Shown here: piece after piece, positions 1-64,000 of the stretch | Layout: each line of letters starts with the position of its first letter | How positions within the stretch are numbered: position 1 is the stretch's first letter | NCBI GenBank assembly: GCA_963575745.1 | Contig: CAUYUJ010000303.1 | Coordinates: 1 to 64,000, forward strand | Reading direction: 5' to 3' | Length of the DNA stretch: 64,000 bases | From: Prorocentrum cordatum | Lineage: Eukaryota | The notes under the pieces: generated by a model | What the model saw: only the letters and a program-made list of their open reading frames with translations | Told to the model about the DNA's origin: nothing | The model's database searches: none | Position numbers and translations under genes: made by a program

Positions 1-449
1 GCCAAGGCCGAAGAGGAGGCAGCCGACGTCCGGCGCGACAGGACGGCGGGGGCTGTCGCTGCTAACCGCTTGTTATTGGCTTTATGTTACTGCTATGTTT
101 GCTTGCTCGGTTGGTGCGACGGGCGTTGTCTCGCAGTGTGTCAGGGGAGAAAACACCACCCCGGCCCCCATCCTTGGCGGTTGCTGAACAGCCCTGGGCG
201 TTTATTACACAGCCCTATCACGTTCGATTACTTCCTCGGCTGCGTTTGCTGAACGGCTTCGCTTGTTGTGGGGGTGCTTCTTCTGAGGGTGGTGTTTCTA
301 CCCTCCAGTGTGGGCCCTTCGGAGCCCTAGAGAACGGTCCGCAACGAGCAGCACCGGCCCTGGGGATCAACTCGAGAGCTCCGAGGGCCCGCGTCGGCAA
401 GATCGATTTCTGTTTGCGGACAAGTCCCCAGTGCGGTCAGCGAACGCGA

Positions 450-1090
450 AAGGGCGCTGCGTAAAGACATTGCCGCGTTGGGTCATGGGATGTTGCTGCG
501 TCTTTTGCCCGGAACTGCAACGCTGTTTGTTGGCGGCTGCGGGGAATGGTTGAAAACATTGATTATGCCAAAAATGGATCTCTGGAGCAGAGGTTGGTGG
601 CCTGGCTCGATCGGGTCTTTCAGAGCTGGGCTGTGCAGGCGCCGATTGCCGACGAAGCCGTGTGATTCAAGAGCCGTCTTCGTGCGCAGCCCCATCCCCG
701 ATTTCAAGGCGCGGAGACAAGCGTCAAGTGGAGACAGGGCGCGATTTGGGCGGTCGGCGACTTCGGGGGAGGCTTCTCGGAAGGCACGATGGGGCGACAC
801 GAGTTTGGCGGCCCTCTCGGAAGGCGGCGGGGCTCTGGAGAAGGCTCAGGAGGACGGAGGTCTGCAGAGCCTTCTGAGACGCGATCACGCAGCCGTGCGT
901 TCCTTGGCGCTGTTCCCCGGCCGTTTCTCACACCTGCCCGTGCAGCGGTTGCGGTCAGGGCGGATCCTCCTGATAATTTTGGCGAGATTGAGGTTACTCG
1001 GCGCTATCGAGTTCTCGGCGCAGGTCAGGATCTATCATTGCGTGCCACTCGTTCTTGACGGGCTTGGTGGTTTGATTATAGGTTCATGTG
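450..1090 (-). mobile_element. Degenerate 3' fragment of LINE ORF2 (post-RT C-terminus)
   Basis: Minus frames read AMIDPDL, AKLVSPHRAFRE...LSPLDACLRALKSGMGL and LLQRSIFGIINVFNHSP, resembling the LINE C-terminal 'RSxFGLxxVxNxLP' block that is also seen at 35100-35200. Frameshifted. Confidence 0.5.
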
Positions 1091-1127
1091 TGCGTTGCCA
1101 GTGAGATTGTTGATCTCGACTGTTCCT

Positions 1128-1243
1128 GCATCATCATCATCAACATCAAACCGTCGTCATCATCAGCAGCAGCATCAGCAGCAGCATCAGCATCAGCATT
1201 AGCATCATCAGCCTCGTCAGCATCATCAGCATCATCATCAACA
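1128..1243. repeat. (CAT/CAG)n microsatellite
   Basis: Directly visible. Confidence 0.95.
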
Positions 1244-1248
1244 TCCCT

Positions 1249-1298
1249 GAGCTTGTAAATAGTAGGCGCCCTCACTGAGGGCGCCTACTCACAAGCTC
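1249..1298. repeat. Short palindromic element
   Basis: GAGCTTGT-aaat-AGTAGGCGCCCTCA-c-TGAGGGCGCCTACT-c-ACAAGCTC, with a perfect 14-bp inner inverted repeat. Confidence 0.85.
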
Positions 1299-1445
1299 GA
1301 CATTGGAAGAGCAAGCGCCTGAAGGCCCCTCAGAAGACACTCGCATTTCCAATGGTAACTCGACTGTTCTGGACAACAATTGCACCGCACGGAGTGCGTC
1401 CTCCCGTTCTGTAAGTGTCCCCGCGAGGAGGGGTGACCACAAGCA

Positions 1446-1603
1446 TTAAGTCGGGCCTGTCCCTCTACGAGAGGAATATTCAAAAATAGTAAAAATAATT
1501 TGGGGACGATTTTTTGAATATTTCCTGACAATTTTGAAGTATTTCCAGAGTATTCTTTATTTTCTGTCCAAAATCTCCCTGTGGAGTGACAGGCCCGACT
1601 TAA
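1446..1603. mobile_element. MITE, family TTAAGTCGGGC...GCCCGACTTAA, copy 1
   Basis: TIR TTAAGTCGGGCCTGTC / GACAGGCCCGACTTAA with an AT-rich core. Flanked by the direct repeat CACAAGCA (1438-1445, 1604-1611). Second copy at 53620-53747. Confidence 0.8.
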
Positions 1604-2871
1604 CACAAGCAGCAGGAGGAGGAGGAGGAGGAGGAGGAGGAGGGCAGAGCACGTGCAGCCCCTGGAGGTCCCAGAGCGGACTCCGCAGGTCCCTCGATCT
1701 CCAGAGGCATCCAGAGAGCAACGACAGAAAAACATTCCGATGGGCTGTATCCCCAGGGGCACACGCCGGTCGTTGAAAGCAGGTATTTCTGGATTCCCAG
1801 ATCCCAATCTACTTCAAGTGCCTTCCTACTTCAAGAATCGGCTTGCTGTTGCTGTGTTTTGTGATTCTCTGGGAGGGCCTAGACGCAATCCACTATATCC
1901 GCCTTCCTACTTCATGTTTTTACCTACTTCTTCCGACCGACGTGTAATGATGATGCACTGCGAATTCGGCAATTTTCCGCTTCTAATGGCCTTCGTAGAG
2001 GGCCTGCGTGCTACAGGCGCGCCTGTCCCCCTATGCAGGGACGCCGGCCCTTCCCGGCGATGGCAGAGTTCAATCTTTTGTTCCCAAGGAGTAGGGGGAG
2101 GTGGAGGGGAAGAGGGAGGAGGACCAGAGTCAGCCCATCTGTTGTTAACGACGCCGAGTGGGCCCTGCCAACCTCGGGCACGTGCCCTCTGGCAGTAGAG
2201 TCTGGGCGGGACCCGGCCTGCGCGAGGGACCGCGGAGCGACCGACCTGGGCGACAGGGACCGCGACCGAGGCCGGTGCCGCCGCGCCGATGGGGCCGGAC
2301 GAAAGGGGGGGATAGGGAAAGGGGGGGTTACGAAATCTGCTGCATGCAGCTGGTTGCGGCCCCACCGAGGGGCCCATTCCTCGATACCGGGGCGCCTCCC
2401 GGCGCCGGGAGGCGCCGGGAAAATCAGCTGCGTGAGCTGAGTCTCAACCTCCCCCCCCTTTGCCATCCCCCCCTTTCGCCCAGCCCGAGCCGCCCGCTGC
2501 CGCGCGGCCGGCGTCCGCCGCAGGTTTCGGGGGCGGCCAGGACGAGGAGGGGGGCGGGGTGGGTGACGGGCGCCATGCTGCCTCCCCGGATTTTATGGCC
2601 CTGTCCTCTCGACTGCACGTAGGAGTGGCCCTTCGCCCGAGGGGCCGTTGGTGCGGGCCCGGTGGGGTCCCCGGATCGCCGAGTGCAGTGCGGCGGTGGC
2701 GTCTTGCGCGCTCGTTTTTGATCCACCCCGCGGCCCCCGAAGAGCCGCACACCAAGGATCGCTCCTGCCCATTGTCCCTCCTGCGCGCAGCCGAGAAGCG
2801 AGGGGGGAGGGTGATGACGGGGGCCATGCTGTCTCCCCGGATTTCAGGGCTCCCCCTCCTGTCAGGAGGAG

Positions 2872-3016
2872 AAAACACACAGACACAATGAATCGTCGAT
2901 CCCCAGGAAAGGATTTGAAGATATGGGAAGTGGGGGGGAAGACGAAAGCCCAGAAAATACAGGAAAAGATTGGGAATCCTTTTATGTGTGTATTTATTTG
3001 TGTGTCCCATGGCCCC
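2872..3016 (+). repeat. Dispersed ~145-bp repeat (ACACAATGAATCGTCGA...GGGAAGTGGGGG...GTGTCCCATGGCCC), copy 1
   Basis: Further copies at ~3628-3820, with an internal (TA)n(TG)n expansion, and at ~49948-50130, with a (CA)n expansion. Confidence 0.85.
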
Positions 3017-3769
3017 TTCAGTGATGGACGTCAAGGAAGGAAGAACCACACCGCCCCCGATAATTCGCGTTTGCTGAACGGCCCTGGGCGTTTTCTAAGC
3101 AGCGCTGCCCTGCTCGATTCTTTCCTGGGGTGCGTTGACCAAACGTCTCCGCTTGTCGGGGTGCTTATCACTATGGGGGTGACTTTTCTGCTCTCGAGTC
3201 GGACGCCTCCAACAGATCCAGGCCTCCCAAATCGGGGTCCGAGCGGGTGGGGTCGGAGGATCGCGCCGCATCGCCGATGCATCGGCGATGCGGCGCGACT
3301 TTCCGACCCCACCCCAGGTAGGAGGACAGCGAAGAGGAGGCTTCCATCAGAGGAGGATACGGTACAGTAGATTTTTGCTGTGTCCACGCGGCGGCGCGAT
3401 TCCACCGCGGGCGTTCAGGGTTGAACGCCGCCGATGTCCTGGAATCGGCCGATATGGAGCACGTTTGCGATCGGAAAGTCGCCGATCGTCAAAAGTCGAA
3501 GGACAGAAACTAAAGCCCAGGGTCACCACGACACGGGCATGCGGTACCGATACCGCTGTCTTTCCCTCCTTTTCGCCGTTCTGGGACTCGCTGGAGAGGC
3601 CCACGTCGCCACGGCCTCCTTTCGGGAAAAAACACACAGGCACAATGAATCGTCGACTCCCCAGAAAATATTGGAAAATGTGGGAAGTGGGGGGAAACGA
3701 AAATCAATAAAATATGGAAAACATTGGGAATCCCGTTATGTATATATATATATATATATATATTCATAC

Positions 3770-3809
<40 letters not shown>

Positions 3810-3979
3810 CCTTGGGCCCCTTGATCCTTCCGGTCGGAGGGTGGGTTCGGTGCACTTGGCCGGCTTCTCGCGCGGTGCGGCGTCCGTTCGGGCATCTCGA
3901 GGGCAGGGAGGCGGAAAGGGGCACGGGCGCCGGTCCCCGTCATGCAAGATAGATTATTTTGGGGCTGGGTTTTGAATCG

Positions 3980-4038
3980 GCACGAACGGGATGGGTACGG
4001 AAAGAATGGGTACAATGCCCAACAGCAGTTCTTGTTCA
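3980..4038 (+). mobile_element. Left part of a ~205-bp MITE split by the LINE at 4045-11084
   Basis: GATGGGTACGG...ACAATGCCCAACAGCAGTTCTTGTTCA matches the first ~60 bp of the intact copy at 13891-14097. Confidence 0.85.
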
Positions 4039-4044
4039 AGTTCA

Positions 4045-4066
4045 TCCGTAGCCATTTTGGCTCAAG
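4045..4066 (+). other. Dinoflagellate spliced leader (DinoSL), genomic copy at the LINE 5' end
   Basis: TCCGTAGCCATTTTGGCTCAAG is a 22/22 match to DCCGTAGCCATTTTGGCTCAAG. It is followed by TC rather than a GT donor, so it is not an SL RNA gene. Confidence 0.97.
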
Positions 4067-4088
4067 TCCGTAGCGGCTTCTGCTCAGG
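4067..4088 (+). other. Relic (diverged) SL copy
   Basis: TCCGTAGCGGCTTCTGCTCAGG is a 16/22 ungapped match to the SL, directly in tandem with it. ATG follows at 4091. Confidence 0.75.
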
Positions 4089-4090
4089 AC

Positions 4091-5300
4091 ATGGCCTCGC
4101 TGGCAAGGGGGAGCAGCGGCCCCCACAGTGCCACTCGCCTGCCTTGCCAGACGAGGTTTACAAGTTTTGTGAGCTCCTGGTTGAGCAGACTCCTCAGTTC
4201 TCTCGTGCAGGCTGTGCGATGTCGAATGGTGTTGGCTCGAAGGACGTCCTACTCGGCCCACGCAAGCCACTGTGGAATTGCACGAGATGCCATAGGAAAG
4301 GGAACTGGGCGTCTCGGATCAAGTATGTTTGCGGCTGCCCTGCGCCCGTTGAGGTATCAAAAGCAGCCAAGAAGGCACATGAGAAGGCAGTGGCAGGTGG
4401 TGCACAGCAGAAGCCGCCCAAAGGAAAGTGGTCGCAAGGTGCTCTGCAGCTACAAGAAGCGCTGGATTCCATCCTCAAGAGGCTCGACGCGATGGAGAAA
4501 GGCGGCAAGACTGGTGAAGTCAAGCCTCCTTGGCGCAGAGAGTCGGAGGACGGGACGGACGTCAAGGACATCAAGGAGAGGCTGGCACATTGGCAAAAAG
4601 CGGCCCGCTTCTCAACTCATGCTGAAGATCGCTCCTCGGCAGAAGCGCAGGTTGCACGGCTGCAAAAAGGCACTGCAAGAGGCAAGATCGGTGCACGTCC
4701 AGCAGATGTCCATCAACACCCGCCTGTCCACGGCGATGGAGACTGCAGTCACTCTCGAGACCAACCTGGCGGGGAAGAAGCTGGAGGTCGAGAAGGCCAA
4801 AGCAGAGTTTGACATAATGCTGGAAGACGCACAGTTAGCCCTGGGTGGGGCCAAGAGGCAAGCTGAAGTTCCCCAGCAAGAAGCACGCGAAGCCTACGCC
4901 AAAGGCCTCGCACAAGATGGAGAGCAGATCCTCAAGATGAGCGGGCCCCAGTTCGCCTCCGCCAACCAGGAGTTCAAGGAGCGTATCGGCAAGACGCGGG
5001 CAGACGCTGCAGGAGGCAAGCACCTGGACACCTTGCGGCAGCTGCTGGAGGTCCAGGCCGCCTCCATCAAGGAACCCAGCGTCAGGCTGGGCCACATGCC
5101 GCAGATGATGAATGGATTCCTGCTGGTGCTGCTGATGATGACATGGAGCTCGACGAGCAAGACGAGGAAGATCTTGCCGCTGCAGGAGAGGCCCTCCTTG
5201 AGGCCAGACGCGCTGCATATGGAGATGCCAACCAGGAAGACGCAGCACAAAAGATTGCAGCGGCGAAGCGAGCTCTCCGTGACCAACTTGCCCCCATTCG
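4091..5300 (+). pseudogene. LINE ORF1 (RanBP2-like zinc finger plus coiled coil), frameshifted
   Basis: WNCTRCHRKGNWASRIKYVCGC at ~4273-4336, followed by heptad-rich helices (LQEALDSILKRLDAMEK; LETNLAGKKLEVEKAKAEF) split between two frames. Confidence 0.7.
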
Positions 5301-6254
5301 TCAGAAGCGAGCGCGCGTTTAATAATCGCGGCAGTTTCGGCGACAGCAATGATGCGTTCTGCGCATGTTGCGAAGTTCATGCCCATATGTCGTCTGAATG
5401 GTGGCTGCTGGCAGGAACTGATTCTGCTGAAGATGCCCTTCCATGTGCTTCCACTCAGCCGGCTGCGGTGGGAGTTGATGATGGCGCCGTGTCAGATCCA
5501 GAGCAGGCCTGGCGCGATTGCAATGGAGAGTTCTGGCAGTGCACCGCCATAGATGTGGGCTGGCCTCACCTGGGCTTCGCGGTTCCTGCGTTGCAGCCCC
5601 ACAAAGGTGTCCAGGATATGAGGCCTGCGCCTGATGATGCTTGGAAGAGGTGGCCTACAGCTGCCACCTCAGCGCTATTGTCTACTTCGTTGGCGGCCAG
5701 TTCTGCTTCGCGCACGGCTGCTGCGACGCAAATCCACAGCAGCTCGGCGGGGTAGGCTGATGGGGCCCCTGCCAGTTAGCTTCATGATGGGGTGGGGGGG
5801 GGTGGGGGGCTGCCCGCGCAGCCTGCTGGCGGAGGCCGATCGGCTGGGGCCGAGGCTGCTGCATGTTTTTTTCGAGCGCAGCTTCGTCGTCACAGTTGAT
5901 GGCTCAGAGGTCGCAAGATGAAGCGACAAGAGATGGTGCCCCCTCGCCCCCACGTTGCGCCCGACAAGGTGATCGACCAACTTGTGCCTGGAAGAGCGCG
6001 GTCTAGATGACCATACGCGGTCACCTCATCAGGGCGATATCGTTCGACGGCCTGGCCGTCAGGATTGGGCTGGTGCTCCTCGTGCAGATGGCGCTGAACT
6101 GCGTGCTGCCCAGGTTCCTGATGTACATCTTAGTGATGCTGCTGATGCTCAGCGGCAGGAGTGTGCGCCTTGTGTGCAGGCTCCTTGCGTGTTCTCGCTG
6201 CTGCTCCTCGTCGCGGGACTCCCAGGGATAGGAAAGCTATGGAAAAGCGAGATG

Positions 6255-9200
6255 AATGGGCATTCTTTCCTTGTAACGCGAGCACCTGGTCTTCCTGGGA
6301 GCTGATCATGGAGTGGAGGATGCAGGAGGCCCGAGGTCCGAAGCTACAGTTTTGGGCTGCGCAAGAGGCGAGGGTTTCAGATCACGGCTTGGTGAACCAA
6401 CATTCTGCCCCCCCTGCGAGCACGAGGTCCCAATGCTGATGTTTGCCCTGCAGTCTGCACAGGCGCGTCTGGTTTCTCCACTTCGGCAGGTGCATTGGCT
6501 GGACGCCTCTCTCGCATCTGCCAGCGCACGGCGCAGCTGGATGAGGTCTACGCCGCGCCAGGGACCCGCGGCAGGATCATTGCTAGACATGTCGGTGGGG
6601 CCTCATCAGGTGGGCCGATTTGGCTGTCTGTGTATTTCTATCACTCCCAGGGGGTCCAGGGCGACAACCTACCCTTGATGACTGCCTTGGGGGAATATCC
6701 CAGCTCTCTGGCTCTTCCATAGGCGATAGGCTGCGATGCAAATGGTTCCTGGGACGTCTGGATTATCTAAGTGGTGCCACAGGCTCGGGGCCTCAGTAAT
6801 CTCTCCTGGGGAAAAGATTTATGCTGTGGGATCTGGTCAGGAGTATGACTAGTTCATGGTCTCTGCAGGTTCGCCGTCTTGTGTCAGCTCCATAAAGGTG
6901 TGGAGTGAAGCCCTCTGCTCGCCGCACTCTCCTGTGGAGCTTACTCTACGAGGGGTCAGCCTAGCTCTGCCAGTACGCGTTAGGGTAAAGTGGAAAGTGT
7001 TCCCTACTGGATGCTTGCGTGGGCCTCCGCAGTTGCCCTGGGCCTGGAACACGGGGGCCACGGGGGGCCTGGGCCTGGAGGTTGCGCGGGGTCAACGGGT
7101 TTAAAACGCTGAGCTTGAACTATGCCACATTTCTGGCGTCGCGGGGGGGGGAGATGGACATGGGCGAGTACGCTGGATGGACGGACGGTTTCAGGAGGAA
7201 GCAGGTTTCCCTGGGCATTGTTTTTAAAAGGTAAGTGGTTGGCGCATGGTACTCCTTGTCTTCGTGCCTGGCGGGCTCTAGACGCGCTTCTCGTCAAGGC
7301 TGCAGCGTGTGCAGGAGACCTGGCGGGTTCTGCGATGTGGCCTTCGTTGCGCGCGTCCATTCTCGTCTTGAGCATGGGCAATCTAGGTGCCAAGTTCCAA
7401 CGTCTGGCCCCTAGCCTTCCTGAGCTGATTCGAAAGATCGAGACTCCCATGGGGGTCGAGATCGGTTGCCTGGGGCCGGCCTGCAAGATGATCTACGATG
7501 AGATTTTCAAAAATCAGTATGATAATAGATGGGCTGATTGGAAGGCCTGGGCCCAATATGCTGCTTTTGCAAAGGCTGGCAAGGCCGCGCAAGCCTACTC
7601 TAAGAGGCATAGGCCCCAGCTCAGGGGCCTCGTGCTGCTGAGGGGTGGGCGCTCCAAGGAGAAATGCAATTTCTGCTCTTCAGGAGGACTGGGGGAAGCG
7701 CTGGCTTGCGCATGACTGCGCCCTCTCGCCTGCGCAGCATGCCGAGGCATATGCGGGGCCTCTTCCAGGCAGGCCCGATGGGCAACAAGTTAGGTGGGCC
7801 CTCAGTAAGTTCACGCACGACGCTGGTTTGAGAGCCGATTGTATGAATCCTAGGAGCTGGTTGTAGCTGCCCGATGATTAGGTGGATCGGTTGACGGACC
7901 TGCTAATGCTTTTGGAAGGGTGCCCCAAGTTGCCCCATAAGTATGCTACCCTCATCGTGTTCCAGGGTAAACCTGACGGTGCTGGATTGCGCCCGCTGGC
8001 GCATTGTGACCGTCCTCAGGGTTTGGGCCAGAGTTCGTCAGCAGGTGGTCAGGTCTTGGGAGCGTTCCCACCCTGCTCAATTCTTCTGGGGTGAGAGGGG
8101 CAACGTCTGTGACAGGGCAGGGTGGAAGCATGCCATGATGTGTGAGTTTGCTCTGATAAAACACTTCCATCCGGGGACTCTGTTTAGCGACTTGGGCAAG
8201 TTTTACGACCGAGTGGCACCGTCGATTCTCTTCGAGGAAGCCAAAGCCACAGGTGTCAGTCTGCGTCTTACGCGCGCGGCTATCCAGCTGTATATTGGCG
8301 CTCGTGCTCTCACGCTCCAGGGGGCGATCTCGGCCATCTTGCACGCTGCAGGCGCGATGTTAGCCAGCTGTAGTCTGGCTACATCTTCTGCGCGAGTTGT
8401 TTTGTACCGATTACTCTCAGCGATCACTGCAGCATGCCCTTCTCCCGCGATCAGAAACGTGATTGACGATGTTTCGACGCAATCCATTGGCGCGGCACGT
8501 TTGATGGGGGAGCAACTGGGAGGAGCTGGGGCGATGCCCGAGGAGGGTTTCGAGAAGCTCGAGCTAGCATTGTCTGGCAGAAAGACCAAGCGCATTGCAT
8601 CGCGAAAAGATTTCGATGTAGTGCTCCGTGGGCCCTGGGACAAGTACGGCTTCAAGACTCACCTTGTGCCGCGGTCTTTGGGTTGTGGCGCTGTTGCGAA
8701 ACGCATTCGGCGAAGCCCGACTGTGCTTGCTCGTCTTTTGAAGGCTTCCAAGTGGTCCAGAAGGTTACTGAGACAGAAGAATGCGGGGGCCTTCTGCGGG
8801 AAATGCCCCGGGGTCAGCAGTGGCAGGGCAATGCCCCATGTAGTTGCACGCGATGGGGCTCGCAGCAGCGCGCAGCTTGAGCAAAGACAAGTCGGGGGCC
8901 CTCATGTCGTTCAGGCCTAGGTCGCACTCAATTGGAGCCCGAATGGGTCCATATTTCTTAGGCCGTACTAACGTGGTGTAGGGCTATCTGGGATGGATCT
9001 CCTGGGCTTGATGTTATGCAGTTGGCGTCTGAACGAACCGTGGATGACCTCTGGCAGGTCAGAAGGCCGTGGAATATGTGTAACAGTCCAGCACATGCGT
9101 ACATACTCACGCTGCGCGAGTTAGGCTGGGTGCCTACTTCGGCCAGACAGGTTTCTACTGCTCGCGGTGAAATGGTGGACCTGCCATCGTCATCGCCTCT

Positions 9201-10800
9201 TATGGTCAGCAGTCTTGCGCAGCGCGATACAGGACACTGGGCAGATAAAAGAGCCCCCCCCTCAGGCCGAAGCTAAACGGGGTCTGGTGCAGGCTTGTTT
9301 TGTGGGAGGGGGCCAGAGAACTCCCGGGGGGCGGGCGCAGTCAGGTCTGGGGGCAACATCGCAAAGCGCGTGTGAGAAATGCGTTTGCTCTTGGCTCTTG
9401 GACTCAGGCTCGCCTTAAGGAACGCGGGCTGGCCGATGACGTCCTCTGCCAGCTGTGCCTGGCCTGCAAGGGCACCCTGTTCCATAGGAGGTTCGAGTTT
9501 GAGGCCTTCGACGGAGATAGACGGCAATATCTATTTCTGCTTGTTTGAAGGCGGCGAGAAGAGTGAAGGACTGGGGCAGGATCTTGAGAAGTATGCTGCT
9601 GGGGTACTTCCTCATCTTCGAGAACTGATCCCTCCTCCCCTCTCGATCTCTATCCTCCTGGGAAGTGTCGTGGTTCAACAGGCCGGCCTCTGGTAAGCTG
9701 AGCGGCAGATTTTTCACTGATGGTTCTGCCATGCACCCTCAGTGCGATGACACCCGCAGGTTTGGGTGGAGTCTGGCCCAGATCAACGAATGCGGGGATG
9801 TGATTTCTGGCGCCTATGGGCCTGCGCCTAGTGAAGAGGCCCCGTGGTTGCAGGCTCGAGGCGGTGCGGACTGCGCCGACAGGATGGCGCCAGAGCTTGT
9901 TGAACCGTTTTCCGACAACACGTTTTTTTTCTTTTTTATTAATATATATATATATATATACACATACGGATTGCCAGAGGACCTTTTGGTTGTGCTTGGG
10001 ACAGGACCAGCAGTTGCTCTTCCCAGAATCCTCGGGCCCACCTCTGGACCAAGGTTTGGCATGTTTTTTCCTTTTCTATATATATATGCATTGTTTTTGT
10101 TGCTGTTTTTTGTTTTTTTCATCTATATACATTTGTATACATATATACATATATACATATACATGGGGTGTCTGCTTCCAAGGTCAAAGGCCACGCGATT
10201 GTGGCTGATCTTTTAAACGGCAGATGCACGGAGGCCGAGTGCCTCGGTAATAAGCTTGCTGACAGGTTTGCTAAATCAGGTGCTGCGTGCAACTCTTTGC
10301 CCTATCAGAGTTTGGAGCTCCGTTCCAGTTGATTGAGCACCAGAAGGAGCTGCTCAGATGGGGGGGGCATGCAAGACGCAATGATGGCTGATAGAGGTTA
10401 AGTGGACTCGTCTGGGTTCCCTGGGCCCGTCGAGGTGGGCGGCAACATGGAACGCAACTCCCAACCTAAGTCATCCAATATTGTTCTGACGGCCCCTCGC
10501 ATTGATTCCAGGGTGCCCAGTCTGTCTGACACAGCTGAAGGTGTTACCGCGGAGGTTCTAAGTGAAACCACCCTCTTTTCCAGATTGTAAGGCCATAACC
10601 TTTGCATAGCTAAGGTTTTCGTCAGGGACGGTGGGGGGGCTGGTGGGAGCGGGTGGGTGATCTGCTGCTTGAAGTGCGGTGGATACGCATGGTCAGGCGT
10701 CATGTCCTTGGCTGGCAAGTCCCAGGGTCAGCCTAGGACTAAGGATCTCAGGCAACAAGGGTCGAGGTTCTTGCGTGGTGTGTTCCCCTTTCATGGGCAA
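6255..10800 (+). pseudogene. LINE ORF2 (APE endonuclease, RT, RNase H, C-terminal Cys motif) with many stops and frameshifts
   Basis: APE: FFPCNASTW, AAQEAR, LSVYF, GCDAN, HSPV (~6260-6935). RT: KPDGAGLRPL, DLGKFYDRV, VIDDV (~7970-8475). RNase H: FFTDGS...GWS, KVKGH, GNKLAD (~9710-10265). Cys motif ICCLKCGGY at ~10660. Confidence 0.88.
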
Positions 10801-11084
10801 AACATGATGTTGGGTGGACTGTTTCAGGACATGGATCCCCGTCCCTTTTTGACTTGTTGGCTTTGATCAGGTCGGCGCATAGAGGGATCCAGATCAGGCG
10901 AGCTGATGACAACGATCATGCCGCTGGGGTCCCAGGCTTGTGGGAGGAAAGGCGGAGCCCTGCCCAGCTGCTCTCACGTTTCGGCCTGGAGACGCCCGCT
11001 CCACAGTCACATGTTGCTGAGTGAGTGAGTTTTGTGTTTGGGGCGGCCGGCACCGACGGCCGTTTCCATTGAGTACAGTACAGT

Positions 11085-11249
11085 ACAGCAGTTCGTGTTC
11101 ATTTTGAACAGGACTCGCTGTCCGCGCCGCCGCGGCCTGTGTCCATTTGCGACAGAAGGCCGCTTGCCCAACAGCGGCCGCTGTTGGTTTGGGACAACAT
11201 TTGGTGTTGGGCATTGTGCCCACTTTTTCCGTGCCCATTTCGGGCGTCC
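11085..11249 (+). mobile_element. Right part of the MITE split by the LINE
   Basis: ACAGCAGTTCGTGTTCATTTTGAACAGGACTCGCTGTCCGCGCCGCCGCGGCCTGTGTCC...TTTCGGGCGTCC is collinear with 13934-14097. Confidence 0.9.
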
Positions 11250-11285
11250 AAATTGATCTCCGAGGCCTCTTTGAGAGAGCTCAAG

Positions 11286-11430
11286 GGTTGTGGATGCCAT
11301 GACAATGGACACCCCAACAATCCGATCGTCCAGTCAGTTGTGTGTTTACAATGTGGAAGACATGTTCTAAAACTGTTTCAAGCATGGTTTTACATTTTCA
11401 AAAACATGTTTGGAACATGTTGTAGACATC
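11286..11430 (+). mobile_element. Truncated copy of the 'TTGTGGA...AACATGTT' MITE family, between 24-bp direct repeats
   Basis: Homologous to 11667-11864, 13155-13337 (reverse) and 52641-52832 (reverse). GAGGCCTCTTTGAGAGAGCTCAAG occurs at 11262-11285 and 11433-11456. Confidence 0.8.
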
Positions 11431-11666
11431 CAGAGGCCTCTTTGAGAGAGCTCAAGTCGGAATCTGGATCATCTACATTACCAGCGGCGGTCGGCTCTTC
11501 AATCCCAGGACTTTTTGAGGATCGGGGACGACGTCGGGGTGGTGTGGTGGTATTTTTTCCCCGTTGTCCCAGGAAAACGACGATGAATGAATACACCAGG
11601 GTCCCGTCTACACCAGGACACGCTTTCCTGTGCGAAATTCATTGCGAAGTCAGACAAAGGCTCAAG

Positions 11667-11864
11667 GGTTGTGGATGTTGTGGCAATGGACATTCTAACA
11701 ATCCTATCGTTGAATGAAGGATGTGTTTAACATGTGTAAAACCTGTTCTAACAATGTTCCAAACATGTTTTTTACATAATTCAAATCATGTTTGAATCAT
11801 GTTGTAGACATCCTGAAATTATTTGGCAGCACGTTTCCTCTCCATCAATCGACTTCCATAACTC
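11667..11864 (+). mobile_element. 'TTGTGGA...AACATGTT' MITE copy
   Basis: Ends GGTTGTGGA...TTCCATAACTC, with internal AACATG subrepeats. Confidence 0.75.
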
Positions 11865-12233
11865 AAAGGGCTTGCGAGAATAAGCCGGCGGGTTGGGCTA
11901 GGCCAGTTTCCTACCGAGGGCTGTTTGTCAGGTTGTCTTCGCCACAGGTTGCTGGAGTTCGCAACGTCGCCTGGGCTCGTCCGCAGGTCCGAGGCGGCTC
12001 CTGAGCATCTGTTCTTGGCCTCGTGGGTGGCACCCGGACACGTTCCCCGGGGAAGATGAGCTGTCTCAGGGGCAGTCCTTGTTGAAGTTCTTGGTCCAGG
12101 AGGAAGAGCAGGCGCCCAGCCCCCGAAGAGCGCAATGCACGCATGTCGCGTGGGTCCACTCGGTAGTTCATCGCACAATGGTTCGGATGCAACTCCTAGG
12201 GGGTCAAATTCTGATTTTGCCCTGGTCCGAAGT

Positions 12234-12310
12234 CTGGCCTAATCCAGCTTAATCCCGCTTGATCTGGCTCAATTCCGCTTAATCCCGCTTAATACGGCTG
12301 AGCCCTGCTT
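12234..12310. repeat. 10-bp tandem repeat (GCTTAATCCC-like)
   Basis: About 7 degenerate units are visible. Confidence 0.75.
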
Positions 12311-13154
12311 GGTCCGAGGCCCACTCCGGCGTAACAGCTCCCAAATGGGGCTTTATCCTCTTGAATCTTTCCGACGAGAACCTCCCAGCAGTTGCCTCCT
12401 AACAGTGGGAAAGTGGTTGAGGAGGAGGCTGAAACGGCCAAGGAGAGAGGAGGGGAGGGGAGGGAGAGACTGGCGTGGATCAAGAGGAGGAGCGGCAGGA
12501 ACCGCACGAGCGGGGAAAGAACCAGGGGAGCACGCCGTCATTAACGGCAGGGACCGGGGAGCACAAGGTGATCGAACGAAGTATTCTAGCTTTTGGCTGG
12601 CCAAGTAAAGCCCCCAATCTGTCCGACCCTGGGCGCGGGAACTCCAGTCGGATTGGGGACACGCGCACATGTAGATTGCTGATGACGGTGAGGACGGCGA
12701 ATATCATGCGAAACGCAAAAGTTGCCAGCGTTCTGGAACATTGGTCACAGAAGCACCGTGACCTGCAACTCGCTGGCCCCTTGAGACTCGGCCAGAGATT
12801 TGGGGTATGGTTTGCAGTTAGTGTGTTGCCGCTCAAATCTCTACAGTCAACCCGCATAGTAAGGATGCGCAACCTTCCCAAAGGTACCCGTTGCATCCTT
12901 GCCCTTCGGCCCATCCTCGGCCGCTCTCGTTGGCCGCGCCCCGCTCGAAAAGCTGCCAAATGAGCGTCCAAGGCCCTTGCGTCCTTACCGCGCATCCTTA
13001 CTATACGGGTTGACTGTAAGGCTTGTGGTTCGTGTGTTGCCCGTTCAAATCCCTACCCCGAAGTCTCCTCCCCGAATTCTCCTGCCGATGTATGTTCCCC
13101 GGGGTATGGACGGTCGGGCCCCCTGTGCCGACCATGCGCAGAATTGCATCAGTG

Positions 13155-13337
13155 GATCAATGGAGAGGAAGCATGTTGCCACATAATTTCCAGATGCCTA
13201 ACATGTGTTAAACATGCATTCATCATGTAAACACCATGTTTAAAACATGTTTGGAACATTGTTCCGTCAGTTTAAACACATGTTCAATTCAATGATAGGA
13301 TTGTTAGAGTGTCCATTGCCATGGCATCCACAACGCT
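13155..13337 (-). mobile_element. 'TTGTGGA...AACATGTT' MITE copy, reverse orientation
   Basis: Its reverse complement aligns to 11667-11850. Confidence 0.75.
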
Positions 13338-13890
13338 GGCCTGAGACGGGCGGCGTGAAAGGAGCGGGGGCGTCGGGAGGATCAAACTAACGAGAGGGTG
13401 GAAGAGGAGCTGGTAAGTTTGGGATGAAAGGGGCGGCGGAGCAGGCGGCGGAGGTGGATGGGGCGCGGCGTGGAGAGGGAACGGACAAGAGGGACGCCCT
13501 CCTCCCTCTCCACCTCCTCCAGCCTCTTCCCCTCCACTTCCGTCTTCGTTTTGTGTCCTCCGCGCCGACGTTGTCCTTTTCCTGTTTTCGGTGGGTGATC
13601 GCGCTATTCCTACATCGATTGGATCCCGTCCAGCCCATTCATTTGCCATCGGGCAAGTCTTTGCCCAAGGTGTTCGCGATGTTTGGGGTCGTGGGATTAT
13701 TTGCATGTGGATCTTAGCGGGCAAGGAGCTGTATGACATTGAGTTGATCCGTCCTCGGAGGCACCTTTCTTCAGGCGGTTGGAAGGCTTATACCCCTACG
13801 GTGACAGGCGGGGGGCGTAGATTTCCCAACCGACACCAGACAAACGCTCCCGATGGCGAGATCATGTTCTACACTGTTCTTCACCGGTCG

Positions 13891-14097
13891 GGACGACCGA
13901 AATGGGTACGGACAAAAATTAGCACAATGCCCAACAGCAGTTCCTGTTCATTTTGAACAGGACTCGCTGTCCGCGCCGCCGCGGCCTGTGTCCTTTTGAG
14001 ACAGAAGGCAGTCTGCCCAACAGCGGCCGCTGTTGGTTTGGGACAACATTTGTTGTTCGGCATCGAAACTTTTTTTCCGTACCCGTTTCGGGCGTCC
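13891..14097. mobile_element. Intact ~205-bp MITE (empty-site paralogue of the LINE target)
   Basis: TIR GGACGACCGAAATGGGTACGGA / TCCGTACCCGTTTCGGGCGTCC. It carries a single ACAGCAGTTCCTGTTCA at 13934-13950. Confidence 0.88.
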
Positions 14098-15129
14098 AAA
14101 ACCAGCTAGATATCGGCAGATGGCGGAGCAAATCGAGGGCGAAGAGGACGATCGAACATCGAACCAACATTCGGAGGTGGATAGATCTCCTACACTGACA
14201 CGTCGATTAAGGAGTTGGCCGTTTTCGGTTCGCGAGAGGGCGTCGCGGCCGTCATTTTTGCAGCTCCAGGTCCATCGGTTTCGGTCCCAGGCCGTTCTCA
14301 CTAAGGGGTCAGCTACGTGAGCTCATTTTCAAACCCCCTTTGCTATCCCCCCCTTTTGTCCGGCCCGAGAAGAGGACGATCGAACATCGAAGCAACGCCG
14401 CGCCGCGGGTCTTGCCTCAGCTCCGCCCCCGAGGGCCCGCGTCGGGCCACCAGGCTGTCAGAAACACTGGCCCCGGGGCGGAAACAGGAAGGGGCCCCGG
14501 CAGATGTTTGGCCATTGATTGCGACAGGATGTTACGGCTAGACGTACGAGTGACCTTTCGCCGGAGTGTCTTTGGTGCGGGCCCAAATGGGTCCCCCGAT
14601 CGCCGAACGCGCTGTGACATCAGCGGCTTGCGCGCTTGTTCTTGGCCCCCCCTCGCCCTTCTAATGCCGCGCACCAACGGTCACTCTTACCCCTGGGTCA
14701 CTCTTGCTCGTCGTCGAAGGTTGATTGCGACAGGATGCAGATGATGATGTGGATGTCGATGATGAGGAGGACGGGGGCGAGTTGGAGGAGGAGGAGGAGG
14801 AGGAAGAGGAGGAGGAGGAGGAGGTGTTGGCTTCTCAGATCGGACGGACGGTAACGGGGAGCAGCGCATATCGGGAAAGTGGCCCTGAAGGGTTCCTCCC
14901 CTGCCACAGCGGTGCCAAACAAGCGCACGAAACGCGGCCGTTGCCCACCGCCGTTCACGAACACCTCTACTGATTTATTTCTGGCGATGTTGATGCTGGT
15001 GGTGATGATAACGAAGATCCTAATGAGGGCCATGCTGACGGGCAAGCCTTGAACAGTTACCATAGAAGATTGGAGTGCCGCGCGGGTGCACCCGCAACCG
15101 CCGCGGTTCAAGCCTTCTCGTGAGGGGGT

Positions 15130-15700
15130 CCTCAGTTGGCTCAAGCTCCCTCGCTGCCCGCGTGCGCAGGGCGCCTTGCGGCTTGCGCCACTGGCCATGC
15201 CCAAGGTGGGCCGGCAGCCGATCGGTGCCTGTCCCAGGGGGTTCGCTGTGGCTGCCTGGGGCGCGTGGGGGATCCTTGGCATGGAATGGTGGCTGACGCT
15301 CCCCCAGGATTGCTGATCGTCGTGGCCCTGATTAGCGAGGGCGGCAGGCCTCCTCCAACAGGCCCTGAAACACGGGGATGGGCCCGATGTGGTGTATGAT
15401 CGTGGTGGTGTTGCCCTTCTGCATGGACGTGTGGTCGCGTCGGCCGTGCAGCCTCTCCACGCTGCAGTGGTCTCGCCAAACCACGAGTTGTTCATCGGAT
15501 GGCTGTCAGGCGATGGCGACGAAAGCAGCATTGGTATCGCACCGGGCCAGGTCGACCGTTCATCCGCGAGGACGGGGACATCGCGCTGCCAGCTGCCAGG
15601 GTTGGGCTCGGGGTTTCCGACGTCGTCTTGCCTCTCACGCCAGCGGAGCTGCACGCCCTCCCGGCGCTTTCAGTCATCATCGGCAAGCGGCACTGGTCGT
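15130..15700 (+). pseudogene. Remnant of a DIRS-type tyrosine recombinase
   Basis: LKLPRCPRAQGALRLAP...RQP; GPETRGWARCGVYDRGGVAL (compare LLGPAESGALAKVGAFDERVEL at ~18960); SSARTGTSR. Heavily decayed. Confidence 0.4.
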
Positions 15701-16249
15701 TCACGACGGGCGTGGCCCTCACCCGTGGTGTTACTTGGCCAAACATGGGTCGTGCCAGGACATTGTGCGGCGCACTGTGCGGCAGTATTCATGCTCGAGA
15801 GCGAGGTTAGCGCCCTCGCAAATCATTTACAGATACTGCTTGAAGGAAGGCGTGGTGGTTTCCAATCAACACGAACTTCAGAAACTATAAGAGAAGGCGT
15901 TGTGGAATGACCATTTACCCCTCTCGAACTTCGCGAGCCTCGAGCTCGTCGCGCAGCAGCTCCAACTGTGCGAGGAACGACACCGCGCTCGCGTGCAAGG
16001 CGTTAATCAAGAATGACGCCGCAGACTGCCGCGACGAGGACATTTATTTCACAGGCGGGGGACCCATGGTGGCACGAAATCTCTCGACCTCGACATGCGA
16101 GCAGATCTCCTAGGAGAGCGGAGCGGCAAGGAAGAGTCGCGGAGCGCGAGATGAGCGGCAGTTGGCGAAGTCTCAGAGAGGGCCCAGAGCCACCTACTGG
16201 TCGTTACGAATCATGCGGCCCGCTGCTCCCTGGCCCCAGGCGCGCGGGC

Positions 16250-19200
16250 GCGCCGATTCTCTGTCGTGGGGAAGGGGTGCGCCGGCCCGGCTCTGCTGGA
16301 TCTGGCCGTCGATCCGTCGGTCGCCGGGCTCTTCGCCGTCGGCGTGCCTCCGGGTGGGCCGCCGACGGGATTTCCCCCCCGAGCCCATTGGGAGCGGTCC
16401 GACGCCGCGCGGCCTCTCCAGCGCCGCGCCATCTGTTTCGCTTCGACCGCTGCGAGAGAAAAAACCGCGCCACTTGGGGCTGCCACGGTGACCTCCGTCG
16501 CCGCAGGAGCTGTTGCGAGCTCTGCGGGAGCGCCGCCTCGCACGGCGAGCGCTCAACTTCCGTCGCGCCCTGAGCCATGAACGCGCGCCCTGGCCGGCGG
16601 ATTGAAGCCCGCGGGGCGCCGCGCCCCCCCCCGCCCCGAGCGCCCCGCCCAGTCAGGGGACCTGACGGACACATGCGTAGACCTCCCGCGGCAGCGGCGG
16701 TTTTTCAATCTGAGCTCACACATGTGTCGGACCGCGTCTAGATTCTGCGCTCCGCGGCCATCGCGCGCGCGGTGACTTCTGCCAGAGGGTAGGTGAGCAG
16801 TGGGATTGATCGCCGCGAGCCCGCCTCGGACTTCGGCGGAGGGGGCGCGAAAGTTCGGCCGCGTCAAGGAGGAGGCAAACCAGCAGAGGATCATATGTCA
16901 CACTCGCATGACCACCTGCGAATTCGAAGCGCCCCCCTCGGCGCATCCCCAGTCGGCGTCGGCGCTCGCGATGCTGGGGGCCAGCGAGAGCGACGTCGCG
17001 CGGTTCAGCAGCGGGAACATCAGGGACGCGTTTTATACGCCATCGAGATGTCGGAGGAGCTGGGGTCGCGCTGCCGTCTGCCCAGTCTTCGCGGTGGGGA
17101 TGCTGGGCTGCGTGGAGACGCTGCCTGCTCTACTTGCGCCGGCGCTCGCAGCGCTGCCCCTGGCTTCGAGCAGGGCGCTGCGCCTCTGCCAGCAGGCGCC
17201 CCAGGTTCGCGCGAGGCCGCCTGCCCGCCGGCCCCTCTTGGTTTCTGCGGTCAGCCGCCTGCGTAGACAGCCTTGCAGCGACGGCGTCGCCGCAGGACAG
17301 GGTCGCCCCCGCCAGCGGGACTGCGCCGCCCTCGCTCGCCCGGCAGAGCTTCACCATTCACTGGGAGACCACGAAGCGGCGCGCCAGACGGGCGGCGCGG
17401 GGCTGAGCTGCTCTTGGAAAGGAGCATGCCGCTCACGTCGGGCGCGGCAGCTCAGGCTCGCCATTGAAGATGTTGCAGCAAGGTTCTCGCTCGCGGTGCG
17501 CGCTGGGTTCGTGGCGGGGCGTGCTATCTGGGCCATTCTTATCCAGGAGTCATCGCTCGCGGCCCGCGTGTGGGCGCGTCCGTTCATCGAGTCGCTGGGC
17601 CACCTCAGTCAAGGAGGGGCTCTTGCACGCCCGGAACCGTCGCCCGGCGCCGGTCCCGCTCGCCGACGCCGGCCGGCGCGGGGAGAGCTCTGCCAGCGAC
17701 GCCTCCATCTGGGGCCGCTGGGTCTGCGAGCGCGTCTCGTCGGCGGAAGAGGTCGCTCGCTGGGGCGGGGCGGCCGCGCGGCGGCGGCGCCGCCGTGTCG
17801 CGACCGCCGCTCGGGCTCGGGCTGTTCACGGCGACGCGGACAACTTGGCGGCGCTTCGGCGCCCGGAGGCTTGCCTGGGCGCGCCCGGGCCTGCGACGTG
17901 CGGGCGCAGTGTTCATTCCGCCGGAGCCTGGTCCTCTGCGGGGGCTATTCCCTGGCGGGGCCCAGCGAGCATTCTCCGTCTTGACGTCTAGCCCCGCCCA
18001 GCTCGCCGCGCCATCCCAGTCGGGGCCGAGGGGCCCTCGGACGTCGCGCCCCATCCTGGTCGACCACTTGGGCCGTGCTCTGGCTTCCTGGAAAGGTCGA
18101 TCGGCAGCTTGCCAGCTTCGGGGCAATCTGCGGGACGTGCGCGCCCTCACCCTCGCCGCCGCCTCCAGGCCTGCGGACGCTGGGCCCCGCCAGACAGGAC
18201 GCGGGCCGATCGGCTTTTTCGCGGCGTCAGCTACGTCGAGCAGCAGCGCGGGGGCGACGGCCTTCAAGACGCGGGGCAGCCATCGGTGGCGATGGGCTTC
18301 CCGCTGCGCCCCGCTTCCCGACCCTCGGCCCGCGCCGCGAGGGCGAGGCCGAGATCCCGCGAGCCGAGAACCCTGTCGCTTGCCGAGATGATCCACCTTG
18401 GCGGGCCTCGCTTCGCCAGATGCGGCGGCCGCGCGGGGGGCGCGGCATCCGCCCGCCATTGCTGGCGCCGGCGCCGCCCCCGAGCTCGCGCCCGCCATCG
18501 CCCCGGAATTCCCGTTGGTGGCCATGGCGACGCACGCCGACTTCGAGCTGTGGGCGACGTTTTTTTCCCGGGCCGTCGCAGGCGTCGGGCAGCTGGACCG
18601 CGGCGGCCGATCCAGACCAGGCGCCTGCGATGCACGAGGTCTTCCAGAGGGGCGCGGCAAACGGAGCGTTGGCGGAGGCGATGTCCTTTCATTCCGAGGT
18701 CGGCCAGCGCGGCGCTTCCGCGGGCGCCGCTGGCGCTGGCTGGATGGGGCAGGGTGGTCACAAGGACCGTTCGCCTGCCAGTCTGCCGGATGCTTGCGGC
18801 CGCGCTGGCGAGATCGCGCCGTCGATGGGCTGGCGGGGCGCGCGATCGCGCTGCTGCTGGCGCCCCATCCGCGGCCAGGCGAGCTCGACGCCATCGCGGC
18901 GCCGGAACTGGGGGCGGGAGTGGCGGGCGCTGGTTTCGCGCGGCAGAGGCGGGCGCTCCTCCTCGGCCCCGCAGAGTCTGGCGCGCTGGCCAAAGTGGGC
19001 GCTTTCGACGAGAGAGTGGAGCTGTTCGAGATAACCCATATTTGTTCGACTGTCTTGCCGTGCTCGGGAGGCGGCCTTCCCGACCCGATCGGCGCGTCTG
19101 GAGTTCCGTTCGCCGGGGCCTGTCGGCGCGGGCGCAGGCGTCGGCCGAGGCGCGGCGCTGCGTCCCACGGCCACTCGATTAAGAGCCGCTCGGCGCTCAA

Positions 19201-19300
19201 GGTCGAGGCTCAGTTCGGGCGGGGGGGCCTTCCATGCCCGAGCTGCGCGGCGAGGAAGCAGGGTCGCTTGCGGAGCTGCGCGCGACCCTCAGCGCCGCGC
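16250..19300 (+). mobile_element. Highly degenerate DIRS-like retrotransposon (RT, RNase H, tyrosine recombinase)
   Basis: RT: RVKEEANQQRIICHTR, FSSGNIRDAFY, LPLASSRALRLCQ, CVDSL (~16850-17275). RNase H: ASDASIWG (~17695). YR: LLLGPAESGALAKVGAFDERVEL and RPRRGAASH...RSALKVEAQFGR, a decayed LRHGGASH box (~18950-19225). Confidence 0.7.
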
Positions 19301-20779
19301 TTGAGCTCGGGAAGCGGGCGGACTTAGATTTCGGAGCTGTTTGAGTGGGAACCTTGCAGCACCCCTTGCTCAATCTACATGTGTCCTGTGTCCAGTGAGT
19401 TACGAGGAGGTGGCTTGTAGGGGGTTGGGGGTCGCAGTTAGGCTCGGGGCGGGCGCGTCGCGTTGCTCTTGGCCCCGGGCGACGCGTGGCCTTCCCGGGA
19501 CAAGTCGGCGCCAGCTCCGCAATCATTCTCACGCCTGGGGGCCCGCAGACCTTGCGCCTCGGGCTTGAGCGGCTTGCTCCCGAGGCGCCGATTCAAACGT
19601 TGCTTGTCAATCATCGCACCTGCTTCCGCTCTCGAGCCCCAGTGGCCTTGGAGAGCCCCCGTGCGACGCGGGTTAGCAAATTCATTTTTGCATCCGCCGC
19701 CGCAAGACACCCGCGAACCACGCCTGACTAATTGGCTACTGCGCCCTCGACGCCCGGTTTCGAAAACGCGCTCGGGCCCGGGTCTGGGGAGCGGGTTCCC
19801 GCGCTAAGTTTCTTGGTCAGCGCGTTGCGCTCGCCGCGCGTTCGTCCCTCCATGTAGTCTCCGCCAAGCTCTGCCCGGGAGCTGCCATGTCTTGCTCGAC
19901 CCCCTTGGCACGAGACGCGCGCCGCGTCCTAGCCTGGCAGAGCGGCGCGATGGGCTATTGAACAGTGTAGTCCTAGAGCATAGGAGGGCCGCGCGGGTGC
20001 ACCCGCAACCTCCGCGACCAAATGTCTTATCGCATTCGCCCTCATCCTCTTTTGTTTCTCTTTCCCTCTCGCGTTCGGCGTTGGGGCGCGTGTGTCTGTG
20101 GGTCTTTGTGCGCGCGCGTTTGCGCGCGGTGCTCGCCTCGCGCTCGCCCCTGGTCGTTGCTTTTTTTCACCTTCAGCCCGGGGGCTGCCTGGCCAGCCTT
20201 TATTGTTCGGCCCGCTCAGCCCGAGACCCGTCGCGTCGCGTCCTGGCCCGGCAGAACGGTGCGACGATGATATGGTGTTGCCGATGATGATGGCTTGATG
20301 TTCGTAGTGGACACGACGGCGGTTATGCTGCTGACAATTAGGCGAATGCCGACGTTGAGTGCCCCGATGACGAGCTCGACGGCGACGGCGACCGACGGCG
20401 ACGACGACGGCGACCATGAGGACCGGGAAGAGGACGAGGAACAGGAGGGGGAGGTTCCGATGCCTCCAGGTTCTCCCACAGCGGTGCGACAACAATTTTC
20501 GCTTGCGGCCTGGGCCAGAGAGGTGCCCCGTTTCCGCGAGAAGGCAGCGTGGAGCCTCGAAGGTATTGACGTGCAGCGCGTGGCGAGGCTCGGCGGCGTA
20601 GATTCGAAATCAACGTTTGGAGCTCCCCCCCGCCAGCCCCGCGGGTTATCGCGCGCGGGCTGGGAGACTGAGGGAAGGAGAACGCCGACCGCAACCTCGA
20701 CAGTTGGCATTCTGGTCAGCACCGCGGCGAGCACCGCACGGGGCCCCCCAGTTTCGAGGCCGACGCAGCGCTCTTCTTT

Positions 20780-23537
20780 GCGAGGCTGAGCCGGGCGCTG
20801 GCCGTGGCCAGCCCGGGCTTGTGCCAGTGTGGCATTGCCAGCTTGTCGCTTTGGATGAGAAGGCAGGCGACGCTCTGGCGGCCGCGCGATATCGGCGACA
20901 TGCCGAGGCAGCCAACAACCGTGGCCAGCCCCTGCCCCCGCGCATCTCCGACATCGGCGCTCAGATCGTTTAGCTCGAGACTTGCCTGCGTAAGGAGCTC
21001 CAGAAGTTGGACATGCATCGCGAGTGAGTCACCGAGCAGCAGACCAGTTGCCGAGCCCTACAGGCGACTGGCCGACTGCGACGCCGAGTACAAAGCATCA
21101 GTGACCAGTTTGGTTGGGTTGCGGAGTCAAATTTGCTAAGATTGCCCCTGCCTGAGCCCTTATAGCAGGTGCCGTGGAAGGCCAGGGTGACGTCGTCCAA
21201 TTCGTCGACGTTGATTCGTTCTGCAACGTCGTGGAGCACGAGGCTCGCGAGGAAGACCGCGATAATATTCGACAACGGCGCGATCAGCTGCGCGGCCAGA
21301 TCCAATATATCGCCAAGGGCATCTTCAGTGGATCCATCAACCGCGCGGAGGCCATCAATGCTGAGCATGCGAACTACATCAAGCAGCTCAACAATACGCG
21401 CAAAGCGGGCGCCGACGGCGCTGCCGCAGCAGAGCCAGGCAGCGGCAAGGGCGGCAAGGAGACGGTCAAGCAGGTTTCTTCAGCCCCGACGGCCGCGCGT
21501 GCCAGCAGTGCTCCAGCGGGTCCTACTGCGGCGGCTGGGTATCTGGCGTGCGCGAGCGCACGCAGGCATGCTTCTCTGCAGCGAGCGGGGCCGCGGCGGC
21601 CGCGAGACAGACGGCCCAGGGCCCCCCCCCCCTGCCCCCCCCCCTGCCAAATGAGGGCTGTGCCGGGGGGGGGGGCCTCCAGTTGTCAGATTGCTGATCA
21701 TTCAATAACTTGCGCATCCAGAGGCCAGTGCTCTGCGCGCCCGCCAGACCCTCCTCCGCCGCGCTGGCTTTTGGCCGCGCGTGCCAGAGCGAGGCTGGCA
21801 GCGACTCTGCAGCGCCGCTTTGGAACATACCTCGCGGCACAGTTCCTAAGCCCGTCCGCCCAGGGCCCTGGCCGCGACTGACCCCCCGCCATGGCCCCGC
21901 TGGCCTCTGGCGCAGAGCCCTTGCGGGAAAGCTTCTGATGTGTCTGCGTGGAATCAACCTGCGAAGCAGTCCATTGTTTTCTTGAGTGCACCACCACCCC
22001 TAGGAGATGCCCACTGTTCGTCGAAGGAAGAAGCTCTGAACTGCACTGCGCGGGCGACGCTCCGTTGGTGGCCCCCGCATTGCACGTCGCACGTCATTTT
22101 GGTCCAGGAACATCCGTTGCGCCAAGGTGATGAGCTTGACTCGGTATCTTCCCGAGCGAAAGCACATGGTTGGCAGTTCTTACGCGCGTCTGCCCATGCC
22201 ACCCCCGCCGGGGGCACCTTGGCTGGAGTAGGCATCCTCGTTCGTGACTTCCCTGGGCTTCGCCCCTCGACTGGTGGCCATGCGCTCGCGCCTCATCGAG
22301 CTGTTGCTGGAGCATCCCCGGGGGGGCGCCGCCTCCCTCGCGCATTACCGCGCCACCCCCACGGGCATGGCGATTTTAACGCCAGGTTGTTGGCACATGT
22401 GGTTGCCGCTCTTCAACTTGAAGCTGGGCCGTACATCCTCGCGCTGACTTCGACCTCAAGGCTCGAGCCTGGCTTGCCCCAGGATTCAGAAGTCGCTTTG
22501 CCGCGTCACGGTCGCATCGCGTTTCCTGAATGGGCTTCAGTTTATATGGGGCGCCCGCATTCTCAACAATGTCGTGCTCTCTCGGCTGAATTATCTAGAG
22601 GATTGGTTGGTGTGAGTGTGGATCTGACTGCTCCGACGTCTCCGCATTCGCCAGTCCCGGCTGTGTTTCATCCTCTGCTGGCGCAGATGCATGAACTGAA
22701 ATTCCACCAGCCCCCAGCAATCCTTGTGGACCCCATCATGCGAGCTCCCCCTGGGCCCCCCCACTGGACTGGGGCGCATCAGCTGGGGCGGCGCCAGGCA
22801 GTTCAGAAGCTGTTGGAGTTGTGTCATCGCGCTTGGAATAACCTGCCTGGGCGTGAACTGGCGAATCCTCGGGGCGAAGCTCCCATGGCGCCGCAGTTGC
22901 ATTGGGCGCTGATCCTTGGTAAGGACAAGAAGCCGCCCTTCCGCCAGCCCAATCTCTGCGCCATCAAGTGGCCCACCACTGAGTGTAGTTTTATTTGCAG
23001 GCATGCCCCGATGAACACCGCGATGGGGTTTCTCCCATGTCACCTATCCTGTCTGAGCCTCTAGCGCGCTTGCGCGATGGGCTGCGGCATCATGAGCGTC
23101 GGTGCTATCAGGTTTTGCGATGTCCGTCGGATGCGCCACCTCTCCGCCCACCCCCGCGAGCTGCTTGAGCAGTTAGACGCGGCTCTTTCCGCCGCCGAAT
23201 CTCCCGCGCAGCAGGGGCCCCTGTCAGACTGAAAGCAATGGCTTCTGGACAAGGTCGAGCTGGTGGCTAAGCGTGCGTTCCGTTATCAAAGGCTTGACGC
23301 CATGGGCTCTGGCTGCACCCTTGCTGTTCAAATGCGTCGCGGGGCTAACCCGCGGGCCCCACTGGCCAGCGGGGCCCCGAAGTTGCCGATTCTCTGGGAG
23401 GCTCAACCGACCCCGCATCCCGTTCTTGAGCGCCCCCCTTTGCTGGCCCCGCCCTCCGCGCTCGCGGTGGGGGACCTTCGCGGGCGCAATCGGAAGCTTA
23501 GGGGCGCCTCGACATCGGCCGATGGTTTCTACGCGCG

Positions 23538-23568
<31 letters not shown>

Positions 23569-26045
23569 ATCTCGGACCCCGCCCTCGACATGTTGGTTAT
23601 CATCTTCGAGGCCGTGAGACGTTGCGCCCTCGTTCCCGCGCGGGCTCGTTTCGCCATTATTTCAGTCGTTGCAAAGCAGACTGGGGGGGGCGTCGGCCCC
23701 ACGGCCTCTCTTGCTCTATACTTCGGCAATGGGGGGGGGCACCGCGCGGGGGCCCGGCGAGGGGGGGGCGCGCGCGAGCATTATCTGCAGCAGGCAATGC
23801 GTCATCTTCGGCGGACGGCGCTCGGCGACAATCCGCTCGCACGGAGACGGCTGCGCGCGCAGGAGAGGTTTCAGGTTCCATCTTCTTCGGGGTTTGTTCA
23901 AGTACTCTGAAACCATTAATTTGGGCGTCTTGCTCAGCCGACGCGAGAAGCGCGGCGTCGACGTCGCGCTGGCCTGGCTTGCCCTTGCCACGCGCAGTAA
24001 ACCCAGATGCGCGGCGACGGGCAAGCTCGCGAAGGGGCCCTTTTCGCGCGCTCAGGAGGGTCGGTGCTGGATGCCCGTTTGCTCCCACAGCGATTGGTGT
24101 CTTCATCCTTTTGGCCCCTGGATGATGCGCGGTTCCCCTGCGCGGCTGCTCGGGGCGCATGCGCTCACGATTGTGGCTTTTCCACGATTGAACCCCCCTG
24201 CATGTGGCGCCCGACCTCGCCGCTGCCGCCCGAGAGTTGCACGGCGTCAACATCGAAGGTTTGGGTGGCAGCATCTCGCTAGACGCGACCAGCAAGAGAG
24301 TTGCTTCACCGCGCCGGCAGCAGGCCCGCGAGGGCCCCTAAGTGTTCCAAGGCGTTCGCGTTGAGGTCGTCCACACTGAAGGCCAATGCTCGTAGGCTGT
24401 GGGGGGCGCGATAGGCCTTCAGCAGGCGCGCCAGGAAGATTTTCGTCGCGGGGCCTCTGCCTGGCTATTCTGACTGACCTGAAGTCCACGGAGTATGTGA
24501 TCATGAGTGCGGCGTGCGTTAGGACGCTACATCAGGCCCAAGGCTGGCTCCCGCCCCGTCACCCCGGCCCTGGTCCTGAACAAATATCCCATCCACCACG
24601 GGCCCATCGCCCCCATCTTGAGGCATTCGAAGGAGCTCTGGGTGGCCCGCGTGAGGACATTTGTTTTCACGCTTTTCTAGAAGGAGCCAAGACCCGCTTG
24701 GGAGTCTGTTGTCTCGGGTCCTGGCCCTGGTTGTTGGAAGCAGGTGCTGGCGTCATCCCGGCCGCGAAGCTAAGCTTGAGGAGGATAGGTTGGTCCATCA
24801 TGCCGAGATTCGCTGTCATTGTTGACCGTTTCGGAGTGCAGTTGCCCTTCGCGCCCATCAGTCCAGCCCGCCAGCGACATCTGCATTGCGCTGTGTTGCA
24901 CGTGCGTGAGACAAGCTTTTGCCTGCCCTGCCGCAGTTGGTCCGAGTGTGCCATGATCAAATGCGCGCTCAGCTTCAGTCTCGCAAGTCCTAATGCATGC
25001 GAGAAGGGCTGTATAAAGTGCGTTGCGCGCGCGGCAGCGTGGTCCAAGACTCGTGGACGTGATGCCGCGTATCAACTGGTATCCGTGAGTTCTGTGGCAG
25101 CGCAGGTGACAGCATAGTTCATATATCGAAGCGTTGCACAGCAGTTGGGGGTCAGCGGCAAGAAATCTTCGGGAGAGACTTGGACCTCGCCCCGCCAGCT
25201 GATTTCAGCGAAGAAGATGAGTCCGCCCTCCTGCACACCAGACGCCCCTACGAGCACCCCGAAGACACCGCGCCCCCGCCCGCCCGCCAGCTCGACGGAC
25301 CAGGCTCGGGGATTCGTTTAGAGTGCGTTTATGACCCATGCAATGAGTCGATTCACTCGTTTGTGCAGTGTCTTCGTGAGCTCTCCAGGGACGGGTGGGC
25401 GGTCGTTTGCGTTTCGGAGTCTTGGGGCGTTGTCGGTTCCACCTCTGGCCCGCTGTTGGCCCGCGTTCCCCAGACCCCGCAGTCCGCTGAATTCGCTGCC
25501 TTATGTATTGCCGTGCTGCGCGGTGTTGCCGATTGTGACAGTCACTCTCACTGTTCGGATGTTGCGCGACAGGCTGCCGATCCCATCTCTGCTCGGCTCT
25601 CTTTTCGTCGACCGCGCGCTGGATTCATGCCCCAGGCTCTGGCGTCGCGGGCGGGCGCGGCGCTCGAGGTCGAAGGCCGCGTCGTTGGCAGCCCTGATTT
25701 CGCCCCAGCCCAGAAGGCGCACAAGCGTGGCAACGACCGCGCAGACAGGGCCGCGCGAGTGGAGGCCCTCCGCCACCCGCGCCCCGGCCCAAGCGAGGCC
25801 CAGCGCACCGTCAGGTTCGCGCGCATCTCGCGCGTTGTCTGCGGGCCGGCTGCCTGCCCGCAGCATGCCTCTTTGGCCCAGGTTGGACCTCAGCGAGGTC
25901 CCGTGGATGAAACGCCCCTCCGCACCGAAACCTTCTCTGCCCCCTCGCGACCGGCATTGGGAAGGTAGGTTTTGCATTTGCGTTGTTTGTTCTCGGTGCG
26001 CCCGCTGGTCGGACAAACCTGGTCTTGGGCGGTGCTGCGGTTCTC
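20780..26045 (+). mobile_element. Degenerate LINE (ORF1-like region; APE-RT-RNase H)
   Basis: Helical ORF1-like remnants at 20800-21600. APE: LNCTA...ILVQEH, AGVGILVRDF, SPHSPV (22030-22660). RT: LFKYSETINL, VGAGCPFA (23500-24250). RNase H: GWAVV, QSAEFAAL, GNDRADRAAR (25320-25770). C-terminal CICVVCSRC at ~25975. Confidence 0.8.
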
Positions 26046-26554
26046 TCAGGAGGAGGAGGAGGAGGAGGAGGAGGAGGAGGAGGAGGACATTCTGGACATT
26101 CTGGACAATGAGGGCTCGTGGACAGCCACAAGACAGAAATCACGCAACATTACAAGCACTATGCAGGCACACAGCTGGGATGACAACAAAAAGAAGCGAA
26201 CGAGGGACCCCATCACCTCATCAAGCCATCCACACCACGCCCTGCAGCACAGCAGAGCATGGCATGGGCACGATGTGCACGCACCTGATCCCCTCCCACA
26301 GTTTGAGGAGGAGGAGGAGCAACAGCAGCAGAAAAGACAAAGCCTCCAGCTGGGACGGCCTGACGCACCGCTCTTCGGTATCTCGCCTGCTCCCGGCGGC
26401 GGGAGATGGCCTGCCGCAGCTCGGAGGTGAGCTCCACTCGGACGGGAGAAGGCGGAGGAGGAGGAGGAGCGGGGTGGGGAACCCAGGGATCCCCAGACGT
26501 CTCCAGAGTCCTCAACATCCCTTCTTCAGCCCACGGATCCTCCTCCTCAGGCCA

Positions 26555-27060
26555 CAAAGAGGCCTCGGCGGACTGCCACGAACTGGGGGCTCTTTCCTCC
26601 CAGTGTGCCGTCTCTGGATGTTCCTTTAAAGCACACGCACCCACCTCGAGGCAGGTCAACAGCAGCAAGCGCTGGCTCAACAGGAGCTGGGTGCCGATAG
26701 AGAGCTGCATATGCTGACGACTGGTAACATCAGGACGACCCCACCGATGCGTAAGTGTACCGAGAGGAGCAGGGGGACGACAACGATCGGCAACTCGGAG
26801 CTCCTGCCAGCGAGCTGCAGACCAGGTTGCGCACGGAGGGTCTCCGATGAGGCCGATAGCACGTCCTGATCTCAGGAGCGAGTCCCATTTCTGAACAACA
26901 CCTGCCCGGGTTAGATCTCCATTCACGGCGTCACAGGCCACATCGCAAGAAATGATAATAACCGTCACAGGACCATGTACCAGCCCACGTTCTAACTCAT
27001 CCTGCACATCACCAGCACGCCTCGCTCGTGAAAACATGTGTAAATAAGGCAAGCACAACA
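26555..27060 (-). pseudogene. C5 DNA methyltransferase domain (motifs I-VI), truncated
   Basis: Motif I-like LHMFSRARRAGD (~27007-27043); motif II/III-like IISCDVACDAVNGDL; catalytic motif IV GLIGDPPCATWS (~26820-26853); motif VI-like LKEHP (~26614-26628). Confidence 0.8.
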
Positions 27061-27249
27061 TACTGCAGTGGCCGAGGGCATCTCTCGGCAGCTGGACCAT
27101 CATAGGCCAGAGGTTCAAGCATCTGTTCATCTGTCACCGGGGTTTCGTAGTTGGGTTCCACCTCCTGGACCTCGAACAGGGGTTCGGGGAAATCCTCGTA
27201 TTGGTGATACATCTACAGATAACCGGCCAGGCCTCCACATAGGGCAACT

Positions 27250-29450
27250 GAGTCTGCTGAGGACCATTGCGGAGACCAGGGGCCCGATGCGCAGGAAGCC
27301 AGGCCCCCCTCCTCATGGCCCCGTTCTTGCGGGCCTCCTTACGCTCCAAGGTTTCTAGGGCCCTCACCTCCTCCAGAGCTTCAGGAGCCTCGGGTTCCAA
27401 GAACGAGAGCGCAGAGATGTAACAGTTGGGGTTGCCATAAGCAATATGATCAATACTCAATTCCACAGAGCTGAATCGTACTAGAGAGATAGGGCAAGTT
27501 CTTCTGTGGATATATCGAGCGGCAACCGAACGCTGCTGATGGTGAAACCGTGCAATATGAGACTTCGCTGGTGCAAAATTTGGCGACGAGAACGGGCAAA
27601 AAGGACAGCGATGCACAACAGGTGCAGGTGCCTGCTTCAGAGCAAGATCTGGTGGCACACCAATACCAGCAACATGCTGGACAAACAAACACCTGCGTTG
27701 TTTGGCGAGCGTCATCTATGCGACTGGACCAGCGAATATGAACTTCAACCCCAGAAAGGACCAAATTGGCCCAGTGTTGTCCCCGACCCAGGATCTCTTT
27801 CTCCCATAACCCAAATTCAGAGTAAGGACTTGGAAGCTTCCGGAGCCTGGATACCCGAGTACGTAGCCACCGAAGATCTTCCAGGACCGTGTTGAACCAG
27901 GAGTGCTTGGGCTCCGCCGTGGCCCTGATAAGCCCAAAGAGAACCCCAGGAACTTGCCGATACAGACAACTTAGATAACGAAGACGGTGCCAACGCATCA
28001 TGCTATCCACTGCACACTTGCACGCAGCCGCCAGGATGGCAGAAGCGGGCTCGGCACCATCATCATAGGCAGGTTTTCCCAAGGCAGAACGATAAGTCTT
28101 AATGGTGCCATCACGATAGCGATTGAACTGCGCCCAAGTATGTTGCGGCCACGTCGCCGCATCGTATAGTCTGCCGGACATGACCAGCACAGCAGCGAGC
28201 TGCAGCTTGTGCTGCACAGAAAGCTGAGGACTCGGGAAGGCCACCTGCCGTAGAGCTTGCAACGACGACGATGTTGACGAAGCACGGTAGGCCAGCTCAG
28301 GGGCCATGTTCTGTTTATCCGAGACCATCCCACCTAGATGTTTATACGAATGCACAGCTTCCAGAGACAAGCCCTCGGGAAACGTGTAGGTGGGCGGAAT
28401 CGACACCTTCCCCTCCTCCTCGATCCCGATTTGCCTACGTGCCACCACAGACCCAGGGCCTCTGCAGGCAACCAGCAAGGCGGTCTTGGCGGGGCCCACA
28501 TTGATCTTGAGGCTCACGGGGGTGAAGGAGTCAGCCACTATAGCCGCCAGGACGCGCGCGCGTTGAATAATGGATCCAGCAGGGCCCCAAGTATTGAACA
28601 GGCAGTCGTCGCTATACTCGACGTCATTGGCAGAGACCTTAGTGTCGCACTGTGCCAGGGGATTCAGGGCCCTGACCGAGGGGGCCTCCTCCTGAAACGA
28701 TGAACAGGAAAAGCTGAGCAGCCAATGTGTTGCCAGGCCTGGCGCCAGTAGTCATGAGGGCAACGAGCCCCGAGCCTGGCGTGGTGGCCCGTGTCCCCGT
28801 CGAGGTCTCTGCCAGGACACGTCCAAGGTGCGCAGGAACCTCCAGTTCCTCTTGCAGCGGCCGCTTGGCCAACTCAGCAGCGAACGACTCCATGCAAGAG
28901 GGCGGTGGACCTGACGCATGCAGAAGGTGGGCAATGCGCCCATTCGTTATCTCCTCCTCTCCCTCGAAGCGAACGAGAATCTCACGAACAGCGCGATGAA
29001 ACGCAGCTACCAAGTCCACGAAGAGCGCCGACATCGATTCGGGACGAATGCGAGCATGCTCCTGCATAAGCCGAACCACGTGAACAGCAAAATCCGCCCC
29101 TCGACCCTTGATACCGCTTCGCTGCGACTCGGGTGCGAACGCGTGGAGAACGGGCTGGAGACGGCCAGCCACGAGAGCATGCGCGCGTGTGCCCACCTAG
29201 GGTCCTATGGCCACTGAACTGCTGGATGCACGCTGGTTGGGCTTGCCGCGGCTTTTGCAAATCAGCCATGCGTGAGCGTTTCCACTGTAGCGGTTCATGT
29301 ATACATGACATATATTGCATTACCAGTGGAAAGCATGTCCGGGCACATTGGGTAGAGCGCAATTTCAAGATAGCTCCTGAGACGCAGCCCAAGCCATTCG
29401 CACAAGAACTCGTGGTCTGCAGTAGCTGCTGCCCAAACATAGTCAGCGTC
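27250..29450 (-). pseudogene. LINE reverse transcriptase plus C2H2 zinc fingers
   Basis: LFVDLVAAFHRA, TTGARPGNTLAAQLF, VEYSDDCL (~28600-28625), SLKINVGPAKT, YKHLGG, then CPFCPFSSPNFAPAKSHIARFH (~27540-27610). Confidence 0.88.
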
Positions 29451-30459
29451 GGCAAACTCTTCGCCGCTGAGTAATCGATTTTTCCAAGCGGATAGCACGA
29501 CTCACCTAAGCTTTTAGGAGGCACGCGAAAGCCAAGCTTTTGTTCGGCAAAGTGCTCCAGCCACCTGTCACGACCATCCGGCGGCGCCAGAGCAGGCGCG
29601 CCACCTTTCAGGAGAATCTGAGTGGACTGGTTGGCAGGACGATTCTTTGAGGATTTGACTCGCAGCTCGCGTAGCTGGCCGAAGGTTTGCCGAAGCTCTT
29701 CCAACAGAAAAGAATTTGCAAATACATGCGAGATCTGCTTCATCTTGGTAGCCTTATCCAACTCGCACGACCAGCCGATCACGCGTGAAGTGAGACATGT
29801 CACATTACCCCCCATGGCCTTCATAAGACCATGCCAGCGCCGAAGAAGACCTAGGCACTGAGGTGCACGTGGAAGACGAAAGGCAGGATTGGCAGGCACA
29901 CGAGCAAGCTCCTGACTTCTTGCTACAAGGTTATCTCAGGCAGCAAGCCGAGAAAGCCGCTGACAACCTGGGGCCGGAACTCCTCGACGAGCCTCCAAAG
30001 CTGTCGTCGGCATCGTATCCCAGTCAAGCCATTGGATCCAGATCGGATCCGTAGCCTGCCCCGGACGCCCTCGTGCTCCTGGTAGTCCATAGAAGCCCAA
30101 GCTTGGAACGCCAGCTGAATGAGTGCTCTGGATGCCTTTCGGGTCCAGCTACGATACGTGGCCCTAAGGCGCTTCCCAAGTTCCCAGAGCCCCAGAGTCC
30201 TGTCACCCACCCAATCCTGTCGACTGGGATCTTCAGGCACCAGATGCTCGCGAGCAACGGCAACAAGATGCGCATCCACTCGAGCACGGTGCGCCGTGGC
30301 TGACTCGGACAAGTCAGACTCCTGAAAAGCGGCAACATGCTGATCAAATGCCGCGCCAACAGCAGGGCCACGCAGCCATTCAGCTTGCGCGCGCATTTGC
30401 GGCCAACGATGTTGAAACATATCTAATGACCCTGACGGCGCACACATTGAGACACAGGA

Positions 30460-31265
30460 AGGTCAGTGGTCCTCAACAGCGTTAGCCAGATCAACAGTAT
30501 GGCCCACCTGCACCTGCTGGACAGCGCAGCCAATCCTGGGGAACAAGCGCGTCGTCGAGACGTTTATTAGTCTTCCGTCCGTGCGCGCATGCGTATGATG
30601 CGTGCCCCCAAAAGGAGCAGGCATGAAGGTGGAGGAGGCCGCCGGCTGAACGCGATGGCAGAACGCGCGCAAACAGGTCCCCGAGAAGTTTTTCTCGACA
30701 GCCTCGATATCCCCAATCTGCGGGGATCACCTGCACCTCACCTCGGCATTCGCACCTTGCAGAAGCACAGGATGCACACCAGGGATAATAAAGCCACGTC
30801 TGATATTTTGAGTACCTAGCCACCACCTTTCCATTGCACTAGTATCCTCACGAGCAGAATGAGGGGCAGCGGCAGCGGCGAGCAGTGCGCGCAGCCCAGC
30901 AACATGGAAGCGAAGCACGAGCCGACTCGTGTCGGCATACAGCTTGGAGATGCGATGCCGACCTGGCTTAGTACCTTCACGGATAGCTCAGCGTTGACCC
31001 ACATGGCCACGCCATCAGAACCATTGTGAACACAATTGGTGTAGTACATCCTGAAATCACCTACTCGCCTGGGTCGAGCCGTCTGGGGCCTAGTTTCCAG
31101 AACCCCAAAGAAGGTATATTTGGCCAACATCGTGATGCGCCCAGGGGCTTTCGCACCAATCACCTTCAGGAGCCCAGCGGATCTTCTGGATTTGTGAGAT
31201 CATTTGAGCTCCTGCGAGCCCTGAAGGGGGAAGAACGCTGGCAACGCCAAACTTCAAAACATTCA
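30460..31265 (-). pseudogene. LINE APE endonuclease
   Basis: FFGVLETR, GSDGVAMWV, AAAPHS, LLQGANAEV and terminal EDH. Confidence 0.75.
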
Positions 31266-31479
31266 GGTCCTGGGAGGGCGCGACGCCTGCGACGCGCTGG
31301 ACTCCCGTAACATCCTGGACCCAGTACCCGTCCGAAGCCACTTCTGTGACCTTCACGGCGTTAGATTCTGTGATGGACGGCAGACCCACGGAGCCCCCCC
31401 TCGCAAATCCATGCCCATGCGAGAGCAGAAGAGTCAAACATAAGGGAGGCGAAAAGCATATACTCCATGCGCGACACCA

Positions 31480-31970
31480 GGCCCATGCCCGTCAGACGCG
31501 CGATCGTATCAGCAAGTTCGTTATACCCTTCTCCTTGATGACTGCGGGTGTTGTCCCCGTCCAAGGTGCACGACGACGACGAGAACTGGACCAGGGGCCT
31601 GAGAAATCTAAGACCCGAGTTGCCCACCTCGAAGCTCTGAGTTGCCATAAGAACCCCCAGAGTCCGCATCGAGTCTAGTCGAAGCACTACGGGACTTCTG
31701 CCCCAGTCAGCTTGCGCTATCCAGGCCGCTGCAATCATCTCAGCCGTGTCAGAGTGGAAGTTGGAGGGGAAGCGACCCATCACATCCTCGGGCCTTGAGA
31801 TCACACCCTCGGAAGGGGAAGAGACCCTCGCATCCGAGATCGCACCTTCGAGCGCGCGAGAACCGTCAACGTACTCATACACAATCACAACTGCTTAGGC
31901 AGGAACGAACGATATATGATATATTCGCATTCTAAGCACCACCAGTCCCATCGGTATAAATCAGAACACG
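31480..31970 (-). pseudogene. RNase H domain upstream of the endonuclease
   Basis: LIYTDG (~31947-31965), TAEMIAAAW, LRLDSM, RSHQG and YNELADTIA give a complete D-E-D-H-D set. Confidence 0.8.
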
Positions 31971-32199
31971 AGAGGGGTGGCAGGGGGAGGCATGGCACTT
32001 GCTGCTGCAACACCTCCGATGATGCTGGGTGGAGGTACTCAGGCAAAGCACTCTCGCGCAGCTGGTGAACTTGAACTGGCCAGGGCTGTCTGAGCTGAGA
32101 GACAGCAGCCTGCGCAGGTAGAAATTCAAAATCACGGGCCTGGCGACGCGGGCACTGGTCAGAGGCAGTCAGGTGGGGACCACGAGGATCATCAGGACC

Positions 32200-33700
32200 A
32201 CCAGGGTGAGCAGTGGCCACTGCATGTTTACCTTCACGTCGGCCTCGTCGGCAGCAGTTCCTCCACGACCGGCGCCGCGCGAGGCTGCCCTCGCCCGACT
32301 TGGCTCCCTGCGGCCGTCGAGGCGAGACTGACTTGGCGCGCGGCCGCCTGGGCGAGCGCTCGCGCGCGGGCTCGGCCGCGGGGCCAAGGCGCGCAGCTGG
32401 ATTGGCCGACCCAGGCGTCGCCGCCGTAGCAGCCGCTGCCGTCGCGGCCGTTCCCGCAGCCGCAGCCCCCGCGGCCGCGTCGGCTGCCCTCGCGGCGGGT
32501 GCCGCCTCCGCAGCCGCCGACGCAGCAGCTGCATCGACACGCGCGGCCCCAGACGTCGGCTCGCCCGCGAAGGAGACGCGGGACAATGGCACAGGGATGT
32601 TGGCTCCCCCGCCCGTCTGGATCTGCAGCTGGCGAATGATTCCAGCGACCATCATGGCCGAGTTCTGGGCCTGGTGCGCTGCGAGGGCTCCAAGGGCTGA
32701 GAGCGGCTGCGCCGCGCCCCCAGGAGGCCGTGGCACACCCACGGCCCCAGGCACCCCAGGCACACCAGCTGCCGACGGCTGGGCAGCATCACCGACTGGA
32801 CCATCTGCCGCACGTTTGGCAGTCTTCGTCTCGATCTGGATCAGGTTCTTGAGCTCCACGATCGTCTTCTTCATGTGCTTCACCTGCGTCTGCAAGTCGT
32901 CCAGCACGTCGTGCGCCTTCTGCAGACGCTTCTCGACTCTCTCCAGGGCCTCCTCCTGTTTGCCCATATGTGAGGCCCCTCGCACTGCACAGCATAGTCA
33001 ATGTCGTCGCGAACTCTAGGACGGCGTCGTCGTAGTTCTCGTTCGCGTCGAGCCTGAGGATAATCGTATTCAAGGCCTCGAGCCTTGCTGAGACTTGCTC
33101 CTTGTAAGCATCGGCTTCGGCGTCGGACGCCTGAGGACCAGGCGGCGCCTTCCAGCGAGGATGTTGACGAGCAATCTTCGGCGGAGCGAGACGGATATGC
33201 AGCAAGTCCTTCGCCGACTTGTATTCGTCGCCGCCCTTGAGGTCCTGCTCCAACTGCGAGGAGCTCGATGCCACCTCCTGGGGCTTGGCAGGGCTCAGGG
33301 TGCCACGAGACGGCGAGGCCTCGCGGTGAGCAAGAGCAGCTGTGCCCTTGTCCTTGCCCCTGCCCTTGCCACGGGCAGCAGCACCATCGCGAGGAGGCGG
33401 TGCACTGCCAATTCTGCGGGGATGGGAACGTCTCCACGGAGGTGGCTCGGGCTTCACATTACCACACTGGCGGCAATCCACGCGCTCGTGCCAGTCCTAG
33501 CAGTAGCAGACACCACAGGACCATGGGGATCCTGGCGGCTTGGTCATCGCACCTGGCAGAACGAGACCACGAGGTTGTCGACTGTGATGCCATTGCAGCA
33601 ACTTCTTAGCCGCCGCAAGGCGCAGTAGCACACGGGCGTCGGCGCGACTCTTCTATGGCCCTCCGGTGCCACGCGGGCTCTCCACCCCTCCCTGCGTGGC
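32200..33700 (-). pseudogene. LINE ORF1 (RanBP2-like zinc finger plus coiled coil)
   Basis: PWSCGVCYC*DWHERVDCRQCG (~33462-33527); LERVEKRLQKAHDVLDDLQTQVKHMKKTIVELKNL. Confidence 0.65.
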
Positions 33701-33829
33701 GATGGGGTCAGCGCGGCCGAGAGGCAGCGCTATGGCGGGCTGCGGTCAGACGGCGCGTCCAGCAGCTGTCCCGAAAGTGAGGGGCCGCTACCTGGTAGCA
33801 CCCAGGCCCCTCTAGCCGGGACGGCGGCT

Positions 33830-34486
33830 GGAGGAGGAGGAGGAGGAGGAGGAGGAGGAGGAGGAGGAGGGAGGAGGCAAGAGGAGCAACACGAGGAAAA
33901 CGAGGACGAATTTGAGGAGGACGAGGATTAAGAGAGTGAGGAGGAGGACAAAAGGGAGGGGAAGGAGGAGGACGAGAAGGAGGAGGAGGAGGAGGAAGAA
34001 GAGGACGAGGGGGGGATCAAAACGAGAAGGGGGGAGGAGGAGGAGGAGGAGGAGGAGGAGGAGGAGGAGGAGGAGGAGGAGGAGGAGGAGGAGGAGGAAG
34101 AGGAAGAGGAAGAGGGGGAGGATGAAAACGAGGAGGAGGAGGAGGAGGAGGAGGAGGAGGAGGAGGAGGAGGGGGAGGGGGAGGGGGATGACGAGGACGA
34201 GGACGAGGAGGAGGATGAGGAGGAGGAGGAACATGACGAGGATGAGGACGAAGGATATGGCCGTGAACGAGAGGACGAGGAAGAGGAGGGGGAACATGAC
34301 TAGGACGAGGACGAAGGATATGGACGAGAACGAGAGGACGAAGAGGAAGAGGAGGATGAGGAGGAGGAGGAGGATAAACAGGAGGAAGAGGAGGAAGAGG
34401 ATAAGGACGAGGAGGTCGACGAGAATGATGACGATGATGATGACGAAGACGAGGACGAGGAAGACGAGGAGGAGGACGAGGATGAG
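33830..34486. repeat. (GAG/GAC)n compound microsatellite
   Basis: Directly visible. Confidence 0.97.
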
Positions 34487-34504
34487 ACGGCATCTTGCGT
34501 GCCT

Positions 34505-34920
34505 CGGGTGAGCTTCTTGGGCCTCTTGGGGGACCGCTCAGAGGGGGTTCTTGGGTGCCTTTCGGGTGCCTCTTGGAGGCTTCTGGGTGCCTCTTGGGGC
34601 GCTCTTGGGGCTCGCTTGGGGGGCCTCTTGGGAGCCCATGGAGGGCTTCTTGGGGCCGTCTTCGAGGCGGTCGGTTACAAGAGGGGGGGTCCTCGATGTC
34701 TGCCCCCCCCCCCCCCCCCCCTCGGGGGCCAAGATCCTCGTGATGGGGTGTCAAACATTGGCCCTCCCACTAGCAGAAAAAGGACCCTCTGGCGCATCGG
34801 TCCCCCTCAAAAAAAACAGGAAGGACAGGGGGAGGCTTCCCCTCCCCGAAGAGAAGAGGGGCTGTGGAAGAAACAAGAGATCGCCCTTAGACCACCTGTC
34901 GCCCAAAGGGCTGGTGGGAT
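34505..34920. mobile_element. GGGGCCTCTT-satellite element ending in a bulged hairpin (Helentron-like terminus, family A)
   Basis: An ~11-bp satellite, then CCACC-tgtc-GCCC-aaa-GGGC-t-GGTGG-GAT (34892-34920). Confidence 0.55.
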
Positions 34921-35275
34921 GTTGGTCCGATGGACCACTGAGCGACCTCCCAGGAGCCCGCGCCAGTGCCCACAGTTTCGCCGCTCGCAGGCCCCAGGAA
35001 CGGCGAGGCCCCAGGAACGGCAATCTCGCGAGGTACGGTTTCTCAGTTGATACCCGTATCCACAGCAAGGCATTCCACGAACCTCTCCAACTTGGTCATC
35101 CTCGAATGCTTCACTGGTCAATTTTTAGTTTGATTCCAATATTCAATCGTTTACCTAGCGCGGTGGTGCGAGCTAGGTCAGTGAAGGGGGTTCAGCGCTC
35201 ATTGCAGCGTTTGGCCAAAGACGCTGCCGTGTCTGGAAAGCGTGTGTGGCACCAGCTTTTCCGCCCAAGCTGACG
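34921..35275 (+). mobile_element. LINE ORF2 3' fragment
   Basis: TRIHSKAF...SIFSLIPIFNRLPSAVVRARSVKGVQRSLQ resembles a LINE C-terminus. Confidence 0.6.
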
Positions 35276-35334
35276 CAGCCGAGGGAATTCATTCATAACG
35301 CTATTCGTGTGTTTCATGAGGGCTTGTCGTAAAA

Positions 35335-37365
35335 AAACCTGGTGCGCGTGCGACGTCGCTCCGTTGGACCTCCCAGGAGCGCAAGAAAGTGCCGACGGTT
35401 TCGCAGCGCGCAGATCCCACTGACGGCGAGGTCTCACCCCAGCGTGAGAAAAAAACGTCATTCCGATGGACCCCCAGCAGCCCTCGAAATTGGCGACAGT
35501 TTCGCAGTTCGCAGCCCCCCGTAACGGAGAGGTCTCATTATGATGTGCGTAGGACGTCAGCATGTTGGACACCGTTGCAGTCTTCGAAACTTGCGACAGT
35601 TTCGCAGCTCGAACTCCTATTGACGGCGAGGTCGCGTTCTGGTGTGCGTAGGACGCCACTATGTTGGAGCCCCCGTTGGCCTTCGACAGCGGCGAAAGTC
35701 TCGCGGATCGCAGCCCCTGGTGACGGAGAGGTCCCTTGCGGATGTGCGTAGGACGTCGTTGTGTTGGACTTCCCAGGTGCCCACGAAAGCGGCGAACGTT
35801 TAGTAGCTTGCAGCCCCCAGGGACGGCGAGGTTTATTGAATCGCTTCGCTCATTCCGCCGGCCCGTGATATGGCATCGCTGGTTTTTGTCTGTGTGTTCG
35901 TTGCCCATGTTGCGCTCTTGGGGGTGGGTGTCGTTCGGACGCGATGCGTGGGGAGTTTTGATGGTGAAGCAGTTCCCTGGGGGTCGTCTCTCGATGGGGC
36001 GAAATAGAGTCGTCGTCAAGATGCTTCTTTGGGGGGCCTCTTGGGGTCTGTTGAGAGGCCGTTCGGGGGCGCCTGGGAGACATGTTTGAAGCCTTCTGGG
36101 GCTTCTTTTGGGCCTCCTGGGAGTCTCCTGGGGCCTCTTGGCGACATCTTGGGGCCTCTTGGAGGCCTCTTGGGGCCTCTTTGGGACCTCCTGGGCGCCT
36201 TCTGGGACGGAGGGCTCCATTTTTGAGTTCTCGGTATCCCTCCTGAGTCCCTCTTGGGCCCGTCTTGGGGCCTCTTGGTCCGTCTTGGGCGGCACTTGGG
36301 CCGTCTTGAGGGCTCTCTTGGGTCGTTTCGGCGCCGTCTTGGGAGCTTCGTGGGCCGTCTTGGAGCGGTCTTGGGGGCCTCTTGGGCCGTCTTGGAGCGT
36401 CCGGAAGCCGAAAAAGCCAGAACACAAAAAACATCGAAAAAACCAATGAAAATCAACGATTTTGGCCTCTTGGGGCTCTCTTCGGAGGCCTCTTGGAAGG
36501 CTCTTGGGGCGTCTTGGAGGCCTCTTGGGCTGTCTTGGGGGCCTTTTGGGCCGTCTTGGGGTCATCTTCGGCGTCTTCGAGCGCTCTTTGGGCGTCTCGG
36601 GGGCCTCTTGGGCAGTCTTGGGGGCCTCTTGGGGCACTCTGAGCGCGCTCTGGGGAGCCTGAGAGGCCGCACCCAGAAGGAAAACCATCTCTGAGTAGAC
36701 TTGGTCGGGCGGCGGTCGGGCGGCGGTCGGGCGGCGGTCGGGCGTTGGTCGGGGTACTTTTCGCCGGGTGACCCCCAGGGGCCGCCCCGCGCGCACGAAC
36801 TAGAAATACTGTTAATACTGTTAACCAGTTACCGGAGATCTTAGCACGCCCTGGCCCGTTGGGCCGGCGAATTTCTGATGTGCGCAGGACGTCGCTACGC
36901 TGGCCCCCCCCCAAGCAGACTTTGAAAATGGCGACGGTTTCGCAGTTCGCAGCCCCCAGTGGCGGCGAGGTCGCATTCTGATGTGCGCAGAACGTAACCA
37001 TGTTGGGCCCCAAGCGGCCTTCGACGGTTTCGCAGTTCGCAGGTCCCTCCCGGGGACGGCGAGATTTGTTGTGATGCGCGTGGGATGTCACAATGTGGGA
37101 GCCCCCCACCAGTCCTGGAAATTGGCGACAGTTTCGCAGCTTGCAGCCCCCAGTGAAGGAGAGGATTCATTCTGATGAGCGAGGGACGGAGAGGTCTCAT
37201 TCTGGTGCGCGTAGGACGTCACTATGTTGGATTTCAAAGAGACCTCGACATTGGTGACAGTTTCGCAGCTCGCAGCCCCTAGGGACGACGGGGTCTCATT
37301 CTGGTTTGCGTGAGACTTCAATGTGCTGGAGCCCCCAGCAGCCCTCGAAAGCGACGACAGTTCGC
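35335..37365. repeat. ~87-bp tandem satellite (GACAGTTTCGCAG..CGCAGCCCC..GACGGCGAGGTC..TTCTGATGTGCG) interrupted by an insertion at ~35836-36872
   Basis: About 6 units lie left of the insert and about 6 right of it; the unit resumes in phase at 36873. Confidence 0.85.
35836..36872 (-). mobile_element. Non-autonomous Helitron2/Helentron-like element carrying the GGGGCCTCTT satellite (family B)
   Basis: Asymmetric inverted repeats ATTCCGCCGGCCC (35852-35864) and GGGCCGGCG-AAT (36861-36872), hairpins at both ends, T-rich junctions and no obvious TSD. Confidence 0.65.
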
Positions 37366-37539
37366 GAGAACGCAACACAGGAGGGTTGATAATATGGCAG
37401 GGCGTAGGAGGCAGGAGGGAGAAGGAGGGGGAATGAGGACAGTTGTGGAGACCATTGTGCTCTAGTCAAAACGAGAACCCAACGCAAGAAGGCAGGGGAC
37501 AAAAAGACGTACATAGAGGGAGGAATAAGTGGGCGGCGT

Positions 37540-37722
37540 AGAGGAGGAGGAGGAGGAGGAGGAGGAGGAGGAGGAGGAGGAGGAGGAGGAGAAGCAGCAC
37601 GAGGATGAGGAGGAGGAGGAGGAAAAGGAGAACGACGAGGAGGATAATAAAGATGACGATGAGGATAATGACGACGACGACAAGGACGACGACGACGACG
37701 ACGACGACGACGACAGTGACGA
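37540..37722. repeat. (GAG)n/(GAC)n microsatellite
   Basis: Directly visible. Confidence 0.95.
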
Positions 37723-39855
37723 AGAGTACGAGCAGGGCGAGGCAAGAACCCCACCCCCTCCCTGCCCGCGCGTGCGCGCGCAGGCAGCGGAGCCAGGGAC
37801 CGCGGCGACCCTGACCGCCCCCGCGAGCGGGACCGGCGGCAGGACTTGCGCGGTCGCCTCGGTTCGGCGTGGGCCCGGTGTGCCCACATCTTCTCGTCCG
37901 TATCGGCACTCTGTGACCGCCCGCTCCTCGCCCAGCACCCGCTCTGCCGATCGGCGGCAGTGCATCAGCCTCGGAGGAGGGAGGGCCCACTGGGCCGAGG
38001 AAGGGGGCGACGCAGCCGAGAGAGGTCGGCTACCCCCCGAGAGAGGTCGGCTACCCCCTCGTGGTGTTGGCCAGGTCCTTTCAAAAGCAGTTCAGAACTC
38101 ATTTGGAAAAAAATATCTCGATCCGCACCTTCGCGTGGAAGACGCCGGCGATGGCCCCGCGCAGGCCGCGCATTCACTCCTGGCTGCGGGCGCGCGTGGA
38201 GCTTTCAACCGTCTCCGCGCAATTCGCTCGCCGATTACGTCTTTGCCCCCTCCGGGGTTGAGCACACTGCCATTGTGGCCGTGAGCCCTACCGCGGCGAC
38301 AGGCGGCCTTTTCCGAGGCTGTGGCATCATCGTTGCCGCCTCGGTGGACGCCGTCGTGACCCCGCGCCCGCCCGAGCCCGGGGCCCGCACCGACGTGCAC
38401 GCGCGCCAGCGCTGCCTTCTCCTAGACGCGCTGGGAAGTTTCCATCGGCAAGCGCCATCTCGGCCGCACCGGCGGTGCCAAGCCAGCGGGGCCGCTCTGC
38501 GCGCGAGCTGGCGCGTGCCAGCGCGGCCGCAGGGACTCGCGAGCTAGTGCCAAGGACATCCGCAAGTGTGGCCTCATGCGCAGTTCAACATGTTGCGGGT
38601 GTAAGGGTGGGATGTTTTCGCGAGCGGTGGATTTGACGATTCACGGCCCATAGCCTGCACATGGCTTTGACTTGAATCGAGTGCATCCTATACAATGCAG
38701 AATGCAACACATTTGGTGCGCTCGACAATTGCATCGTGTAGCTTGCAATACAATACTTGGATCTCGTCAGCGTTCACCACACAGTTTGCAAGGCGTACCT
38801 AAGTGTCCCGTACAACGCAGGCTGTACCCCCATAGATTGTGACACACCAGTTGTATCGCGAAACATGCAACACGTGGATTGCTTCCCGTAGGCTGCGCAT
38901 AATAGTTTGAAACGCACGTGTTGAATTACAAACAAGAGTGGGCACTCAAAGGACAATAACACATTGTTTTGGGCTCGCGCTGTCAGCCATCTGGTCCGGG
39001 ATATCCAAATGATTAGTAAGGGTGGCGATGCAGTGGAGATGTGCGAAGTATATATCGACGGTTGTGGACACAGCTTCACCCACACCGTTGGCGCAATATT
39101 GCGGCGACGATGTCAAGTTGACATATTGTATTATGTCATTGTGCATGGTGTTTTTGCCCCGCGGGGACAATCCACCCTCCTTCCCCGTCCTCCATGTGTT
39201 CACACATCCTTTTCTCAGCGCCGATGGGAAGATGGGTATGCCTTCGGATGTGAGGTGGGAGCATTATGAAGAGGGAGGGCGGGAAAAGGTGAGGTGAGGA
39301 GACGGAAGAGGAGGACAGGGTAAAGAGGAAGAAGAGGATCGAGAAACCGAGAGAGTATGAAGACAAGTGAAGGATGGTAAGGGCTCGGTAAGGGTAGGGA
39401 AGGGAGGCTATACAGTTATATCTCTCCCGTTCTGCCCCGTCCCCCCCGAACGATTATCCTCCTTCCATCTCCCCGCTCCACCTCTCCTTTCTCTCCGTTC
39501 CTCTCCCCTCCACCGACCATCTCCCCCCCCCCACCAGCCGTCCTCCTTTCCCCTTGCCATCAAAATGCCCATCGGACATCCTAAAGCCCATTCCGACCAG
39601 GAACTCGATGCGGTCCAGCTTTGGCGACGAGAGACCGCCGGGAGGCCGAGCGCACGCCCTCCTTGGAGGCCGATACAGCATCTCTCCCCCTTCCAGCGAT
39701 TAGGGAGGGAAGAGGAAAGGAAAACCCCTGGAGAGAGGCCCGCTTAACGGACAGGCGACGGGAGGGATTTCTCCCCCTCACCCATTCCTCTTCCATTCCT
39801 TTCCGTTCTCCTCCTCTCCCTCCCATCCAACTCCCCCTCTTCCACTCCTCCCTCC

Positions 39856-42047
39856 GTGAAGGGGCCCTTCGCCGCGGTCAGGCTCTCCCTCGAGCGCGTA
39901 GGCTGGCAGATCATCGACGGCAGCACCTGGCTCACGCACTGCGGCGACTGCATCTGCATCTTCGAGACCTCGCCCTGGGTCATCAAGCGCCTCCTCTGGA
40001 TGGCGGTGGAGGCGTGGCAGTGGCGACAGGTCGGGCAGCGGCCTGGTCTTGCCCACCTGGCTGATGGGGGCATCCTTGAGCCCATCGTCAGGCTCACCAA
40101 CGCGGGGGCGGTGCAGCGCAAAGGGTTTTTCGGCCGACAGGTGAACTACGTCGACGGTGACGCTGATGCCGCCACTCCTCGGCCTGTCGTTCGACCTGCT
40201 GTGCCCACTGAGGTGGCGGCGCTGCCTTTGGGCAATGGTGTAGAGGCTGGCTCTGCTGCGTGCGGCCTTTCTGGTCCAGCTCTGGCTTGCGTGCTGGGAA
40301 CGGGCTACCTAGCGGTGGAGGCCAGCGCCGCTAATCTACAAGCTGCGCGCGCTGAAGCTGGAGATGGATGGGGTGACCTCATCAACGACCTGCTCGGCCA
40401 GGTGGCGCCTGACCCCCCGCCGCGACCAGACCCAGAGGGCAGAGCACCGCTCGGACCTGGGCTGCCTGCTGGAGACGCTGGAGCTGGGGCCTGCCCAAGC
40501 GTCGCGTCTCCACGGCAAGGTGTGTCGACGGTTCCTCAGGGTGGGCTGGCGGATGCTGCCCTTAATGACGCCGCTCCCCCGAGTGGCGCGCCTCGAGGAG
40601 CTACGGGACCCACACCCAATGCCGGTGGCGCGACGCCCGCTCAGAAGGCTAAGGCGATCCGACTCGCGCCCAATGAGTGCGGCTACCTCGCCTCGGTTAT
40701 CGTGGACGGCCAGTGGCCTCAGCGCCGCAAGTACCTGAATGGCTACGCCGCGGACGACAAGTGCTTGCTGTGCGGCGACGTCGGCACGCTGCTGCACAGA
40801 CACACGTGCTGCGGTGGATGGCCGCCTGAGCTGAGGCTGCACAGCAAGATCCGCGAGCTGGCGAGCAGGGCCGTGCTCGAGGAGGTGGAGTGCCTGCTGG
40901 AGCGCGTGCTGTGGCCTGCGCCCCGCGGCATCATCAAGCCGCCTCGGCCTCCTGGGCTCAGCTGGCTGGGCCAAGACGTTGGCGGCATGTTGCCGCCTGG
41001 CGACGTGTACCTGGACGGGTCCGCCTACGAGATCGATTTCCAGCAGTACACGAGCGTCGGCTGGGCTGCGGTGGTGCTGCAGGAGGGCGCGGACGCCTTC
41101 CGCACGGGCATCTCGGGCACGCTGTGCGAGCCCTTCGCCGACATCAGCGGTGGTGAGTTGGCTGCGCTCATCGGCACGCTGCGCCACGCCGTGCCGCCCG
41201 TCAGGACCATCGTCGACTCGAACTTCGTGTTCAAGGGTGTGATGGAGCACGGGCCGCTGAACACGACGCGCTGGGGCTACGCGTGGGCCCACCTCTGGCG
41301 TGAGCTCTGGAGGCTCGTCGAGGACTCTGGGGGGATAGGCCCGCAGGGCCTGACCCTCAAGAAGGTACCTGCGCACGTCCCGAGCCGCCGTGTGGTTGAC
41401 GAAGGCATCATCACCGTTCGCGACTGGATCGGCCACCGCATCGCTGACCAGGCCGCGAAGCGCGCGGCCGAGCGCGCGAGAGTCGCGCCTGAGGCCCGCC
41501 AACGCCTGCAGTCGGCACGGGAGCTGGTCGAGGGTGTGGCCATGTGGGTCTCCGCGGTTGGGGCCGCCGTGGGCGGGGACGACACCACCCACCGCGCGGC
41601 GAAGCCCAACAAGGCAGCCCCACGAGCAGCGCTGCAGCCCGCTGCTGCCAGGCTCGGCTGCGACCTCCGTGGGCCGCCTGGAGCGAGTGCCCTGGCTCGA
41701 TTGTGACGTCCGCCCTGGACCACAATAGGAAGCTGCGGGCGCAGGGCGCCTTGGCGCACGTCATCGTGAAGATCGAGCCGCAGATCGAGTCCCAGCTGCA
41801 GCGCGAGATGCCGCTGCTGGCCTGCCTTGTCTGCGGGGCCACGGGCGCGGCGAGGAGCTCGTCATTTCCCCGTGCCTGCGGGGAGTCTGGTGCCAAGGGC
41901 AAGCTGGCGATCGCCCGCCTGGCAAAAGGCTTCGCGCCAGGCGCCGCTGGCCGTGTGGCCATCAAGATCGTGCAGCTCGGCAACCACGGCTTCGAGGACG
42001 GCGACTCGGTCATCGACGGCGACGTCCTCGAAGGGCCGCGGCCCTGA
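39856..42047 (+). mobile_element. 5'-truncated, well-preserved LINE ORF2 (zinc finger, RNase H, C-terminal Cys motif)
   Basis: A 616-codon open frame contains CLLCGDVGTLLHRHTCC, VYLDGS, GWAAVV, GELAAL, IVDS, LWRELW, KVPAH and GHRIAD. After a frameshift comes LACLVCGATG...C, ending at stop 42047. Confidence 0.9.
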
Positions 42048-42534
42048 GGCGCGCGCGGGGGGAGGCTGCACCACATCCCCGCGCGCGCCCTTGGCGGCGG
42101 CGAGCTGCTGTACGTCGCGGTCGGCCTCGGCGTCCGCGAGCGGGTCTTCTGACCCATGCCCGAGCGCGTGGGGCGCGCTCGGGCGCCAGCGCGGCCGTAC
42201 GCCCGCGCTGATGCGCGCGCATCATCCCTCGTGCTCCACATCCTACGTACTCCTCTCCCCTTTTGCCCTCCGCGCCATCCCTTTCTCCCAGCCACCTCCT
42301 CCTCCCATGCCTCCTGGTCCTCCTCCCCCTCCCCTGCCTCCTCCCCTGCCTCCTCCCCCTCCTCCCCCTCCTCCGTAGACATCTTGAATCGAGCCCTGTC
42401 GGCCCGAGTTGTCTCGGGGGTCGGCGCGCGCATTTCGAAGGGGCTCGGCGCGTCGGAGCCTGGCGCGAGGCGAAGCCACGGCGGCTGCATGGAGGCTGCG
42501 GCGGCTCGCCGTGTAACCCTGCAGGTTCGTCAGC

Positions 42535-42715
42535 CTGGGTAGTCGAAGGCCAGACTGTCAGATTGGATTGGGCCCCAAGGGCCAATCTGGCTTGGCCATA
42601 TTGGAGGATTTGGGTTATTCGCCAGACTGGATTCGCGTTGGCTCCCTCGTCAGATTGCCCCCGTTTGCCAAATTGGGCCTGCCAGATTGGCGCCAGATTG
42701 GCTTCGACTACCCAG
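42535..42715. mobile_element. 181-bp MITE (CTGGGTAGTCGAAG TIR), copy 1
   Basis: TIR CTGGGTAGTCGAAG / CTTCGACTACCCAG, 5-bp TSD TCAGC, internal CCAGATTGG subrepeats. Confidence 0.92.
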
Positions 42716-44674
42716 TCAGCGCATCTGGTGGGCGGGCTGGCGGACGTTTCATGCTGCTCGTGGTGGGGCAGGTCGCCCGGCTCTCACGGGAAGTGTTGGT
42801 TCGCGAGTCGTCGGTTTTTGTTTGTGTCGCGGGGAGCGTCGAGGAATTGGAGGATGCTTGGTGGCTCGGCCGCGGATATTCGTCTGGTGATCCAACCGCT
42901 CTTCATGTGACATGTGTGATGCTTGATCTGTTCGGGGACCCGTTCGGAGGCCCAGGATACTCGTTCGTCGTGGACGTAGAGTAGACCTGAAAGGTCTTTG
43001 TTGTCTGAGGTTGGGGAGGCGATGTCGAGGGTGGACTCCCTCCCTGGGCGGGGCCTCATCTGGTATTGGCCTCCCTTGCGTTCGGGGGGAAGCTGTAACC
43101 AAGAGGGAGCTTCTGTGCCCTTGTCGCACTCTGCCCTCATTCCGCGGGATGCGAGTGAGCTTCGCTCCATCTTCTATTTCAGCCTATACCAACCACCTGG
43201 ATGATGAGGAGGAGGAGGAGGAGGAGGAGGAGGAGGAGGAGGAGGAGGAGGAGGAGGAACCCTTGGAGAGGCCCACATTGAGGGCGCAGCAGACTCCGCC
43301 CCGCCGATGGCCGCCGACTGCCGAAGACGACGGCGACGACAACAACGACTCTTGTGGCGGCGAACGCCCCGCCGCCGCCCCGCCGAGGACAGGGACGCCG
43401 ACAGGCGCCGCCCCGCCGAGGACAGGGACGCCGACAGGCGCCGCGAGCCAGACAGGGGCAGGGACGACCGCCGTCGCGCAGGCGCCTCCCGCAGCTCGCA
43501 GCTGCCGTCGCGTCGTCGACGCCGCCGTCGCCGCCGTGTGCGACACCGCCTCGTTGCCCGCCGCCGCCGCCCGTGGCCGTCGCCAGCCGTGGCCTGTCGT
43601 CATCGCCCATCGTCGCCGCCCGTCGTCGTCGCCGCCGCCGTCGCCACCGTGGTGGGCGCTCGTTGCTCGTTGTCGTCGACCGTCGTCGGACGATCCGGGG
43701 TGGAATCCCCGCAGCTCCCTCGGTGCAGTCAGGGGTGTCGAAGCGTTTGCCGTGGGGGGTTCAGGGATGTTTGGCGCGCAGAGGGTCGTCTGTCTTTCTC
43801 CCGACGATGTTGCCCTCGGAAGGGTCTTGTGTCCTCTCGCGTGTCCTGTCCAATCAAGGCCGACTGTATTGACAACGCGTCCTCTCCGCTCATCCCCCCT
43901 CCCCGCGCTCCCCTTTTCCCTCGTCATCGTGCACCTTTGCGCCACGTCACCGCCGTCGTCGGCCCGGGCTGCGACGTGGGCGACGTCGACGGCGGCGGCG
44001 ACGGCGGCGGCGACGGCGGTGGCGGCAGTGGCCGTGGCGGCGGCGCGGCGCGCCAGACCGCGACCGCGGCGCCCCACCGGAGCGCGAGCGGGACCGCGGC
44101 ACCCCGGCGGAGCGTGAGCGGGAGCGCGAGCGGAGACTTGGCGACCGGGATCGGCGCCGAGATTACAGGCGCGGCGCCACGCACGCGCGCGCTCGCGCGT
44201 GAGCGATGCGGTGCCGCCAGCGCCGACGGTGACTCTCAAGAACGACAACGGCGGCAGCGTCGACTTTGGCGATGGTTTTGACGGCGACGTCGCTGACGGG
44301 GCCGCCGACGCCACCGACGCCGCCTCCGTCGAAGAAACCAGCGCTCAGAACAACGACGACGGCGGCGGCGGGGGGGGTCTAGGGCGCTCTGGGTGGTTTC
44401 GGCTGCTGGGGGGGAGGGGTGGAGGTGGAAGGATGAGGAGCTTGGTCGATATGGGGCGCAATGAGGAGCATGGCTAGGTATAAGGCACGAGGGCAGTCCT
44501 GTGATGCTGTATTGTGAAATTGCTTGCGTGTTTCAGGGGCCTGTGGAGTTTTAGATTTTGCGGAAGGCTCTCGAAGGATGGTTTTCCCCAACCATCTTGT
44601 GGCGTTGGCTTCACGTTGTGAAGAGACAGTGCCCCGCGTCGTTATTATTCTTCCTGCTGCCTGCCCCTCTCACC

Positions 44675-44935
44675 CCATCATCATCAGCATCATCAGCATC
44701 ACCATCAGTATCAATTTCATCATCACTATCGTCATCATCATTATTCTTATTTCAATTATTATTAGTAGTAGCATTATCACGATTACTAGTATTATCAATA
44801 CTAGTACTAGTATTATGATTATTTTTTCGTATTATCGCCATAATCATCATCGTCACCATCATCATCATCATCATCATCATCATTATCATCAACAGCATCA
44901 TCATCATCATCATCATCAGCAGCAGCACTATCATC

Positions 44936-44967
<32 letters not shown>

Positions 44968-45015
44968 CATCATCATTATAATCATCATGTCCATCACCAG
45001 CATCACCATCAACAT
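44675..45015. repeat. (CAT/TAT/TAG)n microsatellite
   Basis: Directly visible. Confidence 0.95.
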
Positions 45016-45849
45016 CCGTGGCGATTGTGGGTCAACTTCGAAACCAGAAGCCTGTGGCTTCGAGCTTGATCGCAACCAGAGGCGTGGCTCAACAGCCGTG
45101 GCCAAAAGGGGGCTGTTGATCCACCCTATTTCATCCAGCGCGCGCGTTCCTGCACCCCGTCCTCTCCTCTGACTGCCTGCAGCCACGGCTGTCGATTTTG
45201 CGAATTTTACAGGAGATGCGTGCACCATCAGGAGACAGGACTGATGCTCGACTACAAGACTTCGGGGATCATCCGTTCGGGTGACATCCGTTCGGGCGCG
45301 TCGACAAGCACCCCAGGTGAAGGGCGCAGATTTTGCTCAAAGATGCAAATCGGTTCCCCGCTCACGGTTTCAAGGGTTTTTTCTCGCAGTATTTCGAGCG
45401 AGTTGCTTTGGACTTGGACATCACTTCGAAGAGTGTCACAAAGACAGCAGGAGGACTGGTGCGTATCCGCGCATGATCTTCATGAGGAAATCACGTTCGA
45501 CTCGTCGTGGCGCCGGAACTCTCTGACAACTTTTTAGGAAGTTCAATGACCAGCTGACCAGTCCTCGGGTCCCTGCTGACGGGTAGCCCGGTCGCGTTCG
45601 CTGTAATCTTCCTCAGCGCCGTCTGTTTCTCTTCAATAGGTTTAAGGTTCGTCATGCCGCCCTGGAAGATCCGAGCAAGCAGGGTCTTCTGCTGCATCCG
45701 AACGAGGTCTGTGGGGGTGTCTTTGGGCTTCGTTTCAGGGAGGACCCCGCCCCGCTGTTTCATCTCACTTGCTGCCCGCAGAATTAACAGGTCGCTCGCG
45801 TGTCCCAGGATGATGATAGGGCCCGCGCGCACGGGCTCAAGCCTGGTGC

Positions 45850-47900
45850 GCAGAAGTTCCGGAATGAGTTTGAAACGTTTCCCTCGCGCCCTGTTCGGGG
45901 ATGAGGCAGACGGGTTAGTTTGTTATAGTTCTGATTTGGCGTTGGGCCCAGCTTTGTAAAGAAATGTTTGACGCGGAGGGCTCGACCTCTGGCTGCAGTT
46001 CAGCCAGTTGCTCTCGTCCGCTTCTCTCCGACTCTTGTTCGCAGAAGGGCAGCGCCCTGTCGTTGTTCTGGGAAGCGTTTTTTACTTGAGATTCGCTGGC
46101 CTGGGCACTGCGGCGACGGCTCTGGATGGCGCCGCAGGGACCGGCACCTGCATGAACACCATGTTCGGGAATATCTTCGCTGGGCAGACATGCGCCGACC
46201 TAATCCGACTCGTCGATCGATGCACACTGGGGCGCTGTTACACGCGCGTCCTCCTGACCGTATTTATCTCGGCCAACGTGATTGTCATCCGCTCCGCTAC
46301 GTCTACCGCATGCCACGGTATCGGCCAGGCGAATATGTCGGGCCATATTGCGGCGTTTGCTTTGTGCTGGGCGGATTCGCGCCCGGGCCCCCGCGCAGAG
46401 CTCGAACTCCCAGTGGAAGATCTGGGCATGCCAGCCCCCGTTCGATCGGATCGCTCCGGCGAAGAAGTGCGCGCGGAAGGCCCGTGCCCAAACGAAGAAA
46501 CAGATGGCCAGTGCGTTGGTTGCCAAGGTCGCTGAGGAGATTCACCGCGCTCTCGCGGCATCGCGGGGGGCGCGCGATCCGAACCTCCAGAGAGTCCCCC
46601 CCGCCCCTCGCCGCTACCTGTCGTTCGCTTGGTTCATTGGTCTCGACGCTGGTCATTCCCGTTCCCCCCCGAACCTCTGCGGCCGCGCCCAGCCTCTGCA
46701 GCGCGATCGCATGAGCCAGAATGGATTAGGGGGCAGATCAGGAGTCCGAGGCTGAAGCGGGGGCCTATCTTTGAGCCGGGATCCAGTGGCATCGCGAGTT
46801 GTGGCGTCAATTGAACAAGCGGATCTTTTCGAGCTCGATTTTGTTTCCGCGGGCGCTTTCCTCTTGCCCCCGGGCGCCCGCAGAGGCGCGCGCGAGCGCG
46901 CCGTTCCGCGTTCAATCGCGGGGCCCATCAGTGCGACGAAACCTGCTGACCTCACCTGGGTGGCGGCGTGGCAAGCGCAACAGGGGGCGCAATGGATCAC
47001 TGGCTCGTGGGCGCTGATGATCTCGAGGGGGCGTGTCATGGCCGGGGGAGATCTGTGCCCAGTGCAGATTGCATTGTGTACTCTTGCAGAAAAGCCCCCG
47101 CCCCCGTGGCAACTCCCCATGATCTTTGCCGTCTCCTACTCGAGTGGGGGGGGGGCTGCCGCCGCGCGAGAGATGATTCTGGTCTGCGTTGCTGAGATTG
47201 ACCAACCCACGGATCTCACTCCCCCCCCGTCTCTTCCACCTTGCGCCTGCCGTCTTTCTGCAATTGCTGACGTGGGCTGCCGGATTGCGTCGCTGGCGTT
47301 CTCTTAGAGGTCGCTGTTGCAGCTCGCGACGCGGTTCCCAACCTTCAGGCGCGCTTGGACGGGCGGCCCATGATTGATCATATTCTGGAGGATGGAGCTA
47401 GGGGGCTGCGACGCCGCATGACTGGGGGGGCCCGTGGGATTGCAGTTTGTTTTGTTTTGTTTGCTGACGCGCTCTAGTCGAAGAGCTCTGGGGGCGTCTG
47501 GCTCGGCTGCGCGCGGCGGCGCCGCGTCGAGCTCCAGGGGGGCGCACGGGGCAACCTAGCGCGCATCTCTTCGCCCCCGCGCCCGCCCCGCGCAGCCGAT
47601 GGTCGGCCATTAGACTTCCGCGACAGATCTTGGAATGCCCCATGATGTATGGCTTGGGCTTCGGAATGTTGCCCAGGAGCTGCCAATTTTCTTTTTCCTG
47701 TTTGGATGTTGGGTGCTGGCCTTGGGCTTCGGCTTGATCTCGGGATGCTCGCGCTGAGGCATTGCTGCGCCCCTCCGAACGGTTCGGGATGCACGGCGTC
47801 TCTGGGAATATTCTGGGAACGACGCCGAGGACGTCCCAGTCTATCGTCATGCGAGGTACCTGGGAGTCCATATCGGGCCAAATTGATGGGGCGCTGCCTA
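45850..47900 (-). mobile_element. Possible highly decayed DIRS-type RT/RNase H remnant
   Basis: Scattered minus-strand motifs in plausible order: GGGFSARVHNAICTGHRS (~47080), ITLAEINTV (~46270), KRFPEQRQGAALLR (~46060), QIRTITN*PVCL (~45920). Weak evidence. Confidence 0.35.
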
Positions 47901-49365
47901 GAGACCACGCCTGCAAAGTATCCACGAGGGTCTCGTCTCGGGCGGGCAATCCGTATCAGAGCATCGGCGGTGAATGCTGTCACTCTTCTCCGATATGTGA
48001 CGCAGTTCTACCCCGTCTCGAATGAGGCTGTCAGGGCCGAAGATCACGCGAGCCAGAAGCGGATGGCCTGTCATGCGCGCGGGGCTCTGAGTCGTGGGAC
48101 TGGACATCGAGTTGCCTGACATAGTCATTATTGGCTTGGCGACTTCAGGTTCGTCTCGCGCGCCACTTTGCTGCCCCCTCGAAAGTTCGCCCCCTCAATG
48201 GGGACCTAGTGGCACAAGATGTTTCTCACCTGGCCGCGAGCGGTCTCCATGGTGGCATCGCTCTCTTGCGCATTCAATGGTCATGGCCCGGCAGTCTAAC
48301 GTTCTTCTCTTTGAGAACAGGCGGGCGGCCTCAAAGTAAAGTTGCGTCGTCGTCCGAGGGCGCGCGCCCCCCATTCCTCCCCTTATCGGGCGCCCCCCTG
48401 ATGCGCGTCGCCCCTTGGCTTCCGGGGGCGCGCGCATCTCATGTGTTTGAGAGGTTTGTTCGGGTCTCCCGCGAGGTTGTCCAATTTCGCAGTTGTTGCC
48501 TGGGGGCGGCCGTTCGCCGCGTCGCGACTCGGGGCGTCCGCGCCGGTGCTTGATTTCATCGTGTCCTTGTTCGTTGTTGCTGGACAGATGGAATGGAAGG
48601 CGCCAAGGGTTCTCTGGGGCATTATGCGGCATGGGTGGACTTTCGTCTTTGTCGTTCAGCTCTCGCTCCTCGCGTCGTCCATTTTTGGCCGCAGTTCTTG
48701 GTTCCGACGTTTCGTTCTCGCGTTCTCGCCACCGTGACATATTCTGCGCTTGATGTGTGCAAGCATGGTAGATGCTTCCCTTTTTACCCAGGCTGGCAGT
48801 TGCCCCCCCCCCTCCCCCCCTTCCCCCATCAACGTTGGTAGGGCCCGATTTCGATAGCACGGCTGGCGCCGCCCCAGGGTTCGGGCCGCCTGGCCAGGGA
48901 GCCATGGCTGAGAGATGGCCGCTTACATACTCTATCTCGGGGGTGTAGAGTTTCTCTTCTTTTTCCTCTTGATCATCTGCAGCGCGGCCGTCGATCTGGC
49001 GACGCCGATGGAGATGCTCGCCGCTTATTTCCGCGATGAGACCTCGGGCATCGTTGCCACCGGCGGCGTGGTTTCCGCTCCTCCTGCGCGGCGCCGGCTT
49101 TCGATGAAGTTTACTAGGTCGGGAGCCCTGAGACGGGGGTCAATGCAGACGGGGGTCAGCCAGGGCGCCAGATCCTGCAGGATCCTGCGAAGACCCCCTC
49201 GGGCTGACCCGGGTTAGGGAGCCGCGAGGCGGCCGCACATATTGACCGACCCGGGTTTGCGAAGATCTGCGTTGCAGTTTTGTTTCCTGCATTGCAGTTT
49301 TTTTGGATTTCTGCTGACACGGGTCTGGATTGACCCGGGTCAGAAGATCCCCGACTACACTTTGG

Positions 49366-49518
49366 GCGATGCTTAAGAAAACCTAAGTTTTCGGCCAGAG
49401 TCTCGATTATTCTTAACGTTTCAATGTAAATCCTAAGATTTCAATGGAAATGTTGGGTTTTTTTACGCAAGTTCTGAGACTATGAATTTCTGAACCCATG
49501 ATTTCTTAAGCATTTCGC
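49366..49518. mobile_element. AT-rich MITE
   Basis: Imperfect TIR GCGATGCTTAAGAAA / TTTCTTAAGCATTTCGC. Confidence 0.7.
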
Positions 49519-49687
49519 AGGGTGTAGGCTGCGCGTTTGGTCGGGGCTCCTTCTGTTTTCTTCGTTCCTTTGTGTGCCCTGCGCGCTCTCCCATGCGCGC
49601 CCCTGCGCTGCTGCCCTGCTGCGCTGGCGCGGCTGCCTGCGCGCTGCCGCGTTCGCCTGGGCCCCTCGCCTGGCTCGGCCCCTGACA

Positions 49688-49868
49688 CTGGGTAGTCGAA
49701 GGCCAGACTGTCAGATTGGACTGGGCCCCAATGGCCAATTTGGCCCGGCCAAACTGGATGATTTGGGCTATTCGCCAGACTGGATTCGCGTTGGCTCCCT
49801 CGCCAGATTGCCCCCGTTTGCCAGATTGGGCCTGCCTGATTGGCGCCAGATTGGTTTCGACTACCCAG
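49688..49868. mobile_element. 181-bp MITE (CTGGGTAGTCGAAG TIR), copy 2
   Basis: Same TIR as copy 1. Flanked by a 24-bp direct repeat (23/24 identical) at 49664-49687 and 49869-49892. Confidence 0.92.
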
Positions 49869-49946
49869 CCTCGCCTGGCTCGGTCCCTGACAGCCCGCCA
49901 TCGAGAAATGGGTGCGTCGATGTCTGTTCCTTCATTATGCAGGAGG

Positions 49947-49998
<52 letters not shown>

Positions 49999-50684
49999 CA
50001 TGAATCGTCGATCCCCCGGAAAATATGGGAAAATACGGGAAGTGGGGGGGGAGACAAGAACCCAGAAAATATTTGAAAATATGGGGAATCCTGTTATTTG
50101 CGTGTATTTATTTGTGTGTCCCATGGCCCCTGCAATTATGCCTGCCCTCTCCCACTTGCGTCGTCGCACCAGCGCGCCGTTGCGCTCTCTCTGCGCCGCG
50201 GCCCCGCGGCGCCACCGCGCGGGCAGCTTCGGTGGCCCCGCCGAAGGCTCTCTCGCTGCCTTGTGTCGATGCCGGCGCAGGTGGGCAGACGCCCGCGGTC
50301 GCTCGTCGGCGATTCGGCACCCACGGTTTGCTTGACGTAGGTGTTCGCAACAAGGCACCCGTGGGGCTTTTGCTGATCCGGCGCTCGTCGATGCCCCTTC
50401 CTGCGCGCCGCATTTTCGACGAAGCACTGGGGCTGCCGCCCCACCCCGACCCCTCCTCGGCCACAGGGGCCGCGCGGGCCACCTCGGGCTTGGTCGTTGG
50501 CTTCGTTGCTGATCGTTTCCCGTCTCTCAACCCTTCTTTGCCCCGGCAGTAACTCGCGCGCTGGATATGGGGCCTGATGGCGAGCGCGGACCCGCAGTCT
50601 TCATTCGAATGCCGATCGATTGCTGAACGACTTGCTTCGTTACCGTCGTTATTGCATCATTGCCACCCGTCTGCTGGGGAACAA

Positions 50685-50731
50685 GTCATCATCGTCATCA
50701 TCCGTATCATCCGTATCATCAGCATTGTCGC

Positions 50732-50800
<69 letters not shown>

Positions 50801-50960
50801 AACCACCATCATCACCACCACCACCATCACCACCACCATCACCACCACCATCACCACCACCATCACCGTCACCATCACCATGACCATCCATCATCGTCAC
50901 CAGCATTATCATCATAGACACCGCCATCATCGTCGCCGTCACCACCGTCATCGCCATCAG
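50685..50960. repeat. (CAT)n/(CAC)n microsatellite
   Basis: Directly visible. Confidence 0.95.
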
Positions 50961-51764
50961 CTTCGGTACCTCCCTCATACGCTACGTGGCCCCGTAGGGG
51001 GCTCCACCGAAGGCCCCAGCGGCGCAGCTCGCATGCGTCCCCGCCGCACATGTTGGCACACCCCTCACACGCTTCGTGACCCCATGGCGAGCTCCACCGA
51101 AGGTCCAGGCGGCGCAGCTCGCATGCGTCACCAATTTCTGCACAACCCTTACGTTTTCGTGGCCCCGTACGGAGCCGCCTCCAAACCCCGTAGCGAATTC
51201 CACGGATGGTCCAGTGGCGCAGCCCGCATGCGCCCACGCCACCGATTCCGGCACGCACCTCGAGCGCCTCGTGGCCCCACAGGGAGCTCCGGCGAGGAGC
51301 ACAGTGGCCCCGCCCGCATGCGCCCCCGCCACCCATCTCGGCACATCCTTGCACGTTCCATGGCCCCATGTGGACTTCCACTGAAGATCCCGGTGGCGCA
51401 GCCCGCATGCGTCCGCGCCACTTATTTCGGCACACACCTCTCTCACACGCTGCGTGGCCACATGGGGAGCTTCACGGAAGGTCCCAATGGCGCAGCCCGC
51501 ATGCGCCGCCGCCACAAATTTGGGCATTCCCCGCACACGGTCCAAAACCAGATAGTAAGCCCAACTTATGGTCCCGATGGCACAGCCCGCATGCGTCCCC
51601 GCCGCCCATTTCGCCACACCCCTCACACGCTTCGTTGGCCCATAGGGAGCTTCACCGACGGCATGCATCCCCGCCACACATTCCGCCACGCCCTTCACGC
51701 GCCTCGTGGCCCCGTAGGGAGCTCCACTGAAGGCCTCAGCGCGCAGCTCGCACGCGCCCCCGTC

Positions 51765-51945
51765 CTGGGTAGTCGAAGGCCAGACCGTCAGATTGGACTG
51801 GGCCCCAAGGGCCAATCTGGCCCGGCCAAACTGGATGATTTGGGTTATTCGCCAGACTGGATTCGCGTTGGCTCCCTCGCCAGATTGCCCCCGTTTGCCA
51901 GATTGGGCCTGCCAGATTGGCGCCAGATTGGCTTCGACTACCCAG
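51765..51945. mobile_element. 181-bp MITE (CTGGGTAGTCGAAG TIR), copy 3
   Basis: Same TIR as copy 1; 5-bp TSD CCGTC (51760-51764, 51946-51950). Confidence 0.92.
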
Positions 51946-52109
51946 CCGTCACCGATGTTGGCACACTTCCGGACGACTCGAGGCCCCGCGGGGAGATCCA
52001 GCGGAGACCCCGGCAAGCTCCGCGGCCCCACCGCGAACTCCACCGAAGGTCCTGCGGCGCAGCCCGCATGCGTTCCCAACACCAATCTCGGCACACACAC
52101 ACACACATA

Positions 52110-52290
52110 CTCCAGATTTCGTAATAAAGGGAGGGGGGTCTCATTTCGGGGGGGGTCTCTTCCAGGCTATCTTGGAGGGCCTGGGGGGGTCTGGAGACGA
52201 TGTTTTGGAGGGTTCTCCCACGGGGGGGGGGTCTAAAACTTCTCGTCTGGGAGGGTTGAGACCCCCTCCCTTTTATTACGAAATCTGGAG
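52110..52290. mobile_element. Tc1/mariner-type (Stowaway-like) MITE in a (CA)n tract
   Basis: TA|CTCCAGATTTCGTAATAAAGGGAGGGG...CCCCTCCCTTTTATTACGAAATCTGGAG|TA. Confidence 0.88.
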
Positions 52291-52579
52291 TACACACACA
52301 CACACACACCCCTCGCATGCTTCGGGCCCCGTAGGGGCCCACGTCCCCGCTGGGTGCGCCCACATGGGGGTCCCGCCGAGTTTCGGCGCACACTCCACGC
52401 GCTTCACGCGCTTCGTGGCCCCGTGGGGAGCGCCACCGAAGGCGAAGGTTTTTTGTGCTTTTGGTCGGTGCGCGAACCATGCTGAACTGAGCGCTGGTCG
52501 CGCGGGCGTTGCCCACGGCGCACACTTCATTAGCGGGCTCCTGGCGCGGTTCGGCGAAGCGCCGCCGTGCCAGGATCGC

Positions 52580-53135
52580 CCAGCCCTGGAGGGAGGAGTG
52601 TAGACGGGACGCATGGGAAAGAGTGGTCGAGGTAGGTTAGCCTTGTGGAGGCCGATCAATGGAGAGGAAGCATGCTGCCAAATCATTTCCAGATGTCTAA
52701 AGCATGTGTTAAACATGTTCTAAACATCTAAAAATGATCAAAACATGCTTAGAACATGTTCCCACATTTTGAACACATGTTACATTCGATGATAGGACTG
52801 TTAGAGTGTCCGTTGCCATGGCATCTACAAGGCTAGCCGTGATCGTTCGGGCGGTGGGGTGTGGCGTTCTGGCGGGTCACGCCGCCTTTGCAAGCCTCGG
52901 CCAAACTGACTGCCCTCCCACGGGGGTAAGGGCCGCTGGCCAAGCAGGAACTAGAGGACCCCACGGACAGGAGTCTGCGCCGGCCGCCTGTGCAGCGTGG
53001 AGGAAGACTGGAAGGGGGCGAGGCCGCAGTGCAGGCGCCGACTGCATCGCATGCGCCCCTGCATTCGAATCACACAACTAGGCTGCCGTCAGGCGCTGGG
53101 CGGTCGGCCGGAAGCGCAGGGCCGCGGCGACCGCC
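52580..53135 (+). repeat. ~400-bp dispersed repeat; paralogue at ~53975-54680
   Basis: Shared blocks CCAGCCCTGGAGGGAGGAG, CATGGGAAAGAG.GGTCGAGGTAGG, CCCCACGGACA and GCGTGGAGGAAGAC. Each copy carries different inserts. Confidence 0.8.
52641..52832 (-). mobile_element. 'TTGTGGA...AACATGTT' MITE, complete copy
   Basis: TIR (G)CCTTGTGGAGGCC / GGCATCTACAAGG(C). It is absent from the paralogous site at 54231-54249. Confidence 0.85.
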
Positions 53136-53619
53136 GAGCAGTCTGGCGTGCTCCCGTTGGGGCTCTCGTTGTTGTCTTCTTTGTTCCTCTGGTGCCCCTG
53201 TGTTTGCTCCCCTGCTGCTGCTGCTGCTGCTGATCTCTCTCGCTGCTGCTGCTGCTGTGCGCCCTCTCTGGCGCGTCCCTCTGCTGCTGCCCCGCTGCGC
53301 TCGTTCCGCTGCCTGCGCGCTGTGGCGTGTGGTCGGGTCCTTGGCTTGGCTCGGTCCCTGACGGCCCGTTCTCGTGACGTGGAGGCGTCATCCTCTGTCC
53401 CTGCTCTCTGTCTGCCCTCCCTGAATGGCGCCTTTGCACCAGCGCGCTGTTTCGCTCTCTCTGCATCGCGGCCCCCCGGCGCCGCCGCACGTGCATGCTC
53501 GGCAGGTTCCCGAAAGCCTCTCTTTCTGCCTCCTCTCCACGTCGGCGTGGGGGGGCAGATCTCCGCGGTCGCTCTCCAGCGATCTGGCACCTGCGGCTTG
53601 CTTGACGACGGGTATTGGC

Positions 53620-53747
53620 TTAAGTCGGGCACGTCCCTCTACAGGAGGAAGAGTCAAAGACAGTCAAAATATACCCAGGGGACAGTTTTGGGGGTGTTTT
53701 TTATTTTTCGCCCCAAATCCCCCTGTAGGGGGACAGGCCCGACTTAA
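53620..53747. mobile_element. MITE, family TTAAGTCGGGC...GCCCGACTTAA, copy 2
   Basis: Same TIR as 1446-1603. Confidence 0.8.
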
Positions 53748-54004
53748 TGCCAGGGCAGTAGTTCGAACAGTGGATGTGGGCTTGGATGGTAAGGCGCTCT
53801 TGCGGTCTTTAGTTATTAAGCCGATGGATTGTTGAAAGACTGGCTTCGTTTACGTCATCATGCCACCACTGCACTGGGCGTTGGTCGCGAGGGCGTTGCC
53901 CGCAGCGTGCAGTTAGTTTGTCAACGGGGGCTCCCGGCGTGGCCTTGGCGAAGTGCGATCGTGCCCGAAACGGCCAGCCCTGGAGGGAGGAGGGCATATG
54001 TCGG

Positions 54005-54190
54005 CGGGGAGCCTGGGGAAGAAGTGAGAGTGGGCGGGCTTTCTCAGAAGGCTCGGAAGTCCCCTGGCCTTCTGAGAAGTTTTCTGAGCCTTCCCCGAAA
54101 ACAACAAGATTTCTCAGAAGGCCCGAGGGCTTCTGAGAAGCCCCGCCGCCTTCTGAGAGGGCCTTCTCCTTCTCATTTCCCCCCCCTCGC
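54005..54190. mobile_element. Palindromic insert with TTCTCAGAAG/CTTCTGAGAA subrepeats (MITE-like)
   Basis: Absent from the paralogue at ~52600; contains nested inverted repeats. Confidence 0.6.
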
Positions 54191-55359
54191 TCGCCGCCGA
54201 ATATGGAGACACATGGGAAAGAGGGGTCGAGGTAGGCCAGCCGTGATCGTTCCCATCGCTGACGCCGGGCAGTACGAGGAGGTCTCCGACTTTCGCGGCC
54301 ATTGCCAACGCCCCGAAGGGCTGAGGCCTGGAGCAGCCCGGGGCCGTACCCGTCCGCGGATCACATGCCCCCAATATTTTGCTCAAGTGGTAGGGTGTGG
54401 CGCGCTGGCGGATCACGCTCCATTTTGCCAGGCTCGGCCAAACCGAGTCTATTCTCACGGGAGTAAGAACCGCAGGCCGAGCAGAAACGAATGGGCCCCA
54501 CGGACAAAAGTGCGTGCCGGCTGCCTTCTGCCGTGCGGCGTGGAGGAAGACCAGCTGGGAAGGGTCCAGGCCACAGCGTAGGCGCCGAATACATCGCAGG
54601 CGCCCCTGCGTTCGAGCCTAATGGTGGTCAGCCGATAGCGCGGGGCCGCGGCGACCTCCGAGCACTTTGGCGTGCTCTCGCAAGGTGTTTCACGAAGAAG
54701 GAATGTGGAGGAAGAGGAGGAGGAGGAAGAGGAGGAGGAGGAGGAGGAGCCCGAGGAGGAGGAGGAGGGAACATAAACGGAAGGATGAGGCAAGGGGAAC
54801 CAGAAATTAATGAACAGTAATGGATGGGCAGGTGAGGTGATTACTATGATGGCTCTACCAGTTAGGGGTGGCTTGGGGGATATCAGGGCCGTCTCGAGAC
54901 ATGAAGCAACCATGCTGCACCATGCGAGCGTCTCGGGGTATCCTTCACACCCCTGGAAGGCCCCAACGCCATGAACGCATCAAGAGGGTGGTGATTGCCC
55001 GCCACCGTGCCAGCCCAGTTCTATCGAAGGCGATCATTCGAAGGACGTCAGGAGGCTGCAACATGTGAACCTATCCGCGTGACATGTAGAGTGTGCGTTG
55101 ACGGTTGGAGCAACGTTCATAACTCTGTCACATGTAATGTTTCGGCTGTTTTGAGGATGTCTGGGGTCATTCGAAGTCGACCTGGGGCGGAGCAGGAATA
55201 TGTAAACAATGGATAAAGGAGAGTGGGAACACCGAGGAGGAGGGTGAGGAGGAGGATCATTGCAGTGGACATATACGATGTGGAACATTGCGATGGTGAT
55301 GATTTTGAGATGTGGCGATGATCGACCTCACTTCTTGAGGAGCTCTCATGGTGCTCATG

Positions 55360-55885
55360 TGGGCTGTCTTGGGCTCATGTGGTGTGGTATTGGGTGTCCC
55401 TTAGGGCCCTCTTGGGCCGTGTTGGGGCTCTCTTGAGCCGTCTTGGGGTCCTCTTGGCCGTCTGGGAGTTCTCTTGAGGCTGTCGGAGCCGGCGGGCCGT
55501 CGAGAGGCTCTTTAAGGTAGCCGCGGGTCCTTCCTGAGGCTTCTTCGGCAGTTTGGGGTTCTCTTGGGGCCGTTAGGGGAATCTTGAGGCCTTCTTGACA
55601 GATCACATTGCCATTTTGCCACCCTCTGGGCCGTCCTGAGGCCATCTTGGAGTCCTCTAGCGCCGCCTTGAGCTGATAGAAGCCCGACGAGGTGAAGATA
55701 ATGAAACCTGAAGAAAATCAGTGACTTTGACCCTGCAGTGCGTCCTTCTATGGTCCTCTTGGATCGTATGGTTGGCCTCCTGGGCCGTCTTCAGACTGTC
55801 TTGATCCATACTGGGGCAATCCTGGGCTGTTTTAGATGCGTCTGGGGCCAGTTTGCAGGTCTTGGTGGCCTGCCTCGACCATCTT
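55360..55885. repeat. Decayed GGGGCCTCTT-type satellite element
   Basis: TCTTGGGGCC/GGGCCGTCTT motifs, as in 36020-36660. Confidence 0.7.
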
Positions 55886-57229
55886 GGAAGCTCGGGGGCG
55901 CGGATTCATTGTCTTGTACGTTGGAGCGTGGCCTCGAGAGAGCGGGCCCAATTGCTCTGTACCAGGGAGAGGCGCCTCGGCAGCGCGGATGTAAGCCGCT
56001 TTTTAAAAGGGATCGTGACCGCGGTGGAGCGGGTTCAAGTCGTTTTCACCCGGGAAAACGAGGATGCATTGAGAACTCTGCGACTAGGGGCGGGGCTCCT
56101 AGAAGACGTACAGAGACTGTACCAGCAGTATTTGGCATTCTACCACGCCTCAGCGTGCCGGGGGGCACGGTGGCGGATACGGAGGCTCTGGATTGTTGAG
56201 CAGTGAGTTGCTCTGGACATAGCGATCGGACTGGGCTTTGCTTCCTTGAACCTGTCAAGGTTCCAGTTTGGCCAGAAATCCTGGAGAGTTGGGTTGTGGG
56301 GGTGGTACGTTTTAGACGGCAACGGGACAGTGAGCGTTGGAGAGACGTTCACAGGTCCACTTCTGATTGAATGGATCGACGCGTGCAAGGTGTGACGAAC
56401 TGTTCCTTGCGGCCCGGTGGTTTAGGTGCTTGGGATGGCACAAGAGTGTCGGCCTTGGTTATGTCTCGTCTGACTGCGCAGCTCCGCGTGCAACTCGCCT
56501 TATCATGTCCAACCCACTTGTTCAATTCATGATTGCCGATTCACTCCGAGCATCTGCCCGTCCGAATCATCATTGTTCTCCAAAGGGGTGATGCGCTTGC
56601 GCGTCCACATCATGTTGAATATACAATCGCCAGCAGACCCGCGAGAGGCACATATTGGTTTGCGCCGTGCAAACATCTGTTGTGTACAGCCTTCTCTTGA
56701 TCCTCTTTTGTTCAAATACGCAAAACCCCCTGCGCCAGATAGACTCGCACGCAGAGCTCGTTCAAGAGCTGAAGCAGGCTAATGCGTAGCAACGACGTGT
56801 GCCCAGTCTTCTATGTTTCTTGTCGCTTGCTCTGCGGGGCGGTGCGATGACGATGCTAGGTGCATCTCATAGCTGGATCCCATCCCCGTGTGGCTTAGAC
56901 GGTAAGTACTTATTCCGGTCCTCACTTAATATCGGTACGGGGGTCACCCAACCATTTCTGGCTGAAATGGGTCTGAAAGCTATTCGGAACCGACCCCCTC
57001 GCCCCTCCTTGGGCTGACCAGGCATCGGGTGATACATCGTCAGGAGGAAATCTTAGACACAAGCGCGAATACTCTCCGCTCCTCTCCGAAATATGGGAAC
57101 ATGCCAGACATGGAGGGGAAGGTGAGCATCCAGGACATCAGCGTCCGCACAATTATGTATTTATACAGATATTTACACACATAATCAGCAATCCCACCCC
57201 ACACACGCACACACACACACACACGAATC

Positions 57230-57900
57230 CTATGAGACCGCAGAGCGTTATGGACCTTGTGAGACTTCCAGATTCGGCGGGATCGCTGGCGCTCACGGGC
57301 CGTATGAACCCTCCGAGCCTTCAGAGCCCCATGGGCCCTGAGCCTCGCGGGCTCTGCCCTGCAGGCTCTCCGGGCCTTCTGCAGCGCATGAGCCCCGCGA
57401 GCTGTATGAGCCCTCGGAGAACCGTGGGCACCATGAGCCCTGCAGTCTCTACGGGCTCTACGCGCCCTATGGGCCGCATCAGTATCAGCCCTTCGGGACC
57501 CTTACGGGCCCCGTGGGCCACGTGGGCCACGTGAGCCTTCGAAGCCTTCTGGGCGACATGAGCCTTACGGGCCCTGCGGGCTTCCTAGGCCCTATGGGCC
57601 GCACGAGCCCCGCGAGCCCTATGAGCCCTCGTTCCGCAGGCTCTCCAGGCCCGATGAGCCGCATGAGCCCTGCGGGCCCCTTACGGGCAACATTGGCCTC
57701 GCGAGCCCCATGGGCCCTGGGCGTCCCCAGGCGCCTCCCTGATCGCTGCAAGACCGCCCAAGAAGAATTGAATACCGCCCACCAAACTGCCCCAGGAGTG
57801 CCCACGAACCCTTCGAGAGACCCCAAGACGCCCCCAAGAGGTCCCCAAGACGGCCCAGCATTGCCCCACGAGAGCCCCCATATAGCCCGAACAGGGCCAG
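57230..57900. repeat. ATGAGCCC/ACGGGCCC degenerate satellite followed by a reverse CCCCAAGA satellite
   Basis: Motif recurrence is directly visible. Confidence 0.75.
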
Positions 57901-58507
57901 CAAACATGAGCAAGCGGCCGCAGACGACAGCAAGTGTTGGTACGGTAGAATGCGGATCAAGCAGTTATGGATCTCATTGTTTCCGTGCCAGCGGACCAAG
58001 CGGTTCCCTTGCTAGGCCCTGCCCAGCAGGGCCCCGAGACGGCGAAGTTCCCCCAAGAGGTTCCCAAAAGTCCACCGAAAGGTAATCGTTGCCCTGTCCT
58101 ACGTTTGAGATTGCCCCGGGGCGATGAGGGAAATGAGTCATCGAGGCAGGGGGGGTGGACATACATCATCAGGATACGTAAATTTTGAGGATCAGGAGCA
58201 GGAGGAGGACGACGGAGAAGAGCAGACGTCGAGGAGTGGGAGGGGACTCCGGGCCCTCGACAAGCCCGACCCAAAACGCCTAGCCCTTAGCCGAGCCCTA
58301 CCTTTACCGCCCATCCACCCACTACATCCAAGGCTACGCTGGCCCTGACCCTAACCCGAGTACTGACTCCGATCGCACCCTACATCACGATTGTGCTGGC
58401 TTCGAGGCATGCAGCTTCCAGTTATTCGGAGCCTGCTACTTCCGCCCCGCCACGCGTTGGATTCCAAGCTAACTAGAACTTGAGAGCGCGCGAAGCGCGC
58501 GATAGCT

Positions 58508-59148
58508 AGATATGTACATACACATATATAGTTGCATGTACTTAGGTAGTTATGTATGCATGCATGCATGCATGCATTCATACATGTGCTAATGTATGTG
58601 TATATGTATGTATGCATGTATGTATGTATGTATGTAGGTACGTGTACATACATGCATGGATGTTTCTATGTGTATATACGTACATGCACGCATGTGTGTA
58701 TGGATGTATGTATGTTTGCATGTGTGTATGCATACATACATATGTATGTATGTATGTGCGTGAAGTGATGAATACATATACGTATGTACGTATGCATGTA
58801 TGTTAGTGTGTATGTGTGTACACGTGTACGTATGCGTGTATACATGAACGCACGCATGTATGTATGTAATACGTTATGGTTGCATGTATGTATGGTTGCA
58901 TGTATACATGCATGCATGTCTGTAACTATGTGTATACGTATAGTTGTGTGTATGCATGTATGCATGCATGCATACATGTGTGTGCGCATGTATGCGCATG
59001 CATGTGTGCGTGTGCGTGTATGCCCGTACGCGTGTTCGCGTGTACTCATGTTTGTGTGTATGTATGTATACATATATGTGCCTACGTGCGTATGTATATA
59101 TACGTGTGTATGTGTATGTTTGTGTGCATGTACATATATGTTTATAGA
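58508..59148. repeat. Purine-pyrimidine mosaic microsatellite (TATG/CATG/TG/TA)
   Basis: Directly visible. Confidence 0.95.
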
Positions 59149-59154
59149 CATTCT

Positions 59155-59875
59155 TTAGGCTTCGCGTATCCCCACCAGCCCATCTCACAACAGCAACTCT
59201 TGCGAAGCGTGCCGACAGTTGTGTTGTTCAGGCGTGTGTCCGCTTGGCCCCGCATATCTCCCCTGTTCCTCCTTCTTCCCGCCTCCTTGTGCATCCTCCT
59301 TGTGGGGGCAGCGGGAGAAGGACGACGCGGAAGAGGAGGGAGAGAAAGCGGTGGGAGGCAAGAGGGACTCAGCGGAGAGGACGATCTCAGCGATGATCGG
59401 AACAACGACGACGCACCCGACGACGACGACGATGTCGACCGCAACGACGACGACCACAACCGCGACGACGACGACGACGACGACGTCGACGACGACGACG
59501 ACGAAGGCGGCGGTGCGGGCCCTCGTTGTGTGAGTCCTTCGGCCCCGTCGTCTTTGTGTGAGTCTTTCGGGACCCTATTCCTGGTGTGAGTCGCTCGGTA
59601 TCCTCGTCGTGTGAGTCGTTCGGGCCCCTCCTCCTGGTGTGAGTCGTTCGGGCTCCTCGTGTTGTGAGTCGTTCGGGCTGCTCGTGGTGTGAGTCGTTTG
59701 GCCGCGTCGCCCTGGTGTGAGTCGTTCGGGCCCCTCGTCCTGGTGTGAGTCGTTCGCGCTCTTCGTGGTGTGAGTCGTTCGGGCCTCTCGTCCTGGTGTG
59801 AGTCGGTCGGGCTTCTCGTGGTGTGAGGCGTTTGGGCACTTCGTCCGCGTGCGAGTCGTTCGGGCCCTTCGTAGT
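59155..59875. repeat. Family A end motif, conserved ~180-bp block and ~28-bp GTGTGAGTCGTTCGGGC satellite
   Basis: Starts TAGGCTTCGCGTATCCCCACCAGCCC. The block 59170-59350 is repeated at 61009-61195. Confidence 0.8.
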
Positions 59876-59910
59876 AGGAGTCGTAGTCGTCGTCGAGTCC
59901 AGCGATCTCC

Positions 59911-59984
59911 CCGACCAGCGTCGTCGTTGTTGCCATTCTGGCTAACAGTATTTCAGTGTGGCTGTGAGCGTCGCTCCGCCTACC
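59911..59984 (+). repeat. SL-like plus hairpin motif, copy 1 (others at 62130-62203 and 63310-63378)
   Basis: CCAGCGT.GT.G.TGTTGCCA.T.TGGCT...AG.ATT...G..TGGCTGTGAGC-NNN-GCTCCGCC occurs in three copies. Confidence 0.8.
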
Positions 59985-60220
59985 AGGGATCCACGATCTT
60001 CAGGCTATACTAGTATACAAGGCTGTCAGGCTCAAGTTTTAGATTTCTTCAAGGCTTACCACAGGGTTTCTATGTGTACAAAAGCTGACAATGGACACTC
60101 GAGTCCGTTGGCGATCCTGCAGTCGCACGTTTCAGAAATGTCATATTGTCTTGGTTGTTTTGTGTTCAGTTGAATCATTTGCGGTCCTGTCTCAAGTTTT
60201 GTCTTCAAGTGAGTATTCCC

Positions 60221-60257
<37 letters not shown>

Positions 60258-60405
60258 CCTGCCTCTCGCTCCGGGCGGTCGTCTTGGCTGCTGGCAGCTG
60301 GGCGGCTCTGGGCGGCGTCGGGCTTCCGCTGACCGATTACTAGATGCATATATGTATATCTTGTACATGTATGGTGTGTCGACGTATATGTGTATATATA
60401 TGTAT

Positions 60406-60439
<34 letters not shown>

Positions 60440-60899
60440 AACACGGACGCAGTTGAGAGTCGATGGAGGGAGGGGGCCTGGCCCGCGGCCTAGGGCGGGG
60501 CCCGAGACTCTGGGACAGGACCCAGGGCCTCATCATCGTAGGATGCTCATCATTCTCATCATCCCTATGATGGCGGGGGAGGAGGAGGACAGCTACCAAC
60601 TGCGCGTTGGCGCCACCGCCGCCCCCCCGCGCCCGCCGGCGCACCCGCAGCGCGGCTGCGGGAGGGGCTGCGCCTCAATTCCTGCAGAGGCGGCCTGCAG
60701 GAATGTTTCAATTTTGGCGTCTTGTATAAACGCCCGGGCGGCCCGCCCTTTTTCGGGGGGCTGGCGGTTCACGGGGGAGGAGGAGACCATCATCACCCCC
60801 CCTGCCGCTTTCGCCTTCCCTCGACGACGATGTCGACGACTTCCCACGTTCTGGCTGAAATGCGGGCCCACTCTCCCTCGTTCGGGCCGCTTGTATTCT

Positions 60900-61875
60900 G
60901 GGGGGTGTTCACGGAGTCGTTCGGGCCGTTCGTTCGCGTGCGCATGCTTCTGCAGTTTTCTGCGCGTCGTTCGGGCCGCTCGTCCTGGTGCGAGTCGTTC
61001 GGGCCCTTCCCCACCAGCCCATCTCGCAGCAGCAACTCTCGCGAAGCATGCCGACAGTCGTGTTTTTTTCAGGCGTGTGTCCGCTGGGCCCCGCATATCC
61101 CCCTGTTCTTCCTTCCTCCTGCCTCCTTGCACATCCTCCTTGTGGGGGGGGGGCGGGGGAGGGACGAGGCGAAGGAGGAGGGAGAGAAAGCGCCCCTCGT
61201 GGTTTGAGTCGTTTGGGGGTTCTCGTCCTGGTCTGAGTCGTTCGGGCCCTTCTTCCTGGAGTGAGTCTCTCGGGCTTTTCGTTGTGTGAGTCGTTCGGGC
61301 TCTTCGCCCTGGTGTGAGTCGTTCGGGCTTCTCGTGGTGTGAGTTGTTCGGGCCCGTCGTCCTGGTGTGAGTCGTTCGGGCCCCTCCTCCTGGTGTGACT
61401 CGTTTGGGCCCCTCGTGGCGTGAGTCGTTCGGGGCCCGCGTCGCGGTGTGAGTCCTTCGGGCTCCTCGTGGTGTGAGTCGTTCGGGCGCGTCGTCTTGGT
61501 GCGAGTCGTTCGGGCGCCTTCTTGTGGTGTGAGTCGTTCGGCCTCTTCGTGGTGTGAGTCCTTCGGGCCCCTCGTCCTGATGTGAGTCGTTCGGGCTCCT
61601 CGTGGGGCCCCTTGGGGGCCTCTTCGAGCCTCGTGCGGCCTCTCTTGGGGGCCTCTTGGGGGCCTCTTGGGGGCCTCTTGGGGCGTCGTGGGCCTCTTGG
61701 GGATCTCTTGGGGGCCTCTTGGGGGCCTCTTGGGGCCTCGTGGGGCCTCCTGGGGACCTCTTGGGGTCCTCTTGGGAGCCTCTTCGGGCCGCTTGGCGGC
61801 GTCTCGGGGGCCTCTTGGAGGCCTCTTGGGAGCCTCCGGGGGGCCTCTTGGGGCCATCTTGGGGCCTCTTGCGAT
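60900..61875. repeat. ~28-bp GTGTGAGTCGTTCGGGC satellite followed by the GGGGCCTCTT satellite
   Basis: Head-to-tail units with no unique spacers. Confidence 0.9.
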
Positions 61876-64000
61876 CTCCGCAGAAGCGCGAAGGAGAGCT
61901 GCCCCCTGAGAAGGACAAAATGAGCGCAAAACCTTAATAAAATCAATTGGTAGAGTAGGAGGCAGAGCAGCAGTGGTACGATGAGTAGTAGCAGCAGTAG
62001 TTGTAGTAGACTTCGTAGTGGCAGTAGAAGTAGTAGTGGGAGTAGTAATAGTAGGGGTCGTCGTAGTAGTCGTAGTAGTCGTTGTAGTAAATGACTGAGG
62101 GCGGCCGTCGTCGAAACCCACGGTCTTTCCCGACCAGCGTCGTTGTCGTTGCCAGTCTGGCTTCTAGTATTGGAGTGTGGCTGTGAGCTTCGCTCCGCCT
62201 ACCCGTAACGCACGCGCCTACTGTGTTTTTTGGCGCGAGGTGGCTTGTGTGTGCAAATGCCGCACGTAGCCCAGCATTGCTACGAGATCTCCATTTTTGC
62301 ATCTCATGTGAGCCATATTCTTCTCCATTCGCCCCGCGTTCGTGTCAGCAGGTCGTCGTGGCGGTTGGCGCTCGGTGACATGCAGGCACGGCGGTCAGCG
62401 CGAGATGTCTATGAGACGCGCCACTTTCGAGATTTCATCCGCAGGATCCATCGTCATTGCGACATCAGATCATGGATTCCCCTTCGCACCTATACACGCA
62501 TGTATTCAATACAGGCGCACGCATGCATCAAAGGCGGTCCGACACACATCAAGAATGCACAGAAAGACATGCACAGAAGTTCAACGTTGTCCTCTGCCTC
62601 TTCCCCAGAGAGTACGAGTGGTGCGCCAGTTTTCTTGCGGATGTTGAGTAGGCACATGTGGAGGTCTGGGAGTCGTCGCCCCAAGTGTCGTTTGCCGCGC
62701 TCGTGTGCAGGCGACGCGTGGAGCGTTGCGCAACGTGTGGGCTGAAGTGGTTCGCTTTGCCTTCTGGAAAGACGGGACTCAGTCGATTTAGGTAGAACGC
62801 TCTTCGTAGTTGTGCAGGAGTACAGCGTGCTGAGAGGTCTTGCAGGTATGCAGGAGCTCGAGACTGTCAACATGACTGTCGGCGTATCCCGTCACAGTCC
62901 ACGTAGAGGATCGAGGCTTATCGTGCTTCTCGTTGTCCAGGGGCCTGGGTTCTAGTTCTCTGGTGTTGCAGGGGTTCCGATTGTCAGGACATAGTATTAT
63001 ACACGGTTGTCCTTGATGCAGTTCCAGGTAACTTCCAAGGTTCCCACAGGGTGAGTCGATCGGGTTTCTCGCGGCGTGAGCAGTTCGGGCTTCTGGGGCT
63101 AGTGGGAGTCGGTCGAGCCTTTCTGTGTGTATGAGACGTTCGGGATCGTCCTGCAAGGAGTCGTGATCTCTGGTAGAATTGACATTGGTCGTTCCGCTCT
63201 TCGTCTTCTTCCTCCTTTTCCTTCTCGGATTTCTTGTCGCGCGGTCACGCAGGTTTTCACCTGCGTGGTTCGGGCCATTGCCGAAGGCTAAGGAGCGCCC
63301 AGGAGTGCCCCAGCGTTGTCGTCGCTGTTGCCACTTTGGCTTACAGCATTGCGGTTCGGCTGTGAGCGTAGCTCCGCCCATGAGCACAAGCCTCTTTCTT
63401 CAGGTGCCCTTGCTGTCGTCATGGAGAGGCGCTGGTACGCCCTGCTACTTTGGCTTGCATAAGGGGCTCCTTGGAGCGAGGAGGGCGAGGAGTCGGTGAT
63501 CATGCTTCCTTTTTGTGGCAAGTTTCGATCGTCGCCGTACTGCCGTCGCCCAGCATACATGGCGGAGTGTTTGCCGCCTGAGCTAGTTCTGCACATAAAC
63601 CAGAACGCCGTCAGAGCACTAGTGTTCACGAAGCAGGCTGTCGCGGTCAAATTTGCTCACCTGACGAAGAAGCCGATGCAGGATGGCAGCGGCGACCTCA
63701 ATTGCATGAGGAAACTCGTCGCTCAGGTAGGCACGAGTTTGTATTTCCATGTGTGCAGCATGAACCCGTTCACCGACCAAGACGCCCGTTGGCGCGTAGA
63801 CTTCGTCGGCGACGTTGCAACTGTGAGGCATCGCATGGCGGGGATGATGAGTGCGCCGGAGTGTCGAACATGGGCATCCATGGCAATTCGCGTAGCGCAG
63901 GTTTGTGAGACCCTCTCAATGCTCACCCTCACGTGAGCCCACCTCGTTGGAAGCAGCTTATCGGAGCGGAGCGCTCTATGTCGGCACGGCAGCGCCGAGA

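Follow-up and report, generated by a model that had tools for sequence, protein, structure and literature searches.

A decayed LINE in Prorocentrum cordatum begins with a perfect copy of the dinoflagellate spliced leader (SL, or DinoSL), a 22-nt sequence that these organisms attach to their mRNAs by splicing. The element lies within a window of 64 kb, that is, the whole stretch of DNA that was analyzed, where it forms an insert of about 7 kb (4045–11084/11088). Its first bases, 4045–4066, read TCCGTAGCCATTTTGGCTCAAG and agree with the SL at 22/22 positions. In our view, the best explanation, to which we assign a probability of roughly 0.7, is that the RNA of this LINE underwent SL trans-splicing and that target-primed reverse transcription (TPRT) then copied it as far as its 5′ end. 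Such a start suggests that the RNA of the element was processed like a host message before it was copied into DNA. The insert, its target and the related features described below are all given on the plus strand.

The Insert and Its Target Site

The insertion interrupts a MITE-like element. The left part of this element, including the left TSD, occupies 3977–4038 and matches 13888–13950 (84%, 63 nt), while the right part, at 11085–11252, matches 13934–14100 (90%, 168 nt); by self-BLAST, the left part also has an inverted match to 11238–11194. An intact copy of 207 bp is found at 13891–14097, and within it, the two flank matches overlap by exactly one 17-mer (13934–13950). This copy ends in 28-nt terminal inverted repeats that are 89% complementary, and thus the label MITE-like is fair. 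It represents an empty paralogous site, in which the 17-mer is present once and no SL is found. Around the insert, by contrast, the 17-mer is present on both sides, as the left TSD (ACAGCAGTTCTTGTTCA, 4022–4038) and the right TSD (ACAGCAGTTCGTGTTCA, 11085–11101).

At the 3′ end, the insert carries the tail (GTACA)x3 (11073–11087), which overlaps the first bases of the TSD. The last ACAG of this tail doubles as the opening 4 nt of the TSD and occurs in the empty site as well. At the 5′ junction, six bases, AGTTCA (4039–4044), stand between the TSD and the SL and are missing from the empty site. They repeat the last 5 nt of the TSD (GTTCA) and are probably junction filler copied from the target. 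No terminal direct repeats, and hence no LTRs, were found in the insert by self-BLAST. Insertion by TPRT is argued for by the TSD, by a simple-repeat tail with ACAG microhomology and by 5′ filler copied from the end of the target.

The position of the SL within the TSD and its absence from the empty site indicate that it arrived together with the insert. A preliminary description of this DNA had proposed as much and had read the flanks as two halves of a MITE and the 3′ end as a (GTACA)n tail, all of which agrees with the present results. It had also reported a 17-bp TSD; the two copies are indeed identical at 16/17 positions, although the length has to be given as 13–17 bp because ACAG is shared with the tail and with the empty site.

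A Perfect Leader Followed by a Relic

In the 64 kb window, the SL 21-mer has a single match with three or fewer mismatches, and none was obtained in 100 shuffles. Only the exon is present at 4045–4066: it is directly followed by TCCG, whereas GTAC and a run of T come after the SL 21-mer in the four contigs resembling SL RNA genes that are described below.

Adjoining the perfect SL exactly, there is a second, degenerate SL sequence (4067–4088, TCCGTAGCGGCTTCTGCTCAGG). This relic agrees with the SL at 16/22 positions, its first 8 nt being identical to it, and ends 2 nt before the ATG at 4091. Its local-alignment score of 20 was matched by none of 500 shuffles of the 160 nt located 3′ of the SL. 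As the relic retains TCCGTAG, it is full-length and not of the truncated CCATTTTGGCTCAAG type; consequently, an acceptor exactly at its 5′ edge must be assumed. The perfect match of the SL and the decay of the adjoining relic, both within one decayed copy, imply that the two differ in age. Judging from their sequences, an SL with a relic behind it suggests two successive acquisitions of the leader.

A scan of 3800–11300 against Rfam (E ≤ 1) gave no ribozyme or other Rfam family at the 5′ end; its only matches were two sub-threshold ones to miRNA models, at 11085–11121 and 10130–10162.

The Body of the Element

By homology to its relatives, the insert is an APE-RT-RNase H LINE. LINE sequence runs from ORF1 to the tail and comprises, in order, the ORF1 region, an APE remnant, the reverse transcriptase, a CCHC knuckle and an RNase H-like domain. 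The ORF1 region (4091–5755), defined from ORF lists and codon-position GC, is decayed. A 554-aa ORF starts at ATG 4091 and is composite according to codon-position GC, a measure that was validated on two homology-supported RT segments. Another frame, which includes ATG 4222, is favored over 4092–4680, and the frame of ATG 4091 is favored only from about 4700. No Pfam family in any frame, no DNMT domain and no homologue were found for this region.

Further downstream, the C-terminal part of an APE endonuclease is recognizable at 6739–7131 by tblastn with residues 183–316 of the relative P0009 (E = 6e-12); the N-terminal half of the domain gave no tblastn match. In P0009, Pfam assigns 41.9 bits to Exo_endo_phos, a family that exceeds the cut-off in three of the 14 relatives scanned (P0007, P0009 and P0043). 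The reverse transcriptase (7660–8830) was delimited by a tblastn map and an alignment (A1), in which its motifs DLGKFYDRV, ASCSLATS and VIDDVS are conserved in the window copy. With phmmer, 1114 relatives were identified at E ≤ 1e-3. Pfam lists RVT_1 in 12 of 14 long relatives, and a profile of relatives matches structure chains of R2 and of LINE-1 ORF2p (E from 5.6e-8 to 2e-4).

The region after the RT (8935–9530, from tblastn and translation) includes a CCHC-type knuckle, CQLCLACKGTLFHR, whose C-C-H-C columns are invariant in the relatives. Next comes the RNase H-like domain (FTDGS...), found by tblastn at 9665–10800 and interrupted by a simple-repeat stretch at about 9940–10200. Its columns D(G)S, E, D, H, N and D are invariant in 13 relatives, and a weak Pfam match to RNase_H is seen in one of 14 (21.2 bits, under the cut-off).

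Although it spans the full length of the element, the copy is dead, and it is autonomous by type only. Its ORF2 homology crosses at least five frame changes in tblastn, and the longest ORF of the ORF2 region has 337 aa. Several points of the preliminary description need to be qualified in this light. A full-length LINE had been claimed, which is true of its extent and not of its coding capacity. The APE, RT and RNase H motifs reported there become visible through the relatives, but Pfam finds no family on the copy itself (20 plus-strand ORFs, E ≤ 0.1). Likewise, the SL had been placed directly before ORF1; the leader is perfect, but the relic intervenes and the ORF that starts at 4091 is the composite one.

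Leaders on Other LINEs

The window holds one copy of this LINE according to self-BLAST, and metagenome contigs gave no match to a 24-mer from its 5′ UTR. A second LINE-like stretch of the window, in a more advanced state of decay (APE at 22012–22917), has a best SL match of 13/22 in the 5 kb upstream, which is the background level.

Recurrence was assessed by an exact-SL scan of contigs from prokaryote MAGs. Eighteen contigs were obtained. Four of these resemble SL RNA genes, and among the other 14, two carry a LINE that is preceded by the SL in the same orientation. These two contigs are mis-binned and come from other organisms. Both LINEs are unrelated to that of the window and have the same anatomy, with the SL at or near the 5′ end.

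The first of these contigs, L144 (9096 bp, GC 0.70), contains an intact LINE of 8.9 kb with (GA)n on both sides, and the first bases of the element are the SL (117–137), which abuts the (GA)n microsatellite. TCGT comes after the exon, and the base before CCGTAG is C, compared with the usual T, A or G. ORF1, from 231, encodes a Zn_ribbon_RanBP domain (E = 1.6e-7), while ORF2 is open to 8965 and has Exo_endo_phos (3.8e-9), RVT_1 (3.7e-11) and CCHC and DGS motifs. The element ends at 9005 with ...GTAAAAAA, after which (GA)n resumes.

In the second contig, L137 (GC 0.43), the SL is followed by 96 nt, by ORF1 and then by an ORF2 with Exo_endo_phos (7.1e-8). The 96-nt spacer starts with GT and 79 nt without assigned identity and holds a truncated relic (12/14) that ends 3 nt before the ATG. 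Given the GT after the SL, a chimera with SL RNA is possible in this contig. The canonical truncated form of the relic is seen here and in L132.

How the Leader Was Acquired

According to the trans-splicing model, a copy of the LINE would be transcribed, probably within a longer transcript, and the SL would be joined by trans-splicing at an AG shortly before ORF1, providing the RNA with a cap and a defined 5′ end. The proteins of the element would then nick the target, the (GUACA)n tail would anneal to the nicked ACAG, and the RNA would be copied to its very end, whereby the SL would become DNA inside the TSD. The relic behind the perfect SL would be the record of an earlier round of the same cycle. 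In addition, the T-rich end of the encoded SL and its AG could supply the acceptor for the following round, so that a perfect SL would be restored each time. The LINE family may also need no promoter of its own, as the preliminary description had suggested. The interpretation given there is supported in part, namely for the arrival of the SL with the insert and for the LINE identity, and the relic and the two further LINEs add to it. Counting against the model are the full-length form of the relic, the background-level SL match near the second LINE-like stretch, the GT after the SL in L137 and the C before CCGTAG in L144.

Alternatively, an ancestor may have gained the SL once, so that it is now a DNA-encoded part of the 5′ UTR and the copy derives from an unspliced transcript, possibly one made from the promoter of the element. 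This is unlikely, but some observations fit it. With six bases between the TSD and the leader, the template could in principle have begun 6 nt before an encoded SL, and the relic shows that SL sequence can persist within a 5′ UTR. Moreover, the available portion of Song 2017 (PMC5585692) makes the case that promoter-like motifs, TTT(T/G), are retained in DinoSL relicts. Against this, the filler repeats the end of the TSD, which is expected of target-copied filler and not of RNA sequence. The different ages of the SL and the relic also speak against inheritance, as does the coincidence of a transcript start at most 6 nt from the edge of the SL, which would have had to occur again in L144, whose SL directly adjoins the microsatellite. 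Finally, the original source of the SL would still be trans-splicing. The SL of the window copy was probably gained by trans-splicing rather than by inheritance.

Another source of the leader would be a template switch, in which the reverse transcriptase jumped from the LINE RNA's 5′ end to an SL donor RNA or to another capped mRNA. LINE reverse transcriptases are known to switch templates. The GT and unassigned 79 nt after the SL in L137 would be compatible with such a jump, as would the 155 nt from the SL to ATG 4222 in the window, which cannot be assigned to the family from a single copy. It is nevertheless improbable. A jump onto SL RNA should bring in the intron, while the exon ends at AG and is followed by TCCG in the window and by TCGT in L144; the SL-like relic between the SL and ORF1 implies that SL sequence was at the 5′ end before; and rare accidents are an unlikely cause of one outcome shared by three unrelated LINEs.

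A LINE specific for SL RNA genes, or a master copy driven by the promoter of an SL gene, could also have carried the SL along. LINEs specific for SL genes exist in other eukaryotes that use an SL. For the window copy, this origin is contradicted by a MITE-like target whose empty copy is without SL, and it is highly improbable in general: L144 is inserted into a (GA)n microsatellite, the SL is whole and stops exactly at the splice-donor boundary, and the endonuclease is of the APE type, not restriction-enzyme-like. Lastly, an assembly chimera or cDNA contamination that joined an SL transcript to genomic sequence is scarcely credible, for although some of the frameshifts could be assembly errors and nothing else points specifically to an artefact, the flanks correspond base by base to a single MITE copy and a TSD is present, the SL lies in the interior of a contig of 64 kb, and the same anatomy is found on independent contigs.

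If the trans-splicing model is extended to dinoflagellate LINEs as a class, these elements might rely on SL trans-splicing in place of a ribozyme or a promoter of their own, and the same machinery might be the source of DinoSL-tagged retrogenes. This extension is tentative and at present rather doubtful. Under it, any read-through transcript would be shortened and receive its cap just 5′ of ORF1, and every new insertion would gain a copy of the SL, whose T-tract and terminal AG would provide the acceptor for the following round, making the 5′ end self-renewing. If true, LINE machinery would be the long-sought source of thousands of DinoSL-tagged retrogenes, copied from SL-capped RNA to its last base and inserted with TSDs.

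Comparison with Known Systems

A literature search returned no explicit description of a LINE with the SL as its 5′ end inside a TSD. Other links between LINEs and SL sequence exist in SL-using eukaryotes: SLACS, CZAR, CRE and NeSL-1 insert site-specifically into SL RNA genes and have a restriction-like endonuclease C-terminal to the RT. In contrast, the LINE of the window has an APE domain N-terminal and an RNase H-like domain C-terminal to the RT, a target other than the SL, and a leader that would have been the start of its own RNA. In U6-L1 chimeric retrocopies, which arise by template switching, small nuclear RNA sequence also lies 5′ of a LINE-made cDNA within one TSD. There, the whole snRNA is carried, whereas the insert described here has no more than the 22-nt exon, which ends at the splice site.

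A further parallel is with the DinoSL-tagged retrogenes. Slamovits and Keeling are said to have described, in 2008, the recycling of processed cDNAs that gives rise to them. These retrogenes, too, are retrocopies that start with an encoded DinoSL followed by an older relic, an arrangement that is taken as proof of a reverse-transcribed, trans-spliced RNA. Nevertheless, their cargo is host genes, while here the retrotransposon is its own cargo, and its TSD and tail show that the insertion was target-primed. Furthermore, their relic is truncated, and that of the window is full-length. In the sections consulted, Song 2017 (PMC5585692) reports that an RT function, the GO term 'RNA-dependent DNA replication', is enriched among DinoSL-relict genes, and Song 2018 favors Ty1/copia as the machinery of the retrogenes. 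The Gonzalez-Pech preprint on two Symbiodinium genomes finds no overlap of enriched functions between DinoSL-relict and RT genes, which counts against the trans-splicing model.

SymbioLINE and SymbioLINE-Dnmt (de Mendoza et al. 2018, PMC5890265) are described, in the text available, as having Exo_endo_phos, RVT_1 and RNase_H in ORF2, TSDs, conserved UTRs and no poly-A. Compared by this description alone, they resemble the LINE of the window in being dinoflagellate LINEs with comparable ORF2 domains and TSDs. SymbioLINE-Dnmt has a DNMT in ORF1, unlike the ORF1 seen here, and the same portion of PMC5890265 mentions neither 'spliced leader' nor 'DinoSL'.

L1Tc/ingi, with the internal promoter Pr77 and an HDV-like ribozyme, and the 5′ ribozymes of the R2 type (PMC1874656, PMC3185411, PMC3383444) offer a different solution. 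As outlined in the excerpts of these sources, L1Tc/ingi is likewise a LINE in a host with SL trans-splicing that needs a defined 5′ end, possibly from longer transcripts. These elements and R2 use unspliced transcripts, with their own promoter and a self-cleaving ribozyme, while the 5′ end of the window LINE, where no ribozyme of the kind that processes R2, L1Tc and RTE was found, is the host SL. Lastly, a DinoSL on a dinoflagellate +ssRNA virus (Levin et al. 2017, as cited in PMC9651163) is discussed, in the passage available, as mimicry that aids translation. This virus is also a selfish element with the host SL at its 5′ end, but it is an RNA virus with no TSD-bounded DNA copy, whereas in the LINE of the window the leader stands as DNA inside a TSD.

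Anatomy of the insertion

The dinoflagellate spliced leader (DinoSL, SL; 22 nt) is present without a mismatch at 4045-4066 (TCCGTAGCCATTTTGGCTCAAG), and its 21-mer core has no other match in the 64-kb window with up to three mismatches allowed, and none in 100 dinucleotide-preserving shuffles. On the forward strand, a left target-site duplication (TSD; 4022-4038, ACAGCAGTTCTTGTTCA) is followed by six bases, AGTTCA (4039-4044), and then by the SL. At the other end of the insert, a (GTACA)x3 tail (11073-11087) continues into the right TSD (11085-11101, ACAGCAGTTCGTGTTCA).

In a self-BLAST of the window, 3977-4038 matches 13888-13950 (84% over 63 nt) and 11085-11252 matches 13934-14100 (90% over 168 nt). 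Both matches overlap, in an uninterrupted copy at 13891-14097, by exactly the 17-mer 13934-13950. Given these matches and the terminal inverted repeats of the uninterrupted copy (28 nt, 89% complementary), the flanks of the insert are the two halves of a MITE-like element. The SL is absent from the uninterrupted copy; the 17-mer is a true TSD enclosing SL and insert, and the SL came in together with the insert. Hence the preliminary description, which placed the SL at a LINE 5′ end inside the TSD and found it missing from the intact copy, is borne out by the flank matches and the single 17-mer there, with some corrections. One of these concerns the TSD, reported as 17 bp: the duplication is real, but its length is 13-17 bp, since ACAG belongs to tail and target alike. 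Such microhomology would be expected if the repeat tail paired with a nicked target. The six bases at 4039-4044 repeat the final five bases of the TSD and are read as junction filler copied from the target. In all, the insertion bears the marks of target-primed reverse transcription (TPRT).

In the intact copy, the 17-nt LINE target is also one arm of a hairpin (13934-13970; 17-nt arms, 82% complementary, 3-nt loop), so the two staggered nicks enclose one palindrome arm. At position 11 of the 17-mer, each of the three copies has a different base (T, G and C).

Identity and decay of the element

The coding region of the insert is broken, as its ORF lists indicate, and Pfam finds no family in the 20 plus-strand stop-to-stop ORFs at E≤0.1. 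Its type was instead read from relatives of a 337-aa reverse transcriptase (RT) ORF at 7907-8917. A full HMMER search with this query against 1.84 billion representatives gives 1114 relatives at E≤1e-3, of which 273 reach E≤1e-10. P0002, the closest, is a 121-aa fragment with 77% identity over 119 aa; the next-best are short fragments only (80-109 aa; up to 59% identity), and long relatives reach at most 40%. A query restricted to longer proteins gives one weak match (P0001). The sole source of P0002 is a transcriptome-collection entry labelled as a green alga, probably through contamination. The entry does hint at transcription, in some organism, of an RT closely related to that of the window.

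Among 14 long relatives, Pfam lists RVT_1 in 12, Exo_endo_phos in four (three above the curated cut-off) and RNase_H in one, below the cut-off. The relatives map to the window in linear order on the plus strand: the C-terminal part of an APE domain (6739-7131), RT (7660-8830), a Cys/His region (8935-9530) and a C-terminal domain (9665-10800). When 13 relatives are aligned, D(G)S, E, D, H, N and D are invariant in the last of these, which matches the RNase H pattern, and an invariant C-C-H-C lies ahead of it. In addition, a profile built from the relatives matches the structures of R2 and LINE-1 ORF2p. On the strength of the ordered map, the invariant columns and the profile matches, the element can be assigned to the APE-RT-RNase H type of LINE, as first proposed, and the insert is LINE throughout. 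This copy is dead: homology across ORF2 changes frame at least five times (frames 1, 2, 1, 0, 2, 1), and a simple-repeat stretch breaks up the RNase H region.

The 554-aa ORF that opens at ATG 4091 is a composite of two frames. When the codon position with the lowest GC is taken as a frame indicator, a measure that agrees with homology in both RT control segments, 4092-4680 is assigned to another frame, with ATG 4222, and the 4091 frame is favoured only from ~4700 on. Either ORF1 starts at 4222, or it starts at 4091 and has suffered two later frame shifts. No relative of ORF1 was found by protein search and Pfam, and when ORF1 plus the SL peptide was queried against 5.8 G proteins, restricted to near lengths, none of 279 candidates reached E≤0.01.

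Self-BLAST finds a single copy of the element in the window, and tblastx of the element against the remaining window gives only noise. Two other pieces of LINE debris are recognised on the plus strand. The first, more decayed, spans 22012-25842 and has APE-like (22012-22917) and RNase H-like (24943-25842) parts by tblastn to the relatives, with no RT between them. The best SL-like 22-mer in the 5 kb upstream has 13/22 identities, which is background level; this absence weighs little because the 5′ end of the stretch is undefined. The second piece, 5′-truncated, lies at 39748-41703 (homology 39856-41682) and comprises a post-RT region and an RNase H-like domain within a 652-aa frame that is still open, with no Pfam family. 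Outside the element, 72 ORFs of at least 200 aa on both strands have no credible Pfam family (one weak Mucin match falls below the cut-off). LINE debris and the MITE pair aside, the 64 kb hold no recognisable gene.

A second, older spliced leader

Directly 3′ of the SL, at 4067-4088, lies a degenerate copy of it (TCCGTAGCGGCTTCTGCTCAGG). This relic is identical to the SL at 16 of 22 positions, the first eight bases included, and ends two bases upstream of ATG 4091. When the 160 nt that follow the SL are shuffled 500 times, the relic's local-alignment score is never reached. Because a perfect SL stands beside a 73%-identical one within a single decayed copy, the sequence points to two SL acquisitions of different age.

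Truncated relics arise by reuse of the AG inside CCGTAG. The window relic differs from these in being full-length, and the newer SL must therefore have joined an AG exactly at its 5′ edge. The last two bases of an earlier, DNA-encoded SL would provide such an AG in a simple way; if that terminal AG was used, the encoded SL would have served as its own acceptor. By contrast, L132 (a GTDB contig of 2789 bp) has two truncated relics in tandem behind its SL (CCATTTTGGCTCAAG), as in the classical description of recycled dinoflagellate cDNA.

Degenerate SL-like 22-mers are also found elsewhere in the window, at 42372-42393 (+, five mismatches), 45015-45036 (+, five) and 46710-46731 (-, six). With up to six mismatches, the window has five SL-like sites, whereas 20 shuffles average 0.75 and never exceed 3. 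These degenerate 22-mers may be old relics of retrocopies.

Spliced leaders on unrelated LINEs

Public collections were scanned for the exact SL 21-mer. Among prokaryote MAGs, 18 contigs contain it, in 20 stretches. On four of these contigs GTAC... and a T-run come after the SL, an arrangement resembling SL RNA genes, and they double as a control for the appearance of such a gene. Two of the remaining 14 are LINEs on mis-binned contigs of other organisms, with the SL upstream on the coding strand. The other 12 are mostly 1-4 kb, too short for ORF2, and Pfam was run on the ORFs of nine.

The first LINE, L134/L144 (hereafter L144), is a complete element on 9096 bp (GC 0.70). A (GA)n-type microsatellite precedes the SL (117-137), in which a C stands before CCGTAG, and ORF1 starts at 231, 93 nt past the SL, and carries a zinc ribbon of RanBP type (Pfam E 1.6e-7, above cut-off). 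There is also a 694-aa ORF without a known family. The ORF2 frame, open to 8965, holds Exo_endo_phos (3.8e-9), RVT_1 (3.7e-11), YVDD and a CCHC knuckle, together with an RNase H region of DGS type. The element ends at 9005 with ...GGGTAAAAAA, after which a (GA)n-type microsatellite resumes as on the 5′ side. Its RT has just 24-33% identity to relatives of the window RT. A Cys-rich finger can be seen by eye in the ORF1 of L144 and of the window LINE; their similarity is not significant (E 0.2), and a common ORF1 is not claimed.

The second, L137 (2541 bp, GC 0.43), has 77 nt of flank before the SL. The 96-nt stretch from SL to ORF1 ends in CATTTTGTGTCAAG, three bases before the ATG, which matches the 3′ part of the SL at 12 of 14 positions (a score reached by 10 of 500 shuffles). 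ORF1 encodes 286 aa, and ORF2 opens with Exo_endo_phos (7.1e-8). As GT follows the SL here, a chimera with SL RNA is possible at this locus.

The anatomy of an SL at the LINE 5′ end thus recurs: three unrelated LINEs, whose sources have a GC of 0.60, 0.70 and 0.43, have an SL at or next to the 5′ end, and in two of the three an older relic adjoins the ORF1 start codon. A 24-mer from 4074-4097 has no match in metagenome contigs. RT alignment gives no match in IMG/VR and GTDB contigs, and in metagenome contigs only L001 and L002, neither of which reaches the 5′ end or has an SL. Likewise, tblastn over 121 loci matches only these two metagenome RT loci and none of the 119 exact-SL IMG/VR loci. 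MAGs with L134, L137, L122, L124, L130 and L135 hold no copies beyond the loci already found.

Those 119 IMG/VR stretches with the exact 21-nt DinoSL (L003-L121) come mostly from giant-virus bins, with a mean locus GC of 0.22. Of 134 distinct contexts, 127 have an A before the SL, AT makes up 86% of the 30 nt upstream, and certain 12-mers recur immediately 5′ (ATATAAATTTTA x16, TTTACTAAACCA x14, ATATAATTTTTA x10); genes lie downstream. Giant viruses seem to carry DNA-encoded copies of the host SL at numerous gene starts, directly behind a promoter-like motif. At title level, no paper on a DNA-encoded SL in giant viruses was found.

Origin of the spliced leader

To our knowledge, all nuclear mRNAs of dinoflagellates are trans-spliced, so an SL on a LINE RNA is not in itself shocking. 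In the best-supported reading, LINE RNA would receive the SL by trans-splicing, as nuclear mRNAs do, and TPRT would copy this SL-capped RNA to its last base, so that the new copy begins with the SL. This was the core of the preliminary description; anatomy and recurrence support it, while its mechanistic extension is more conjectural. We infer that trans-splicing took place in this copy's own generation; the LINE may be independent of an internal promoter, and the SL may be renewed through the AG of an encoded SL.

The alternative that survives best, though unlikely, is that an encoded SL was inherited from a master copy; in its favour, the relic shows that SL sequence can persist in the 5′ UTR, and against it, the SL beside that relic is perfect. 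It is considerably less probable that a template switch onto SL RNA or another mRNA supplied the leader; GT after the SL in L137 speaks for it, the exon-only SL of the window against it. That exon-only form, unlike the SL of the four gene-like contigs, also speaks against an element linked to an SL gene, which is very improbable. An artefact is the least credible account, with the SL inside a TSD and the anatomy recurring.

Relation to known systems

As far as we know, every LINE must rebuild its 5′ end each generation, and the ways known to us are internal promoters and self-cleaving ribozymes. If the trans-splicing reading is true, SL addition by the host would be a third way, one that frees LINEs from dependence on their landing place in genomes where transcription runs in long one-way arrays.

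DinoSL relics reportedly mark retroposed host genes, an observation said to go back to Slamovits and Keeling in 2008. In the part of Song 2017 (PMC5585692) consulted here, such relics are treated as established marks of retroposed host genes, RT-related GO terms are enriched among DinoSL-relict genes, which is read there as machinery activity, and the machinery that makes SL-tagged retrogenes is stated to be unknown. The corresponding part of Song 2018 likewise states it to be unknown and favours Ty1/copia as mediator. SymbioLINEs with TSDs and conserved UTRs are described by de Mendoza 2018 (PMC5890265), with no mention of the SL. A full-text search, with most subscription journals outside it, found no statement that the 5′ end of a LINE is a DinoSL. 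The present case bears on the open question of which reverse-transcribing machinery makes the numerous SL-tagged retrogenes of dinoflagellates, as here an SL-capped RNA was inserted with the TPRT marks of a LINE. TSD-bounded proof, stacked relics at the ORF1 start and recurrence make it a clear case and tie LINE machinery to SL-tagged retrocopies.

Trypanosomatids are the other well-known hosts in which all mRNAs carry an SL. Whereas an Rfam scan finds no ribozyme at the 5′ end of the window LINE, trypanosomatid LINEs, according to the abstracts, rely on an internal promoter and an HDV-like ribozyme, and their transcripts are unspliced (PMC1874656, PMC3185411, PMC3383444).

Follow-up and report, generated by a model that had tools for sequence, protein, structure and literature searches.

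A decayed LINE copy in Prorocentrum cordatum and its relatives in aquatic microbes: a C-terminal domain with a predicted, very divergent C5-methyltransferase fold

Retrotransposons that carry a DNA methyltransferase of their own are, to our knowledge, a recent and small category, in which every known case was found by means of a Pfam DNMT model. In SymbioLINE-Dnmt of Symbiodinium, a DNMT detectable with PF00145 is encoded in ORF1, upstream of the reverse transcriptase (RT) ORF, and SymbioDIRS-Dnmt3 has likewise been described in Symbiodinium (de Mendoza et al. 2018, PMC5890265). The accessible part of a preprint (10.64898/2026.05.21.726589) gives as known transposon DNMTs SymbioLINE-Dnmt, SymbioDIRS-Dnmt3, the streptophyte Gypsy-DNMT3 and the EpiLTRs of Cymbomonas and Euglena. 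In the accessible part of a 2025 survey of eukaryotic DNMTs, the SymbioLINEs are placed among the 'orphan' DNMT clades. The literature searched, Repbase and supplements being outside its scope, offered no LINE that ends in a methyltransferase-like domain. Here we describe a degraded LINE in Prorocentrum cordatum, located in a 64,000-nucleotide stretch of contig CAUYUJ010000303.1 (the window), together with the large family of elements to which it belongs and the domain, here called X, that ends their RT-bearing reading frames.

The motifs LHMFSRARRAGD, IISCDVACDAVNGDLTR, GLIGDPPCATWS and LKEHPE are all present, in that order, in a minus-strand ORF at 26213-27133 (306 aa), on the same strand as an RT and C2H2 fingers and downstream of both, as a previous sequence-only reading of the window had described. 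Residues 30-191 of this ORF are matched at E 1.6e-48 by a family HMM (HMM positions 5-163 of 249), which was built from 194 relatives of domain X with the window sequence excluded; since a model free of the window finds them at this E value, the observed motifs are real and far beyond chance. The extent from motif I to APSSW given for the domain was right as far as it went, but X starts further upstream. Its lead-in (27212-27040) is in a different frame from the remnant, so a frameshift near 27040-27046, directly ahead of motif I, joins the two. At the other end, family homology stops at about 26560, after APSSW, where the domain had indeed been said to be cut off, and an HMM of the rear half had no convincing match in any part of the window, its best one (E 0.013) falling at an unrelated site. 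The cut had been blamed on an unrelated repeat, an explanation that found no backing: no second copy of the DNA at 24000-27300 was found within the window, and the ORFs of 20000-34000 matched none of 80 related metagenome loci except through the X and RT ORFs of the element itself. The two closest relatives of the window X, P0001 and P0005, likewise end a few residues past A-P-[SG]-S-W, which could mean a truncation at the level of a subfamily rather than a local deletion.

Table 1. Features of the element in the window (P numbers denote relatives from the protein scan).
Feature	Positions	Strand	Basis and remarks
Domain X remnant, front ~60%	26561..27046	-	Family HMM; carries motif I-like FSR..RR..D, S-x-D, GDL, PPC, EHP
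X N-terminal lead-in, other reading frame	27040..27212	-	ATG right behind TAG; tblastn match of P0002/P0004 at 27212-27024; alignment
Open-frame continuation without family homology, proline-rich, low complexity	26213..26560	-	Rear half of X missing; tblastn matches of the 37 long relatives reach 26504 at most
Two C2H2-like fingers, ORF segment	27137..27715	-	One stop codon away from the X frame; read from the sequence
Reverse transcriptase region, three reading frames, stops inside some matches	27621..29845	-	tblastn with 37 long proteins carrying X, of which 32 match
Probable AP-endonuclease (EEP) region, degraded, 2 stops	30316..30942	-	Two of the 37 long relatives match here (P0136, P0046); label inferred from position
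Possible RNase H region, 5' side of the element	31406..31693	-	One match among the 37 long relatives (P0070); weak

The remainder of the element lies upstream of X on the same strand and is in poor repair (Table 1). RT-like ORFs occupy 27450-29935 and match 55 and 26 of the 80 metagenome loci, while Pfam RVT_1 reaches just E 0.33 on the window RT ORF. The C2H2 segment, in the ORF at 27134-27715, has no Pfam match at E ≤ 0.5, and the endonuclease- and RNase H-region ORFs have none either. Such silence means little here, because 36 other large ORFs in the window also lack a Pfam match at E ≤ 0.01. The RT and endonuclease regions are homologous to those of the relatives but broken, and fall below the Pfam thresholds; one relative that reaches the endonuclease region, P0046, itself has a weak Exo_endo_phos match (E 0.034) upstream of its RT. 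The reading frames shift along the element, from frame 0 in the RNase H-like region to frame 1, with stops, in the endonuclease region, frames 0, 1 and 2 in the RT, frame 2 in the X lead-in and frame 0 in X. Three of the 19 near-invariant sites of X are altered in the window, by G to R in FSG, E to A after PPC and R to G in P-L-R. Because of the frameshift before motif I, these three substitutions, the missing rear half, with which the 3' end of the element is gone, and the RT and endonuclease broken across frames, the window copy is, judging by its sequence, a decayed relic that cannot function, in agreement with its previous description as inactive. CpG depletion as a footprint of self-methylation gave no signal, with a CpG observed/expected ratio of 0.82 in the element and a range of 0.70-1.13 in the window.

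A word-indexed protein search returned four proteins, namely the window's own product and three labelled Pyramimonas sp. (EukProt), at 50-75% identity. The Pyramimonas sp. relatives have cleaner motifs, LHLFSGARRPGD and GLIGGPPCETWSAARW. No longer X-bearing forms were found by that search, a blank due to the word index, and such forms were later recovered by an HMMER scan of 1.84 billion representatives. The scan gave 954 proteins at E ≤ 1e-3, 138 of them at E ≤ 1e-10; the 954 relatives are clusters at 50% identity and the scan profile was small. Like the profile used for the PDB search, it lacked the GRAIGLIGGPPC columns, and the representative scan recovered the family regardless. Metagenome contigs were scanned for GPPCETWS, and relatives are encoded in 298 of the 329 stretches obtained. 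We retained 80 metagenome loci, 58 of which have one contig-name prefix, so that they do not stand for 80 independent taxa. A search of control genomes gave no loci. All three named relatives are labelled Pyramimonas sp., a green alga and a relative of Cymbomonas, not a dinoflagellate, and no label supports the dinoflagellate lineage inferred in the sequence-only reading. One Atlas cluster of the family is labelled Eukaryota/Haptophyta, a cluster look-up of 10 proteins yielded no names, and the taxonomic range is drawn from this one row and the three Pyramimonas sp. labels. X forms the conserved end of the protein in a large LINE group of aquatic microbes that is apparently undescribed.

The linkage of X to the RT, proposed from the single window copy, holds throughout the family. 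Among the best 150 of the 954 representatives, 37 proteins exceed 1,200 aa. X is the extreme C-terminal domain in all 37 and complete in 36, and it mostly ends 36-60 residues before the end of the protein; a homologue of the window RT lies N-terminal of X in each of the 32 that have one. Between about 30942 and 26576, and on the minus strand only, the matched regions of the window follow the same order as in several of these proteins, P0136, P0134 and P0097 included. In a Pfam search of 20 long proteins, RVT_1 was found in 7, RNase_H in 6, Exo_endo_phos in 2, PF00145 in 0 and nothing at all in 8. Six further proteins added RNase_H at 48.4 bits (P0136) and, in five of the six, a sub-threshold C2H2 finger 150-200 aa before X. 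RVT_1 scores 32.7 bits in P0099 and Exo_endo_phos 37.5 bits in P0079; the latter also exceeds its cut-off in two metagenome loci, L039 (28.6 bits) and L068 (27.0 bits). RT and EEP endonuclease are thus found in one ORF in relatives, the combination that defines LINEs of the AP-endonuclease type.

The metagenome loci give the same picture. X lies within an open frame in 80 of 80 and is complete in 72, and in 65 of these 72 a stop codon follows 30-60 aa past X (median 40). The ORFs measure at least 1,200 aa in 34 of the 80 loci, at least 2,000 aa in 22 and at least 2,800 aa in 14; L029, L032 and L039 are among those with ORFs of 2,953-2,964 aa whose frame is still open at the edge of the locus. 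The L018 ORF (2,125 aa) has RNase_H at 27.2 bits, RVT_1 at 52.5 bits, a sub-threshold C2H2 finger and X at residues 1822-2077. Chimeric assembly is an unlikely source of the long X ORFs, because they recur in 32 proteins and in 34 loci with ORFs of at least 1,200 aa. The family order RNase H - AP endonuclease - RT - C2H2 - X, carried on a single giant ORF with X as a regular part of the element, is firmly supported by these reading frames.

Most of the 2,556 locus pairs are saturated at synonymous sites; the dN/dS ratio could be computed for 218, and 8 pairs were usable (dS 0.05-1.5). X has a dN/dS of 0.05-0.08 in all eight, which overlap, each include the commonest assembly prefix, and amount to about five independent comparisons. 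X is under strong purifying selection and is functional for its elements.

The nature of that function was approached from sequence profiles and from structure. PF00145 gave no match on the window ORF at E ≤ 1 and was absent from the 20 long proteins (E ≤ 0.001) and from 8 long locus ORFs (E ≤ 0.01). Of 51 family members searched at E ≤ 1, PF00145 matched 3 (best E 0.06) and TIGR00675 matched 4 (best E 0.031), and these C5 methyltransferase models were the sole Pfam or NCBIfam models matched by more than one member. Among the PHROGs, the 'DNA methyltransferase' family phrog_2882 was found in 13 of the 51, while three other such families and one unnamed family were found in 3 each. Profile-profile alignment with hhalign placed GPPCETWS on the G-F-P-C-Q-x-F-S motif (GFPCQAFS) of true enzymes, at E 0.0015-0.024 and a probability of 2-17%, over 21-36 columns round motif IV; its partners were E. 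coli Dcm, 120 Dcm orthologues (near-identical, with a weak result) and 8 phage C5 methyltransferases with Dcm, locus L010 with its cut gene being left out of this last set. Against GFPCQAFS the E values were 0.0015-0.0026. With the X alignment deepened to 194 sequences, the hhalign probability was no higher (16.9%). Sequence searches of the PDB returned nothing relevant, hmmsearch with the family profile giving 0 matches at E ≤ 10. Taken by themselves, the sequence comparisons point weakly but consistently, and below significance, to a C5 methyltransferase. Because the PF00145 profile test fails, the methyltransferase call rests on predicted structure and motif placement; the C5-methyltransferase match that had been anticipated was therefore borne out on the side of structure, by the predicted fold and the conserved Pro-Cys, and not on that of the profile.

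An AlphaFold2 model of full-length X (P0076, from the 51-sequence alignment) has a pLDDT of 86.8 and a pTM of 0.87. In a Foldseek search of the PDB, C5 methyltransferases made up 39 of the 40 matches listed, with a best E of 2.4e-4 and TM-scores of 0.25-0.39; the matches listed include DNMT3A/B/C, M.HaeIII, Dnmt2 (6fdf), DNMT1 and a prophage enzyme. With VIA-align, run against 48,161 representative chains, ranks 1-16 were all C5 methyltransferases at Z 7.9-10.2, led by DNMT3A (Z 10.2, rmsd 4.0, 193 aligned), DNMT3B (10.0), M.HhaI (9.8) and M.MpeI (9.5). Short-chain dehydrogenases (SDRs) followed from Z 7.8, and other methyltransferase classes reached at most 6.7 (FtsJ 6.6, RlmJ 6.7). Unrelated models often reach a best Z of 7-8 with this tool, so the margin of X over generic Rossmann folds, about 2 units, is real but modest. 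Among the viral models of BFVD, Foldseek found 15 matches at E ≤ 1e-3 (best 3.1e-8), of which 10 are named cytosine or DNA methylases and one a SAM-dependent methyltransferase; small viral cytosine methylases head this list, and an enzyme of about 210 aa from Tetraselmis virus 1 is included. A restriction-like endonuclease, for which the accessible part of a source on Dualen LINEs (PMC5029228) offers a comparison, was dropped as an identity of X, there being no nuclease among the structural matches.

The window remnant modelled alone (168 residues) has a pLDDT of 89.6. Its model had nothing at E ≤ 1e-3 with Foldseek and, with VIA, SDRs at Z ≤ 8.3 and no C5 methyltransferase in the best 50 matches; it also resembles RecA/KaiC-like folds, and its matches are generic alpha/beta ones only. 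From this model, the front half of X alone can be read as a generic Rossmann half that is not diagnostic. The likeness to C5 methyltransferases could then be superficial, X being some other Rossmann-like nucleotide-binding domain in which PPC and EHP mimic motifs IV and VI. That the front half matches SDRs and RecA/KaiC-like folds equally well would fit such a domain, as would the low sequence-profile probabilities and the frequency of VIA Z scores of 7-8 in unrelated models. We nevertheless regard it as very doubtful, given that C5 methyltransferases come first in three libraries with two aligners, down to the BFVD value quoted above, that other methyltransferase classes score clearly lower, and that C5 methyltransferase models are the only recurrent weak matches in three HMM libraries, with hhalign setting PPC on PC. 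With moderate confidence, the full-length model suggests that X has a C5-methyltransferase fold, of which it would be a very divergent member.

Within that fold the substrate might be RNA or a DNA/RNA hybrid, with X acting as a Dnmt2-like cytosine-5 methyltransferase that marks the LINE RNA template or a tRNA. Dnmt2-type proteins are indeed among the matches (EhMeth at Z 9.0, S. pombe Dnmt2 at Z 8.6, and 6fdf among the Foldseek matches listed), the variable region between the K-P-T strand of X and its final helix is short, and LINE proteins are bound to their own RNA in cis. The DNA enzymes DNMT3A/B, M.HhaI and M.MpeI score slightly higher, within 1-1.5 Z units, and an RNA enzyme of this kind seems to us highly improbable.

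The motifs themselves were compared with nine true C5 methyltransferases, whose invariant columns comprise G-x-G-G of motif I, Glu of motif II, P-C of motif IV, E-N-V of motif VI and R-x-R of motif VIII (R155, R157). The near-invariant residues of X are, in its front half, the G, R-R and D of F-S-G-x-R-R-x-x-D, then S-x-D, P-P-C-E, E-H-P and a few more and, in its rear half, Q, G, K-P-T, G, T, K and Y-P; G, RR, D, SxD, PPCE and EHP are each conserved in at least 90% (51 and 53 sequences). Of the C5 motifs claimed for the window, the Pro-Cys of motif IV is present, and hhalign sets the P-P-C of X on the invariant P-C of the true enzymes, but the canonical glycine loop of motif I is lacking, as is the R-x-R of motif VIII in the family at large. 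In place of the F-x-G-x-G-G cofactor loop, X reads F-S-G-x-R-R-x-G-D, its Arg-Arg being near-invariant, and in the window copy even the first glycine is replaced by Arg. The strand corresponding to R-x-R reads K-P-T in X (K in 35 of 42, P in 41 of 43, T in 38 of 41). E-H-P is conserved (E in 49 of 51, H in 50 of 50) and lacks the Asn and Val of E-N-V; in the X model it ends the strand that follows the long helix, the position expected of ENV, while forced hhalign alignment did not pair EHP with ENV. In the forced alignment F-S-G did fall on F-A-G, and K-x-Y-P, the last helix of X, on the helix of G-N-x-V. Motif positions II and III of X, behind strand 2 and within G-D-L, still hold acidic residues, and between motif IV and the long helix X has an extra segment of about 25 residues, G-P-R-P-L-R...W-G. 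On these replacements, the putative cofactor pocket of X is remodelled relative to C5 methyltransferases.

Such a pocket raises the question of whether X transfers methyl groups at all. X could have kept the C5-methyltransferase fold as a pseudoenzyme, or as a base-flipping DNA or RNA binder for target or template recognition, its Cys serving a structural, covalent-anchoring or other role. Glycines 2 and 3 of motif I are replaced by Arg-Arg and R-x-R is missing, both being invariant in the nine true C5 methyltransferases; no methyltransferase HMM scores over threshold, and strong purifying selection is compatible with any conserved function. The residues usually lost in such cases are however the best kept here, with Pro-Pro-Cys-Glu and Glu-His-Pro conserved in at least 90% and the motif II and III acids retained. 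We hold loss of methyl transfer to be unlikely, while giving it serious weight.

The reading that we prefer, with somewhat more confidence than doubt, is that 26561-27212 on the minus strand is the dead front of X, a divergent C5-methyltransferase-fold domain at the C-terminus of AP-endonuclease LINEs, and that intact X most likely attacks cytosine. We infer the cofactor binding, substrate and catalysis of X. In intact elements, the ORF2 protein would bring X to the integration site, where X would flip out a cytosine and attack it through its Cys. The most probable outcome would be methylation of the target DNA or of the newly made cDNA, by analogy with what has been proposed for the retrotransposon DNMTs of Symbiodinium. 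Methyltransferase activity of intact X stands at roughly even chances in our estimate, and that of the window copy is nil.

A bolder version of the preferred reading would have X as an active DNA-cytosine-modifying enzyme, missed by Pfam surveys, in a very large LINE clade of marine and freshwater protists, with an Arg-Arg pocket that may use a cofactor or make a product other than SAM and 5mC. The VIA matches include one solved C5-carboxymethyltransferase, whose cofactor is carboxy-SAM (8yf3, Z 8.7). We consider this version quite unlikely; were it true, LINEs would label the sites of their own insertion with a mark that is epigenetic or chemically unusual, and hundreds of active copies could sit in genomes scored as lacking a given DNMT.

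As it stands, a LINE group much larger than the known cases (954 clusters, intact ORFs of more than 2,900 residues, dN/dS of about 0.06) carries a tail with a predicted methyltransferase fold that PF00145 misses. If X is active, self-marking by retrotransposons would be far commoner among protists than has been assumed, and inventories of DNMTs that rely on PF00145 would undercount. If it is inactive, a base-flipping fold would have been conserved for another step of retrotransposition.

Compared with canonical C5 DNA methyltransferases (M.HhaI, DNMT3A/B, Dcm and the small viral enzymes), which are its best structural matches, X shows the same strand-loop motif order: strand 4 is followed by Pro-Cys and the long helix by Glu. 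The variable region of X is short, a trait of DNMT3 and of the viral enzymes of about 210 aa too. X differs from the canonical enzymes in having G-x-R-R rather than G-x-G-G, E-H-P rather than E-N-V and K-P-T rather than R-x-R, as well as the extra residues, about 25 in number, after motif IV. SymbioDIRS-Dnmt3, Gypsy-DNMT3 and the EpiLTRs (DNMT3-type and DNMT4-sister) resemble the present elements in carrying a methyltransferase domain within the polymerase ORF, at the 3' end of pol in Cymbomonas according to the accessible part of the preprint (10.64898/2026.05.21.726589). By the same partial account, these are LTR or DIRS elements with canonical DNMTs that can be placed in phylogenies, whereas X belongs to non-LTR elements and is too divergent for placement by sequence. 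Retrotransposon-borne domains of methyltransferase fold are known as a kind, and what is new is the position at the C-terminus of a LINE RT ORF, not described in the literature searched. The element is not of the Symbiodinium type, to which the sequence-only reading had allowed a relation: SymbioLINE-Dnmt has a Pfam-detectable DNMT in ORF1, and X follows the RT. X is last in the RT ORF (32 of 32 long relatives, as well as loci L018 and L012), is invisible to PF00145, has G-x-R-R at motif I and is without R-x-R. What the two have in common is a LINE-type element, an orphan domain of cytosine-methyltransferase fold (predicted in the case of X), purifying selection and a proposed methylation of the element's own new copy.

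The two closest relatives of the window copy of the C5-methyltransferase-fold domain (X), P0001 and P0005, both terminate no more than about 12 residues past the A-P-[SG]-S-W motif, which is the point at which homology is lost in the window copy (26560). Rather than a local deletion, this common end point could reflect a subfamily from which the rear part of X has been lost, or the presence of an intron or recoding site.

At the scale of the whole element, ORFs of 2,953-2,964 aa were found in 11 of the metagenome loci encoding X (L029, L032, L033, L038, L039, L047, L057, L059, L071, L081 and L090); the frames run open to the 5' locus edge. In L029, the stretch that precedes the RNase H and endonuclease domains exceeds 1,200 aa and gave no Pfam match. 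The LINEs of these loci are therefore unusually large and possess an uncharacterised N-terminal half.

The features surrounding the window element are summarized in the table. The two plus-strand ORFs resemble by eye parts of another, oppositely oriented retroelement, which runs towards the disrupted 3' end of the X-bearing element; neither had any match in Pfam or in the X-bearing family. The 370-aa frame, for which the Pfam search also returned no match, may represent an ORF1 or may be unrelated. Its start is coiled-coil-like and its tail is rich in Ala and Pro.

Features in and around the X-bearing element of the window
Feature	Position	Strand	Remark
EEP endonuclease-like ORF	21850-23061	+	by-eye resemblance
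RNase H-like ORF	25063-25965	+	by-eye resemblance
(AGG)13, shorter array	26048-26087		just past truncated end of element
Start of X lead-in	27210-27215	-	TAG, then immediately ATG
370-aa open frame	31888-32997	-	just upstream of element
(GGA)n array, about 219 copies	33830-34486

Within X, the motif G-R-C-x-H recurs in the short stretch of variable sequence that separates K-P-T from the final helix (family alignment A2; residues 205-245 of the relative P0076), and one further alignment column holds His in 18 of 22 rows. Because this region lies downstream of the D-Q-C motif, the G-R-C-x-H motif and the further His may constitute a small zinc site; model confidence is lower there in P0076 (pLDDT about 75). 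The top BFVD matches of the predicted structure md4a37523f5e5 were short (~210 aa) viral cytosine methylases, among them one of Tetraselmis virus 1, a virus infecting a green alga, and this similarity offers a lead towards a viral origin of X.

At the other end of the domain, the X lead-in frame shares about 78 nt with the end of the C2H2 ORF on the minus strand, and the relative P0002 begins at the same Met as the window lead-in. X might be a separate overlapping ORF in the window/P0002 subfamily, or be reached via frameshifting, whereas in distant relatives it is fused to the RT ORF.
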